In this document: in pieces, positions 1 through 32,000 of the stretch
Layout: every line of letters begins with the position of its first letter
How positions within the stretch are numbered: position 1 is the stretch's first letter
Program-made: the position numbers and the translations under genes
Source: Promethearchaeum syntrophicum
GTDB lineage: Archaea; Asgardarchaeota; Lokiarchaeia; Sigyniarchaeales; Promethearchaeaceae
NCBI RefSeq assembly: GCF_008000775.2
Contig: NZ_CP042905.2
Location: forward strand, 2,940,001-2,972,000
Reading direction: 5' to 3'
Length of the DNA: 32,000 nucleotides
Notes under the pieces: generated by a model
Told to the model about the DNA's origin: nothing
The model's database searches: none
Seen by the model: the letters and a program-made list of their open reading frames with translations, nothing else

Positions 1-238
1 AACGATACCACGCCTTTTTATATATGAATAGAAAGACGGTTAAAATAAATATCCCTATGATCAAACTTAACGAAAAAAATTGCCAGAAAGTAGTTAAGGG
101 ATAAAAAATGAAGAACGTGATTATAATACCTAAGTTAATTATTTCAAATATTACAATTGAAAGGTGTCTTTTTTTCCAATTCGGGTTCGAGAAATCAAAA
201 TAATTTTGAATATCAGATTGGTTCGGTTTGGTTGTCAT
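1..238 (-). CDS. small polytopic membrane protein, N-terminal part only (gene runs off the left edge); tandem paralog of 262..741
   Basis: Not in the ORF track because the window edge truncates it. My reverse-strand translation from ATG at 238..236 gives MTTKPNQSDIQNYFDFSNPNWKKRHLSIVIFEIINLGIIITFFIFYPLTTFWQFFSLSLIIGIFILTVFLFIYKKAWYR with no stop down to position 1. It is collinear with the neighbour (MAIKPYQSHIEHYFDFSNPNWKKRH...FIYKRAWYHY). Confidence 0.55.
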   Translation of the reverse strand, partial: MTTKPNQSDIQNYFDFSNPNWKKRHLSIVIFEIINLGIIITFFIFYPLTTFWQFFSLSLIIGIFILTVFLFIYKKAWYR

Positions 239-261
239 TTTCTTTCAAAAATCTTCTCTTA

Positions 262-741
262 TTACAGATTTCTTTTTACGCTAATAAAAGTTCCATACTC
301 TTTTAAATTTCTAGGTTTAGCCTTACGCTGAGAATATTCTATAGAAACGTAATTTAATAAAAAAACGAGATCAAAAATTGCACTTATAATTAACAATCCC
401 AGAAGTAAACGTTCAAAAATAATTCCTTCTGGGGGAAAATCCATTAAAAATGTAACTAATATTGCACACACCATTCCAAAGATAACAAAAATATAGTTTA
501 AATAATGATACCAAGCCCGTTTATATATAAAAAGAATGATGGTTATAATAAATATCCCAAAAAATGCACTCACGGTTGTAATTTTCCAGATATTGGTTAA
601 AGGATTTAGTACAAGAAAAGCGATTATTATTGCTAAGTTAAATACGTCAACTATTAAAAATAAGATATGTCGTTTTTTCCAATTGGGATTTGAGAAATCA
701 AAATAATGCTCAATATGAGATTGGTAAGGTTTGATTGCCAT
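262..741 (-). CDS. small polytopic membrane protein (about 4 TM helices), function unknown
   Basis: 159-aa ORF. It has a conserved cytoplasmic N-terminal motif YFDFSNPNWKKRH followed by four hydrophobic helices. A paralog lies directly downstream at 1..238. I recognise no catalytic motif. Confidence 0.6.
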   Translation of the reverse strand: MAIKPYQSHIEHYFDFSNPNWKKRHILFLIVDVFNLAIIIAFLVLNPLTNIWKITTVSAFFGIFIITIILFIYKRAWYHYLNYIFVIFGMVCAILVTFLMDFPPEGIIFERLLLGLLIISAIFDLVFLLNYVSIEYSQRKAKPRNLKEYGTFISVKRNL

Positions 742-861
742 TTTCTTTGTGAGTTTAACTTAAATTCCTCAATGTAACAATAAAAAAACAATTATATAAA
801 GATATCTACAATATCTTAAATCGAATTTCAAAAAAACGACTTTTTCATTTCCCAGAATAAC

Positions 862-1920
862 CTACAGCCAATTTAGCACATCTTCTGCAAATCCTAGAAA
901 ATCTTTAATTTCAAGCTGGGTTCCATCATCCAAAACGACATGTCCTGTGAAATACCCAAAAACTTGATGTTGGATTGATTTAAGAATTAGAAAGTTCGTA
1001 TTCCCTTGTCTATCTATAATCGGCTTAAAATCCATTTCAAACCGACCATCATTGCTTGAAAACTTCCAAGGTTTCATGAAATCCGTGGAATCTACATGAA
1101 AAGTAACTTCATCCAATTTATGAGCTTTTCCCTTATAGAATAACATATTTTCAGAAGCAGGTGAGCGATCACTAAATCCATATCCGATATTCCACCCTAT
1201 GGATTCTCCATTGAGATATCCAGAAGCAGACCCCCAATACCACTGATTTTTATAAGTCCAGCGCCCTCTTCCCCAATCTAATACGGCCATACTAGTATCA
1301 GATGAGAAATTATATTCTGTTTCTCCAATAGTGATTAATCCTTCTGTCGGCATGCAATTGACCTTTTGATTATAATAGAATGCTTTTCGGTTTTCTTTCC
1401 AAGAAGTAGCGATAACCATTGTATCCATAGTTGGATCTTGATGAATTGTGAGCGTGCCTTTTAATCCAGTTTCCCCTTTACAATTTTTAAATTTAGGACA
1501 ATCAACAGTGATAACACGTTTAGGACCATCATATTCAAATTTCAATGCAATTTTTTTATCTTTGAATTCAATTATTCCATCTCCAGAATCTGAGGGAAAT
1601 CCTGTTTTTCCCCGAGGTAATATGGACATTGTGTCAAATTGTGTATAAGTTTTAGTCTCAAAATCTAACCAAGCAACTGCCACCAATCCCAAATACCCAA
1701 GATCGCTGATAGTAAATGTGATCCCATATTTTTTTGAAGAATCCAAGATGGCAAAATAATCCCATTCCTTGATCCGGTGCCAACCAGCTTTAATTTTACT
1801 CCTATCATAATGCCACAATAACTTGGTGGCATATCCCGATTCAACTAAATGTCCTTTATCATCTAATAATTCAATTGGTGTTGTAATTTTGTTTTGAATT
1901 CCCATAGGATAAATCATCAA
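862..1920 (-). CDS. DUF2804-like beta-rich protein, function unknown
   Basis: 352-aa ORF. The segment WHRIKEWDYFAILD...ISDLGYLGLVAVAWLDFETK resembles the conserved W-D-Y-W / adlgy core I recall for DUF2804. This family assignment is from memory only. The nested + ORF 1448..1648 is rejected. Confidence 0.55.
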   Translation of the reverse strand: MMIYPMGIQNKITTPIELLDDKGHLVESGYATKLLWHYDRSKIKAGWHRIKEWDYFAILDSSKKYGITFTISDLGYLGLVAVAWLDFETKTYTQFDTMSILPRGKTGFPSDSGDGIIEFKDKKIALKFEYDGPKRVITVDCPKFKNCKGETGLKGTLTIHQDPTMDTMVIATSWKENRKAFYYNQKVNCMPTEGLITIGETEYNFSSDTSMAVLDWGRGRWTYKNQWYWGSASGYLNGESIGWNIGYGFSDRSPASENMLFYKGKAHKLDEVTFHVDSTDFMKPWKFSSNDGRFEMDFKPIIDRQGNTNFLILKSIQHQVFGYFTGHVVLDDGTQLEIKDFLGFAEDVLNWL

Positions 1921-2066
1921 TTCGCCAAATTTAAGTGTTTTTTTTTAATTCTATAAAATTAAGAAAACGTGGAGTCTCTCACGAAGAGAATGGAAAAGTT
2001 CAAGAAAATTAAAATTATGAGAAATATATACTTATAACAACATTCGAAATTAAAGAGAAGGTCCCA

Positions 2067-3002
2067 ATGAATACAGAAATTGAACATCTATCAAATTCAA
2101 AGCAATTGAAAATTGGAACAATTTTATTAATAATAACAACAATAATCTGGGGATCTACGTTTATAATAACCAATATTCTCACTCAAATCGTTCCTCCAAT
2201 GTTCTATATGGGAGTGCGATACTTGATTGGGTTTATTGCTTTCATGCCATTTTTGGGAAGATTGAAAACATTTACAAAAAAACAGTTTAAGATAGGACTT
2301 ATTGCAGGAACATTATGTTGGGCTTCGTTTACATTCCAAACAATTGGAATTCAATTAACCACAGCCACAAAGTCAGCATTTATTACTGGATTGAATGTTA
2401 TTATGATTCCAATCTTTCTAGCGATTTTTTATAAGAAAAAAGTTTCCAAAAAGATTTGGATTAGTACATTCTTTGCTTTGGTTGGAGTATCGGTTTTATC
2501 ATTTGGAGGGATAGAAAAGCCATCTATTGGAGATCTTTTAGTTTTAATTTGTGATATTTTTTATGCATTATATGTGATCTATTTAGGGATTCATTTAAAA
2601 GAAATAGATACTATTGGGATATCTATAATTATTGTGTTTATCATTGGATTCTTTTCCTTTATATTGTCATTTATTTTTGAAGATATGAATTATATTTTTG
2701 GTGAAGGGGCATCTTCTATCTTTACGTACCAAAATCTGGGAATCATGCTATATATGGGACTAATAGCAACTACTATTTCAAACTTAACTCAAAATTATGG
2801 ACAAACCCACATTGCACCCACAAAAACCGCGATAATCTTCTCTCTTGAACCGCTTTTTGCTACATTCTTTGCAATATTAGGGAAAGAATCATTAAATCTT
2901 CAAATTGTTATTGGAGCGATTTTCATATTTACAGGAATTGTTTTATCTATTGAAAAGAAAACGAATTTAGATATTTTACCATTAAACGATAGTCTTAATT
3001 AA
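2067..3002 (+). CDS. EamA/DMT-superfamily transporter (10 TM)
   Basis: 311 aa with about 10 hydrophobic helices forming two EamA-like halves. The N-terminal IIWGSTFIITNIL and the second-half pattern SLEPLFATFFAIL are typical of drug/metabolite transporter permeases. Confidence 0.85.
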   Translation: MNTEIEHLSNSKQLKIGTILLIITTIIWGSTFIITNILTQIVPPMFYMGVRYLIGFIAFMPFLGRLKTFTKKQFKIGLIAGTLCWASFTFQTIGIQLTTATKSAFITGLNVIMIPIFLAIFYKKKVSKKIWISTFFALVGVSVLSFGGIEKPSIGDLLVLICDIFYALYVIYLGIHLKEIDTIGISIIIVFIIGFFSFILSFIFEDMNYIFGEGASSIFTYQNLGIMLYMGLIATTISNLTQNYGQTHIAPTKTAIIFSLEPLFATFFAILGKESLNLQIVIGAIFIFTGIVLSIEKKTNLDILPLNDSLN

Positions 3003-3036
3003 TTTTAGATACAAAGTCAAAATAGGAGAAAAACGT

Positions 3037-4077
3037 ATGACAAAGGATTATGCAATTATTTACAATCCTGTAGCAGCTGCAGGAAAATTAAAGGATCAAT
3101 TCAATTTTGCTTTAAAAACTCTTGATAAATTGAATGTATCTTATCAAATCTTTAAAACTGAACATTTTCAGCACGCAATTGATCTCTCTCTTGATGCAGC
3201 CAAAGACGGTCTCGATGTCATTGGAGTAGGTGGGGATGGAACCTGTAATGAGGTCTTAAATGGTGTTATTAAATCAAATACAAATATATTACTAGGATTT
3301 ATTCCAATTGGTTCAGGAATGGATATTCCAGGAGCGATTGGTATTAGACCAGACAGTATCAAGCGAGCTTGTGAGATAATTGCGGAAAGAAAAACAGGGA
3401 AAAGTGATATTGGTTTATCAATAAACGCACACAATGACCAAAGATATTTTTTAGGGATTGGATCTCAGGGTTTTGATGCTGAAGTAACTAAAAGAACCAA
3501 TGAATCCCTGAAATCAAGGAAAGGAACACAAAATTATGTGTTAACCGTTCTTAAAACAGTATTTAAATTTAAAAAACGTAAAATTCGTGTCACTTTAGAC
3601 AAAGAAACATGGGAGGGAATGGCAAACTTAGTTGCTGTTGGAAATGGTCCCACATATGGAGGATGGATGTATATGTGTCCAAAAGCCAATGTTCATGATG
3701 GAATGTTCCATATATCAATTATTGATATTGCAAGTCTACCCTTATTAATCAACTTTAATTCAATGTATTCACGCAACTTTCAACCGCACAAGAAAGTTTT
3801 CGAATTTGTAAGTAAAAATGTTAAAATTGAAATGTTAAATAATGAGGACGTACCATATATTGGACAAATAGATGGTGAAATCATTGGAAATCTTCCAATA
3901 ACATATAAAGCCTTACGAGAAGGGTATGAATTTATCCAACCTATGGAAAATGAAGCCGAACAATGGTTTCAAGAGAAACATGGAAAGAAATTTGCCAAAT
4001 ATGTGAATAAATTACGGAAAAAAGGATCATCTTATTATGATGATTTTATGTATCTACCCAAAAATTTAAAAATCTAA
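3037..4077 (+). CDS. diacylglycerol-kinase-family lipid kinase (YegS/BmrU type)
   Basis: Starts AIIYNPVAAAGK and carries the DAGK catalytic-domain signature GVGGDGTCNEVLNG, with a C-terminal QIDGE motif. An AGGAG Shine-Dalgarno-like element at 3023..3027 precedes the ATG. Confidence 0.85.
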   Translation: MTKDYAIIYNPVAAAGKLKDQFNFALKTLDKLNVSYQIFKTEHFQHAIDLSLDAAKDGLDVIGVGGDGTCNEVLNGVIKSNTNILLGFIPIGSGMDIPGAIGIRPDSIKRACEIIAERKTGKSDIGLSINAHNDQRYFLGIGSQGFDAEVTKRTNESLKSRKGTQNYVLTVLKTVFKFKKRKIRVTLDKETWEGMANLVAVGNGPTYGGWMYMCPKANVHDGMFHISIIDIASLPLLINFNSMYSRNFQPHKKVFEFVSKNVKIEMLNNEDVPYIGQIDGEIIGNLPITYKALREGYEFIQPMENEAEQWFQEKHGKKFAKYVNKLRKKGSSYYDDFMYLPKNLKI

Positions 4078-4141
4078 TATATTAGAATTTTTTATTCCTA
4101 AACGTTATTTATTTGAATATAATCCCAATAGGAACCTCACA

Positions 4142-5020
4142 ATGAGCATTCCCGAAAGTATCCTCAAGGTAAAATTACCCGTGCAAAAGCTAAAAATTCA
4201 CCCACGAGCTATGCAGAATTTTGCAGCAGCATTAAATGCCAGAAACCCCCTATACTATGACGATTCACTCCCAGAGGGAATTTTTAATCACCCATGTTTT
4301 CCGATTGTCACTACTTGGCCCCTTTTTGAGCTATTTATGCCTCTCCTCCAAGAAGCGGGATTGAGTTCTCAAGTGATGGGTTCATTAGTGCATTTTTCCG
4401 AACATTTGGAATTACACCGGCCTATGCAACCGAAAAAACGGTTGATATTTTCCAGTAAGATTCGTGGAATTACAAAAAATCCCGCGGGATCTGAAATGCA
4501 TCTTCATGTGCAAGCTAATACCTTGAAAGGAGACCCCGTGTTTGACGAATATGCAAGCGTCTTATTCCGGAAAGCTAATCTTAGCTTCCCTGAACGCCCT
4601 CTCGATATTAAACCGAAATCGCCTCTTTGGAATGACGTTCCAGATATAACTGGCAAAATATCATTAGAATTTTCACCTCTCCTTCCGTTTATTTATGATG
4701 GGTGCACAGATATTGTATTTCCCATTCATACATCCAAAAAATTCGCACAGCAGGTAGGTCTTCCGAATATTATCGTTCAAGGATCGGCAAGTTTTTCAAA
4801 ATGCATTGGTAGTCTTATGGATCACTACAGTGTGACCGATCCTAGGGAAGTTAAAAATCTGGGTGCCAATTTTGGCGCCTATGTTATACCTGGCGAAAAG
4901 TGGATACTGGAATGGAAAAAAGTTAAGAAAATTAGCTCTAATACTCAATGCACTTTCAGACTCGTTAATGAGAAAGGGAAAGAAGCAATTCGGAACGGTT
5001 GGATTACTTTTACCACTTAG
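4142..5020 (+). CDS. MaoC-like double hot-dog (R)-specific enoyl-CoA hydratase/dehydratase family protein
   Basis: The N-terminal half (MQNFAAALNARNPLYYDD...HPCFPIV) looks like the N-terminal MaoC-dehydratase half. The C-terminal half (FPIHTSKKFAQQVGLPNIIVQGSASFS) matches the MaoC npiHtD..A...G....ivhG pattern. G+C is clearly higher than in the neighbours (see findings). Confidence 0.6.
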   Translation: MSIPESILKVKLPVQKLKIHPRAMQNFAAALNARNPLYYDDSLPEGIFNHPCFPIVTTWPLFELFMPLLQEAGLSSQVMGSLVHFSEHLELHRPMQPKKRLIFSSKIRGITKNPAGSEMHLHVQANTLKGDPVFDEYASVLFRKANLSFPERPLDIKPKSPLWNDVPDITGKISLEFSPLLPFIYDGCTDIVFPIHTSKKFAQQVGLPNIIVQGSASFSKCIGSLMDHYSVTDPREVKNLGANFGAYVIPGEKWILEWKKVKKISSNTQCTFRLVNEKGKEAIRNGWITFTT

Positions 5021-5051
5021 AGTTAATATATTTTTTATTATTATAGGAGAA

Positions 5052-5705
5052 TTAAAAGGAATTTTCAGAGAGCAATTCTTTAGATTTAATGAATTGTAAT
5101 AATTTTTCCCGTTTTTTTCTTAGGAGATTGAATTCTTGTTCAAATTGAGAAATTTGTTGTATTAAACTTTTAATTTTAGATTTAATCATATTAAAAGAAG
5201 ATTTAGGAGGAGTTTTTTTTAATCTGTATAGATTATTCAATATTTTTTGAAATTTTATTTTCCTTTTAAAAATTATCGCATCAACATATAGAACTTGCTG
5301 ACTTTCTCTCAACGAGAATGATTGAAGCTGATACAATCTTGGTTTTCTATAGAGTTTTGAACTAACATTTATTAATTCACTTTCCAAAGCTTGGTTTAAA
5401 TTTCTAGAGATTGTACTAAGTGAAAATCCAGTAAGACGTGTTAGTAAATCTTGAGTAACTGTTTTACGAAGACCGAAATGGCTGTTTATATGATTAGAAA
5501 TTGGATTGTATTTTGAAAAAAAACTATTTTCGACTAAGTAATTAATGCAATTGAAAATATATCCTTCTAATTCAGTAGGAAAGGCAATAATTTCATCCTT
5601 ATAATTTAATTGTGACACATTTTCTTCAAAAAAAGAATATTTCTTAGTTTTATCTATTGTTCGTCTTTGAACTTCAATATAATTTCGGTAGCTATTTAAT
5701 CTCAT
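5052..5705 (-). CDS. winged-helix (MarR/GbsR-like) transcriptional regulator with coiled-coil C-terminus
   Basis: 217 aa. It has an HTH-like segment DLLTRLTGFSLSTISRNLNQALESELINVSSKLYRKPRLYQL (helix-turn-helix plus a basic wing), then a Lys/Gln-rich helical tail. The family call is tentative. Confidence 0.5.
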   Translation of the reverse strand: MRLNSYRNYIEVQRRTIDKTKKYSFFEENVSQLNYKDEIIAFPTELEGYIFNCINYLVENSFFSKYNPISNHINSHFGLRKTVTQDLLTRLTGFSLSTISRNLNQALESELINVSSKLYRKPRLYQLQSFSLRESQQVLYVDAIIFKRKIKFQKILNNLYRLKKTPPKSSFNMIKSKIKSLIQQISQFEQEFNLLRKKREKLLQFIKSKELLSENSF

Positions 5706-5970
5706 ATGAAGAAAATTGCATAATTTTGGATACTTTTTTTTTTAAAATAAGAATACAGAGGTTACATTAAATTCTATTTTTTTCATCTAATCGCTCATAA
5801 TACGATTTTTCTCTTTTCAAAGGATTTAGCGTCAACCTCCTCTGTTTCTTTTCAGATATCTAATTTACTTTTAGGAGTGAAACACTCCGTTTCTGGATAG
5901 AAAAAGTATTTAAGCTTTTTTAGTCTTTTTTTGATTAATTTATTAAATTTAAATTGTTAGTGCTGAAATT

Positions 5971-7431
5971 ATGAAAAAAATTGAAGAGTTTAAAGATTTT
6001 TTCGCTGATTTATCGAAAAAACAGAAAATCACTTATATTTCGCTTATTGTAACTGCTTTTATTTTAACAGAATCTATTCTTTTTTGGGCTGTAACTAGTC
6101 CTGCAATGAAGGGATTATTTGAATGGGTTAATTATGTTAGAACCGTAGTTTACTTAATTTGTTTAATAGGTTTGATTTTTCCAGTTATCGCGGGAATTAT
6201 CATATTTATTAACCAAAAAAAGACTCCTTCTAAAAAACCAATAAAATTCTTAATGATTTTAGCAATTTTTAGTCTAATTATTCCGATAGGATTTTACGGT
6301 TACACAATTTCAATCCCGTTTCAACGCGATGGAGATAAACCTCCACAACTCTTATTATTGAATGGTTCTGGTATAAATGGAGTTCCAAATATGGCAGTTA
6401 GTTTTTGGACTGAAGATAGAACAACAAGTACAATAAATTGGGGACCAACTGAATCAATGGGTACTAAATCAAATGAATTGACAAAATCACATACACATTC
6501 TTACCTTTTGGAAGATCTATTACCTAACATAACGTATTTTTATCAAGTTAATAATGTAGGTCAAATTTATAATTTTACCACTATGCCTAATCTTCCAAAT
6601 ACGTTTAAATTTATGACATCATCAGATCCTCATTTTGGTGCGGAAAATGCCAATAGAACAGTAACAGATGAAATTTTAAAACAATTGATAGATCCCTCAA
6701 ATGGATATCAATCGTTCTTTATGTTGGGTGATATGGTAGAGTATGGTCTTTTTGATTCTCAATATAAAGAAGCTTGCGATACTTTTTCACCAGTAACCTC
6801 TCATATACCATTCCGACCTGTAATCGGGAACCATGATATCTTATTAGGGGGGCCCACATTTTGGGAGGATTATTTTTCACCAGATTTAATTGAAGATGCC
6901 CCAAGAGACTATTTCCACATCGAAATTAACGGAATCCAGATTTTCGTTCTTGATCTTGAATGGGGAACTGAATCTTATACAAAAGAACAAAAGACTTGGT
7001 TTGAAACAGAACTTGAAGAAAGTACGGATCCAGATGATTGGATATTAGTGATGAGTCATTGTTTCTACTACGCATCAGGATATTTAGTTGATGGTTCAGA
7101 TTGGTGGGATCACCAAGAAATGATTGATACTTTTGAGCCAATTTTCGTTGATAATGGTATAGATATGGTTTTTAGCGGTCATAATCATATTTTTGAACGA
7201 TTGGAGAATAACGGAGTAAATTACAACATCGTCGGAGGATTTGGAGGCCATCCTGACACAGATTTTGAAAAAGAAGATGATGTAATTGGACAAACAGGAA
7301 CGGGTTCAATTTATTATAGTACAGATATGTTTGGCTTTTTAGAAGTAGACATTCAAGGTGATGATGCATACTTAGCATTTAGAACTCCCGAAAACCAAAC
7401 CGTTTATAATTATACCATTACCAGACTTTAA
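5971..7431 (+). CDS. membrane-anchored calcineurin-like metallophosphoesterase (purple acid phosphatase-like)
   Basis: Three to four N-terminal TM helices. A PAP-type N-terminal beta domain follows (VSFWTEDRTTSTINWGP...YFYQV). The full metallophosphoesterase motif set is present: SSDPHFG, LGDMVEYG, GNHD, MSHCF, SGHNHIFER. Confidence 0.85.
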   Translation: MKKIEEFKDFFADLSKKQKITYISLIVTAFILTESILFWAVTSPAMKGLFEWVNYVRTVVYLICLIGLIFPVIAGIIIFINQKKTPSKKPIKFLMILAIFSLIIPIGFYGYTISIPFQRDGDKPPQLLLLNGSGINGVPNMAVSFWTEDRTTSTINWGPTESMGTKSNELTKSHTHSYLLEDLLPNITYFYQVNNVGQIYNFTTMPNLPNTFKFMTSSDPHFGAENANRTVTDEILKQLIDPSNGYQSFFMLGDMVEYGLFDSQYKEACDTFSPVTSHIPFRPVIGNHDILLGGPTFWEDYFSPDLIEDAPRDYFHIEINGIQIFVLDLEWGTESYTKEQKTWFETELEESTDPDDWILVMSHCFYYASGYLVDGSDWWDHQEMIDTFEPIFVDNGIDMVFSGHNHIFERLENNGVNYNIVGGFGGHPDTDFEKEDDVIGQTGTGSIYYSTDMFGFLEVDIQGDDAYLAFRTPENQTVYNYTITRL

Positions 7432-7514
7432 TTAGTTGGTATTTTGGTTTCAGTTTTTTTATTATATTTTTTATTAAATGAATTTTTAACTTACAATATT
7501 TTAATGGAAAATAG

Positions 7515-8096
7515 GTGGAAAAATTGGTGTTTAGATGCTGGGGAGATAAGGATAAATTAATGAGGGATTACCACGATTTTGAGTGGGGAGTTCCTCTTCA
7601 TGATGATTATAAATTATTTGAATTTTTGGTCTTAGATGGGGCTCAGGCTGGGCTTAGTTGGAGCACAATTCTAAAGAAGCGAGAAAATTATAGAAAGGCG
7701 TTTGATAATTTTGATTTTGAAAAAATTGCAAAATATGGTGATGATAAAATAGAAGAATTATTAAATAATCCAGGAATAATTCGTAATACGCTTAAAGTAA
7801 AGGCTTTTATTACTAATGCGCAAGCTTATATAAAACTAAGAGAAGAATTTGGCTCCTTTGATAAATATATCTGGGATCAGGTTGATAATAAACCAATTCA
7901 AAATAAATTGAAAGGATTTGAAGATATGCCTTCAAAAACCATATTATCAGAAAAAATTACCAAAGATCTAAAGAAGCGTGGCTTTAAATTTGTTGGACCT
8001 ACAATAATCTACGCATTCATGCAAGCAATTGGACTTGTGAATGATCATTTAGAAAAATGTTTTCGATATAACGAAATTAGTAATTTATCTTCATAA
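7515..8096 (+). CDS. tag: DNA-3-methyladenine glycosylase I
   Basis: Collinear by eye with E. coli Tag: FRCWG, YHDFEWGVP, GAQAGLSWSTILKKRENYRKAF, GIIRN, KKRGFKFVGPTIIYAFMQAIGLVNDHLEKC. All four Zn ligands (C, H, H-x3-C) are present. There is no in-frame ATG. The track start is GTG 7515, but GTG 7527 (giving MFRCW, like E. coli MERCGW) with AGGTGG at 7513..7518 is at least as likely. Confidence 0.92.
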   Translation: MEKLVFRCWGDKDKLMRDYHDFEWGVPLHDDYKLFEFLVLDGAQAGLSWSTILKKRENYRKAFDNFDFEKIAKYGDDKIEELLNNPGIIRNTLKVKAFITNAQAYIKLREEFGSFDKYIWDQVDNKPIQNKLKGFEDMPSKTILSEKITKDLKKRGFKFVGPTIIYAFMQAIGLVNDHLEKCFRYNEISNLSS

Positions 8097-8187
8097 ACCA
8101 ATAATCCAAAAATGTTTTCACTAATTATCCTAAAATTCAGAAGAGATAATTTATTTACAAAAGAAAATTTGATATTTTTGAAGAAGA

Positions 8188-8346
8188 ATGCCGGAAATTA
8201 ACATCGATTTTCAAACTTACCTACCGACTATCAATACTTTCAGAAATTACTATGAAATCCTAAGATCCCACGATTATACTTCCGACCAATCCATGAATGC
8301 ATTGCAATCAATTCTGAAATCCAAAAACTTACAACGAGACTCCTAA
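8188..8346 (+). CDS. possible small protein (52 aa), hypothetical
   Basis: Below the track's apparent size cut-off. The ATG at 8188 opens MPEINIDFQTYLPTINTFRNYYEILRSHDYTSDQSMNALQSILKSKNLQRDS, ending at TAA 8344..8346. It sits in an otherwise empty 419-bp gap. Hand counts give 20/60 and 23/60 G+C for rows 8221 and 8281, slightly above intergenic background. No homology recognised. Confidence 0.25.
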   Translation: MPEINIDFQTYLPTINTFRNYYEILRSHDYTSDQSMNALQSILKSKNLQRDS

Positions 8347-8515
8347 TAACTAGCGCTATTTCTGGTATAATTTTTCATTTATCTTTTATATAATTGAAAA
8401 CTACGAAATTTTACATATAAAAGGATTTTTCTTTTATTTCTTCTAATTTAATATCACTTTTGATATGATTTCAGAGAAAAAAAAAATATAATAATCTTGT
8501 TCGACAGAATAAATT

Positions 8516-9310
8516 ATGAACTTTTTTCAGAAATTAATTTTAGCCCTCCTTCAAGCTATTTTAGAATGGCTTCCGGTTAGTAGTGAAGGTTTTTTAATGC
8601 TAACAGCTATAAATATTTTCGGAGAATCAGCAGATGCAGCTTTTAGCTTAGCAATTTACTTTCATTTAGGTACTGCACTAGCGGTTCTAGCAAAATACTG
8701 GAGAACATATTGGGACGCATTAGTCAAAGATCATGATATTTTAAGATTATTGATTATTTCAACAATATCTACTGGTATTATTGGAATTCCGCTATATTTA
8801 TTACTAGGAGAAGTTTTTACAGAAGTAACAGGGATGGCTATAACACTCATAATTGGAATTACGTTAATAATAACTGCCACATTACTGCGTTTTGGAAAAT
8901 TAAATGCTTCTGATAAATTAGAAATGAAAGACCGGAATCTATTGGATGAATTTGCATTAGGTGCTTGTCAAGGGTTTGCGATTTTACCTGGTATTAGTCG
9001 CTCTGGTACTACCGTTTCATTCTTACTCCTAAGAGGATTTAAAAGAGAAGACGCTTTTAAAATGAGTTTCATTATATCCTTACCTGCAGTTATAGGAGCG
9101 ATCTTATTTGATATAATATTCGGGAGTGGAAATACTACAACAGTATTAGGTTGGGATTATTTTGCGTTAATGTTAATTGTTGCTGTAGTTGCATACTTTA
9201 TGATGAGTGGTTTGCTGAAATTTGCTAAAAAACTTTCATTTGATAAAATATGTTATATACTAGGTGGAATTACAATCATTCTGGTCATATTGTTTTATAT
9301 TTTTAGTTAA
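8516..9310 (+). CDS. uppP: undecaprenyl-diphosphatase (BacA/UppP family)
   Basis: Has the signature motifs EWLPVSSEGF (compare EfLPISSsGHL) and PGISRSGTT, with about 8 TM helices in 264 aa. Confidence 0.9.
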   Translation: MNFFQKLILALLQAILEWLPVSSEGFLMLTAINIFGESADAAFSLAIYFHLGTALAVLAKYWRTYWDALVKDHDILRLLIISTISTGIIGIPLYLLLGEVFTEVTGMAITLIIGITLIITATLLRFGKLNASDKLEMKDRNLLDEFALGACQGFAILPGISRSGTTVSFLLLRGFKREDAFKMSFIISLPAVIGAILFDIIFGSGNTTTVLGWDYFALMLIVAVVAYFMMSGLLKFAKKLSFDKICYILGGITIILVILFYIFS

Positions 9311-9322
9311 AAAATAAAAGAT

Positions 9323-10336
9323 GTGAAAAAAATGAAAGCCATGGTTCTCAGAAAAACCAATACTATTGAAAAATTACCCTTGATATATACTGAAATACTT
9401 AAACCAGAACCACAACAAAATGAAATTCGGATAAAAATTAGAACTTGCGGAGTTTGCCATACGGATCTTCATGAAATAGAAGGAGATCTCCCAACAAAAA
9501 AGCTAAATCTCGTTCCAGGGCATGAAATTATTGGAATAGTAGATAAATGTGGGATCAATGTTGAAAATTTTTCAAATGGGGATCGAGTAGGAGTCCCTTG
9601 GCTATATTCTGCTTGCGGTACTTGTAAATATTGTAAACGAGGACAAGAAAATCTTTGTGATAATGCAAAATTCACTGGATATAACGTAAACGGCGGTTAT
9701 GCAGAATATATGGTTGTTTCAAGTAATTTTGCATATAAAATCCCCCTGATTTTTTCTGACGCTGAAGCAGCTCCACTAATGTGTGCTGGAGTAATTGGAT
9801 ATAGATCAATTAGATTGTCACAGATAAAACCTGGAGAAACTTTAGGTTTATTTGGTTTCGGTGCTTCTGCTCATATCGTTATCCAAATTGCATTATATTG
9901 GAAGTGTAAAGTTTTTGTTTTTACGCGCTCTAAAAATCATCAAGAACATGCAAGAAAATTAGGAGCTTCTTGGGTGGGAACTTCAAAAGATAATCCACCA
10001 AGAAAAATTGATAGCGCAATCTCCTTTGTACCTTCAGGATTGATAATTCACGATATTTTAAGAGTTCTTGATAAGGGAGGAACTCTAGCAATAAATGCTA
10101 TACACCTAACTGATATTCCCGCTATTCAATGGAATCTTTTATATTATGAACGTCAAATAATCAGTGTTGCAAACACAACTAGACAGGATGCAATCGAATT
10201 TTTAAAATTAGCAGGAGAAATACCTATTAAAATTGAAGTTCAAACATATAACCTAAAAGATGCAAATAAAGCACTTCAAGATTTGAAAAATAGTAAGTTT
10301 AATGGGGCTGCAGTACTATTAATAGAAGAAAAATAA
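9323..10336 (+). CDS. zinc-dependent alcohol dehydrogenase (MDR family)
   Basis: Catalytic Zn motifs CGVCHTDLH and GHEIIGIV are present. The structural Zn loop is CGTCKYCKRGQENLC and the Rossmann motif is GLFGFGASAH. The track start is GTG 9323. ATG 9332 (MKAMVL...) is the more typical start. Confidence 0.9.
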   Translation: MKKMKAMVLRKTNTIEKLPLIYTEILKPEPQQNEIRIKIRTCGVCHTDLHEIEGDLPTKKLNLVPGHEIIGIVDKCGINVENFSNGDRVGVPWLYSACGTCKYCKRGQENLCDNAKFTGYNVNGGYAEYMVVSSNFAYKIPLIFSDAEAAPLMCAGVIGYRSIRLSQIKPGETLGLFGFGASAHIVIQIALYWKCKVFVFTRSKNHQEHARKLGASWVGTSKDNPPRKIDSAISFVPSGLIIHDILRVLDKGGTLAINAIHLTDIPAIQWNLLYYERQIISVANTTRQDAIEFLKLAGEIPIKIEVQTYNLKDANKALQDLKNSKFNGAAVLLIEEK

Positions 10337-10420
10337 TTTTAGATAAAATTGTCAAATTGAATTAATCTTGGCTTTTTGAAGAACCATTAAATTCCAAAAT
10401 ATGAACTGATTTAAGTTCAT

Positions 10421-13400
10421 ATGATGAAAATAATAATTATGATACTAAAATTAAATTTTCAACAAATGAATCTACCACTCCAAATTTCTAATCTTAGTCC
10501 GTATGATTACGTGAGCTATGGTATGACCATATTATTTTCTATAATAGGGATGCTGATTTTCATCAGAATGATGAGATATATCAGAGCAGAATTAAAGACC
10601 GCCCCTAAATATACACTTTTCCAAAAAATGAAGAATTTTCTGAGCGCTGTGACTTTTAGTTTAATGGTTTCCCTAGCCATAGTTTTTGTTTTAGCCCTAA
10701 TTTCATCATCTTTGGCCATAAATGCTTCATTAGCGATCAACAGAGGCGTTGGTTCAGATTTAGCATGGTCAGCAGGTATAATTCAAGCATTTAAATTTCC
10801 AACATTTATTCCGATAACTGCTACAATTATTGCAGGATTTTCGCTTTTCTATCCTCTTTACGAATATCTTATTTTGGCGGCTCCTGGCCAGGACGGAAAT
10901 ATGGAAATCCAACAGTTTCTGGAGAAAAAAATAATTGATCGCACATCACCACCTATAAGCTATCTTGTTTCAATTTTATTATATCTTTTCATTGTAGTTC
11001 TTGCGCCAACAGTTACATCATTTATTGCATTGAACTATTGGAACGTACCATCATATCTTGATGCCCCATGGGTAATTGGTCTTATCTTTTTTGTATGGAT
11101 TTTATTAGGACCAATGTTTTATCTATCATATTATTCCAAGATAGGGGCAGCCCATTCATTTTTTAGGGGTCGACGGGTAAACAGAAAGAAAGATAAAAAG
11201 ACGGGGTTCTGGTATTGGATTGCAATCCTTACTATTTTTAACACTGTATGGGCATTTATCCAATTTATTCCAATTTTATGGGGAGATTTTCCTGATCCTA
11301 CATCTCCTTTACAAAATTTCGAAGAGACTCGAGGAGATTTTATGCATACCTTAATTACCTTTTTATACAATAGAGAATTAATTTCAATAGAAACAGTCGA
11401 AAGTCTCTTCACTTTTCTTGCAATAGTTCCAATAGAATTTCTTCTTTTTATAATTACAACTTCCTTCTTTGGTTTGCTTGGATTTTATGCTAAATTTATC
11501 AGTAAAGAACCTTTGAATTCGCCAAAAATGGTATTATTCGCAGCTTATATTATCTGCGGAATAGCTTTCTCAATATTTGTTGATCAGATGGTAAAATATC
11601 CATATACCTTTCCGGATGCATTCTTAAATCAAATTGGATTAAATTTACATTTATCACCAGCACCGGGAGTATCTGAAGCAACTCTAGTTCGTGATCAAGA
11701 AATTTTTGTACGCATTTTTTCAACGGCAATTTTAATCGTAAAAACTTTGGACATAGTATTCTTATTCAATTTTCTTTTCAGAAGGAAAGAAATTAAAAAT
11801 CAGGCTGATGAATGGGTTTTAAACAAAGCAATTTTAGAAAATGATTTTGAAATCATTAAGAAATACTCGAGTCAAAAAAATTCTGAAACCAGATTAATGG
11901 TGGCTCAATCTGTTATTAACTATATACAACTAAAAGACGTACTTTCTAAAGAATCCTCAATAAGCATCGCAGATATCATGGAAGTTCTTATTAATGATGA
12001 AGATCCGGTTATTTCTGGAATAATTTCTAAACATCAAGGTGTGATAATAAGTAAACTACACCAAGATTCCCTTCTCCTTTCTTTGAAAAAGTTGTTAAAA
12101 TCAGAAGAGAAAATAAAAAATAAAAATGCAATCAATGTTCTTGAGAAAATATCAAGGGAAAATATGATCCATACTCGAATTTTACTAAAGGAAATTGTAT
12201 CATCCAACCTTTCTCAAGGAGGAGCCGAGAGTTTATTTGATTTTATTGCCGAAATTGATCAAAGAAATCATGGTTTGGCGTCTAATTTAATTGAACATCT
12301 ACTGATAAATGAAAACGAAAATTTAGTTTATGGTAGTTTAACAGTTATTGGAAAAAACTTATCAAATTTCCAACCTGAATATTCAAAAATACAACCCGAA
12401 TTATCTCAATTACTTCAACATTCAAATGTTGAAATAATTGCTAAAACGATTGATGTCTTTTCTTCATTAGCAAGCAAAAAACAAGAACATATTCCTGATG
12501 TAATGAAAGAATTTAATATAATGACAGCTATTTCACCAGAGATAATAAGGCAAAGAATTGGAGCTTTGGTTAAATTCGCAATTGTTCAACCTGAATGGTT
12601 AAATTCATTATTTGACTATTTAGAAATTTATTTAAATCATCCAAATCCTCGAATTGTAGAAGATGCTGCTGTTTCTTTAGGAAGCATTTCATCAACAATT
12701 GACTTGAAAGTATTTTTCGATCGAATTTTTCCATTTTTTAGAAAATTGGTTCATTCTAATGATCTAAATGTAAAAAAAGCGATTCTCTCATCCATGGTTG
12801 TAATATCAAAAATAAGAGAAGATATTGCAAAAGATGACAGGTTCCAACATCTTTTTAGTATTTTATTGATAGATCCTCATGTAGAAATTCGACATCAAGT
12901 CTTTAGGTTTATTGGTGAAGGAGATCCACAATTTATTTTAGGTGATATAGCAGCATTACTAACAAGTCCACTCAAAATCCAAGTTCGTATTGATTTAATG
13001 AATATATTAGCTTCTATTGCTGAAAAAATAATCCCTTATATTGATGAACTTCAATTGATTGAAATTCTTCAAAAACAAAATTTCGTAAAGGAAAAAGAAC
13101 TAAATTTTCAAGATATGATAGAATTACAAGCAGATCAATCCAAAATTTTTGGTTTTCATGAAGGAGTTAAATCAGTTTCATTAATCGGGGCAACAATTGC
13201 ACTTCTTTATGAGATTCTTTATTTCTCTCCTAAATATTATGATAATATTAATTCATTTATTAATGAAAATTTAGAAAAAGGACAGGAACTTGCTGCGGCA
13301 AAGAAAATCGAATACAAGTGTAAAGTTGTAATGGATGAATTGAAGAGAATTAAAGATCATGGGTCAAGAATAACTTTAGAAGGATTATTAAAAGATTTAG

Positions 13401-14980
13401 AGAGAGATGTGTTTATTGTTGAACCTCTAACTCAGAAAATTATTGCAGAATTTCTTTATGATGTTTATCCTATAAAAAAAGAATTCCACATAGAATTTTT
13501 CGAGATTTATACAGCTTTATGTAAACAAAGAGAATTAGAAGACAGTGATCTAAAGAGTATTTTATTAATGGGAATGGCACAAATTGTAGCGGAAAATCAT
13601 GAAATATACTTCAAACCAATGAGAATGAAAAATCTAATTGAATTTAAAGCCACGAAAACGAACCCATTTGAAACCTGTTTTAAACCGTTTTTACTTTCTA
13701 ATATGAATTCTACAGAAGAAAATATATATCAAGGAGTTTCAAAAGCGTTATACTTAATTATAGAAGTTAGTGAACAAGATAAACTAATAAGAGGGCTGTT
13801 ATTAGAAACGATTTCAAATTCTAAAAACCCCAATATCAAAATTACAGCGATAAAGGCTTTAATATCACTTCCACTTCAAATAGAAGATGAGATTACAATT
13901 AATGTTCTTTTAAAGCAAGTTAAATCAAAACATCCTTTAGTTCAAGCTGAAGCAATTCGATCTTTAGGTAACATTATTCGGATATTTCCAGTTACTTCAA
14001 CGAGATCAAGGAGTAAAGAATTTAAAAAGCTGAAGAACTTAATATATAAGGTTATTTTCGAACCCTACAAACCTGAAGCACCTTTAGAAATTAAAGAAGC
14101 GATCGTTGAACATTTACCCACCATAACTTTATTGCATCCAGATCTAAAAGTGTGCTTAAGTGCAATTAAAGCGATGGGATTGGATCCTGTTCCTTCAATT
14201 ACAACAGCTGCCGTTGAGACATATTTCCAATTAATTGATTATAAAATATCTTGCATATCTAAAGAAAAACCAAAAAACGAATCTCAACGCTTTGAATCAA
14301 TTTATGGAAATAATATCCCCGAATTACGGTTATTCCGACATTTTGCGAATAGTTCATTAACAGAAGTAAATAATATGTTGATTCGGAAAATTATAGCGCT
14401 ATATGAAAAAGAATCTGATAAAATTAACATAGATCCATTACTACCTAGCTTGACAAAATTAGCTACATCAACTTCTAAAGACATAAGAGCTCAAACTATT
14501 GCAATATTCAGTGAAATTTATTTGAAAGACCAAAAAACATTTGAATTTCTACTAGAAATGTTTTTGAAACTTGCAAACAACCGAAATCCTGAAGTAAGAC
14601 GTGATATTTGTGAGAATTTATTTAAAATAATATTCGCAAATCCAATAGGTTTCCAAGAAAATATTTCAATATTCCAAACATTACTAAAACTTTCAATGGA
14701 TTCAGATTTTGAAATTCAATCAATTATTGCAATGAATTTAAAAGAATGTATTGAAAAATGTCCGAAAAGAGCCAATGATTTACTTCAGATCATTTATGTT
14801 TTCTTACGAAGATCGGATGCGCCAATTAAACAGAAAGCAATTATGGCAATTAGGGATATCTGGGTAAAAAATCCAATTTTACAGAAAGATATCTTAAATA
14901 GCGTTCAAAGATATTATAAGAAATCGGGAGATGCGCTACTTCTGACATTAATAGGGAATTTATCTGAAGTAAAAAAATAA
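10421..14980 (+). CDS. giant polytopic-membrane protein with about 1050-aa cytoplasmic HEAT/ARM-repeat solenoid
   Basis: An uninterrupted 4.56-kb ORF in AT-rich DNA. Residues 1 to about 455 contain about 9 hydrophobic helices. The rest is helical repeats with classic HEAT signatures (HPNPRIVEDAAVSLGSI, SNDLNVKKAILSSMVVI, DPHVEIRHQVFRFIGE, NPNIKITAIKALISL, HPLVQAEAIRSLGNI, SKDIRAQTIAIFSEI, NPEVRRDICENLFKI, DAPIKQKAIMAIRDI). The start among four nearby Met codons is uncertain. Confidence 0.75.
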   Translation: MMKIIIMILKLNFQQMNLPLQISNLSPYDYVSYGMTILFSIIGMLIFIRMMRYIRAELKTAPKYTLFQKMKNFLSAVTFSLMVSLAIVFVLALISSSLAINASLAINRGVGSDLAWSAGIIQAFKFPTFIPITATIIAGFSLFYPLYEYLILAAPGQDGNMEIQQFLEKKIIDRTSPPISYLVSILLYLFIVVLAPTVTSFIALNYWNVPSYLDAPWVIGLIFFVWILLGPMFYLSYYSKIGAAHSFFRGRRVNRKKDKKTGFWYWIAILTIFNTVWAFIQFIPILWGDFPDPTSPLQNFEETRGDFMHTLITFLYNRELISIETVESLFTFLAIVPIEFLLFIITTSFFGLLGFYAKFISKEPLNSPKMVLFAAYIICGIAFSIFVDQMVKYPYTFPDAFLNQIGLNLHLSPAPGVSEATLVRDQEIFVRIFSTAILIVKTLDIVFLFNFLFRRKEIKNQADEWVLNKAILENDFEIIKKYSSQKNSETRLMVAQSVINYIQLKDVLSKESSISIADIMEVLINDEDPVISGIISKHQGVIISKLHQDSLLLSLKKLLKSEEKIKNKNAINVLEKISRENMIHTRILLKEIVSSNLSQGGAESLFDFIAEIDQRNHGLASNLIEHLLINENENLVYGSLTVIGKNLSNFQPEYSKIQPELSQLLQHSNVEIIAKTIDVFSSLASKKQEHIPDVMKEFNIMTAISPEIIRQRIGALVKFAIVQPEWLNSLFDYLEIYLNHPNPRIVEDAAVSLGSISSTIDLKVFFDRIFPFFRKLVHSNDLNVKKAILSSMVVISKIREDIAKDDRFQHLFSILLIDPHVEIRHQVFRFIGEGDPQFILGDIAALLTSPLKIQVRIDLMNILASIAEKIIPYIDELQLIEILQKQNFVKEKELNFQDMIELQADQSKIFGFHEGVKSVSLIGATIALLYEILYFSPKYYDNINSFINENLEKGQELAAAKKIEYKCKVVMDELKRIKDHGSRITLEGLLKDLERDVFIVEPLTQKIIAEFLYDVYPIKKEFHIEFFEIYTALCKQRELEDSDLKSILLMGMAQIVAENHEIYFKPMRMKNLIEFKATKTNPFETCFKPFLLSNMNSTEENIYQGVSKALYLIIEVSEQDKLIRGLLLETISNSKNPNIKITAIKALISLPLQIEDEITINVLLKQVKSKHPLVQAEAIRSLGNIIRIFPVTSTRSRSKEFKKLKNLIYKVIFEPYKPEAPLEIKEAIVEHLPTITLLHPDLKVCLSAIKAMGLDPVPSITTAAVETYFQLIDYKISCISKEKPKNESQRFESIYGNNIPELRLFRHFANSSLTEVNNMLIRKIIALYEKESDKINIDPLLPSLTKLATSTSKDIRAQTIAIFSEIYLKDQKTFEFLLEMFLKLANNRNPEVRRDICENLFKIIFANPIGFQENISIFQTLLKLSMDSDFEIQSIIAMNLKECIEKCPKRANDLLQIIYVFLRRSDAPIKQKAIMAIRDIWVKNPILQKDILNSVQRYYKKSGDALLLTLIGNLSEVKK

Positions 14981-14997
14981 TTCGAAATCAATTCTGA

Positions 14998-15015
14998 TTT
15001 TTTCCTTTCTTTTTT
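14998..15015 (+). terminator. oligo-T archaeal terminator candidate after the HEAT-protein gene
   Basis: Two T6 runs (14998..15003 and 15010..15015) lie within 35 nt of the stop at 14980. Archaeal RNAP terminates at oligo-T tracts. Confidence 0.4.
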
Positions 15016-15120
15016 CATTTATTTACCCGTATTAAGCGATTGTGATAAGAATTAATAACTAAAGTATGTTTTTAAAAGTAACTTCAAATTATTATAAATT
15101 TGATTTTGTAAGTTGGTTTT

Positions 15121-15375
15121 ATGTCTGAAGAAAAGAAAACTGGAATTGTAAAATGGTTCAACAGTAGAAAAGGATATGGTTTTATTACACCTGCTGAAGA
15201 TGCTGAAGGAGCTGATATCTTCGTTCATTATACAGCTATCAAAGTTGAAAGTGATGATCAATATAGAGCTTTAAATGAAGGAGACAAAGTAAGCTTTAAA
15301 GTGAGTGATGGGAAGAAGGGCCCTGAAGCCCGTGACGTTGAAATCGTAGAAAAAGCTCCACGTGACAGAAGTTAG
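15121..15375 (+). CDS. csp: cold-shock domain protein (CspA family)
   Basis: GIVKWFNSRKGYGFI (RNP1) and DIFVHY (RNP2) are present, with the OB-fold length. A short basic C-terminal extension KKGPEARDVEIVEKAPRDRS follows. Confidence 0.9.
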   Translation: MSEEKKTGIVKWFNSRKGYGFITPAEDAEGADIFVHYTAIKVESDDQYRALNEGDKVSFKVSDGKKGPEARDVEIVEKAPRDRS

Positions 15376-15400
15376 AGAAAAAAAAGAGATGTTTTTTCAT
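15376..15400. terminator. bidirectional oligo-T/oligo-A terminator candidate between convergent genes
   Basis: An A8 run (15378..15385, which reads as T8 on the minus strand) and a T6 run (15392..15397) sit between the csp stop (15375) and the acyltransferase stop (15410). Confidence 0.35.
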
Positions 15401-15409
15401 TAAATTTTA

Positions 15410-16810
15410 TTAATTCTTATATTGTTTTAATTTTGAGATAAATCCTTGAATTAATTTAGAAGATTGTAATTCTCCTTTTGAATTTAATTCCTTTTGAGCT
15501 ACCGAGCAGAGTTTTAATAATTCAGAAATACCACTCATAAGAGAAAGACTGATAAATGTTTTGTGAGAACGTAAAATATTGTCGGGATTTTGCACTGAAT
15601 TTATGATAGGAGGAAATCTCTCGTTAATTAGGATTCTCAATTGATTATCAGGTCGGTTAGGTTCAAAACTACCTTCTAAAACATCTAACATTTTATGTTG
15701 AATTTCTTCTAAGAATTTGTGAATTGTGCAATTTTTAGAGAATTTGACTTTATCAGCACAGCGAAAAACAGCCAATCGCATTATTTCTTCCCACAAATGA
15801 GCATATTTTCGGATATAAGGGTACATGGTTCGATTAATTTCGGTGGATAAATGACCATGGAATTCTTCTTTTGATTTATCCCAATATTTTTTCGATGTTT
15901 CAATAATGGATTTATTATCTATGAATTCTAATCTAGTTTTTCCAAAAACTTCATCAGGATGACTAATTGCGGGTAAGATTTCTGCACCTGTTCTCTTATG
16001 GAGAGAAATATAACTTTGGGGAGTATGAATTAAGTAGGGAAATTTCCCGAATATAAATGGTACTCTTAATTGGGATTTTGTGGAATAATCATGATATACG
16101 ACGAATGCATTGTTCTCTTTCAAGATTGATTCAATTTTATGTGAAATTTTAGAAAATTTTGTTGAAGCAAATGCATAAGCATTACTAAATGATGCTCTGT
16201 TAGCAGTTTCATACATAAGTAGATTAGAAACACTAACGACTAACGCAATTTTTTTATTTAAACCAGGGATTTGTATCATAATATTTGGGGAATGTAAAAA
16301 TTGACCAATATGAAGAATAGGGATAATTACCCCTTTTCCCTTCTTAAAAGCTTCTTCTAATCTTTCTGAATGTTGCAGACTATAAAACTTATCGAAAGGT
16401 AAATCTCCTGTAAGGGGGAATCTGAAGGCAATATCTAAAAAGAGCATGGCCATAAATTTATTTGCAGCATCAATTAATTTTTGAAGTCTTTTCTCTGAAA
16501 TTCCGGGATATAGTGCAGTAAAACTTGCTCTCATTTTTCTTTGAACAGATTTCGAGGATCCAAAAGCAAATTTTCCTATGAAATGTCCAAATCCGTTTAA
16601 TATAGAAAACGGGACGAATCGAAATGGTGAATATATATGATTTTTATGTATCCAAGCGAAGATTTTAAATACAGGACCCATAGTTGTTCCCCAGCTCTGA
16701 TCGGATTTTTTTGTTCGAAAACTTTCTGATTTTTCTGATGGGGGTTTTTTTCCCACTTTTTTCTGATCTGAGCGCAAGGATTTCTTATCAGCATAGTAAA
16801 TATGAGCCAT
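15410..16810 (-). CDS. LpxL/HtrB/PatA-family (lipid A biosynthesis acyltransferase-like) lysophospholipid/glycolipid acyltransferase with C-terminal extension
   Basis: Collinear by eye with E. coli LpxL. [15 protein letters not shown] matches [35 protein letters not shown] matches [31 protein letters not shown] matches [20 protein letters not shown] matches PEQYMWLHRRFK. An extra helical tail of about 115 aa is present. The basic N-terminal 43 aa may not be translated (alternative start M44 at 16681). Confidence 0.65.
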   Translation of the reverse strand: [466 protein letters not shown]

Positions 16811-16953
16811 AATAGTTCTAGTTAGTAATTTTTATAATACTTAATATACCTTTTGATCTATATAATATTCTTAATCATCGTTTTACTTAACCAACCTTTT
16901 GTATTAATATTCATAAACCCATAGGTTTTTTAATCCGAATTTTCGTAAGTTGG

Positions 16954-17160
16954 TTGGTGATAAAATTGTCGGAGGATGCAGAGAGTCTTGTATTTAGAGC
17001 TAATAAAAAAGCGGACTTGAAGCGTGATTCAAACAAAATCCCAAAAATTGATGTTGATCCTATTTTAAGAGATAGCTACATCTCATTCTTAGAAAATATA
17101 TATGACGACGTAATTAATGCTCGAATCCGCTCAAATAACAAACAAAACGATATAAAATAG
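16954..17160 (+). CDS. doubtful small ORF (68 aa), hypothetical
   Basis: It is open only from TTG/GTG (16954/16957) and has no in-frame ATG at all. It is hydrophilic with no recognisable motif. It is followed by a T11 run (17166..17176). It may be non-coding spacer. Confidence 0.2.
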   Translation: MVIKLSEDAESLVFRANKKADLKRDSNKIPKIDVDPILRDSYISFLENIYDDVINARIRSNNKQNDIK

Positions 17161-17222
17161 CACGTTTTTTTTTTTCTTTCCTTTTTCCCTTCTTATTTTT
17201 TGTACTGAACTTTTTAATTTTC

Positions 17223-18887
17223 TTATTCCAAAGGATAAATGTGATTTTTTCTTCCTATCTTTTCGATTCTGATAAGATTGGAAGACATAAGTTTATCTAA
17301 ATGATATTTTATTGTTTTCCTATTAAGATCCATTCTTTTTGCTATTTGATACTGAACAATACCAGGATTATCCCCAACAATCTGAAATATATCCAAAGTG
17401 GTCTTACTTTTAATTAGATTAATGTCAAATTCAGCAAATGGATTTTTTTCAATAAAAGGATAAAATATTAGGAATCTTCCTACACGTTTTTTCGAGATTA
17501 TCTTGTATGTTTCCAAGATATCAAGATGCCAGGCTAAATTACTACTCGAAGTATCTACTGATCGTAATAATTCACTATAATGAATTCCAGGATTTTCGAT
17601 TATAAGATTTAGGATTTGATTCCTAAATTCGTTTTCAAGGACATCTTCCATTGTAAGTCTGTGAACTCCTTTATCTATATCTATGATTCTATTTAATAAA
17701 TAATGTCTATACTCTTGTTTTGTCATTATTAAACCAAAAAGAAGTAGAACGCCTAATAAAATATAAATTAAATATGAAAATGGATTACCAGGTGAAAATG
17801 GAACTGTTGGTAATCGAATAATTCCTTTGACCCCAATCTTAGGATCATGATAAATATGAGCCCCCCTTGGATAATTTAAATAGACTCTTTGCAAATTTTC
17901 TTCTGATATAGATATTGTATTAACAGAAACATTTTTTTCAATATCATCAACTAATGCATATTGACTCCAACTAAAAAATCCAGAAATATCAGCAGGAGAT
18001 GTCTGTATCCATTCTTCATTTTGGCTATATCCATTAGCTTCATCTTCAGTTTCATCATCTTCAGTTTCATCATCTTCATCAAATTCATTTTCAGATTCTA
18101 TATCCATTACTAAAGAAAGTTGTGAAGAGCTATCGGAATATGTGTAATTTGCTATTTCGATATCGATTTTCATTTGAGTGGGTATAAGTAAAATATCGTT
18201 AAGTTCGTAATATTCTTCTACAAAAAAAATATGAAAAATTAAGTTATCATTTGTTGTTGAAATTTGAAAATAATGCATTTTAGAAGTATTTTTTATTGTA
18301 TAATTTGAATATTGAAAATCATTAAATGAATCTAATGAGGTTTCATTGAGAAGTGTATCTTGATTTTCGGTAAAAATCGAATCGTTATTATTATCTATAA
18401 ATTCAATTAGAGTAGAAAAAACTATCTCAAATTCTACTTCAAGTTCACTAGATTCAGTATCTTTCGAATATTCTAAATTAATTTTCAATCCTTCATCTTC
18501 AGTTTGTATTTCAATTGAAATTTTATCTTTTACTTCACCTTGATGTAACGTAGATTCAATATGAGCTTCATTTTCAGAATACTTTACATCTACTTCTCTT
18601 TCATTTAAATCTTCAGTCTCATCATCAATTCCATCTTCATCTTCATCTTCATCAGGTTCATTTTCTGGTTCTTCTTCCTCTCCATCTGCACTTCTTATAT
18701 CTTCTCTATTTTCTTGAGTAATATCTTCAAATTGATCTAATGATAGAATCTCCTTCAAAAAATTTTCTGAATCAAAAATATTTGTTTCTTGATTTTCAAG
18801 ATTTAATATCTGTAAAGAACTCATTAAAAGAAGGGAGAACATTATAAAGACAGAAAGATAAGGAATTTTTTTCATGCTTTTCAACAA
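17223..18887 (-). CDS. single-pass transmembrane transcription regulator: secreted acidic ectodomain + TM + two cytoplasmic winged-helix (ArsR/TrmB-like) domains
   Basis: A signal peptide (MLKSMKKIPYLSVFIMFSLLLMSSLQ) is followed by an ectodomain paralogous to 18928..20010. The TM helix is FSYLIYILLGVLLLFGLIM (nt about 17724..17780). Two wHTH units follow: NQILNLIIENPGIHYSELLRSVDTSSSNLAWHLDILETYKIISKKRVGRFLIFYP and TLDIFQIVGDNPGIVQYQIAKRMDLNRKTIKYHLDKLMSSNLIRIEKIGRKNHIYP. Confidence 0.75.
   Translation of the reverse strand: MLKSMKKIPYLSVFIMFSLLLMSSLQILNLENQETNIFDSENFLKEILSLDQFEDITQENREDIRSADGEEEEPENEPDEDEDEDGIDDETEDLNEREVDVKYSENEAHIESTLHQGEVKDKISIEIQTEDEGLKINLEYSKDTESSELEVEFEIVFSTLIEFIDNNNDSIFTENQDTLLNETSLDSFNDFQYSNYTIKNTSKMHYFQISTTNDNLIFHIFFVEEYYELNDILLIPTQMKIDIEIANYTYSDSSSQLSLVMDIESENEFDEDDETEDDETEDEANGYSQNEEWIQTSPADISGFFSWSQYALVDDIEKNVSVNTISISEENLQRVYLNYPRGAHIYHDPKIGVKGIIRLPTVPFSPGNPFSYLIYILLGVLLLFGLIMTKQEYRHYLLNRIIDIDKGVHRLTMEDVLENEFRNQILNLIIENPGIHYSELLRSVDTSSSNLAWHLDILETYKIISKKRVGRFLIFYPFIEKNPFAEFDINLIKSKTTLDIFQIVGDNPGIVQYQIAKRMDLNRKTIKYHLDKLMSSNLIRIEKIGRKNHIYPLE
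18044..18073. repeat. perfect 2 x 15-nt tandem duplication inside the acidic tract of the wHTH-fusion gene
   Basis: CTTCAGTTTCATCAT occurs at 18044..18058 and again at 18059..18073, encoding DETED-DETED on the minus strand. The same 15-mer occurs once at the equivalent site of the paralog (19284..19298). Confidence 0.9.
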
Positions 18888-18927
18888 ATTGTTATAAATA
18901 TATAAAAAAAAAAGGATATATATCTTT

Positions 18928-20010
18928 TTAGACTCGATTTTTATTACGTTTTAAACCAATCATCGCAATTATTGCTGCTGAAAAGGCAAATAATGTCCAC
19001 ACAGGAAATCCTGGAATACTATCTAAGATAGATGGTGTAGGTGCTTCAGTTAAAATCCCGACCATTCCAATTTTTGGATCATGATAAATGTGTGTTCCTC
19101 GAGGATAAACTATATACATTTTGTCAGAGTCAGAGTCAATATCATCAGTTTCAATTGGTGTAGTAGAAACATTCATAACAGTTCCATCAATTAAAGCGGT
19201 TTCAGCCCAGGTAAAATCTGCCATAAAACCATTTGTTGAGGTAGTAATTCCACTTTCGTTTTCAACATAACCATTTTCTTCGTCTTCAGTTTCATCATCT
19301 TCTTCTATTTCATAATCTGTTTCCAATTTGGTATAAACTGCTAGTTGTGAAGAGTCATTCAAATATGGAAAATTAGAAATTTCAATATCAATTTTTACCT
19401 CAGTTGGTGTGAGAATAGTAGTGTCGAGATCCATAAATTCTCCCGCTACATAAAGATGTGCTGTGAAATAATAATCAGCAGTGCTTATATTTAAATAGTG
19501 CAGTGTTGAGTTATCAGCTTGTGTTATAGGTTTGTATTCAATTGGATTGAAGGTATCAATTTTATATTCTTGGATTTCAGTATCATTATCTGAATTATAT
19601 ATTCCATTTTCATCCAAATCAATAAATTCTATAACGGATTTGAATACAACTTTAAATTCCAATTCCATTTCGGTAACTTCGGTTTCATTAGTTATTTCTG
19701 ATTCATATTCAAGTTTGATACCAAGATCATCGCCTGCTTCAACTTTGATTTGAAATTCATCTTTAGTGTCTCCATTCTTTAATTGTGATTCGATTTGAAT
19801 TTCATTATCGCTATATTCTATAGAAATTTCGCGTTCATTTTCATCTTCATATTCATCGTCGATACCATCATCGTCATGATCTTCATCCTCTTCATCATTA
19901 TCACTAGAATCAGCAGGTTCATCAGTATCTGTTTCAGCGACTCCAAGAGTTAAACCAACTGAAATAATAAAAGCTCCAATAAGAAGCATTCCCAATAATT
20001 TTTTTTTCAT
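18928..20010 (-). CDS. secreted acidic surface protein with PGF-CTERM-like (archaeosortase-type) C-terminal anchor
   Basis: Carries a signal peptide (MKKKLLGMLLIGAFIISVGLTLGVA), poly-D/E tracts and a beta-rich domain. The C-terminus is SIPGFPVWTLFAFSAAIIAMIGLKRNKNRV (nt 18931..19014), that is PGF, a hydrophobic helix and a basic tail. Confidence 0.7.
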   Translation of the reverse strand: MKKKLLGMLLIGAFIISVGLTLGVAETDTDEPADSSDNDEEDEDHDDDGIDDEYEDENEREISIEYSDNEIQIESQLKNGDTKDEFQIKVEAGDDLGIKLEYESEITNETEVTEMELEFKVVFKSVIEFIDLDENGIYNSDNDTEIQEYKIDTFNPIEYKPITQADNSTLHYLNISTADYYFTAHLYVAGEFMDLDTTILTPTEVKIDIEISNFPYLNDSSQLAVYTKLETDYEIEEDDETEDEENGYVENESGITTSTNGFMADFTWAETALIDGTVMNVSTTPIETDDIDSDSDKMYIVYPRGTHIYHDPKIGMVGILTEAPTPSILDSIPGFPVWTLFAFSAAIIAMIGLKRNKNRV

Positions 20011-20401
20011 GATTATTCAACTTTTTTAGTTGTAATTTATTTATCTCGTGGTCCTTATTTAAACGAATTGGGAGGATTTTCACCCTATTTCTTTTAGAAA
20101 ATCTCTCCGCTAAACATAAAAGTATGCAACTTTTAAAATAAAGGTAAAAATCAAAGATTTTGTTTTTTTTATAACCTTAGAAAAAAAATGCTTATTTTAG
20201 TATGAATTGAATGGTCAAAACAGTATTTATAAATTGCATTCTCTAAGGCTATTAGAGCCTATAGCTATAAAAAAAACCTTTTTTCGTTCTTAAGTGTTTT
20301 CTAAGGCTAATGAATATATTATAAGTATCATCATATGAAACATTTGCATTTATATTGGATGATTTTATTATCAAGTTTCATCAAATATATATTGAATTAA
20401 T

Positions 20402-20842
20402 ATGTTAAAAGAAGGCGATAATGCACCAAAAAATATTGAATTAAATGACCAAGAAGGGAATTTAATTAAATTGGATGATTTTAAGGGAGAAAAACTAGTA
20501 GTATATTTCTATCCCAAAGATAATACACCTGGTTGTACACTTGAAGCAAAGAATTTTAAAGATTCAATCGAAGATTATAACAAAAAAGGAATTAAAATTA
20601 TTGGTATAAGCGCAGATTCTGTAAAATCTCATAAAAATTTTGTTTCAAAATACGAAATTCCGTTTACACTGCTCTCGGACTCTGAAAAAAAAGCAGCAAA
20701 AAGTTTTGGTGCTTTAGAGCAAGGAAAAGTTAAAAGAAGAACATGGTTAATTAATGAAAATTGGCAGATTGAAAAAGCTTTTGAAAAAGTATCCCCAACA
20801 AAGCACATTCAAGAATTAGCTGAATTTTATCAACTGAAATAA
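20402..20842 (+). CDS. bcp: thioredoxin-dependent peroxiredoxin, BCP type
   Basis: Has VVYFYPKDNTPGCTLEAKNF (the peroxidatic Cys motif FYPkDxTPGCT.E). The 146-aa size and the C-terminal RRTWLI pattern are typical of Bcp/PrxQ. Confidence 0.9.
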   Translation: MLKEGDNAPKNIELNDQEGNLIKLDDFKGEKLVVYFYPKDNTPGCTLEAKNFKDSIEDYNKKGIKIIGISADSVKSHKNFVSKYEIPFTLLSDSEKKAAKSFGALEQGKVKRRTWLINENWQIEKAFEKVSPTKHIQELAEFYQLK

Positions 20843-20972
20843 TAATATCTCCCATTATTTGTTATTTTTCTCAATTTTTTCAAGTGAACTAAATGTATAA
20901 AAACTCCGATAAAAAAATCTAAAAAACCTTTAATCTGTTCACATAAAAATTCAACATTTCCTTAATTTATAT

Positions 20973-21896
20973 ATGGCTGTAGAGTTAGAAGATGTCCCGC
21001 CGCAGAAAATCCAAAAATCCGTAGGATTAACCAAAACTCCTAGATATAAAAATTTTGTCGCAATATCAAATAGAAAAATTCCCAACTATTGTTCAAAACA
21101 TGATTTACATATAGATCATATTACAGGTGATACTATATGTACTAAATGTGGTCTTGTTATCGATGAGCATCTAGTTATTTCTCAAAATTATGTAAATTGG
21201 AAATCGAATATAGATACATTTTCTACATATCAACAAAAGGATAGATATTTCTCACAGGATTTGATACGCGCTTTAAGAAGAGGACATAATATTTCATGGA
21301 ACGAGAGAAGAGAAAAAATCGGAATAAATGAGATTAATCGAATTACTGCTTTGCATAATATAGGGAAATCAATAAAAGAAAGGGCAATCAAACTTTTCCA
21401 AAAAATAATCAAGGAGGATGTTTTTCAGAATCACTATATTAAGCTTATCGCAGTAATTAGTTTTTACCAAATTATTAAAGAGGAAAAAAATCCATTAAGT
21501 TTGACCGAAATCATTGAAAATTCCGATTTTTCTAACCGTCTTGCAAATAAATATTATTACACTGTTAGGAAATGTCTAAATATTAAAGCGATATCTATAA
21601 AATCAAATGATCCCAAAATTTACATTCCAAACATATGCTCATCCTTAAGAGTAAATCAAGATATTAATGAATTAGCACGCAAAATAATTGATAATTTCCA
21701 AAAATCTGTGAATTTATCAGGTTTTAAATTAAAAGGTATTGCAGCGGCAGGCGTGTATATTGCTTGTAGATTAAATAGTATCCCAAAATCTCAAAAAGAA
21801 GTTTCTAAAGCCGCAAATATCACCGATTGCACATTACGTTCTCGAGTCAAAGATATGGAAATTTATTTGAGAAGAAATAGAAGTATCTGGGAATAG
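20973..21896 (+). CDS. tfb: transcription initiation factor B (TFIIB-type) paralog, divergent
   Basis: The N-terminal ribbon is CSKH...GDTICTKCGLVIDE (CxxH...CxxC rather than CxxC...CxxC). Two cyclin-fold repeats follow. The second is canonical (GFKLKGIAAAGVYIACRLNSIPKSQKEVSKAANITDCTLRSRVKDM). The first lacks the usual GRS motif. Confidence 0.8.
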   Translation: MAVELEDVPPQKIQKSVGLTKTPRYKNFVAISNRKIPNYCSKHDLHIDHITGDTICTKCGLVIDEHLVISQNYVNWKSNIDTFSTYQQKDRYFSQDLIRALRRGHNISWNERREKIGINEINRITALHNIGKSIKERAIKLFQKIIKEDVFQNHYIKLIAVISFYQIIKEEKNPLSLTEIIENSDFSNRLANKYYYTVRKCLNIKAISIKSNDPKIYIPNICSSLRVNQDINELARKIIDNFQKSVNLSGFKLKGIAAAGVYIACRLNSIPKSQKEVSKAANITDCTLRSRVKDMEIYLRRNRSIWE

Positions 21897-21958
21897 TATT
21901 AGAAAAAAAAAGAAATTTAAATTACAAAAAGAGAATTTATCAGTAAGGGATAAAATTC

Positions 21959-24900
21959 ATGGAAAAGAAAGAAAAAAGCGATAAAGCAAATTTCGGTAAA
22001 ATTTTTTTTACTAGATTTATTGATGATAAATGTGATCGCCAATTATTCCTAAAGTTATGTCAAAATAATCCAAATTGGATGGATCCCCTTCGTGATATTG
22101 CTAAATTAAAAAGACCTGTAAGGACAAATGAATATATTTTAAATCTCGGTAAGGCGTATGAACAAAAAGTATATAGTTTTCTAAATAAATCTCTGAATAC
22201 AAAATATATAAAAGATAAATCTACGAAAAAAATTCACCAAACTAAATTAAAATTTCATGACTTAGATGATTGTTACTCTAAAATTCATGAAGGAAAATCT
22301 CCTTATTTGATACTCTTAGAAAATGAATTTCAAACTCCAATCTCATTTAAAAAATCAATTTTTCCTACTAAAAATTCAGAGAATCCAATAGATGTTAAAT
22401 TTTCAGATCAAAGGCCAGATATAATAATTATTAGAAAAAATCTTGATACAATGAATAAAGGTGATATATATGAACTTTTACCCAACGGAGAAAGGCGAAA
22501 ATTACCTAACAATGAAATTAATAATCGTTTATCCATAAATGTAATAGATATTAAAAATACTGCCGAGCAAGATATAGGAAAAAAACATTTTATTGAAATC
22601 ATGCTCTATTTAAGATCTTTTTCTCATTTCATATACGATCATAAATTAGAAAAGAATTTTTTTATTTCGATAAGCAAGAACGGTATATTCCCTAAATATA
22701 CCGAAGACATTTTAAAGAATATAAAAAATTTAGAAAGGTTTGAACAATTTGTTATAGAAATTCCATGGAATGAATCAGATCGGATTTTTACTAGTACTGT
22801 AAATAAATTGCATGATCTTCATGAAATAAGCCCTTGTGCAGTGGAAGATATATCAGTAAACATTCATCCTAATTGCGGTTTTTGTCCCTTTTTAGAAGAT
22901 TGTAAAAAAACTCTGGGGATGAATGATAGGGATAGTCCTAAAAATTGGTCATTACAATTAATACCTTTTAATTCTAGATCAATTTCCCAACAATTGGAAT
23001 CTTATGGTTTTAAAACAATAGGTGATGTAGAAAGAGGGTTAAAAAAAATAAAGGTAGGAAATACTCCAGCTCCATTGTACCCAGAACTTCCACTACTAGA
23101 AATGAAAGTTAAATCATTGATTAATAATGAAATAACTACTCCAATACCTGGAAAAGTACACTCTTACTGCATTCCAAAATTTACCCCTATTTCACTTTCG
23201 TTTGCGATTGAAACAGATCCATCAAGTGATAGGGTATTTGCTGCTGGAATTTATTTAAAGATGATTGTCGCAAAGAAAGCGAAAAATTATCATATCTTTA
23301 AAAAATGGTGGAAAATTTGGAAAAAGGCTTTAGATACTTCAAAATCTCCAGATTTTATTAAAACTCAGTTAGACACCAATTGTTTTTCAATAGACCAACA
23401 AATTCCCTTAGAAATCGTTGATAAATTCTTAAAACTTTTAAAGGATCTAAAAAATTTCAAGATTTTCATCCCTGGTATGCTCGTAAATGGAAAAGAGGTA
23501 ATTCAAACACGGGTCTTGGGTTTTTATGCCATTATCAACGAAAGTTTGGACCCCGATAAAGAAGATGAATTAGCTATAAATTTGGTAAATAATCTCTTCC
23601 CTATGATGGAACTTTGCAATATTGTAGAAAGATATGTTCTCACAAGGGAAATTAAATATTTCAATAAGAAAGACGGTTCAACCAAGGAATATATTTACGA
23701 ATATAAAGCAGATATGGGAATTTTTTATTGGTCAAAAAGTCAAATCGAGCATTTACAAGATATGTTAGAAAGGAATTTAGAAAAAATTATAAGTAGAACA
23801 ACCATCCGGAATAAATTTTCCTCATTAATATCTTGGTTTACACCTTCAGATTCCGAGGTAACACATCCTTATCAACATAAGAAAATTTTTAATTTACGAG
23901 CATTCATAGAAACCGTAATAGGCTTTCCAGGTATTATTAATTATACATGGCACGAAATTGTTAAACATCCTTCAAATGGAGGGCTTAATAGTAATAAACT
24001 GTTTTGGATTGAACATTTCAATTATATGGATCCCACACCATGGTATGATTATCTTGAAGCAAAAGGCGATCATTCTAAACAAAAAAAATTGAAGAATGAA
24101 ATAATCAAACAAGTAATCCATAAAACTCGAGCTTTGAACACACTACGTGAAAATTTTCAATATCGCACACGGCATGCAATTTCAAAACATGCTAGACCTA
24201 TAAAATCAACTGCAATTAAACAAAAAACTTTAGGAGAAAATTATCATAGCCTTGCTCATGTTTGGTATTTATTTTCAGAATTAAATGGAACTATGCAAGA
24301 ATTAGAAGCAAATAATATTCGAACGATATATCCAGAATACAGTATAGGAAAATTGAACGCAGCTAAGATATCTGATTTATATCAAGTTGATAATCCTTTA
24401 GTAAAATATAACATTTTTCAATTTCAAATTATAAATTTATCCAGTAATATGAAAATTAATGAAGGAGATTATGTATTACTAATTCCAGATGAATTAAGAG
24501 ACCTTAGAAAATGGGAACTTGATAGAAAATGGAGAGTAAAAATACATAAAATGATTTGGAATTCAAAAAGTAAAGGTTATTTGATGGAAGTCCATTCTAC
24601 AGAAAATCTTCTAATTTTATATGATAAAACAATTGAAAATAAACCAGAAATTCCTAATTGGTATTTATATCCAACATCAATGGATGCCTGGACCAATAAA
24701 TTATATGGAATACGTGTTGGAGGTCTTCTTGAAAGAAAAAGATTTGGAATAAGTTGGTTAGGTGCAAGATTAGCCTATTTATGGAATATTCGTTCAAAAA
24801 ATAATCTTTTTTGGCCAAAAAATTGGGAATTTTCTTCTAATGAAATATATATGTATTTACCTAAGTTGCTTGAAATAATTAAAGAAATCCCTGGAAAAAA

Positions 24901-26920
24901 ACTATTGACTAATATATGCCCTACTCCAGATGAATCGCAAATAGAAGCAATCAAAAACGCTCTTGATAACGTGATTTATGCAATTATAGGACCTCCAGGA
25001 ACGGGAAAATCACAAACAATTGTGGCTTTAATTGATGAATTTATCTTCCGTTCAGAACAAAATAAAAAACCTATCCGTATATTAGTAACCTCTTTTTCAT
25101 ACACAGCACTTCGAGTTATAATAGATAAAATTAGAAAGAGTAAAAATGTTGAGGGGAATAAATCAAAAGCCGCAGAAATGCAACTTATTTTTCTAAGATC
25201 TGAAAGCCAACTCCCTATTGCTGAAACAGCTGAATGTACATTCGTTAATGATCTTGTTAGATTACCCAATGGAAGCTGGAGATGGAATGGTGAATCAAAA
25301 AAAATTACCAAATCAAAACCTTTGGAAGATCAATTAATGGAGAATTTCGTAATTTTTGGAAATGCCCATCAACTTTTTAGATTGACTGAAAGAACTTCTC
25401 CCGGATTTGTATTTGATTTAATTTTAGTTGATGAAGCAAGTCAATTACCAACAGATTATTTTTTATCAAGCCTACAATATATAAAAAACCAAACTTTCCA
25501 TATTCAACCAAATATTCCGGAGATGGTATCATTAACACCAAATTCCTTAGTAGAATCTAGGGATCATATTGAGAAAATGAATCTATTAAATCCAATAGAT
25601 ATAAGAAATGTTACTAAAGTCGTAATAGTTGGAGATTATAATCAGCTACCTCCCGTCCAACCAATATCACCTCCAAAGAATTTAGAAAAGGTTTTAGATA
25701 GCCTTTTTGCCTATTATGTAAAGTATCATGATATAAATAGATCCCAATTAAAAACAAATTATCGTTCACATCAAGATATCGTTGATTTCACCAAGACCTT
25801 AGGAATCTATGAGGGTTTACACCCAACTTCTTCTTTAGCGAATAAAACTTTGCAAGGAGATGTAAATCGAATCGATCAATCATGGGTCCAAGAAATATTA
25901 GACCCAACCAAAGTGGTTTGTTCATTAATACATAACAAAAGGTTTGAAATTGCGGTTAGTTCCATTGAAGCAGAATTCGCATCAGAAATAGTAATAGGTT
26001 ACTATGAAATGTGTAACATTAAATCGAGTAAGGATGAAAGGGTATTTTGGAAGGAAAAAATTGGTGTTGTCGCCCCTCATAATGCTCAAGGTCGCTTAAT
26101 CATACATGATATCTTCGAAAAAATGACTAAACCATCCAAAAGTCTAACTCAATTAAATAATAGCGAGTTAATGTCACATTTAAAAAGTACTGTGTATTCT
26201 GTTGAGAAATTTCAAGGGTCTGATCGCGAATTAATAATTGCATCAGTAGGATTATCAGATATTGATCAAATTAGTGCAGAAGAAGAGTTTATTTATGATT
26301 TGAATAGATTTAACGTTCTAACATCCCGTGCAAAGAAAAAAATAATCTATATTTGCAGCGATTCCTTTTTAGATTTCATCCCAAATTCTCGTGATGTCAT
26401 GAAACACGCATCACATAGTTATAATTATGCTTATAAATTTTGTAATCGAGAAAAAGTTATTTTTATCAAAAACGAAAAAAATAATTTGGATTATATTTAT
26501 TTTCGATGGAAGGAAAACAGCAAAAAATTGGATAAATCATTAGAAACATTTAAAATTGATTCACAAATCAATGGAGATTATTTCGAAATAAGTTATTCAC
26601 CCAAAATGGAATTTGATTCTTTAATCCAAGACATCCCAAAAGATATTTATAAAAATAAATCAGATAAAAACCTTGATTCTGATCGCGAGATATGGCGATT
26701 TAAATTTACTGATATTCCGAAGATCCGCAAATTTATTGTAATTCCAGACCCAATTTATCAAGAATATGCTAATAAATTTGAAGAACTAATCGATGAATCC
26801 AAAGAAGAAAGTAATCGAATTAATGAACAGGTAAAATTTAAAAAAAAGATTAAGAAAAGTGGTAGAAAAAAAATTAATGTAGATTTTGGTGATAATGATG
26901 AAGATGATTCACTCTTCTAA
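21959..26920 (+). CDS. giant multidomain enzyme: Cas4/Dna2-type Fe-S PD-(D/E)XK nuclease + RNase H-like module + Upf1/Dna2-type SF1B helicase
   Basis: Nuclease: C25 plus C306-x2-C309-x5-C315 (22874..22903), with PD154 (22418) and D197-x-K199 (22547..22555). Middle module: an HhH-like segment, then FAIETDP (E418 at 23210) and FYWSKSQIEHL. Helicase motifs: GPPGTGKS (24989..25012), LVDEASQL (25427..), VGDYNQLPPV, NYRSHQDIVDF, KFQGSDRELIIAS, FNVLTSRAKKKI. Confidence 0.8.
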   Translation: MEKKEKSDKANFGKIFFTRFIDDKCDRQLFLKLCQNNPNWMDPLRDIAKLKRPVRTNEYILNLGKAYEQKVYSFLNKSLNTKYIKDKSTKKIHQTKLKFHDLDDCYSKIHEGKSPYLILLENEFQTPISFKKSIFPTKNSENPIDVKFSDQRPDIIIIRKNLDTMNKGDIYELLPNGERRKLPNNEINNRLSINVIDIKNTAEQDIGKKHFIEIMLYLRSFSHFIYDHKLEKNFFISISKNGIFPKYTEDILKNIKNLERFEQFVIEIPWNESDRIFTSTVNKLHDLHEISPCAVEDISVNIHPNCGFCPFLEDCKKTLGMNDRDSPKNWSLQLIPFNSRSISQQLESYGFKTIGDVERGLKKIKVGNTPAPLYPELPLLEMKVKSLINNEITTPIPGKVHSYCIPKFTPISLSFAIETDPSSDRVFAAGIYLKMIVAKKAKNYHIFKKWWKIWKKALDTSKSPDFIKTQLDTNCFSIDQQIPLEIVDKFLKLLKDLKNFKIFIPGMLVNGKEVIQTRVLGFYAIINESLDPDKEDELAINLVNNLFPMMELCNIVERYVLTREIKYFNKKDGSTKEYIYEYKADMGIFYWSKSQIEHLQDMLERNLEKIISRTTIRNKFSSLISWFTPSDSEVTHPYQHKKIFNLRAFIETVIGFPGIINYTWHEIVKHPSNGGLNSNKLFWIEHFNYMDPTPWYDYLEAKGDHSKQKKLKNEIIKQVIHKTRALNTLRENFQYRTRHAISKHARPIKSTAIKQKTLGENYHSLAHVWYLFSELNGTMQELEANNIRTIYPEYSIGKLNAAKISDLYQVDNPLVKYNIFQFQIINLSSNMKINEGDYVLLIPDELRDLRKWELDRKWRVKIHKMIWNSKSKGYLMEVHSTENLLILYDKTIENKPEIPNWYLYPTSMDAWTNKLYGIRVGGLLERKRFGISWLGARLAYLWNIRSKNNLFWPKNWEFSSNEIYMYLPKLLEIIKEIPGKKLLTNICPTPDESQIEAIKNALDNVIYAIIGPPGTGKSQTIVALIDEFIFRSEQNKKPIRILVTSFSYTALRVIIDKIRKSKNVEGNKSKAAEMQLIFLRSESQLPIAETAECTFVNDLVRLPNGSWRWNGESKKITKSKPLEDQLMENFVIFGNAHQLFRLTERTSPGFVFDLILVDEASQLPTDYFLSSLQYIKNQTFHIQPNIPEMVSLTPNSLVESRDHIEKMNLLNPIDIRNVTKVVIVGDYNQLPPVQPISPPKNLEKVLDSLFAYYVKYHDINRSQLKTNYRSHQDIVDFTKTLGIYEGLHPTSSLANKTLQGDVNRIDQSWVQEILDPTKVVCSLIHNKRFEIAVSSIEAEFASEIVIGYYEMCNIKSSKDERVFWKEKIGVVAPHNAQGRLIIHDIFEKMTKPSKSLTQLNNSELMSHLKSTVYSVEKFQGSDRELIIASVGLSDIDQISAEEEFIYDLNRFNVLTSRAKKKIIYICSDSFLDFIPNSRDVMKHASHSYNYAYKFCNREKVIFIKNEKNNLDYIYFRWKENSKKLDKSLETFKIDSQINGDYFEISYSPKMEFDSLIQDIPKDIYKNKSDKNLDSDREIWRFKFTDIPKIRKFIVIPDPIYQEYANKFEELIDESKEESNRINEQVKFKKKIKKSGRKKINVDFGDNDEDDSLF

Positions 26921-26936
26921 TCAAATTAAGCTAGTA

Positions 26937-26943
26937 TTTTTTT
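26937..26943 (+). terminator. oligo-T terminator candidate after the nuclease-helicase gene
   Basis: A T7 run lies 17 nt after the stop codon at 26918..26920, in the 29-bp gap before the convergent gene. Confidence 0.35.
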
Positions 26944-26949
26944 GGAACT

Positions 26950-28110
26950 TTATAACCTGACAGGTCCTCTTCCACTCCGAGGATCACCATCTTTCGCAAT
27001 AATCATTGGTGCTTTTCCTGCTTTTACAACTTCACGTGCAACTTCTTGATCAATGGTAGCTGGAACTACAATGTTTACAATGCTAACTTCCGGATCCCGT
27101 AAAAACTCTTCTAATGAAGTATATTGTCGAGGTCGATCCGATTCAGGGATTTTCTTTAAATTTACTTTCTTCTCTGCATTTTTCAATGCTTTTGGATCAA
27201 TATCACAAATTGCTACTATATCCATTACTCTTTTTTCCTTAGGTTGCTTATAAGTTCCTCTCTCAATACTTTTTTTTAACATATTGATCCCACGGTCTCC
27301 CATCCCCACAATTCCAATATGTAATTCATTCATTTTCCTTTTTCCAACTGATTCCCACGATCTTCCTTTTCTAAACACAGATCTATCTTGTTGTTGAGGT
27401 ATTTGCATCCCCATCATCCGCATTACTTGAATAGCGTGATCATGAGAGACCCCTAATGGCCATTTATCTACTAACCTATGTAAATTGGCAATAACTTGTC
27501 CAAAATTAGGAGGATTTCGATTTTTTTCTACGCATTCTTTAGTTTCAAACATCAAAGTTTGCATAATAAAAATGAAATCCTTTTCATTTACTATTGGGAA
27601 AAAGACACGCCCTCCAAGTGCTTCAATTATTGAAGGTCTTAATGATTCATCGCGGATGATACAAATCGGAGGGAGTCTATTTTGTGCAACTGTAGTTATA
27701 TCCGCCAATAACGATTTTAGCTTTTCATTATTTTTAGATTCAAGGAGGAAACAACAAATCATTCCTGGTTGTTTCATTAAAATAGTAAAGTGTGGGGCAA
27801 CCAATTTTTTCTCATTATGTAGATTATTATCAGATTCCGTTTCATGAGGAATATATGGTCTGGAGATTGGTATAAACTTGCTTTTTCGCCATTCATCTTC
27901 ACTAATTATGTTTGCAAAGGGAGACTCTGGAGCATTAATATGTATTTTATTCCCATTTAGGTTAATTAAGGCAGGAATTATTTTATCAGCTATTAGATCC
28001 TTAAAATGCTTCTCAATATGTCGAAGTGTAAAAGTAGGTTTCGAATATCTAGATATTGCAGAAGATTCCGGAATTAATATAGATAATGTTATTCTTTTCA
28101 TTATAATCAC
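26950..28110 (-). CDS. hypothetical two-domain protein: unknown alpha/beta N-terminal region + degenerate Gfo/Idh/MocA-like Rossmann domain at the C-terminus
   Basis: The C-terminal roughly 120 aa read LHIGIVGMGDRGINMLKK...MDIVAICDIDPKALKNAEKK...YTSLEEFLRDPEVSIVNIVVPATIDQEVAREVVKAGKAPMII. This follows the Gfo/Idh/MocA NAD-binding pattern but lacks the EKP motif and any C-terminal catalytic domain. I recognise no motif in the N-terminal 260 aa. It is the longest ORF at this locus, and the opposite-strand ORFs are rejected. Confidence 0.4.
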   Translation of the reverse strand: MIIMKRITLSILIPESSAISRYSKPTFTLRHIEKHFKDLIADKIIPALINLNGNKIHINAPESPFANIISEDEWRKSKFIPISRPYIPHETESDNNLHNEKKLVAPHFTILMKQPGMICCFLLESKNNEKLKSLLADITTVAQNRLPPICIIRDESLRPSIIEALGGRVFFPIVNEKDFIFIMQTLMFETKECVEKNRNPPNFGQVIANLHRLVDKWPLGVSHDHAIQVMRMMGMQIPQQQDRSVFRKGRSWESVGKRKMNELHIGIVGMGDRGINMLKKSIERGTYKQPKEKRVMDIVAICDIDPKALKNAEKKVNLKKIPESDRPRQYTSLEEFLRDPEVSIVNIVVPATIDQEVAREVVKAGKAPMIIAKDGDPRSGRGPVRL

Positions 28111-28138
28111 ATTTAAATTGTCTTTTTAAACACATTAT

Positions 28139-29563
28139 TTGTTTAGATTCAAACCTATAAAAAGATATATTATACTTGATTATTTTTTTATAAATTGGGA
28201 GATTCATGAAAAATTGGTTAATTTTACTTTATTAGGAATAACTTTGATTTTATTTGTAGGTATTCTAATTATATTTAGCCGAGAACACATGGACTATGTT
28301 GCCTTTTCATTACTTTTTGCCTTTGTCGCTTGTGTTTTAACCAGTTTTATGATACCAATTGAGCAAGTCGGAGAACATGTACCCTGGGTGGACTCTTCTC
28401 AAATTACTGGGTCAACATGGATGATAATTTTTATTAATATGATTGAGTTTGAGCCATTATTGTTCATAATTGGAATGCAAATTATCTGTACAATTGCTGA
28501 AGAGTATAGATTATTTCAATGGGTCGCAGTAAAATCCCTTCATATCACTAAAGGAAATCATCGAAGATTTTTCTATATGATTTGCACCATTGCTACTTTA
28601 ACAGCTGCGATAATTGCAGATGTAACCGTAGCTGTTATCTTTGTTCCATTAGTAATACGAGCTTGTCGTATTTTGAAAATAAATCCTGCCCCATATCTTT
28701 ATGGAATTACGATTACCATTAATATTGGTTCAATTTTAACTCCATTTTCATCCTCGAAAAATATCTTGATTTCTTCTGAATTTGGCTTAGGGTTTACTTG
28801 GTTTATGCAAAATATGGGTCTTTTTATTATTTTTGCTCTTATTTCCACATTAATTCTATTAGATTTCTTTGTGTTGCGAAAGTATGATCCCCCCGAGGAA
28901 GAACGAAAGCAAATCTTCCTGGATATAATGAATCCAAAATTGCTTATCAGTAATCGTAAACGTTTTATTTTTAATGGGGTTTATGTGGCGCTAATAATTT
29001 TAGGATTTATGATATTCCATGAGCATTCCCCCCTGATTGCCTTTTTTGGTGCGATTATCATGAGTATACTTAATGGAATTCCGGTTACTGACATCCTGAA
29101 AAAGATTGATTTGAAAGTTATTTTCTTCTTTATCGCTCTTTTTCTTCTCATTGGATCTATGGAATTAAACGGCACCTTTAGCCTTATTTCAACTGGACTC
29201 TCTATTTTCAATTTAAGTAATATTTATGTTGTATCTCTTGGAGTTCTTCTAATATCAAGCCTTTTCTCAGGATTTTTAGCCAGTAATCCCACAGCGGTGT
29301 TATTGATAATAATATTAAGAAATATTTATCCAGGAGAGATCCCAAATATTATTTTAATTGCGTTTCTATTTGGTATCAATCTTGGAGGAAACTTACTACC
29401 TCAAGGTGCAACTTGTGATTTAATGACTCTAAATTTGGCCAAGAAAAATAATGTTCAAGGGTTTACCTACAAATCCTTACTAAAAACGGGTGGGGCATTT
29501 GCATTAATACATATTGGTATGTGTATATTGTATCTCACTTTATATAGCTTATTTACTGGTTAA
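28139..29563 (+). CDS. ArsB/NhaD-superfamily (YbiR/CitMHS-like) ion/anion permease
   Basis: About 11-12 TM helices. The segment TAAIIADVTVAVIFVPLVIRACRILKINPAPYLYGITITINIGSILTPFSSSKNILI fits the ArsB/NhaD permease core pattern (sN.a...l..Pi...p.p.l......an.Gg..tp.G...N). The start is uncertain. TTG 28139 leaves only 28 bp to the divergent gene. In-frame alternatives are TTG 28214 and ATG 28289. Confidence 0.6.
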   Translation: MFRFKPIKRYIILDYFFINWEIHEKLVNFTLLGITLILFVGILIIFSREHMDYVAFSLLFAFVACVLTSFMIPIEQVGEHVPWVDSSQITGSTWMIIFINMIEFEPLLFIIGMQIICTIAEEYRLFQWVAVKSLHITKGNHRRFFYMICTIATLTAAIIADVTVAVIFVPLVIRACRILKINPAPYLYGITITINIGSILTPFSSSKNILISSEFGLGFTWFMQNMGLFIIFALISTLILLDFFVLRKYDPPEEERKQIFLDIMNPKLLISNRKRFIFNGVYVALIILGFMIFHEHSPLIAFFGAIIMSILNGIPVTDILKKIDLKVIFFFIALFLLIGSMELNGTFSLISTGLSIFNLSNIYVVSLGVLLISSLFSGFLASNPTAVLLIIILRNIYPGEIPNIILIAFLFGINLGGNLLPQGATCDLMTLNLAKKNNVQGFTYKSLLKTGGAFALIHIGMCILYLTLYSLFTG

Positions 29564-29696
29564 TATCCATTTTTTGTATTAATGCTAACATGTATCACCT
29601 TTTTGATTATCTATTAAACTAGTAACCTAGGCATTTTAATGATTAGAAACTCAAGTAATAATTAAAAAACCCACACTAATCAATTTCAAATGGTTT

Positions 29697-31118
29697 ATGA
29701 AATTTGAAATGAAGGTGATAATGATGCAACCCATAAAATTTATCCACATGGCAGATACACATTTAGGAAATCAACAATATAATCTACCAGAACGCAAAAG
29801 AGACTTCAACAAAGCATTTAATTGGGTTTTAAATAAAAGTATTACCGAAGAAGTAGATTTTATCCTTTTAGCAGGTGATGTATTTAACTCAAATAATTCA
29901 GAACCTGAAACTATAGCCGCAATTTATCAAATGATATCCGAATTCAAAAATAATTCCATGCAAAACTTAAAAAGAGAAATACCTATAATCGCAATTGAAG
30001 GAAATCATGATAAAAGCAATATTTCAACTAAAAGGTCATGGTTACAATTTCTTGCGGAATTAGAACTTATCATTCTATTATCTCCTAAAACCAATAATAA
30101 AGAAGAATATACTATTTTTAAATTCGTCCCTTATTCAGAAAACAAGAAAAATCCTGGGATGATTCGTATCAAAGACACTTGCATATACGGGATTCCATCT
30201 TATGGGGCTATGACAAAAACATATTTTCCCGATATTTATAATGCACTCCCAGATAGTTCTGATACATTTAATATCTTGATGATGCATTTTGGGATAAATG
30301 GTCAAGTTATAAACAAATTAGGATTTGAAATGAGTGAAGATTTAAAATTACTGCATAAAAAAGTAAATTATCTTGCGTTAGGTCATTTCCATAAAAAATA
30401 TGCACTTCCCAAGAATAAAGAGTGGGTGTTTAACCCCGGAAGTTTAGAAGTTACTGATGCCAGAGAAATCTGGGAAAATTACCCTCGAGGCATTTTCTTA
30501 GTGGAAGTGCATGATAAAGAAAATCCTAATATTAGGCATATTCCTTGGGTTAAAGGTAAAAGTGAAAGTCCTGATGAAATTCCCAATCGATTCTTTGCAG
30601 ATATTACAATTGATATAGGGAAAAATGATTCAAGTTCATTTAAGGAGGCACTATCATATATATTAGAAAGCTTAAAAATTATTCTGGAAAAAAAAGGAAC
30701 AGCTCATTTAAAAAAAAATGATTTAGAATTACCTATTGTTTTGCTTACCTTAAATGGGACAATTTCCTATTCAAGATTGGAAGTAAACATCAATAAACTG
30801 AAAGAAAGAATTAAAGAAAAATACGATGTTTTGGATGTACGTGTTTTTAGTGGATCTGTGAAGTCAGAAATTGACGGAATCGTGGTAGATATAAGTTCTG
30901 AGAAATCACTTGAAGAAATTGAAAAAGATGTATTTTTACAACTCATTGAACAGCATCCAGATTATGAACCACACAAAAACGATATAATTCAATTAATGTT
31001 AGATTTAAAAAGTTCGATTCTTGATCCAAAAAAAAATTTTGACCAATTAAGAAATCAAATCAAATTATGGTGGAGATCACATATCTCACTCCCACAAGGG
31101 GAATTAAATAAGAATTAG
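29697..31118 (+). CDS. mre11: DNA double-strand-break repair nuclease Mre11
   Basis: The phosphoesterase motifs appear in Mre11 order: IHMADTHLG, LAGDVFN, EGNHD, MMHFG, LGHFHK. The gene lies directly upstream of rad50. The likely true start is ATG 29721 (MMQPIKFIHMADTHLG), preceded by GGTGA at 29713..29717. Confidence 0.9.
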   Translation: MKFEMKVIMMQPIKFIHMADTHLGNQQYNLPERKRDFNKAFNWVLNKSITEEVDFILLAGDVFNSNNSEPETIAAIYQMISEFKNNSMQNLKREIPIIAIEGNHDKSNISTKRSWLQFLAELELIILLSPKTNNKEEYTIFKFVPYSENKKNPGMIRIKDTCIYGIPSYGAMTKTYFPDIYNALPDSSDTFNILMMHFGINGQVINKLGFEMSEDLKLLHKKVNYLALGHFHKKYALPKNKEWVFNPGSLEVTDAREIWENYPRGIFLVEVHDKENPNIRHIPWVKGKSESPDEIPNRFFADITIDIGKNDSSSFKEALSYILESLKIILEKKGTAHLKKNDLELPIVLLTLNGTISYSRLEVNINKLKERIKEKYDVLDVRVFSGSVKSEIDGIVVDISSEKSLEEIEKDVFLQLIEQHPDYEPHKNDIIQLMLDLKSSILDPKKNFDQLRNQIKLWWRSHISLPQGELNKN

Positions 31119-31129
31119 GAGCAAATTTA

Positions 31130-32000
31130 ATGATAATAACTAAAGTGCAATTAATAAACATCACCACCCATAAGAATAATTTCATAAAATTTGAAGAAGG
31201 AACTAATCTTTTAATGGGACCCAATGGCACAGGAAAATCCACCGTTCTTACAATGATTGGGTATGCACTTTTTGATATGAAACTTGGAAATAATCAAAAA
31301 TCATACGTCCGTGTCCCATCATCTAAGAATAATTTTGGTACAGTAAAAATTTGGATAAGTGGCAAAGATAAACAAGAATATTGTATTGAACGCACAATTG
31401 GGAAACCTAACAATAAAATAATTGTATCTCATTCTGATACGGGTGCAATTCTAACTAAAATTTATAATAAAGCTAATTTACGGATTTGGATTCAAGATCA
31501 GATGGGATTAAGTAAAAATTTTTCACTTTCAAGTATATTCGAACACGCCATAGGTGTGAATCAAGGAACGTTTACTGCCCCATTTTTAATGAACCCTAGT
31601 GATAGGTCCAGTATTTTTGCCCCTTTACTAAATGTACATATTTATAAAAACATTTATGATAAATACAGAGAGATTAATAATTCATTCAAAGATGAAATTC
31701 AAAATTTAGAAAAAGAGATTAGCTTTATTGAAGGAGAATTAAAGGGAAAAGATCAAATCACTCAACAACAAATAGATATTAATGAAAAACTTCGAGAATT
31801 AAGGGTTTCATCTATAAGTTCGATTACAAATTTTAACCGAATAAAGAAAAAATACGATGAATTGGTACTAATAAAGGAAAAATTAGAAAAAGTAAGAAAT
31901 GATGTCGAAAGATTGGAGTATAAGAAGAAAAATTTAGAAGATATTCTTGATAAAAATGAAGTTGAAATCAATGAAGCTAAATCAGCAAAAAATATTTGCG
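31130..32000 (+). CDS. rad50: DNA double-strand-break repair ATPase Rad50, N-terminal part (runs off the right edge)
   Basis: Not in the track because it is truncated. ATG 31130 follows AGGAG at 31116..31120. Translation gives MIITKVQLINITTHKNNFIKFEEGTNLLMGPNGTGKSTVL (Walker A at 31217..31240). This is followed by the GVNQGTF Q-loop region and the start of a Lys/Glu-rich coiled coil. Confidence 0.9.
   Translation, partial: MIITKVQLINITTHKNNFIKFEEGTNLLMGPNGTGKSTVLTMIGYALFDMKLGNNQKSYVRVPSSKNNFGTVKIWISGKDKQEYCIERTIGKPNNKIIVSHSDTGAILTKIYNKANLRIWIQDQMGLSKNFSLSSIFEHAIGVNQGTFTAPFLMNPSDRSSIFAPLLNVHIYKNIYDKYREINNSFKDEIQNLEKEISFIEGELKGKDQITQQQIDINEKLRELRVSSISSITNFNRIKKKYDELVLIKEKLEKVRNDVERLEYKKKNLEDILDKNEVEINEAKSAKNIC

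Follow-up and report, generated by a model that had tools for sequence, protein, structure and literature searches.

The 32,000-nucleotide window of the Promethearchaeum syntrophicum genome analysed here (contig NZ_CP042905.2, positions 2,940,001 to 2,972,000) contains two adjacent minus-strand genes, referred to as A and B. Both open reading frames are found where the initial annotation had placed them, although its gap of 40 bp between the genes becomes 52 bp once the start of B is corrected. The open reading frame listing begins B at a TTG codon (18887), but the GenBank/RefSeq record WP_147664246.1 is 550 residues long, and the start is therefore most likely the ATG at 18875. The product of gene A is 100% identical to P0001 of Promethearchaeum syntrophicum. 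The genes and their features are, in the order of transcription:

20056..20118, minus strand: TATA box TTTAAATA (20056-20063) and conserved 55-nt block (20064-20118) upstream of A, candidate promoter/operator
18928..20010, minus strand: gene A (DSAG12_03184, 360 aa), comprising a signal peptide, an acidic linker, the GLMP-like ectodomain and a Loki-CTERM anchor
19936..20010, minus strand: signal peptide of A, aa 1-25 (MKKK...TLGVA, followed by E), from hydrophobicity
19846..19881, minus strand: DxDxDG-type loop of A (DHDDDGIDDEYE) at the start of the folded domain, putative divalent-cation site, from conserved positions
19033..19884, minus strand: ectodomain of A, aa 43-326, all-beta sandwich, GLMP/NCU-G1-like, from an AF2 model and Foldseek
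18934..19017, minus strand: Loki-CTERM sorting domain of A (IPGF, TM helix, KRNKNR), NCBIfam NF033507
18892..18913, minus strand: A-B spacer, a T10 run followed by ATATATTTATAA
17223..18875, minus strand: gene B (550 aa from ATG), membrane-tethered regulator
18795..18875, minus strand: N-terminal hydrophobic helix of B, aa 1-27 (model helix 6-27), signal peptide or first TM helix
18612-18647, minus strand: DxDxDG loop of B, within its ectodomain
17820..18650, minus strand: ectodomain of B, aa 76-352, paralogue of the A ectodomain, pLDDT >90
17727..17783, minus strand: transmembrane helix of B, aa 365-383, from hydrophobicity and the model
17652..17726, minus strand: basic juxtamembrane helix and short flexible linker of B, aa 384-408 (MTKQEYRHYLLNR...; model helix 386-397)
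17457..17651, minus strand: wHTH 1 of B, aa 409-473, PF24266 (HTH_HVO_0163_N), 45.4 bits versus a cut-off of 31
17232..17423, minus strand: wHTH 2 of B, aa 485-548, PF13412 (HTH_24), 54.9 bits versus 21.9, also seen in the model

Protein A has one hydrophobic segment at each end. The N-terminal segment appears to end in an AxA-like cleavage site. The C-terminal segment had been described as a membrane anchor, and it does contain a TM helix; however, residues 332-359 match the Loki-CTERM model NF033507 above its cut-off (23.6 bits versus 19.9), indicating that it is more than an anchor: a PGF motif, the TM helix and a basic tail together form a sorting signal. No NF033507 match was found in B. 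The two proteins were initially thought to share a signal peptide. Both N-termini are indeed hydrophobic, but that of B has no obvious signal-peptidase site and may therefore be a second TM helix; with either reading the ectodomain would lie outside the cell and the wHTH domains inside. The other hydrophobic segment of B is internal (residues 369-391 in the numbering of the 554-aa frame), and ~5 lysine or arginine residues occur in the 23 residues that follow the TM helix versus 1 before it. By the positive-inside rule, the wHTH domains are thus predicted to be cytoplasmic, as first supposed. The cytoplasmic part comprises 167 residues. In the AlphaFold model of the whole protein (pLDDT 85), the linker falls below pLDDT 50 at residues 398-403.

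A long collinear ectodomain common to A and B was recovered by BLASTP (41% identity and 63% positives over 275 residues, E 1e-58), and three sequence blocks quoted earlier as examples are all present verbatim in the two proteins. Judged by this alignment, the similarity is far beyond chance, notwithstanding the acidic low-complexity tracts. The model of the A ectodomain has a pLDDT of 92 and a pTM of 0.89. At its start lies the DxDxDG-type loop, modelled as coil and then helix (model residues 10-16, pLDDT 81-88). Loops of this type (EF-hand-like or thrombospondin type 3-like) carry acidic ligands at positions 1, 3, 5, 9 and 12 and a glycine at position 6. Among 242 ectodomains, the conserved positions are exactly 1, 3, 5, 6, 9 and 12, those between them being variable: aspartate occupies positions 1, 3, 5 and 9 in 87%, 87%, 89% and 84%, glycine position 6 in 71% and glutamate position 12 in 90%. 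The calcium-loop pattern is therefore present in the family at the sequence level, with ligand positions conserved at 71-90%; this lends support of that kind to an earlier suggestion of Ca2+ binding, and we regard the loop as a putative metal site.

The initial annotation did not recognise the ectodomain as any named family. Using Foldseek, we found that GLMP/NCU-G1 is the top solved-structure match of both models (E 1e-8 to 1e-10), with 8r8q_B (E 1.1e-8) and 6nyq_C (E 1.2e-7) matched by A at TM-scores of 0.61-0.63, and 6nyq_C (E 1.4e-10) and 8r8q_B (E 4.9e-10) matched by B. Over both models the TM-scores to GLMP are 0.50-0.63 with an RMSD of 7-8 Å, and the next matches, N-terminal sandwich domains of glycoside hydrolases, have TM-scores of at most 0.40. 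The beta-sandwich of the luminal domain seen in 6NYQ and 8R8Q is present in the A and B models. Pfam searches gave no ectodomain match for A or B themselves: A matched no Pfam family at E <= 1, and PF15065 is absent from the 16 matches of B at that threshold, all of which are winged-helix models or other models of the cytoplasmic part. Among family members, PF15065 is matched by 41 of 146 (5/36 and 36/110); in the set of 110 it is the commonest Pfam match (36 versus 17 for the next family), and every individually examined row lies at profile positions ~51-205 of 353. One member passes the gathering score of 27, P0247 (30.6 bits, E 2.3e-7), which matches the ectodomain family profile with E 4e-52. 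Based on the predicted structures and these family-wide matches, we conclude that the A/B ectodomain is a distant relative of eukaryotic GLMP/NCU-G1 (PF15065).

The likeness to GLMP could instead reflect convergence on a common beta-sandwich by an Asgard-specific carbohydrate-binding or dimerisation domain, a possibility that concerns the GLMP link only. It would agree with several sequence comparisons: family profiles found no GLMP chain among PDB sequences (hmmsearch), hhalign of the family against a mammal-only GLMP profile gave a non-significant probability of 0.5-1.7% (below 2%), and hmmsearch against mammalian GLMP gave ~0 bits. The RMSD of 7-8 Å and the glycoside hydrolase domains of the same fold class point the same way. 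Convergence is nonetheless improbable in our view, as GLMP ranks first for two independent models, its E-values leading the next fold relatives by 3-5 orders of magnitude and its TM-scores by ~0.2, while PF15065 is the commonest Pfam match, in one register in the rows examined and with one score above the cut-off. Furthermore, the weak alignment with mammalian GLMP keeps the PF15065 register in 106/120 real versus 13/120 shuffled sequences, and the overall type I topology is identical.

GLMP is an accessory subunit of the lysosomal transporter MFSD1, which it contacts through the TM helix and through a conserved luminal loop of negative charge (PMC11252000). Its outside or luminal domain is, like that of the Asgard proteins, a beta-sandwich of ~280-300 residues, and A has the same type I layout of signal peptide, outside domain, single TM helix and short basic cytoplasmic tail, from which B departs. 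In contrast to lysosomal GLMP, A and B are archaeal cell-surface proteins; their domain begins with the acidic DxDxDG loop and is encoded as tandem paralogues, one of which is linked to a wHTH regulator, either directly by fusion or via a tail in the cytoplasm. No counterpart of the MFSD1-type partner was seen. The known role of GLMP is not sensing, which does not contradict a sensor role of the Asgard proteins.

As initially described, B runs on past its TM helix into two winged helices, both scoring above Pfam cut-offs. Each is modelled as three helices plus a beta hairpin (pLDDT ~90-97). For wHTH 1, the nearest sequence relative of solved structure is 5duk_A (phmmer, E 2.8e-6), and wHTH 2 is also matched by MarR and ArsR models. 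Pfam scores and fold place these domains in the ArsR/MarR/Lrp type (PF13412, PF24266, PF12840, PF01047), for which DNA binding is predicted; no OmpR/Trans_reg_C match was found in B with Pfam. The cytoplasmic part of B corresponds to the last two modules of a free regulator encoded at other Asgard loci, a small protein of three wHTH modules and no other domain (its residues 83-228; hhalign 99.1%, E 8.6e-19; BLASTP 29% identity, E 7e-15).

The ectodomain family is large. A profile search recovered 1,241 representatives at E <= 1e-3 (clusters at 50% identity), placing the family above 1,200 clusters, with members in all the Asgard phyla that were sampled, namely Promethearchaeota (Loki), Heimdall-, Hod-, Thor-, Hermod- and Odinarchaeota. 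Its earlier annotation was generic, for example 'hypothetical protein' or 'winged helix-turn-helix transcriptional regulator'. In a gene-order census of 76 species-level loci, 35 carry an unfused cassette consisting of a short anchored paralogue, a second paralogue bearing a TM helix and a tail of ~100 residues, and the free three-module wHTH protein; the cytoplasmic tail matches no Pfam family. The order short paralogue then fused gene occurs in 4/76 loci, including Lokiarchaeum ossiferum, and 20/76 loci (15 of them Heimdall) have two short paralogues in tandem. The fused architecture was seen in 14/264 sampled proteins, in more than one ectodomain clade. In every fused locus (4/4 in GTDB, as well as L004-L007) the fused gene lies behind a short paralogue, as does the unfused tail paralogue in its 35 loci, showing that the pair is conserved as neighbours, as the initial annotation had left to be established; the synteny of the P. 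syntrophicum window is kept in L004 and L005. Therefore, we conclude that the A-B pair is no special invention of the P. syntrophicum genome, but the fused minority form, and a derived version, of a cassette of three genes that recurs across the Asgard phyla. In Heimdall lineages the paralogue pair occurs without any regulator, suggesting that the ectodomain pair may have a core function other than signalling.

The initial annotation proposed a transmembrane one-component regulator whose sensor is a paralogue of the neighbouring surface protein, and the architecture established by BLASTP, Pfam and the model fits this proposal. We suggest, with moderate confidence, that A and B are the fused version of an Asgard-wide module for signalling from the cell envelope to transcription. 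Both proteins would display a GLMP/NCU-G1-like beta-sandwich outside the cell, A being held there by its Loki-CTERM signal, and B would cross the membrane once and continue through a tether of ~25 residues into two ArsR/MarR-type winged helices in the cytoplasm. In the unfused cassette, the membrane paralogue would keep the wHTH regulator at the membrane, presumably by docking of its tail, and in the fused form a covalent bond would take over from the tail and from the first module of that regulator. An outside cue, perhaps a divalent cation, a glycan or the state or abundance of partner A, would alter this hold, and with it the association of the two ectodomains. This change might then affect the oligomeric state of the regulator, its access to DNA or its proteolytic release, and the regulator would act on the promoter region of the cassette itself and possibly on other genes. 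A difficulty for the signalling reading is that the ~25-residue covalent tether, together with the lack of a conserved protease gene near the cassette (no site-2-protease or rhomboid gene is kept nearby), leaves the switching step without explanation, which counts against it.

A and B could alternatively form a heteromeric envelope or adhesion complex, whose tandem winged helices would act as a protein-protein or chromosome-tethering module linking the complex to the nucleoid or cytoskeleton. Such a structural role is suggested by Foldseek matches (E ~1e-4) of the tandem winged-helix part to proteins with tandem winged helices of non-transcriptional role, RPC34 (8iue_P, E 7e-5), ScpB (3w6j_E, E 1.2e-4), SelB and ESCRT-II (3cuq_A), which are as good as or better than those to single ArsR/MarR repressors, by the regulator-free pairs in Heimdall genomes, and by the sorting signal of A, which is typical of abundant surface proteins. 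We consider this role unlikely, since the two wHTH domains score above the cut-offs of the classical DNA-binding families HTH_24, MarR, HTH_5 and HTH_20, DNA-binding proteins and ArsR-type repressors are their nearest relatives by sequence among solved structures, and the free partner has only its three wHTH modules. It is very unlikely that A and B are GLMP-like accessory subunits that stabilise a polytopic membrane protein via TM helix and acidic loop, with the regulator reporting assembly: the fold and topology, the way GLMP binds MFSD1 and a conserved acidic ETEDE loop in the Asgard family are in keeping with this, as is an MFS transporter gene ~4.6 kb from P0247 in L086 and L087, but no transporter gene is kept beside the cassette, either in the window or in L001-L007, and the always-adjacent partner is a second copy of the ectodomain rather than a polytopic protein.

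Under the envelope-to-transcription reading, B can be compared with several known systems. Like ToxR and CadC, it unites in a single chain a winged helix for DNA binding, one TM helix and a sensor domain outside the cell. The outside domain of ToxR is bound by the membrane-anchored ToxS encoded next door, according to a previous report (PMC7496328), and the sensor of B is likewise adjoined by the gene of a membrane-anchored partner, A. However, in ToxR and CadC the wHTH is of the OmpR type and lies at the N-terminus, inside the cell, with the sensor at the C-terminus outside, whereas B has the reverse order and tandem ArsR/MarR-type wHTH domains; their sensor folds are unrelated to the B ectodomain, and ToxS is no paralogue of the ToxR sensor, while A is a paralogue of that of B. 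B would thus work like regulators of the ToxR/CadC type, yet it is no member of that family. The unfused cassette, with a single-pass membrane protein that has an outside domain and a cytoplasmic part and with a small soluble wHTH protein encoded just downstream, resembles BlaR1-BlaI, MecR1-MecI and anti-sigma/sigma pairs. It differs from these systems in that its tail has no protease domain, its regulator has three winged-helix modules, and a third gene, for the anchored sensor paralogue, is always included. Eukaryotic membrane-tethered transcription factors such as SREBP, ATF6 and Notch are released by regulated proteolysis. The DNA-binding domain of B is similarly tethered by a TM helix, and with so short a tether, cleavage that frees the domain would be a plausible switch; unlike these factors, B comes with no site-2-protease or rhomboid gene conserved nearby and has no nucleus to enter. 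Two ArsR/MarR-like winged helices in one chain also occur in archaeal tandem-wHTH regulators such as PF0095 of Pyrococcus furiosus (2QUF; Foldseek E 5e-3) and in 5DUK, a putative DNA-binding protein, but these proteins are soluble and have neither TM helix nor ectodomain.

Asgard archaea are the closest known relatives of eukaryotes. To our knowledge, few membrane proteins are common only to these two groups, and such proteins bear on the origin of the eukaryotic endomembrane system. We tentatively speculate that the Asgard ectodomain family and GLMP/NCU-G1 are of common ancestry, which would make GLMP a eukaryotic signature protein of Asgard derivation that had gone unrecognised; in its first setting it would have been part of a surface receptor, paired with its paralogue and wired directly to a transcription regulator, and the lysosomal subunit would have arisen from the short, anchored, regulator-free form dominant in Heimdallarchaeota. 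No paper linking GLMP to archaea was found in the literature searched. The naming of the ectodomain after GLMP, the size and range of the family and the recognition of the fused form as a derived cassette variant are new here, and they place a large, generically annotated family beside a structurally solved eukaryotic endolysosomal membrane protein. The pairing of two ectodomain paralogues also suggests that GLMP-like sandwiches are dimerisation modules. We know of very few one-component transmembrane routes from the outside to a promoter in Archaea, for which the split and fused forms provide a testable wiring diagram. The fused form is present in both of the Lokiarchaeia in culture, Promethearchaeum syntrophicum and Lokiarchaeum ossiferum, and antibodies, proteomics and transcriptomics are therefore directly applicable.

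The DNA around the two genes contains candidate regulatory elements. We sought a shared operator motif, as the initial annotation had envisaged, and the candidate, AWAWATCCTYYY, occurs 3 times versus 1.2 expected, a count reached in 16/100 shuffles and thus not significant. The last ~105 nt before the ATG of A are ~80% identical to those of L004 and L005, and conservation is lost farther upstream; the region 20056..20118 is a candidate promoter and operator. In the spacer, the T10 run (18904-18913) is a likely terminator for A, and ATATATTTATAA (18892-18903) may act as a TATA-like box ~25 nt upstream of the ATG of B. An AATCC plus oligo-T element of this spacer is also kept in L004 and L012.

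The window, from Promethearchaeum syntrophicum MK-D1, a Lokiarchaeon in culture, has a G+C content of ~30% over its whole length. As the initial annotation had described, it carries two paralogous open reading frames on the minus strand, referred to here as genes A and B:

18928..20010, minus strand: gene A, 360 aa, a short surface-anchored paralogue
17223..18875, minus strand: gene B, 550 aa, an ectodomain, a transmembrane (TM) helix and two winged helix-turn-helix (wHTH) domains

The three example blocks through which the shared ectodomain had been recognized are all found verbatim, and BLASTP of A against B aligns 275 collinear residues at 41% identity (E = 1e-58). The most likely start of B is not the TTG at 18887 but the ATG at 18875, which gives 550 aa and agrees with RefSeq. 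Gene A corresponds to DSAG12_03184 at 100% identity, and the sole annotation of gene B (WP_147664246.1) is 'winged helix-turn-helix transcriptional regulator'. Hydrophobic segments are found at the N-terminus of both products, at the C-terminus of A and internally in B. A is a Loki-CTERM protein, with a C-terminus (IPGF, TM helix, KRNKNR) that exceeds the NCBIfam Loki-CTERM cut-off (23.6 versus 19.9 bits), in line with the membrane anchor claimed for it. The two winged helices of B are likewise borne out, as its C-terminal 160 residues match PF24266 (45.4 versus a cut-off of 31) and PF13412 (54.9 versus 21.9), together with MarR and ArsR models; the two wHTH domains together are genuine members of the ArsR/MarR-like families.

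The A ectodomain, modelled with AlphaFold2 from a 36-sequence alignment, is predicted to be all-beta (pLDDT 92, pTM 0.89). Full-length B, modelled from 53 sequences (mean pLDDT 85), has the following predicted layout:

Predicted segments of B (550-aa frame)
residues 6-27: N-terminal helix
residues 28-84: acidic disordered stretch
residues about 85-350: beta-sandwich, fold as in A
residues 365-383: TM helix
residues 386-397: basic juxtamembrane helix
residues 398-408: flexible linker of about 10 residues
residues 409-473: wHTH 1
residues 485-548: wHTH 2

A K/R-rich stretch (MTKQEYRHYLLNR...) directly follows the TM helix of B and has no counterpart before it; the positive-inside rule thus places the winged helices in the cytoplasm, as had been proposed.

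Neither ectodomain has a Pfam match of its own, and the initial annotation had placed the domain in no named family. We find that it is a distant relative of GLMP (NCU-G1, PF15065), a eukaryotic lysosomal membrane protein. In Foldseek searches of the PDB, the two best matches to model A are GLMP chains (8r8q_B, E 1.1e-8, TMq 0.63; 6nyq_C, E 1.2e-7, TMq 0.61), and model B independently retrieves the same chains (6nyq_C, E 1.4e-10; 8r8q_B, E 4.9e-10). Next after GLMP for model A are N-terminal sandwich domains of glycoside hydrolases and phosphorylases (TM <= 0.40), which agrees with the description of the GLMP luminal domain as a beta-sandwich like the dimerisation domain of a cellodextrin phosphorylase (PMC11252000). 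Two Pandoravirus proteins (BFVD A0A2U7UC85 and A0A0B5J2G4) also match the ectodomain model (E about 1e-6, TMq 0.52 and 0.44); their GLMP-like domain may have been acquired from an amoebal host.

Within the ectodomain family, PF15065 is the commonest Pfam match (5 of 36 members in one sample, 36 of 110 in another), and the match spans profile positions about 51-205 of 353 in every row examined individually. The member P0247, which clearly belongs to the family (E 4e-52 with the family profile), scores 30.6 bits against PF15065, above the gathering score of 27. A GLMP query sequence matched 6nyq_C at E 2.7e-222, and direct comparisons then used the sequence of that chain and a GLMP alignment of 20 species, all mammals. 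Two family profiles and the single member P0255 found no GLMP chains among PDB sequences, hhalign of the family against the 6NYQ chain and against the mammalian alignment gave non-significant probabilities (< 2%), and a direct hmmsearch scored about 0 bits; the alignments at about 0 bits kept the PF15065 register in 106 of 120 real versus 13 of 120 shuffled sequences. The likeness to GLMP could have arisen by convergence. Common ancestry nevertheless seems to us likely, through a link that is transitive and structure-based rather than direct. Our literature search found no paper in which GLMP or NCU-G1 occurs together with archaea or Asgard, and searches on the locus tags, Loki-CTERM and HVO_0163 returned nothing relevant.

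An exhaustive profile search over 1.84 billion representatives recovered 1,241 family proteins at E <= 1e-3 and 715 at E <= 1e-10. A taxonomic scan in which each GTDB species was represented by a single genome yielded 76 family loci, distributed among Promethearchaeota (Lokiarchaeia), Heimdall-, Hod-, Thor-, Hermod- and Odinarchaeota. Family members also occur in four further MAGs, which carry the labels Hadarchaeota, Thermoproteota, Bathyarchaeia and Thermoplasmatota (L078, L080, L082, L085), and three of these form the outgroup of an unbootstrapped NJ tree; either the family extends beyond Asgard archaea or these contigs are mis-binned. Across the 76 loci, gene order is strikingly regular:

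Architectures (264 sampled proteins, assigned with HMMs) and gene orders (76 loci)
short anchored form, A-like: 185/264 proteins
TM helix and ~100-aa cytoplasmic tail, ending ...EMLSLTPEER...: 63/264 proteins
TM helix and tandem wHTH, B-like: 14/264 proteins
none of these three: 2/264 proteins
short form, tail form, free ~220-aa wHTH protein: 35/76 loci, plus 1 partial (Loki, Hermod, Thor, Hod, Odin)
short form, fused form: 4/76 loci (all Lokiarchaeia, Lokiarchaeum ossiferum among them)
tandem short paralogues without regulator: 20/76 loci (15 of them Heimdall)
single copy within the sequence covered: 15/76 loci (mixed taxa)
short form, then ~190-aa wHTH protein: 1/76 loci (L085)

The same two patterns, short-tail-regulator and short-fused, recur in seven metagenomic loci (L001-L007). 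Two of these, L004 and L005, keep the synteny of the whole window, with AhpC, TFB and helicase genes on one side and acyltransferase, CSD and HEAT-protein genes on the other. Three loci (L002, L014, L033) carry two full short-tail-regulator cassettes in tandem on one contig. At the P0247 locus (L086 1001..3764; L087), P0247 is followed by a 481-aa protein with a C-terminal tandem wHTH (E 3.6e-14) and neither ectodomain nor tail detectable; an MFS transporter gene lies ~4.6 kb away.

The cytoplasmic part of B matches residues 83-228 of the free regulator of unfused cassettes (hhalign 99.1%, E 8.6e-19, 144 columns; BLASTP 29% identity, E 7e-15), and a word-index search with it returned only 9 proteins. 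The fused protein therefore lacks both the tail of the unfused paralogues and the first module of the regulator, ~80 residues long. The tail matches no Pfam family, shows no homology to the regulator (hhalign < 1%) and is homologous to neither partner; an apparent resemblance to ArsR proteins was an artefact of a family alignment in which MAFFT had placed tail and wHTH columns together. Read most simply, the tail would dock non-covalently with the first regulator module, and the fusion would have put a peptide bond in place of that docking. In rough, unbootstrapped NJ trees, used qualitatively only, the fused forms fall mostly in one ectodomain clade with some elsewhere, and therefore fusion recurred or was reversed. 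Several times in these trees, clades of short and of tail-bearing ectodomains are reciprocal sisters, an indication that neighbouring paralogues co-evolve or undergo gene conversion.

The evidence best supports reading the A-B pair as an envelope-to-transcription module, in which the GLMP-like sandwiches of anchored A and membrane-spanning B would lie side by side on the cell surface, with B holding an ArsR/MarR-type tandem wHTH regulator covalently at the membrane, where unfused cassettes would hold theirs through docking of the tail to the regulator module. An outside cue would then shift ectodomain association and hence regulator activity. As only ~25 residues separate the membrane from wHTH 1, DNA binding by B must take place at the membrane unless the protein is cleaved; no conserved protease gene was found near the pair. 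ToxR and CadC bind DNA while at the membrane. B would work like them, as a one-component membrane regulator with A as its ToxS-like neighbour, but departs from the domain order and wHTH type that define the ToxR/CadC family. The winged helices might instead be adaptors rather than a regulator, or A and B might be GLMP-like accessory subunits of some polytopic protein. Chance similarity, decayed pseudogenes and an origin from a virus or mobile element are ruled out: synteny is kept, the reading frames are intact and viral structural matches are confined to the two Pandoravirus proteins. Overall, the A-B pair falls within a known kind of system, the single-pass membrane-tethered regulator. In the literature searched, neither a regulator whose sensor domain has a eukaryotic lysosomal relative nor a split/fused cassette conserved across Asgard archaea has been reported.

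The suggestion that the ectodomain senses Ca2+ gains support at the sequence level only. The first residues of the folded ectodomain form a loop, D-x-D-x-D-G-[IV]-x-D-x-x-E, in which ligand positions 1, 3, 5, 9 and 12 are conserved at 84-90% and the Gly at position 6 at 71% among 242 ectodomains, while the positions in between vary. Such a D/G/E pattern characterises DxDxDG-type Ca2+ loops.

In the ~105 nt immediately preceding A, identity to L004 and L005 is about 80%. The non-coding elements of the pair are as follows:

20056-20063: TTTAAATA box, within the conserved region upstream of A
just upstream of the TTTAAATA box: 55-nt block, within the ~105 nt conserved with L004 and L005
A-B spacer: T10 run, then TATA-like ATATATTTATAA about 25 nt before the ATG of B

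The last of these suggests that transcription of A ends in the spacer and that B is transcribed, almost without a leader, from a promoter of its own. No alignment was obtained between the A-B spacers of distant fused loci. Shared operator motifs, which the initial annotation had proposed to look for, did not emerge: none is significant, repeats within 16800-20420 are poly-D/E codon repeats or weak AT-rich pairs only, and the candidate operator AWAWATCCTYYY is not enriched.

Several neighbouring genes deserve mention:

16954..17160, plus strand: small ORF, convergent with gene B
20973..21896, plus strand: TFB/TFIIB paralogue
21959..26920, plus strand: 1653-aa SF1 helicase (AAA_11/AAA_12, Upf1-like)
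15121..15375, plus strand: bacterial-type cold-shock protein (CSD, 84 bits)
15410..16810, minus strand: lipid A biosynthesis acyltransferase-like protein (28.2 versus a cut-off of 22.3 bits)
10421..14980, plus strand: 1519-aa protein, multi-TM N-terminal third, C-terminal HEAT/Arm repeats

The small ORF (about 61-68 aa; L004 8973..9158, minus strand) has no Pfam match, and the window and L004 copies share about 75% identity; in Promethearchaeum it is probably a genuine gene retained beside the pair. The TFB/TFIIB paralogue, divergent from the A-B pair on the far side of the AhpC gene, has a single detected cyclin-like repeat and a sub-threshold zinc ribbon (27.2 versus a cut-off of 29 bits). 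The helicase is conserved in L004 and L005, and its first ~950 residues match no Pfam family. Both the cold-shock and the acyltransferase-like protein are encoded here in an archaeon. The 1519-aa protein, syntenic in L004, scores 33.5 bits against Adaptin_N, just below the cut-off of 37, and gives this Asgard genome an adaptin/HEAT-like protein with a membrane anchor.

Follow-up and report, generated by a model that had tools for sequence, protein, structure and literature searches.

In the 32,000-nt window that we analysed, from the Lokiarchaeon (Asgard archaeon) Promethearchaeum syntrophicum, a single gene encodes a 1653-aa nuclease-helicase. We consider it likely that this protein is a Dna2-plan single polypeptide within an Mre11-Rad50 double-strand-break processing module, where it would act as the end-resection motor. 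Its gene lies directly beside mre11-rad50 in about 30 different species, at the place where other archaea have herA-nurA, and judging from these comparisons the enzyme is therefore probably the DNA-end resection motor of Lokiarchaeia. Resection is carried out by HerA-NurA in other archaea and by Dna2 with a RecQ helicase in eukaryotes. Our literature search found no paper describing a helicase-mre11-rad50 operon.

Gene order in the window

The genes and intergenic features that frame the nuclease-helicase are as follows.

20402..20842, plus strand: peroxiredoxin, Bcp/PrxQ type (Pfam AhpC-TSA, E=2e-35)
20973..21896, plus strand: TFB paralogue, 307 aa (Pfam and NCBIfam)
21897-21958: TFB-helicase gap, 62 bp, longest T run 3
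21959..26920, plus strand: nuclease-helicase, 1653 aa (ORF; Pfam AAA_11/AAA_12)
26937..26943, no strand: T7 run separating the helicase gene from the convergent ORF386 (read from the sequence)
26950..28110, minus strand: ORF386, 386 aa (Pfam GFO_IDH_MocA, E=1.4e-7 at aa 264-367)
28139..29563, plus strand: CitMHS/ArsB-family permease (Pfam CitMHS, E=1e-51)
29697..31118, plus strand: mre11 (Pfam Metallophos, E=2e-16; NCBIfam Mre11_Pyroc, E=2e-34, the top NCBIfam match yet under that model's cut-off)
31130..32000, plus strand: rad50, N-terminal 290 aa, the gene being cut by the window end (NCBIfam PRK03918, E=3e-21; Pfam AAA_23)

A sequence-only reading of this DNA had placed mre11-rad50 about 2.8 kb past the helicase on the same strand, with a permease rather than herA directly 5' of mre11. 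Both points hold: the helicase stop codon and the mre11 start are 2776 bp apart, and the gene preceding mre11 is the CitMHS/ArsB-type permease. The same reading named an orphan gene and the permease as the only genes in between; both are present, but the orphan, ORF386, is on the minus strand and convergent with the helicase. The T7 run between these two genes resembles an archaeal oligo-T terminator and may function as one, and a T6 run lies directly 3' of the permease gene, so that in this genome the helicase, the permease and the mre11-rad50 pair are probably transcribed as separate units. The rad50 gene starts 11 bp past the mre11 stop codon, and its full-length orthologue in the related locus L001 has 900 aa. 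The real start of Mre11 is probably M9/M10 at 29721-29726, immediately 5' of QPIKFIHMADTHLG.

Linkage to mre11-rad50 in related genomes

Within the window alone, the 2.8-kb spacing is no evidence of linkage; it is the related genomes that provide such evidence. A helicase orthologue precedes mre11-rad50 on the same strand in 29 Lokiarchaeial loci, at a distance of 0-117 bp, and in one further locus the two are divergent. As a control we compared the genes within ±10 kb of the helicase in 29 loci. Apart from the helicase itself (29/29), Mre11 and Rad50 were conserved in 27/29 each and the next family in 5/29, the neighbourhoods around the trio being otherwise shuffled. In a neighbour-joining tree the mre11-linked helicases group in a single Lokiarchaeial clade, the window's protein among them, and a distant Heimdall member (L057) also adjoins mre11-rad50. 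The best explanation is that a helicase-mre11-rad50 operon is the ancestral arrangement of the clade, and that it was split in the window's genus by insertion of the permease, joined in this strain by the orphan ORF.

The permease is found between helicase and mre11 in the window's genus and L002 (seen in L001, L002, L003, L005 and L084); none of the 29 loci with helicase and mre11 side by side has it there. ORF386 is a variable insertion outside the nuclease-helicase/mre11-rad50 module: it is present in the window and L001 only, is missing from L003 and L084, and has an LRR protein in its place in L002. Its match to the GFO_IDH_MocA Rossmann fold is confined to the C-terminal ~105 aa.

The family as a whole has a patchy distribution, Asgard plus Myxococcota. 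Family members that lie apart from mre11/sbcCD are those of a second paralogue clade in Lokiarchaeia, most of those from Heimdall and all of those from Myxococcota, so the family need not share one function.

Domain architecture of the nuclease-helicase

The protein could be divided into six regions.

21959..22948, plus strand: PD-(D/E)xK nuclease domain, aa 1-330 (invariant residues, AlphaFold2 model, Foldseek BFVD)
22961..23128, plus strand: three short helices with an HhH-like motif, LIPFNSRSISQQLESYGFKTIGDV, aa ~335-390 (conserved block and model)
23156..24070, plus strand: alpha/beta plus helical region, aa ~400-704 (invariant columns; model pLDDT mostly 80-93)
24071..24673, plus strand: stalk and beta-barrel, aa ~705-905 (AlphaFold2 secondary structure)
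24911..26428, plus strand: SF1B (Upf1/DNA2/NAM7-like) helicase core, aa ~985-1490 (Pfam AAA_11, E=1e-12; AAA_12, E=7e-21)
26456..26920, plus strand: C-terminal extension, aa ~1500-1653 (tail comparison)

The label 'nuclease' had begun as a guess from sequence and is now backed by motifs, an AlphaFold2 model and one of two Foldseek searches. The key residues are C25, E121, D154, D197, K199, E213, Y217, C306, C309 and C315; across 33 archaeal and bacterial N-termini all are invariant except E213, which is conserved in at least 90%. E121, D154, D197-x-K199 and E213/Y217 are the putative catalytic residues, and from the cysteine pattern C25 ... C306-x2-C309-x5-C315 the domain is predicted to carry a 4Fe-4S cluster of the Cas4/AddB/Dna2 type. 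No Pfam or NCBIfam model matched aa 1-980, and the nuclease domain had no match among Pfam, NCBIfam or PDB sequence profiles. Its model (pLDDT 89.5, pTM 0.88) gave nothing significant in Foldseek against the PDB. Against BFVD its fold was similar to viral PD-(D/E)XK, RecB and Cas4-like proteins: seven of the eight named matches at E<0.06 were PD-(D/E)XK or related nucleases, four of them in the top ten (E 1.7e-3 to 4e-3, prob 0.91-0.99), although the matches are modest (E about 1e-3, TM 0.3-0.5).

Next come three modelled helices (340-348, 354-363 and 374-389), whose LIPFNSRSISQQLESYGFKTIGDV block may represent a helix-hairpin-helix. The region that follows (aa ~400-704) has invariant or nearly invariant residues at E418, D420, E535, E557, W591, R605, Y662-T-W-H665 and H686, and its sole structural lead is a weak Foldseek match to the exonuclease region of E. 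coli Pol II (E about 0.09); a second module for catalysis or DNA binding is one possibility. In the AlphaFold2 model a pair of long stalk helices (705-736 and 764-790) then leads into a six-strand beta-barrel (802-905). Such a stalk plus barrel is the accessory arrangement of Upf1-like helicases and of Dna2 (Dna2 domains: PMC4716839). Foldseek also returned weak matches to beta-barrel proteins and to Sen1 (chain 8ram_O; E=0.05, prob 0.98 over 157 columns; matched part of the model not given).

All motifs of the helicase core are intact and their residues invariant, including Walker A (GPPGTGKS, 1011-1018), Walker B (DEAS, 1158-1161), GDxxQLPP, YRS and QGSDR. The top PDB match of the core was mouse DNA2, with E=3e-7 for the single sequence and E=3e-18 for a family profile, followed by IGHMBP2, UPF1, Aquarius and Sen1. 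In the family-profile search the scores of DNA2, IGHMBP2, UPF1 and Sen1 differed by no more than about 25 bits, and RecD reached only E=0.007. Upf1-like SF1B helicases move 5'-to-3' (PMC4716839), and we infer the polarity and substrate of the Lokiarchaeial enzyme from this family membership.

The C-terminal extension is restricted to 'long-form' members and has at its end a Lys-rich stretch and an acidic tip, ...DNDEDDSLF-COOH. Nearly all tails close with a run of acidic residues and then x-L-[FYL] (window, L001-L003, L005, L020, L021, L028, L058, L075 and L076). We speculate that the tail could be a docking peptide.

Comparison with known end-processing enzymes

Among the closest known parallels is eukaryotic Dna2 (mouse DNA2, PDB 5EAX/5EAN; PMC4716839), also a single polypeptide in which an N-terminal PD-(D/E)xK nuclease of about 310-330 aa is followed by stalk helices, a beta-barrel and an Upf1-like SF1B helicase, and the best solved-structure match of the core. 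In eukaryotes Dna2 is a biochemical partner of Mre11-Rad50 in end resection, and genetic linkage points to such a partnership here. Unlike Dna2, the Lokiarchaeial protein has, between nuclease and stalk, a conserved stretch of about 370 additional residues (aa ~335-704), and its long forms bear the C-terminal tail. We found no Pfam Dna2 domain match, no sequence-level similarity to the Dna2 nuclease domain, and no N-terminal OB fold or alpha1 RPA-binding helix. The accessible part of one paper mentions 'some Asgard homologs' related to Dna2, with members not named there (PMC12680538).

The combination of SF1 motors with RecB-family PD-(D/E)xK nucleases is shared with bacterial AddAB, AdnAB and RecBCD, and the C...C-x2-C-x5-C iron-sulfur 'staple' with AddB (PMC4716839). 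Those enzymes are, however, heteromeric SF1A/SF1B complexes with a C-terminal nuclease, whereas here a single chain has an N-terminal nuclease and an Upf1-like rather than UvrD/RecD-like motor. The closest folds to aa 1-335 in Foldseek BFVD were Cas4 and viral RecB-like exonucleases (Fe-S, DUF2800), which have in common with it the pattern of cysteines as well as the motifs D...D-x-K and (Q/E)-x3-Y; they are stand-alone proteins of about 200-400 aa, and no sequence-profile match between them and the nuclease domain was found.

Dna2 threads the 5' strand through an Fe-S nuclease tunnel (PMC4716839). By the mechanism that we propose, the 4Fe-4S cluster would staple together the N- and C-terminal extensions of the PD-(D/E)xK nuclease, which would be followed along the chain by the extra residues, the two stalk helices, the barrel, the Upf1-type SF1B (5'-to-3') helicase and the tail. 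Mre11-Rad50 would recognise and open the DNA end, and the helicase motor would load on the 5' strand and travel 5'-to-3'. The 5' strand would be fed to the nuclease domain, leaving a 3' tail for RadA loading.

Relation to HerA-NurA

Linkage of herA-nurA to mre11-rad50 is known from thermophilic archaea (PMC2288612). The Lokiarchaeial enzyme occupies the same genomic niche and has the same predicted task, in which an ATP-driven motor plus a nuclease produces 3' tails, but sequence and fold are unrelated: HerA is a hexameric FtsK/HerA-type ATPase (PF01935) with NurA as a separate nuclease subunit (PF09376), and the Lokiarchaeial enzyme joins a monomer-type SF1B helicase to a PD-(D/E)xK nuclease in one chain.

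Other Promethearchaeota have DUF8166-herA-mre11-rad50-nurA clusters without the helicase, and in some Lokiarchaeia one cluster encodes both systems. L076, L087 and L002 have the order helicase-DUF8166-herA-mre11-rad50(-nurA), and L088 and L089 have herA-mre11-rad50-helicase-nurA, the helicase lying between rad50 and nurA with gaps of 14-17 bp. This coexistence shows that the enzyme is not a simple substitute for HerA-NurA.

The window's cluster has no herA, and a protein database search found no orthologue for its genus. With a sister-lineage HerA as query, matches 100% and 90% identical (L002 and L083, both of the sister lineage) were followed by none above 65%, in databases where the window's genus is represented by at least five assemblies. 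The concern that herA or nurA might lie past the truncated rad50 is partly resolved: in L001, whose helicase is 98% identical, and in L003, neither gene follows rad50, and small unannotated ORFs of about 160-170 aa stand there. Probably, herA-nurA were lost in the window's genus. The proposal thus has two parts. That the helicase works with Mre11-Rad50 is well supported by the 29 adjacent loci, the ±10 kb control, the herA-nurA clusters that lack the helicase and the intermediate clusters; that it replaces HerA-NurA fits the pattern and is unproven.

The TFB paralogue and the upstream gap

As the sequence-only reading had stated, the TFB gene ends 62 bp upstream of the helicase on the same strand with no oligo-T run in between. 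The encoded protein has an N-terminal zinc ribbon (C40-x2-H43...C56-x2-C59) and two cyclin-fold repeats (aa ~111-296), matches the Pfam TFIIB repeat (E=1e-19) and Zn_Ribbon_TF (E=2.8e-6), and aligns to the Pyrococcus TFB core (1AIS) across both repeats (E=7e-16). Against the NCBIfam TFB model it scores 112 bits, the cut-off being 384. Only 20 homologues turned up in the database, none less than 61% identical, and the zinc ligands (C-x2-H...C-x2-C) are invariant in nine orthologues. It is a real, divergent, lineage-specific TFB paralogue under constraint, confined to the window's genus and the sister lineage. It resembles alternative archaeal TFBs such as TFB3 of Sulfolobales in being an extra, divergent TFB-family gene; TFB3 is a truncated TFB, whereas the window's TFB still has its zinc ribbon and its two cyclin repeats.

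The gap contains one further feature.

21910..21923, plus strand: A/T-rich TATA-like element, AAGAAATTTAAATT, about 40 bp 5' of the helicase ATG (upstream alignment)

The AAGAAATTTAAATT block and the downstream 'GAGAATT' are identical in 5/5 loci (window, L002, L003, L004 and L084), and TAAGGGATAAAATT is unchanged in four of them, with small changes in L002; the proteins flanking the element are only 61-69% identical to those of L002. This conservation suggests that the helicase has its own promoter, for which AAGAAATTTAAATT is a candidate.

The gene order peroxiredoxin-TFB-helicase is specific to this clade and recurs in L002, L003, L004, L084, L085 and L086, with the peroxiredoxin, its first gene, serving here as context only.

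Alternative explanations

We gave little weight to a Dna2-like enzyme of replication or RNA-DNA hybrids (Okazaki-flap processing, stalled-fork or R-loop removal, like Dna2, Sen1 or Upf1) whose place beside mre11-rad50 reflects general co-regulation of DNA metabolism and not a direct part in end resection. Upf1-like branch members act on RNA and on DNA, their core scores lie close together, Dna2 has both replication and repair roles (PMC4716839), and the paralogue clade and bacterial members are not linked to mre11. The adjacency is, however, tight and specific, with no other gene conserved nearby; no replication genes were seen beside the helicase among annotated neighbours; and its insertion at two different positions in herA-mre11-rad50-nurA clusters fits membership of a resection module. 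Less probable still is an anti-virus or anti-plasmid defence system (a helicase-nuclease, possibly with an SMC-like ATPase and nuclease partner) in place of housekeeping repair. PADLOC defence-helicase models (MkoA, E=1e-26; DpdJ, E=3e-17; PDC-S37) and NCBIfam ProA, Hhe and PLuB match the helicase, the latter three in parts of the core, and the Rad50 N-terminus matches LmuB, PtuA and GajA ATPase models, but every such match covers a generic P-loop or helicase segment, never the full architecture, and for the partner genes the best matches are to the canonical Mre11 and Rad50 models of archaea, and these genes sit in classical herA-mre11-rad50-nurA clusters in sister lineages. Variable immediate neighbours (ORF386, the LRR protein) and the patchy spread, which suggests horizontal transfer, would suit a defence system; occurrence of the trio across one coherent clade is unlike sporadic defence islands.

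About as improbable as defence is a regulon in which the TFB paralogue switches on helicase and mre11-rad50 after DNA damage. Alternative TFBs with a part in stress responses have a precedent, the paralogue shows conservation and constraint, and no T run in the 62-bp gap looks like a terminator. Adjacency does recur in the window's genus and sister lineage: wherever the downstream flank of the TFB exists (L002-L004 and L084-L086), the helicase comes next or, in the two short contigs L085 and L086, an ORF fragment with an identical spacing of 64 bp. Yet this is a shallow clade in which long-range synteny is kept anyway, and with the window's own TFB as search seed no TFB was found within 10 kb of the helicase in other Lokiarchaeial loci. 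Comparison of the helicase and mre11 upstream regions showed no common motif. Given the shallow adjacency and the helicase's own promoter-like element, the earlier proposal of a dedicated initiation factor, and with it control of the helicase by this TFB, is unsupported, and the helicase-mre11-rad50 module clearly works without the window's TFB in most species.

Gene order around the nuclease-helicase

The region is AT-rich (~30% G+C) and carries the following genes (window coordinates, strand, product):

20402-20842, +, peroxiredoxin
20973-21896, +, TFB-like protein of 307 aa (the TFB paralogue)
21959-26920, +, 1653-aa protein; aa ~990-1490 match Pfam AAA_11/AAA_12 as a helicase core of DNA2/NAM7-type SF1B
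26950-28110, −, orphan ORF of 386 aa
28139-29563, +, CitMHS/ArsB-type permease
29697-31118, +, Mre11
31130 to window end, +, Rad50, N-terminus only

Coordinates and spacing agree with the gene layout of an earlier sequence-only reading, except that the orphan ORF lies on the opposite strand. The gap between the TFB paralogue and the helicase is 62 bp, with a longest T run of 3, and 2776 bp separate the helicase stop codon from the mre11 start. Since a T7 run follows the helicase and a T6 run follows the permease, helicase and mre11-rad50 are probably not co-transcribed in the window genome. Apart from the window, the 386-aa ORF occurs only in the near-identical locus L001 (L001 to L093 designate loci of related genomes). 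A match to the N-terminal Rossmann part of GFO_IDH_MocA oxidoreductases is confined to its last ~105 aa, the first 260 aa being without any match; the ORF looks like a gene fragment joined to novel sequence. At this position L003 and L084 have nothing and L002, from the sister lineage, has an LRR protein. Functional statements throughout draw on gene order, sequence and structure prediction.

The helicase is linked to mre11 and rad50 across Lokiarchaeia

Scanning one genome per GTDB species, we obtained 80 loci, called their ORFs and searched these with the window proteins as seeds. The helicase is followed on the same strand by mre11 and rad50, within 0-117 bp, in 29 Lokiarchaeial loci, among them those of the complete Ca. 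Lokiarchaeum ossiferum (L045) and Ca. Harpocratesius repetitus (L021) genomes. The helicase and mre11-rad50 are divergent at one locus (L009), and mre11-rad50 are absent downstream of the helicase at another (L068). In a neighbour-joining tree, used as a rough guide, all members with mre11-rad50 at most ~100 bp downstream fall into one Lokiarchaeial clade that includes the window. Outside that clade, the distant Heimdall member L057 has mre11 491 bp downstream of the helicase, and rad50 as well.

As a control, all genes within ±10 kb were clustered for 29 loci of the window's clade. The helicase was found in 29/29, Rad50 in 27/29 and Mre11 in 27/29, with one more Mre11 lost at a contig end, while the next commonest gene family occurred in only 5/29. 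Helicase, mre11 and rad50 are thus the sole conserved feature amid shuffled neighbourhoods, a pattern that classically marks a functional operon.

The Rad50 encoded beside the helicase in most Lokiarchaeia has the motif 'CP[FI]xxxxC[KR]N' (C-x6-C) at its coiled-coil apex, whereas the canonical zinc hook is C-x-x-C. This form is seen in L001 (9198-11900, aa ~455-462) and in most Lokiarchaeial loci from L003 to L080; the window stops short of the hook of its own Rad50. L021, L028, L075, Heimdall L057 and a second Rad50-like paralogue retain canonical CPVC or CEYC. The C-x6-C apex may be a variant hook. In four loci (L013:17459-19975, L044:19092-21629, L059:19110-21698 and L062:19129-21642) a second Rad50-like ATPase of ~840 aa is encoded ~300 bp downstream of rad50.

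A predicted iron-sulfur nuclease precedes the helicase core

The helicase core matched Pfam AAA_11 (E=1e-12) and AAA_12 (E=7e-21). GPPGTGKS, DEAS, GDxxQLPP and QGSDR are invariant, so that Walker A/B and the SF1 helicase motifs are intact, as in an Upf1-like SF1B (DNA2/NAM7) core. A family-profile search of the PDB returned mouse DNA2 as the best match (E=3e-18), by a marginal lead of 67.6 bits against 61 for IGHMBP2, followed by UPF1, Aquarius and Sen1; mouse DNA2 also came first with the single sequence as query.

Upstream of the core, aa 1-980 matched no curated model in Pfam, NCBIfam or PADLOC, either in pieces or in 32-33 family members. Pfam PDDEXK_1, Cas_Cas4 and Dna2 and the NCBIfam Cas4 models likewise gave no match in the window protein or 32 family members; among 33 N-termini PDDEXK_1 matched just one (E=0.019). 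A profile of the N-terminal domain found only a chance match among PDB sequences, and a tblastn search of phage genomes with the nuclease domain as query returned nothing relevant. Alignment of the 33 N-termini, from archaea and Myxococcota, revealed invariant K14, C25, R27, E121, P153-D154, G177, D197, K199, Y217, C306, C309, D314 and C315. From this pattern, we assign E121, P153-D154 and D197-x-K199 as the predicted PD-(D/E)xK catalytic set, accompanied by the C...C-x2-C-x5-C pattern of Cas4, AddB and Dna2. The four cysteines expected of an Fe-S cluster are in place, with C25 near the N-terminus and C306-x2-C309-x5-C315 at the domain end; metal binding is predicted.

An AlphaFold2 model of aa 1-335 (pLDDT 89.5, pTM 0.88) places the three catalytic motifs on strands 116-124, 155-159 and 191-198, and C306, C309 and C315 in a C-terminal alpha-alpha extension. 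In the model, the cysteine placement is the 'stapled' Fe-S arrangement that has been described for the nuclease domains of Dna2 and AddB (PMC4716839). Helix 208-227 carries E213-x3-Y217, in which Y217 is invariant and E213 nearly so; its equivalence to the RecB-family Q-x3-Y, with Glu213 replacing Gln, is drawn from spacing only. Foldseek against BFVD with this model gave eight named matches at E<0.06, of which seven are PD-(D/E)XK-type nucleases, DUF2800 and COG5377 among them. Four such nucleases were in the top ten (E 1.7e-3 to 4e-3, prob 0.91-0.99), with RecB-like and Cas4 entries next (E 0.1-0.3). Against the PDB, neither the 335-aa nor the 980-aa model found anything with E<1e-3; the non-significant matches of the former included Cas4 SSO0001, TnsA, Bse634I and R2 endonuclease domains. 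Given the conserved residues, the domain models and the helicase-core matches, the label 'nuclease-helicase' from the sequence-only reading is justified for the 1653-aa protein as a prediction of activity.

The 980-aa model (pLDDT 80) shows two long helices (705-736 and 764-790) and a six-strand beta-barrel (802-905) before the helicase core. These resemble the stalk-and-barrel of Upf1-like helicases and Dna2. The model also had a weak Foldseek match to the Sen1 chain 8ram_O (E=0.05, prob 0.98), for which the aligned region was not reported. Between nuclease and stalk, the middle region at aa ~400-704 (23156-24070) contains invariant or near-invariant E418, D420, E535, E557, W591, R605, Y662-T-W-H665 and H686. 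Its sole structural lead is a weak Foldseek match to the exonuclease region of E. coli Pol II, and the middle region may serve as a second nuclease or bind DNA.

A 'long-form' C-terminal extension, aa 1500-1653 (26456-26917), ends in the window protein with a Lys-rich stretch followed by DNDEDDSLF. Long-form tails also occur in L002, L003, L005, L020, L021, L028, L058, L075 and L076, likewise with the Lys-rich stretch, and nearly all close with an acidic run and then x-L-[FYL]-COOH. This recalls the docking peptide at the C-terminus of bacterial SSB.

Relation to herA and nurA

Clusters in related genomes contain the herA-nurA module, the helicase, or both.

Gene orders at mre11-rad50 clusters
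herA-nurA only (canonical): DUF8166-herA-mre11-rad50-nurA; L090, L091, L092, and L093, which ends within rad50
both modules: helicase-DUF8166-herA-mre11-rad50; L087
both modules: helicase-DUF8166-herA-mre11-rad50-nurA; L076
both modules, gaps of 14-17 bp: DUF8166-herA-mre11-rad50-helicase-nurA; L088, L089
helicase only: helicase-mre11-rad50; 29 loci

No window gene between 20.4 and 32 kb had a significant match to HerA (PF01935) or NurA (PF09376), and genuine HerA and NurA were recognised in L002, L076 and L087-L093. The closest outgroup, L002, whose helicase is 69% identical, has the order peroxiredoxin-TFB-helicase-LRR-permease-DUF8166-herA-mre11-rad50. In the window's genus (window, L001, L003, L005 and L084) the permease is immediately upstream of mre11, as the sequence-only reading had noted for the window. 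An exact-match query with the window's Mre11 gave no record, and L001, which has a 98%-identical helicase, served as a stand-in for the sequence beyond the window end. A herA-nurA pair directly after rad50 had been named as what would overturn the sequence-only reading; L001 and L003 have small unannotated ORFs there and neither nurA nor herA. In L001 these are two ORFs of ~160-170 aa (11964-12452 and 12487-12984) in the place that nurA takes elsewhere, without a Pfam match. The two in L003 (12645-13148 and 13496-13981) both match the first L001 ORF, and are therefore paralogues.

The L002 HerA as a database query returned matches at 100% and 90% identity and then none above 65%. The 90% match, L083, is from the L002 lineage: Mre11 of L083 shares 82% identity with that of L002 and 71% with that of the window. 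In these lineages conservation is higher for HerA than for the helicase, and the window's genus is represented by at least five assemblies, so a retained orthologue should have surfaced; from this database search, herA has probably been lost in the genus. The absence of herA and nurA is observed at the cluster and suggested for the genus. Taken together, the gene orders look like a replacement series, from herA-nurA only through both modules to helicase only, and since some species encode both the helicase and HerA-NurA, the two may have overlapped or cooperated prior to replacement.

A DUF8166 (PF26500) protein of ~200 aa is encoded immediately upstream of herA, often with a 4-bp overlap, in all Promethearchaeota herA-mre11-rad50 clusters examined (L002:19453-20055, L076:1118-1717, L087:5125-5721, L088:9393-10004, and also L090-L093). 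The Asgard herA-nurA module thereby gains a likely fifth component.

The TFB paralogue

The protein has the architecture of an archaeal TFB: a zinc ribbon, with ligands C40, H43, C56 and C59 unchanged across nine orthologues, and two cyclin-fold repeats, both of which align to the Pyrococcus TFB core. It scored 112 bits with the NCBIfam TFB model against a cut-off of 384, which makes it a divergent member. Only 20 relatives turned up in the database; each has 61% identity or more and comes from either the window's genus or the L002 lineage. The low score and few close relatives point to a young, fast-evolving paralogue, not the housekeeping TFB, and a second, canonical TFB is expected in the window genome.

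Where the downstream flank is present, the TFB paralogue is followed by the helicase; in two short contigs an equally spaced ORF fragment takes that place. The adjacency noted in the sequence-only reading recurs in the window's genus and the L002 lineage, a clade in which the whole region is syntenic; in other Lokiarchaeial loci, a search seeded with the window's TFB detected none near the helicase. The 62-bp gap holds a TATA-like block whose conservation reaches as far as L002, suggesting that the helicase has its own promoter, apart from TFB. We looked for a promoter motif common to the helicase and mre11 upstream regions and saw none.

That reading had also cast the TFB paralogue as the dedicated factor of a damage regulon. 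Such a TFB-controlled regulon would draw on the adjacency and is less well supported: nothing observed links the paralogue to mre11-rad50 or to DNA damage. In Sulfolobales, TFB3 is damage-induced and needed for the damage regulon, but it is a truncated TFB without the cyclin core, whereas the paralogue is full-length in architecture. We rejected a TFB3-like role, as architecture and distribution do not fit.

A proposed Dna2-type resection enzyme and alternative explanations

In eukaryotes, resection is carried out by MRN with Dna2 (or Exo1), and model archaea use HerA-NurA; we know of no eukaryote with HerA-NurA. Judging from domain order and gene linkage, we propose that the nuclease-helicase is a Dna2-type enzyme for DNA-end resection in which helicase and nuclease are fused. 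Mre11-Rad50 would process the DNA end, the SF1B motor would travel 5'-to-3' along the 5'-terminated strand, the Fe-S nuclease would cleave that strand as in Dna2, and a 3' tail would be left for RadA. In its predicted architecture Dna2 is the nearest analogue, with Fe-S nuclease, putative barrel/stalk and SF1B helicase following one another in one chain; unlike Dna2, the 1653-aa protein has ~370 conserved extra residues (aa ~335-704) between nuclease and stalk.

It is possible, though on balance doubtful, that the protein is an archaeal orthologue or sister of Dna2 itself, and that the partnership of Mre11-Rad50 with Dna2 was born in Asgard archaea and ousted HerA-NurA stepwise. A 2025 study (PMC12680538) relates eukaryotic Dna2 phylogenetically to 'some Asgard homologs', of which this family may or may not be one. 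For our protein, Pfam Dna2 gave no match and the alignments to DNA2 in the PDB span the helicase part only. This orthology would make clusters with herA-nurA only, a joint operon or the helicase only surviving stages of the displacement, and the ~370-aa middle region may in addition be a second, RNase H-like nuclease in a dual-nuclease motor. A replication or R-loop role is less well supported than resection. So is a role in defence: PADLOC and NCBIfam do return matches, but far under cut-offs (e.g. ProA, 43 bits against 1500), and Mokosh MkoA, Dpd, Hhe, ProA and PLuB gave no full-length match. We rejected a defence system as the main explanation, as the matches cover the helicase segment only and the partner genes here are canonical Mre11 and Rad50.

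In the literature searched on Asgard and Lokiarchaeal Mre11, HerA and Dna2-like proteins we found no description of a helicase-mre11-rad50 operon and no account of Asgard DNA-end resection; on this topic a 2026 review of Asgard biology mentions only the conservation of Mre11 and Rad50. Under the resection reading, the archaea most closely related to eukaryotes would have an enzyme of Dna2 architecture with a genetic coupling to Mre11-Rad50, and this lineage position raises its evolutionary interest above average. The intermediate genomes would offer a concrete, testable route for a switch from HerA-NurA to a Dna2-type enzyme, and a family of ~1500 aa labelled merely 'AAA domain-containing' or 'hypothetical' would gain a likely function. 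Expression and biochemical tests are feasible, as some Lokiarchaeia are in culture, among them Ca. Lokiarchaeum ossiferum (L045), which carries the operon.

Family distribution and further observations

The family is narrow. A word-indexed protein search gave 73 homologues, named, where names are given, as Promethearchaeota, Lokiarchaeota or Heimdallarchaeota. Searching aa 1-980 against 1.84 billion representatives found only 165 proteins; the full-length ones (~1,400-1,760 aa) share the long architecture and the remainder are fragments. Some full-length members are bacterial; they share 28-36% identity, retain the invariant residues of the nuclease and the cysteines, and come from MAGs labelled Myxococcota, Bradymonadales, Polyangiales or plain delta-/proteobacteria (L027, L030, L033, L035, L037, L038, L041-L043, L050, L052-L056, L060, L063, L064, L070 and L071). 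None of these loci has an adjacent mre11/rad50-like gene. The bacterial sequences suggest gene transfer between Asgard archaea and Myxococcota. Some Lokiarchaeia have a second helicase paralogue of ~1600 aa, unlinked to mre11 (L029, L036, L049 and L069), and MAGs YT6_002 and co8_354 each contain both copies.

Elsewhere in the window we noted a 3-methyladenine DNA glycosylase (7515-8096), which matched Pfam Adenine_glyco at E=1e-82, and a protein of 1519 aa (10421-14980) that contains HEAT/adaptin-N-like repeats and whose synteny with L002 is conserved. Upstream of the TFB paralogue (20843-20972), long blocks such as 'TAAAAACTCCGA.AAAAAAATCTAAAAAAC' are conserved across the genus. The region upstream of mre11 (29564-29696) is also conserved in the genus and has two 'TTTTAATG' boxes flanking a 'CTAG-N4-CTAGG' element. 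Both sets of blocks are candidate regulatory sites.

Follow-up and report, generated by a model that had tools for sequence, protein, structure and literature searches.

Described helicase-nucleases and the layout of HN

At DNA breaks, Dna2 carries out resection downstream of Mre11-Rad50(-Nbs1). In the mouse enzyme (PDB 5eax, 5eaw and 5ean) a single chain carries an Fe-S PD-(D/E)XK nuclease of ~310 amino acids N-terminal to a β-barrel, a stalk and an SF1B motor made of domains 1A and 2A. The TM0106 family (TIGR03491) has the order Cas4-like Fe-S nuclease, helix-hairpin-helix (HhH)-like segment, RNase H-like region. To our knowledge TM0106 proteins have been described as stand-alone proteins lacking a helicase, and a literature search on 'TM0106' found nothing on this nuclease family or its function. 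In AddAB, AdnAB and RecBCD an SF1 motor is coupled to a RecB-family nuclease; these complexes are heteromeric, place the nuclease C-terminal to the motor and have mostly SF1A-type cores. In thermophilic archaea the known partner of Mre11-Rad50 for resection is HerA-NurA, whose genes share the operon of mre11 and rad50 (PMC7776575). The pair consists of a hexameric FtsK-like ATPase, HerA, and a separate nuclease protein, NurA. UvrD-Cas4 fusion proteins, in which a Cas4-like Fe-S nuclease is joined with an SF1 helicase, are known from repair as well as defence settings (Hudaiberdiev et al. 2017, PMC5704561).

The gene described here, HN (nuclease-helicase), lies in a stretch of 32,000 nucleotides of Promethearchaeum syntrophicum DNA (the window). 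HN is a single ATG-to-stop frame; at the composition of the window (30% GC, stop-codon frequency 0.081) 1653 codons without a stop would arise by chance with a probability of ~10^-60, so the one uninterrupted reading frame of a preliminary description stands. Every motif string quoted there was found at the residues given for it (Table 1). An Asgard origin had also been suspected and is supported: the nearest loci are in Promethearchaeum sp. metagenome-assembled genomes (84% identity), and the gene directly upstream of HN codes for TFIIB. The host lineage comprises the closest archaeal relatives of eukaryotes.

HN resembles Dna2 in combining the putative Fe-S nuclease, the β-barrel and the SF1B motor in one chain, and in the C...CxxCx5C pattern of its cysteines. 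However, it has ~470 extra residues between nuclease and barrel (the HhH segment, the probable RNase H-like domain and a mostly helical stretch), it has neither the N-terminal OB domain nor the Rpa-binding α1 helix of Dna2, and the nuclease domains of the two proteins do not align at the sequence level. The order of the N-terminal parts is that of the TM0106 family. With AddAB, AdnAB and RecBCD, HN has in common that an SF1 motor is coupled with a nuclease of the RecB family (putative in HN), and also the presumed task of making 3' tails at breaks, and with AddB the 'iron staple' arrangement of cysteines; unlike them, HN has its nuclease N-terminal to a Upf1-like SF1B core within one polypeptide. 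UvrD-Cas4 proteins differ in their UvrD-type 3'-5' (SF1A) helicase, in their domain composition and in their PF12705 nuclease, a model that does not recognize the HN nuclease. Only the Upf1-like SF1B core is common to HN and the defence proteins Mokosh MkoA, Hhe, ProA and PLuB, whose other domains and partner genes are absent here; the genes that accompany the HN clade are repair genes.

Domain structure of HN

Table 1. Features of HN and of the genes downstream of it (residue numbers of HN; nucleotide positions in the window)
Feature	Residues	Position	Strand	Basis or remark
HN, whole gene	1653 aa	21959..26920, stop codon included	+	ORF confirmed
Putative PD-(D/E)XK nuclease domain, RecB/Cas4/AddB/Dna2 type	10-330	21986..22948	+	Conserved residues, AF2
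Nuclease strings	C25; RPD154; VID197-I-K199; C306-x2-C309-x5-C315	22874..22903 (C306 to C315)	+	
HhH-like segment (LIPFNSRSISQQLESYGFKTIGDV...)	334-365	22958..23053	+	Two predicted helices, conservation
Mid-protein strings	HhH-like segment 334-357; FAIE418-T-D420-P; IFYWS 588-592		+	
Middle domain, probably RNase H-like	405-630	23171..23848	+	AF2, motif columns, TIGR03491 match of relative
Linker, mostly helical, conserved	640-799	23876..24355	+	Conservation
All-β domain	800-905	24356..24673	+	AF2 strands 802-905
Conserved segment before Walker A	906-985	24674..24913	+	Conservation
SF1B (Upf1-like) helicase core, domains 1A and 2A	986-1480	24914..26398	+	Pfam, PDB relatives
Helicase strings	GPPGTGKS 1011-1018; LVDEASQL 1156-1163; VGDYNQLPPV 1224-1233; NYRSHQDIVDF 1267-1277; KFQGSDRELIIAS 1417-1429; FNVLTSRAKKKI 1451-1462		+	
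Tail	1481-1653	26399..26917	+	Comparison with ~1490-aa members
GFO_IDH_MocA-type oxidoreductase		26950..28110	-	Pfam; between HN and mre11
CitMHS transporter		28139..29563	+	Pfam; between HN and mre11
Mre11 homologue	473 aa	29697..31118	+	Pfam Metallophos 2.4e-16; 2.8 kb downstream of HN
Rad50 homologue	N-terminal 290 aa	31130..32000	+	Frame read from sequence; runs off window end

Judged by its sequence, the C-terminal third of HN is a Upf1-like SF1B motor with motifs I, II, III, IV, V and VI intact. Pfam models AAA_11 (48.7 bits, 1.2e-12) and AAA_12 (75.1 bits, 7.4e-21) match well above the gathering threshold of 27. Among solved structures the family profile matches mouse DNA2 best, in the helicase core (5.9e-18, 66.8 bits), followed by IGHMBP2 (8e-16, 59.7 bits) and UPF1 (2e-15, 58.1 bits), so that the margin of DNA2 is only ~7 bits; Aquarius and SEN1 are also among the PDB relatives. 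Walker A Lys-1017, Asp-1158 and Glu-1159, Arg-1269, Gln-1419 and Arg-1457 are conserved in both tiers of relatives, with one gap at Arg-1457, and residues 1455-1459 (Thr to Lys) are near-invariant in the HN family. The preliminary assignment to Upf1-like SF1B helicases is borne out by these matches, and the Dna2-like order of nuclease, β-barrel and helicase by the AF2 models, the Foldseek matches and the domain order known for Dna2.

The four cysteines of the N-terminal domain are arranged as C-Xn-C-X2-C-X5-C around the nuclease core and presumably ligate a 4Fe-4S cluster. Asp-154, the D197-x-K199 pair and E213-xxx-Y217 are candidate catalytic residues corresponding to motifs II, III and IV, with Glu-213 in place of the glutamine of QxxxY. 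An alignment of 33 family members with 34-70% identity showed Asp-154, Asp-197, Lys-199, Glu-213, Tyr-217, Cys-306, Cys-309, Cys-315, Glu-121 and the helicase motif residues to be invariant; Cys-25 is present in 32 of the 33, the exception being a gap. All 16 distant relatives (~20% identity) keep Asp-154, Asp-197, Lys-199 and Tyr-217, and Cys-25, Cys-306 and Cys-309 are also kept. In the same proteins the residue at position 213 is glutamate in 14, aspartate in one and glutamine in one, and the fourth cysteine is displaced (CxxC-x15-25-HC). This conservation across the family and its distant relatives places the motifs beyond chance, and the RecB/Cas4/AddB/Dna2-type motif set with putative Fe-S cysteines that had been read from HN is upheld, the four cysteines and the D/D/K residues being conserved.

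The AF2 model of the nuclease domain is confident (pLDDT 90.2, pTM 0.88) and has the core order α-β-β-β-α-β, which would suit a PD-(D/E)XK fold. A Foldseek search of the PDB with this model gave matches that were all weak (best E 0.1) and none significant. PD-(D/E)XK nucleases were frequent among the top 50 (R2 RLE, McrC, Bse634I, TnsA, viral L endonucleases, Cap4 and Avs3), and the largest structural overlap was with AddB (3u4q_B; 285 columns, TMq 0.28), at a non-significant E of 1.3; Cas4 (4ic1_G) scored E 1.4. The structure search therefore did not place the N terminus significantly in the Fe-S PD-(D/E)XK class. The first 985 residues likewise gave no direct match to Pfam, NCBIfam or PDB profiles: residues 1-330 and 1-985 of HN and of 16 relatives matched no Pfam or NCBIfam model at E ≤ 10, the N terminus matched none of Cas_Cas4 (PF01930), PDDEXK_1 (PF12705) and Dna2 (PF08696; E ≤ 1 with the full protein, E ≤ 10 with residues 1-330), and PDB profile searches with it were empty or spurious. 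Of the profile hits that had been anticipated, then, AAA_11 and AAA_12 were found, whereas the N-terminal nuclease and RNase H profiles gave no direct match.

The HhH-like segment has predicted helices at residues 340-348 and 354-363, with Pro-336 invariant and Leu-334, Ser-341, Leu-346 and Thr-353 near-invariant. In the distant relatives, its equivalent lies where the match to TIGR03491 runs over positions ~196-278. Four of the six distant relatives scanned matched this model over positions ~193-370 of 462 (P0189, 9.3e-7; P0172, 5.9e-5; P0196, 1.6e-4; P0183, 0.035), at 13-28 bits, which is far below the curated cut-off of 97.45 bits. The match in P0172 runs from residue 297 to 517 (model positions 193-370) and covers the equivalent of the HN middle domain. 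Since the alignment of the 16 distant relatives matches that of the HN family end to end over 1315 columns (hhalign prob 100, E 7e-133), the TIGR03491 match can be mapped to HN residues ~304-608, the region of the Cys cluster, the HhH segment and the middle domain. None of the 17 N termini scanned from HN and 16 close relatives matched TIGR03491. The TM0106-type layout proposed earlier is thus supported transitively, through the distant relatives, but not by any direct match of HN or its close family.

The middle domain is probably RNase H-like, of the TM0106/YprB type. Its AF2 model (pLDDT ~90) has the order β-β-(helical insert)-β-α-β-α, which is compatible with that fold. Weak Foldseek matches to family-B DNA polymerases, for which the query range was not reported, included Megavirus PolB (E 0.027, prob 1.0), E. 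coli Pol II (E 0.17) and Hokovirus PolB; hhalign against E. coli Pol II was negative, and the domain had no Pfam match. Glu-418, Asp-420, Glu-535, Trp-591, Arg-605 and Tyr-662 are conserved in this region. Within the HN clade Asp-420 and Glu-535 are present and Glu-418 is replaced by asparagine in one of the 10 members shown; the distant relatives keep [D/E/N]-x-D and Glu-535. Position 416, equivalent to the first aspartate of DxE, is mostly alanine, glycine or serine, and position 592 is serine in HN (serine or glycine in the clade) as against aspartate in 13 of the 16 distant relatives. The carboxylate set of an RNase H-like or DEDD-type nuclease (β1, α1 and after β4) is incomplete in the HN clade, whose middle domain is, from these residues, probably catalytically incomplete. 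Because the aspartate at position 592 has been lost, we rate a second nuclease activity, as far as the sequence can indicate, as possible but doubtful. The 'three activities' first ascribed to HN do not hold in that form, the RNase H-like module being without one carboxylate and placed neither by a direct profile match nor by a significant structural one. By analogy, the most likely task of the HhH segment and of the middle domain is to hold or guide DNA.

In the linker, Lys-642, Gly-655, Pro-657, Tyr-662, Trp-664, His-686, Trp-695, Lys-722, Gln-734, Trp-769, Pro-792, Ile-796 and Lys-798 are invariant; AF2 was confident for residues 690-740 and poor for 741-800. The all-β domain that follows was modeled with confidence and is, on the basis of the model, probably the '1B' β-barrel found ahead of the motor in Dna2 and Upf1-like helicases. 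The best Foldseek PDB matches of the whole model, with query range not reported, were six-stranded barrels of the FNR family and Sen1 (8ram_O; prob 1.00, 115 columns). Residues 906-985, with Trp-911, Lys-914, Leu-915, Gly-930, Leu-934, Gly-935, Tyr-964 and Pro-968 invariant, were modeled with low confidence when the helicase was left out and are possibly a stalk or helicase-docking segment. No profile matched the linker or the tail, in agreement with the preliminary description, which had found nothing recognizable in such stretches.

Family distribution and gene neighborhood

Most members of the family come from Lokiarchaeia (Promethearchaeota), and some are of Heimdall type. The N-terminal 985 residues have 76 homologues, nearly all with the same C-terminal helicase, and HN is represented by 44 loci in species-representative genomes. 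One of the distant end-to-end relatives is confirmed as bacterial (P0189), the rest being metagenomic sequences.

In 25 related loci, including the complete genome of Ca. Lokiarchaeum ossiferum (CP104013.1), mre11-rad50 follow HN directly on the same strand, with gaps between HN and mre11 of -3 to 80 nt (median 15). In most Lokiarchaeial genomes an HN-mre11-rad50 cluster begins with HN as its first cistron, and an ATP-dependent DNA ligase module comes next in several loci. Nearby linkage to mre11-rad50 was seen in 5 more loci, one of them L059, and linkage was missing in 12 of 42 informative loci, mostly from Heimdall-type or more divergent members. In the window the two genes are separated from HN by unrelated genes for an oxidoreductase and a transporter (26950..29563), the first of them on the opposite strand, and with this interruption co-transcription of HN with mre11-rad50 is not expected here. 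The closest relatives also carry inserts between HN and mre11, of 1.6 kb (L014) and 6.8 kb (L008). The Mre11 homologue in the window matches archaeal NCBIfam models best (NF041029, 2.2e-34; NF041031, 1.4e-27), below their equivalog cut-offs, and the Rad50 homologue matches archaeal Rad50 models best (PRK03918, 3.1e-21). Neither gene had been mentioned in the preliminary description.

HN fills the place of HerA-NurA in the 25 Lokiarchaeial loci, none of which has HerA-NurA within 10 kb on either side. HN and HerA-NurA, each a helicase plus a 5'→3' nuclease (putative for HN) that is encoded alongside mre11 and rad50, agree in genomic position and in presumed role but have unrelated folds. The gene herA shares the locus with HN in L008 and L059, and nurA does so in L059, a locus of one lineage with the order DUF8166-herA-mre11-rad50-HN-nurA. 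In such loci HerA or NurA occurs together with HN, which makes HN an addition or alternative to HerA-NurA and not a strict substitute.

Proposed role of HN

We favor the view, as the more probable one though well short of certain, that HN is a single-polypeptide helicase-nuclease of the Dna2/AddB kind that resects double-strand-break ends together with Mre11-Rad50. HN is probably an undescribed enzyme for trimming broken DNA ends, because its gene family adjoins the Mre11-Rad50 break-repair genes and because a putative iron-sulfur nuclease is joined in it to a Dna2-like helicase. The DNA-end processing proposed in the preliminary description is strongly supported by the linkage to mre11-rad50, evidence on which that description had not drawn.

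A role mainly at the replisome, with HN as a functional and perhaps orthologous counterpart of Dna2 in fork and Okazaki-flap processing, is in our judgment unlikely. The RNase H-like module would then handle RNA-primed flaps or RNA:DNA hybrids, and the linkage to Mre11-Rad50 would reflect a secondary role. The Dna2-like layout, the presence of that module and the rank of DNA2 as best solved relative of the helicase core speak for such a role. According to a 2025 study (PMC12680538), moreover, the eukaryotic enzyme seems to be related to some homologues from Asgard archaea, of a family not specified there, and Dna2 itself works both in Okazaki processing and in break resection. However, the surveyed loci have no linked replication genes, the partners being Mre11, Rad50, the DNA ligase module and in some cases HerA or NurA; the Pfam model of the Dna2 nuclease does not match HN; the DNA2 score exceeds those of IGHMBP2 and UPF1 only narrowly; and the RNase H-like site of the HN clade is without one carboxylate.

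A helicase-nuclease immunity protein with a logic like that of Mokosh (MkoA) had been offered as an alternative from the outset. Such an effector would move along viral or plasmid DNA and degrade it, as may also be compared with Hhe, ProA or UvrD-Cas4 fusions, and the Mre11-Rad50-like partners would then belong to the defence system. Matches to PADLOC MkoA (1e-26) and DpdJ (2.8e-17) and to NCBIfam ProA, Hhe and PLuB point in that direction, as does the frequent link of Cas4-like nuclease-helicase fusions to defence (PMC5704561), but none of these model matches extends beyond the generic SF1B core; that to MkoA spans model positions 817-1081 of 1112 and stays within the helicase part. P0189 is carried in a Tn7-like element as cargo, with an N6_N4 methyltransferase on one side and a DinG-like helicase on the other, and the divergent member P0070 adjoins two N6_N4 methyltransferases, ResIII, SNF2+SWIM and PIN/VapB (a PIN toxin); in L005 a TIR-domain gene lies upstream of HN. 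By contrast, the window neighborhood of HN is of a housekeeping type (TFIIB, peroxiredoxin, transporters and HEAT-repeat proteins) and contains no defence genes, and the 44 species-representative loci show the conserved synteny and graded divergence typical of vertical inheritance, not the patchy occurrence of defence genes. Archaeal models of housekeeping Mre11 and Rad50 cover the products of the linked genes along their whole length (for Rad50, PRK03918 1.7e-60), and in one lineage these genes share the canonical repair operon with herA and nurA. A defence role therefore fits the divergent relatives in methyltransferase and Tn7 islands and not the clade of HN, for which repair genes are the neighbors; for HN itself we hold it to be decidedly improbable. 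Still fainter is the prospect that the N-terminal 985 residues are a non-catalytic DNA-binding or regulatory scaffold whose nuclease-like and RNase H-like folds have lost activity, HN being merely a translocase that remodels Mre11-Rad50-bound ends. Neither putative nuclease domain has a profile match or a significant structural match, and the middle domain is without the aspartate that relatives keep at position 592, as a scaffold would allow. Against this, the five candidate catalytic residues and four cysteines of the N-terminal domain are essentially invariant over the 34-70% identity range and nearly all kept at ~20% identity, and such invariance points to a working active site (here putative) rather than to a relic.

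For end resection by HN, analogy with Dna2 and AddB suggests a sequence of steps in which the nuclease activity, Fe-S binding and helicase polarity of HN are all putative. Mre11-Rad50 would recognize and open the DNA end, and the SF1B motor of HN would load on the 5'-terminated strand and move 5'→3'. The motor would thread this strand into the Fe-S-stabilized PD-(D/E)XK site, where it would be cut, leaving a 3' tail for RadA.

The C terminus varies within the family. Most members stop near residue ~1490 with the sequence ...FRYK, and the first ~40 residues of the HN tail are common to these ~1490-aa proteins, the rest being clade-specific and rich in lysine and glutamate. HN ends in an acidic stretch followed by SLF-COOH, and in long-tailed members from several lineages, too, acidic residues precede a final [S/D/A/P]-L-[F/Y].

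The helicase motor and the HN family

HN, the 1653-aa nuclease-helicase, is encoded by a single ATG-to-stop open reading frame of 1653 codons, as the preliminary description had it, and all motif strings quoted there were found at the residue numbers assigned to them. The chance of such an open frame is ~10^-60 in the window (30% G+C; expected stop frequency 0.081 per codon). A 111-aa antisense ORF was rejected as a gene and is almost certainly spurious, because it lies inside a region of HN that is strongly conserved as protein on the opposite strand.

The Pfam models AAA_11 (from residue 991) and AAA_12 (residues 1247-1467) both match HN well above their gathering thresholds, consistent with the SF1B motor that had been proposed, and on its sequence the C-terminus is assigned as an Upf1-like SF1B helicase. 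Pfam coverage of HN is limited to this C-terminal third. The closest solved relative of the family profile in the PDB is mouse DNA2 (5.9e-18, helicase domains only), narrowly trailed by IGHMBP2 (8e-16) and UPF1 (2e-15). Homology searches with the helicase core and with the nuclease-domain alignment each returned only fragments of the HN family, with no eukaryotic Dna2 and no annotated nucleases.

A search with residues 1-985 of HN yielded 76 homologue clusters, nearly all ~1490 aa long and carrying the same C-terminal helicase. Their named members belong to Promethearchaeota/Lokiarchaeota, apart from one Heimdallarchaeota and one labelled "Methanobacteriota", and their source annotations read only "AAA domain-containing protein", "DEAD/DEAH box helicase" or hypothetical. 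The hosts of the 44 HN loci in one-genome-per-species data are Promethearchaeum sp. MAGs (80-84% identity), Ca. Lokiarchaeum ossiferum (complete genome), several Heimdallarchaeota MAGs and a few proteobacteria-labelled MAGs. Among 1.84 billion representatives, a profile search identified 375 relatives, including a set of more distant proteins of 1370-1540 aa that carry the same helicase (tier 2; HMMER match confined to the first ~430 positions). The window family (tier 1, query 9-1520) and tier 2 (template 1-1463) are homologous from end to end, with an hhalign probability of 100%, an E value of 7e-133 and 1315 aligned columns.

HN is a member of a small sub-clade with an additional C-terminal tail, in which, as described before, there is nothing recognizable: it has no Pfam, NCBIfam, PADLOC or PDB sequence match. 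Comparison of the C-termini of HN, P0001-P0006, P0022, P0060, P0064, P0065 and P0067 (P-numbers denoting HN homologues) showed that the long-tailed members, from several lineages, all terminate in an acidic stretch plus [S/D/A/P]-L-[F/Y]-COOH. The acidic tail of HN resembles the partner-binding acidic tips of SSB-type proteins and by this analogy may be a docking motif.

The N-terminal module

Residues E121, D154, D197, K199, E213, Y217, C306, C309 and C315 are invariant in an alignment of 33 full-length family members with 34-70% identity to HN, and C25 is present in 32 of the 33, the exception being a gap. The four cysteines and the D/D/K residues singled out from the sequence are thus conserved. 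On sequence, the site conforms to the RecB-family pattern, with the motif II Asp, DxK as motif III and ExxxY for QxxxY. One cysteine precedes the core and three follow it, like the layout in Cas4, AddB and Dna2 (PMC5704561, PMC4716839). When 16 tier-2 proteins were aligned to family members by MAFFT, tier 2 was seen to keep C25, D154, D197-x-K199, [E/Q/D]213-xxx-Y217 and C306-x2-C309, and its fourth cysteine is shifted.

Searches of Pfam, NCBIfam, PADLOC and the PDB sequence set with the single sequence, its segments and family profiles gave no genuine match for residues 1-985 or for the tail, so the Cas4/PDDEXK/Dna2 and RNase H profile matches expected for the N-terminal segments did not materialize. 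An AlphaFold model of residues 1-335, with both tiers as input, had a pLDDT of 90.2 and a pTM of 0.88. Its strands bear D154 and D197/K199 and the next helix bears E213/Y217, an order of elements that fits a PD-(D/E)XK core. When the model was compared with known structures, PD-(D/E)XK nucleases, AddB and Cas4 among them, recurred in the top 50 Foldseek PDB matches, but none is significant (best E 0.1). These weak matches include R2 endonuclease, McrC, Bse634I, TnsA, the bunyavirus and arenavirus L endonucleases, Cap4, Avs3, Cas4 SSO0001 (E 1.4) and AddB (3u4q_B; E 1.3), the last with the largest overlap (TMq 0.28, 285 columns).

The proposed TM0106-type layout is supported transitively. TIGR03491 ("TM0106 family RecB-like putative nuclease", NCBIfam) is matched by four of the six tier-2 proteins scanned, always at model positions ~193-370 of 462, with E values of 9e-7 to 0.035 and scores far under the curated cut-off; neither the window protein nor 16 close relatives match it. 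Because the two tiers are homologous end to end, the matching stretch can be placed at HN residues ~304-608, where it takes in the Cys cluster together with the HhH-like segment and the greater part of the middle domain (residues 405-630). A literature search on "TM0106" found nothing on the protein family.

Within the middle domain, D420, E535 (at the start of a long helix) and W591 are invariant in both tiers, as is Y662. Position 418 is Glu in tier 1 (Asn in one member) and Asp, Glu or Asn in tier 2, and R605 is invariant in tier 1 and Arg or Lys (Glu in one) in tier 2. RNase H-like enzymes have carboxylates on β1, on α1 and after β4. The order of secondary structure in the AF2 model is compatible with this fold; a helical insert in HN (residues 444-496) is absent from tier 2. 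Foldseek also matched the whole model weakly to DNA polymerases of family B, in line with an RNase H-like middle domain: E. coli Pol II (PDB) and Megavirus and Hokovirus PolB (BFVD; probabilities 0.99-1.0, E 0.03-0.08). The aligned query residues are not reported for these matches. An hhalign comparison of the family profile with E. coli DNA polymerase II, made to test for a PolB-exonuclease-like middle domain, was negative (prob 0.2). We conclude that an RNase H-like fold of TM0106 type is probable for the middle domain. Nevertheless, a third catalytic activity in the window clade appears doubtful on sequence because one canonical acidic residue is absent: position 592 is Ser or Gly in tier 1 versus Asp in 13 of the 16 tier-2 proteins ("Y-x-W-D"). 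With the middle-domain active site incomplete, the earlier picture of a three-activity machine was not accepted as proven.

The ~280 aa before the motor, previously left as unrecognized, indeed have no profile match. Residues 640-985 are strongly conserved in the family alignment, and AF2 predicts helices followed by an all-β domain (residues 800-905). Foldseek PDB matches of the whole 985-aa model, given without query ranges, are mostly β-barrels; the top ones are six-stranded barrels and the Sen1 helicase. In Dna2 a β-barrel on a two-helix stalk lies between nuclease and helicase, and the accessory barrel is the same in Upf1-like helicases (PMC4716839). The most likely reading of the region is thus a helical linker peculiar to the family together with the motor's barrel and stalk.

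Linkage to mre11-rad50

An mre11-rad50 pair, absent from the preliminary description, lies downstream of HN in the window. The first gene is matched best by archaeal Mre11 models (2.2e-34) and the second, of which the N-terminal 290 aa are present, by archaeal Rad50 models (3.1e-21). The two genes in between are unrelated; one encodes an oxidoreductase and is on the opposite strand, the other a CitMHS transporter. We surveyed 59 related loci, 42 of them informative, using Mre11, Rad50, ligase, HerA and NurA of the window and its relatives as queries. In 25 loci, including that of L. ossiferum, HN is followed directly by mre11 and rad50 on the same strand, with gaps of -3 to 80 nt (median 15). 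Another five are linked without being adjacent: the window (+2.8 kb), L014 (+1.6 kb), L008 (+6.8 kb), L022 (divergent upstream) and L059, where HN is inside a larger cluster. The 12 loci without linkage are mostly those of Heimdall-type members, proteobacteria-labelled MAGs or otherwise divergent members. As between repair genes and defense islands, the question left by the preliminary description, the neighborhoods of the window clade point to repair.

Neither HerA nor NurA was detected in a 10-kb range around the 25 adjacent clusters. A general replacement of HerA-NurA by HN was nevertheless rejected, as HerA occurs together with HN in the loci L008 and L059, and NurA too in one case. From the survey, HN occupies or joins the place of the resection helicase-nuclease. 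L008 is the window's nearest syntenic relative, and there a DUF8166 and HerA pair lies ahead of mre11; the single-strand arrangement in L059 is that of one lineage (protein P0064).

In several loci a conserved pair of small ORFs (~200 and ~230-240 aa) and then an ATP-dependent DNA ligase (~500-600 aa) come after rad50 or nearby. The small ORFs have no Pfam match in L005, the locus tested, and the first was undetected in L001. A break-repair supercluster may extend to this trio as well. Three loci have a second divergent SMC/Rad50-like ATPase after rad50; that of L026, the one scanned, has 839 aa and matches AAA_15, AAA_23 and AAA_21. In the P0059 lineage (L002) two large ORFs of 915 and 732 aa, with no Pfam/NCBIfam match and no likeness to Mre11 or Rad50, follow HN instead of mre11-rad50.

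Coordinates of HN, its neighbors and features of related loci (L-numbers)
Feature	Locus	Coordinates	Strand or arrangement
HN	window	21959..26920	+
HN acidic C-terminus, aa 1641-1653, DFGDNDEDDSLF	window	26879..26917	+
Antisense ORF	window	24976..25311	-
HEAT/Armadillo-repeat gene	window	10421..14980	+
TFIIB paralogue	window	20973..21896	+
mre11	window	29697..31118	+
rad50	window	31130..32000, running off window end	+
DUF8166-herA-mre11-rad50-HN-nurA	L059	1459..14109	all on one strand
Ligase trio	L005	18930..21774	beside rad50
Ligase trio	L021	11064..13954	beside rad50
Ligase trio	L023	11512..14202	beside rad50
Ligase trio	L001	6350..8900	inverted
Ligase trio	L004	19132..21985	inverted
SMC/Rad50-like ATPase	L026	17459..19975	after rad50
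SMC/Rad50-like ATPase	L032	19101..21698	after rad50
SMC/Rad50-like ATPase	L044	19083..21629	after rad50
Two large ORFs after HN	L002	13236..18265	
Locus of the tier-2 relative, Pseudoalteromonas phenolica	L012 (CP173161.1)	3793086-3817711	

Proposed role and wider context

In HN the SF1B motor is intact, the RecB-type site with its four cysteines is invariant, and linkage to Mre11-Rad50 is at the operon level. By analogy with known end-resection enzymes, it is rather likely to be a helicase-nuclease that resects DNA ends at breaks with Mre11-Rad50. As in Dna2 and AddB, Mre11-Rad50 would open the break, and the HN motor would travel 5'→3' along the 5'-terminated strand and feed it through the nuclease, with a 3' tail remaining for the recombinase to use. 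DNA binding or guidance is the probable task of the HhH and middle domains. HN would work like other end-resection helicase-nucleases and has the layout of Dna2, but differs in the kind of its N-terminal module, which is invisible to profiles, in the inserted TM0106-type region and in its distinctive operon.

A mainly replicative role, as a Dna2 orthologue, is unlikely: a 2025 study (PMC12680538) does state that eukaryotic Dna2 appears to be related to some Asgard homologues, without saying which, but replication genes are not linked to HN in the surveyed loci and the Pfam Dna2 nuclease model has no match in HN. That the N-terminus is non-catalytic is very unlikely given the invariance of the nuclease site.

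A defense role is quite improbable for the window clade, which has a housekeeping neighborhood, conserved synteny and herA/nurA embedding, although MkoA, ProA, Hhe and PLuB match the helicase part alone and two relatives have settings that would suit it. The tier-2 protein WP_404392278.1 of Pseudoalteromonas phenolica has complete nuclease motifs, an N-x-D variant at the β1 motif of the middle domain and the Asp at 592; its gene, flanked by an N6_N4 DNA methyltransferase and a DinG-like helicase, directly adjoins tnsABCDE and is therefore cargo of a Tn7-like element. The divergent member P0070 (L058, 35% identity) lies in an island with SNF2+SWIM, PIN/VapB (a PIN toxin), two N6_N4 methyltransferases and a ResIII helicase, a context that looks defense- or restriction-modification-like, unlike that of the window clade. 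HN relatives appear to have been recruited to mobile or defense islands in bacteria.

Returning to end resection, Lokiarchaeia are among the closest known relatives of eukaryotes, and little is known of how archaea other than thermophiles resect breaks. For archaeal Mre11-Rad50, HerA-NurA is the sole partner described, and some lineages, such as Haloferax, lack it (PMC7776575). In the literature on Asgard end resection we found no description of the HN architecture or of its mre11-rad50 linkage. In Lokiarchaeia the conserved, Dna2-like HN gene leads an mre11-rad50 cluster, which makes HN a testable candidate for the missing resection activity, and the eukaryotic Mre11-Rad50/Dna2 pairing may have archaeal roots. 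We also suggest, as a speculation, that eukaryotic Dna2 has its Asgard counterpart in the HN family, which may be its ancestor or sister and would already have partnered Mre11-Rad50 in long-range resection. If so, Asgard archaea had put together the MRN-Dna2 resection axis before eukaryogenesis, by fusion of a TM0106-type Fe-S nuclease/RNase H-like module to an Upf1-like motor, and the middle module was later lost in eukaryotes. In addition, the 985 N-terminal residues of HN make up a large module that lacks annotation and Pfam coverage and ties the uncharacterized TM0106 nuclease family to a helicase.

The TFIIB paralogue of the window, which identifies the host as an archaeon, ends 62 nt before the HN start codon on the same strand, an arrangement kept in L008 and not in most other loci. 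Farther upstream, a gene encodes a HEAT/Armadillo-repeat protein of 1519 aa that has adaptin-N-like matches, and L006 and L008 have comparable genes close to HN. Around HN loci, large eukaryote-like repeat proteins are common, among them LRR and WD40 types.
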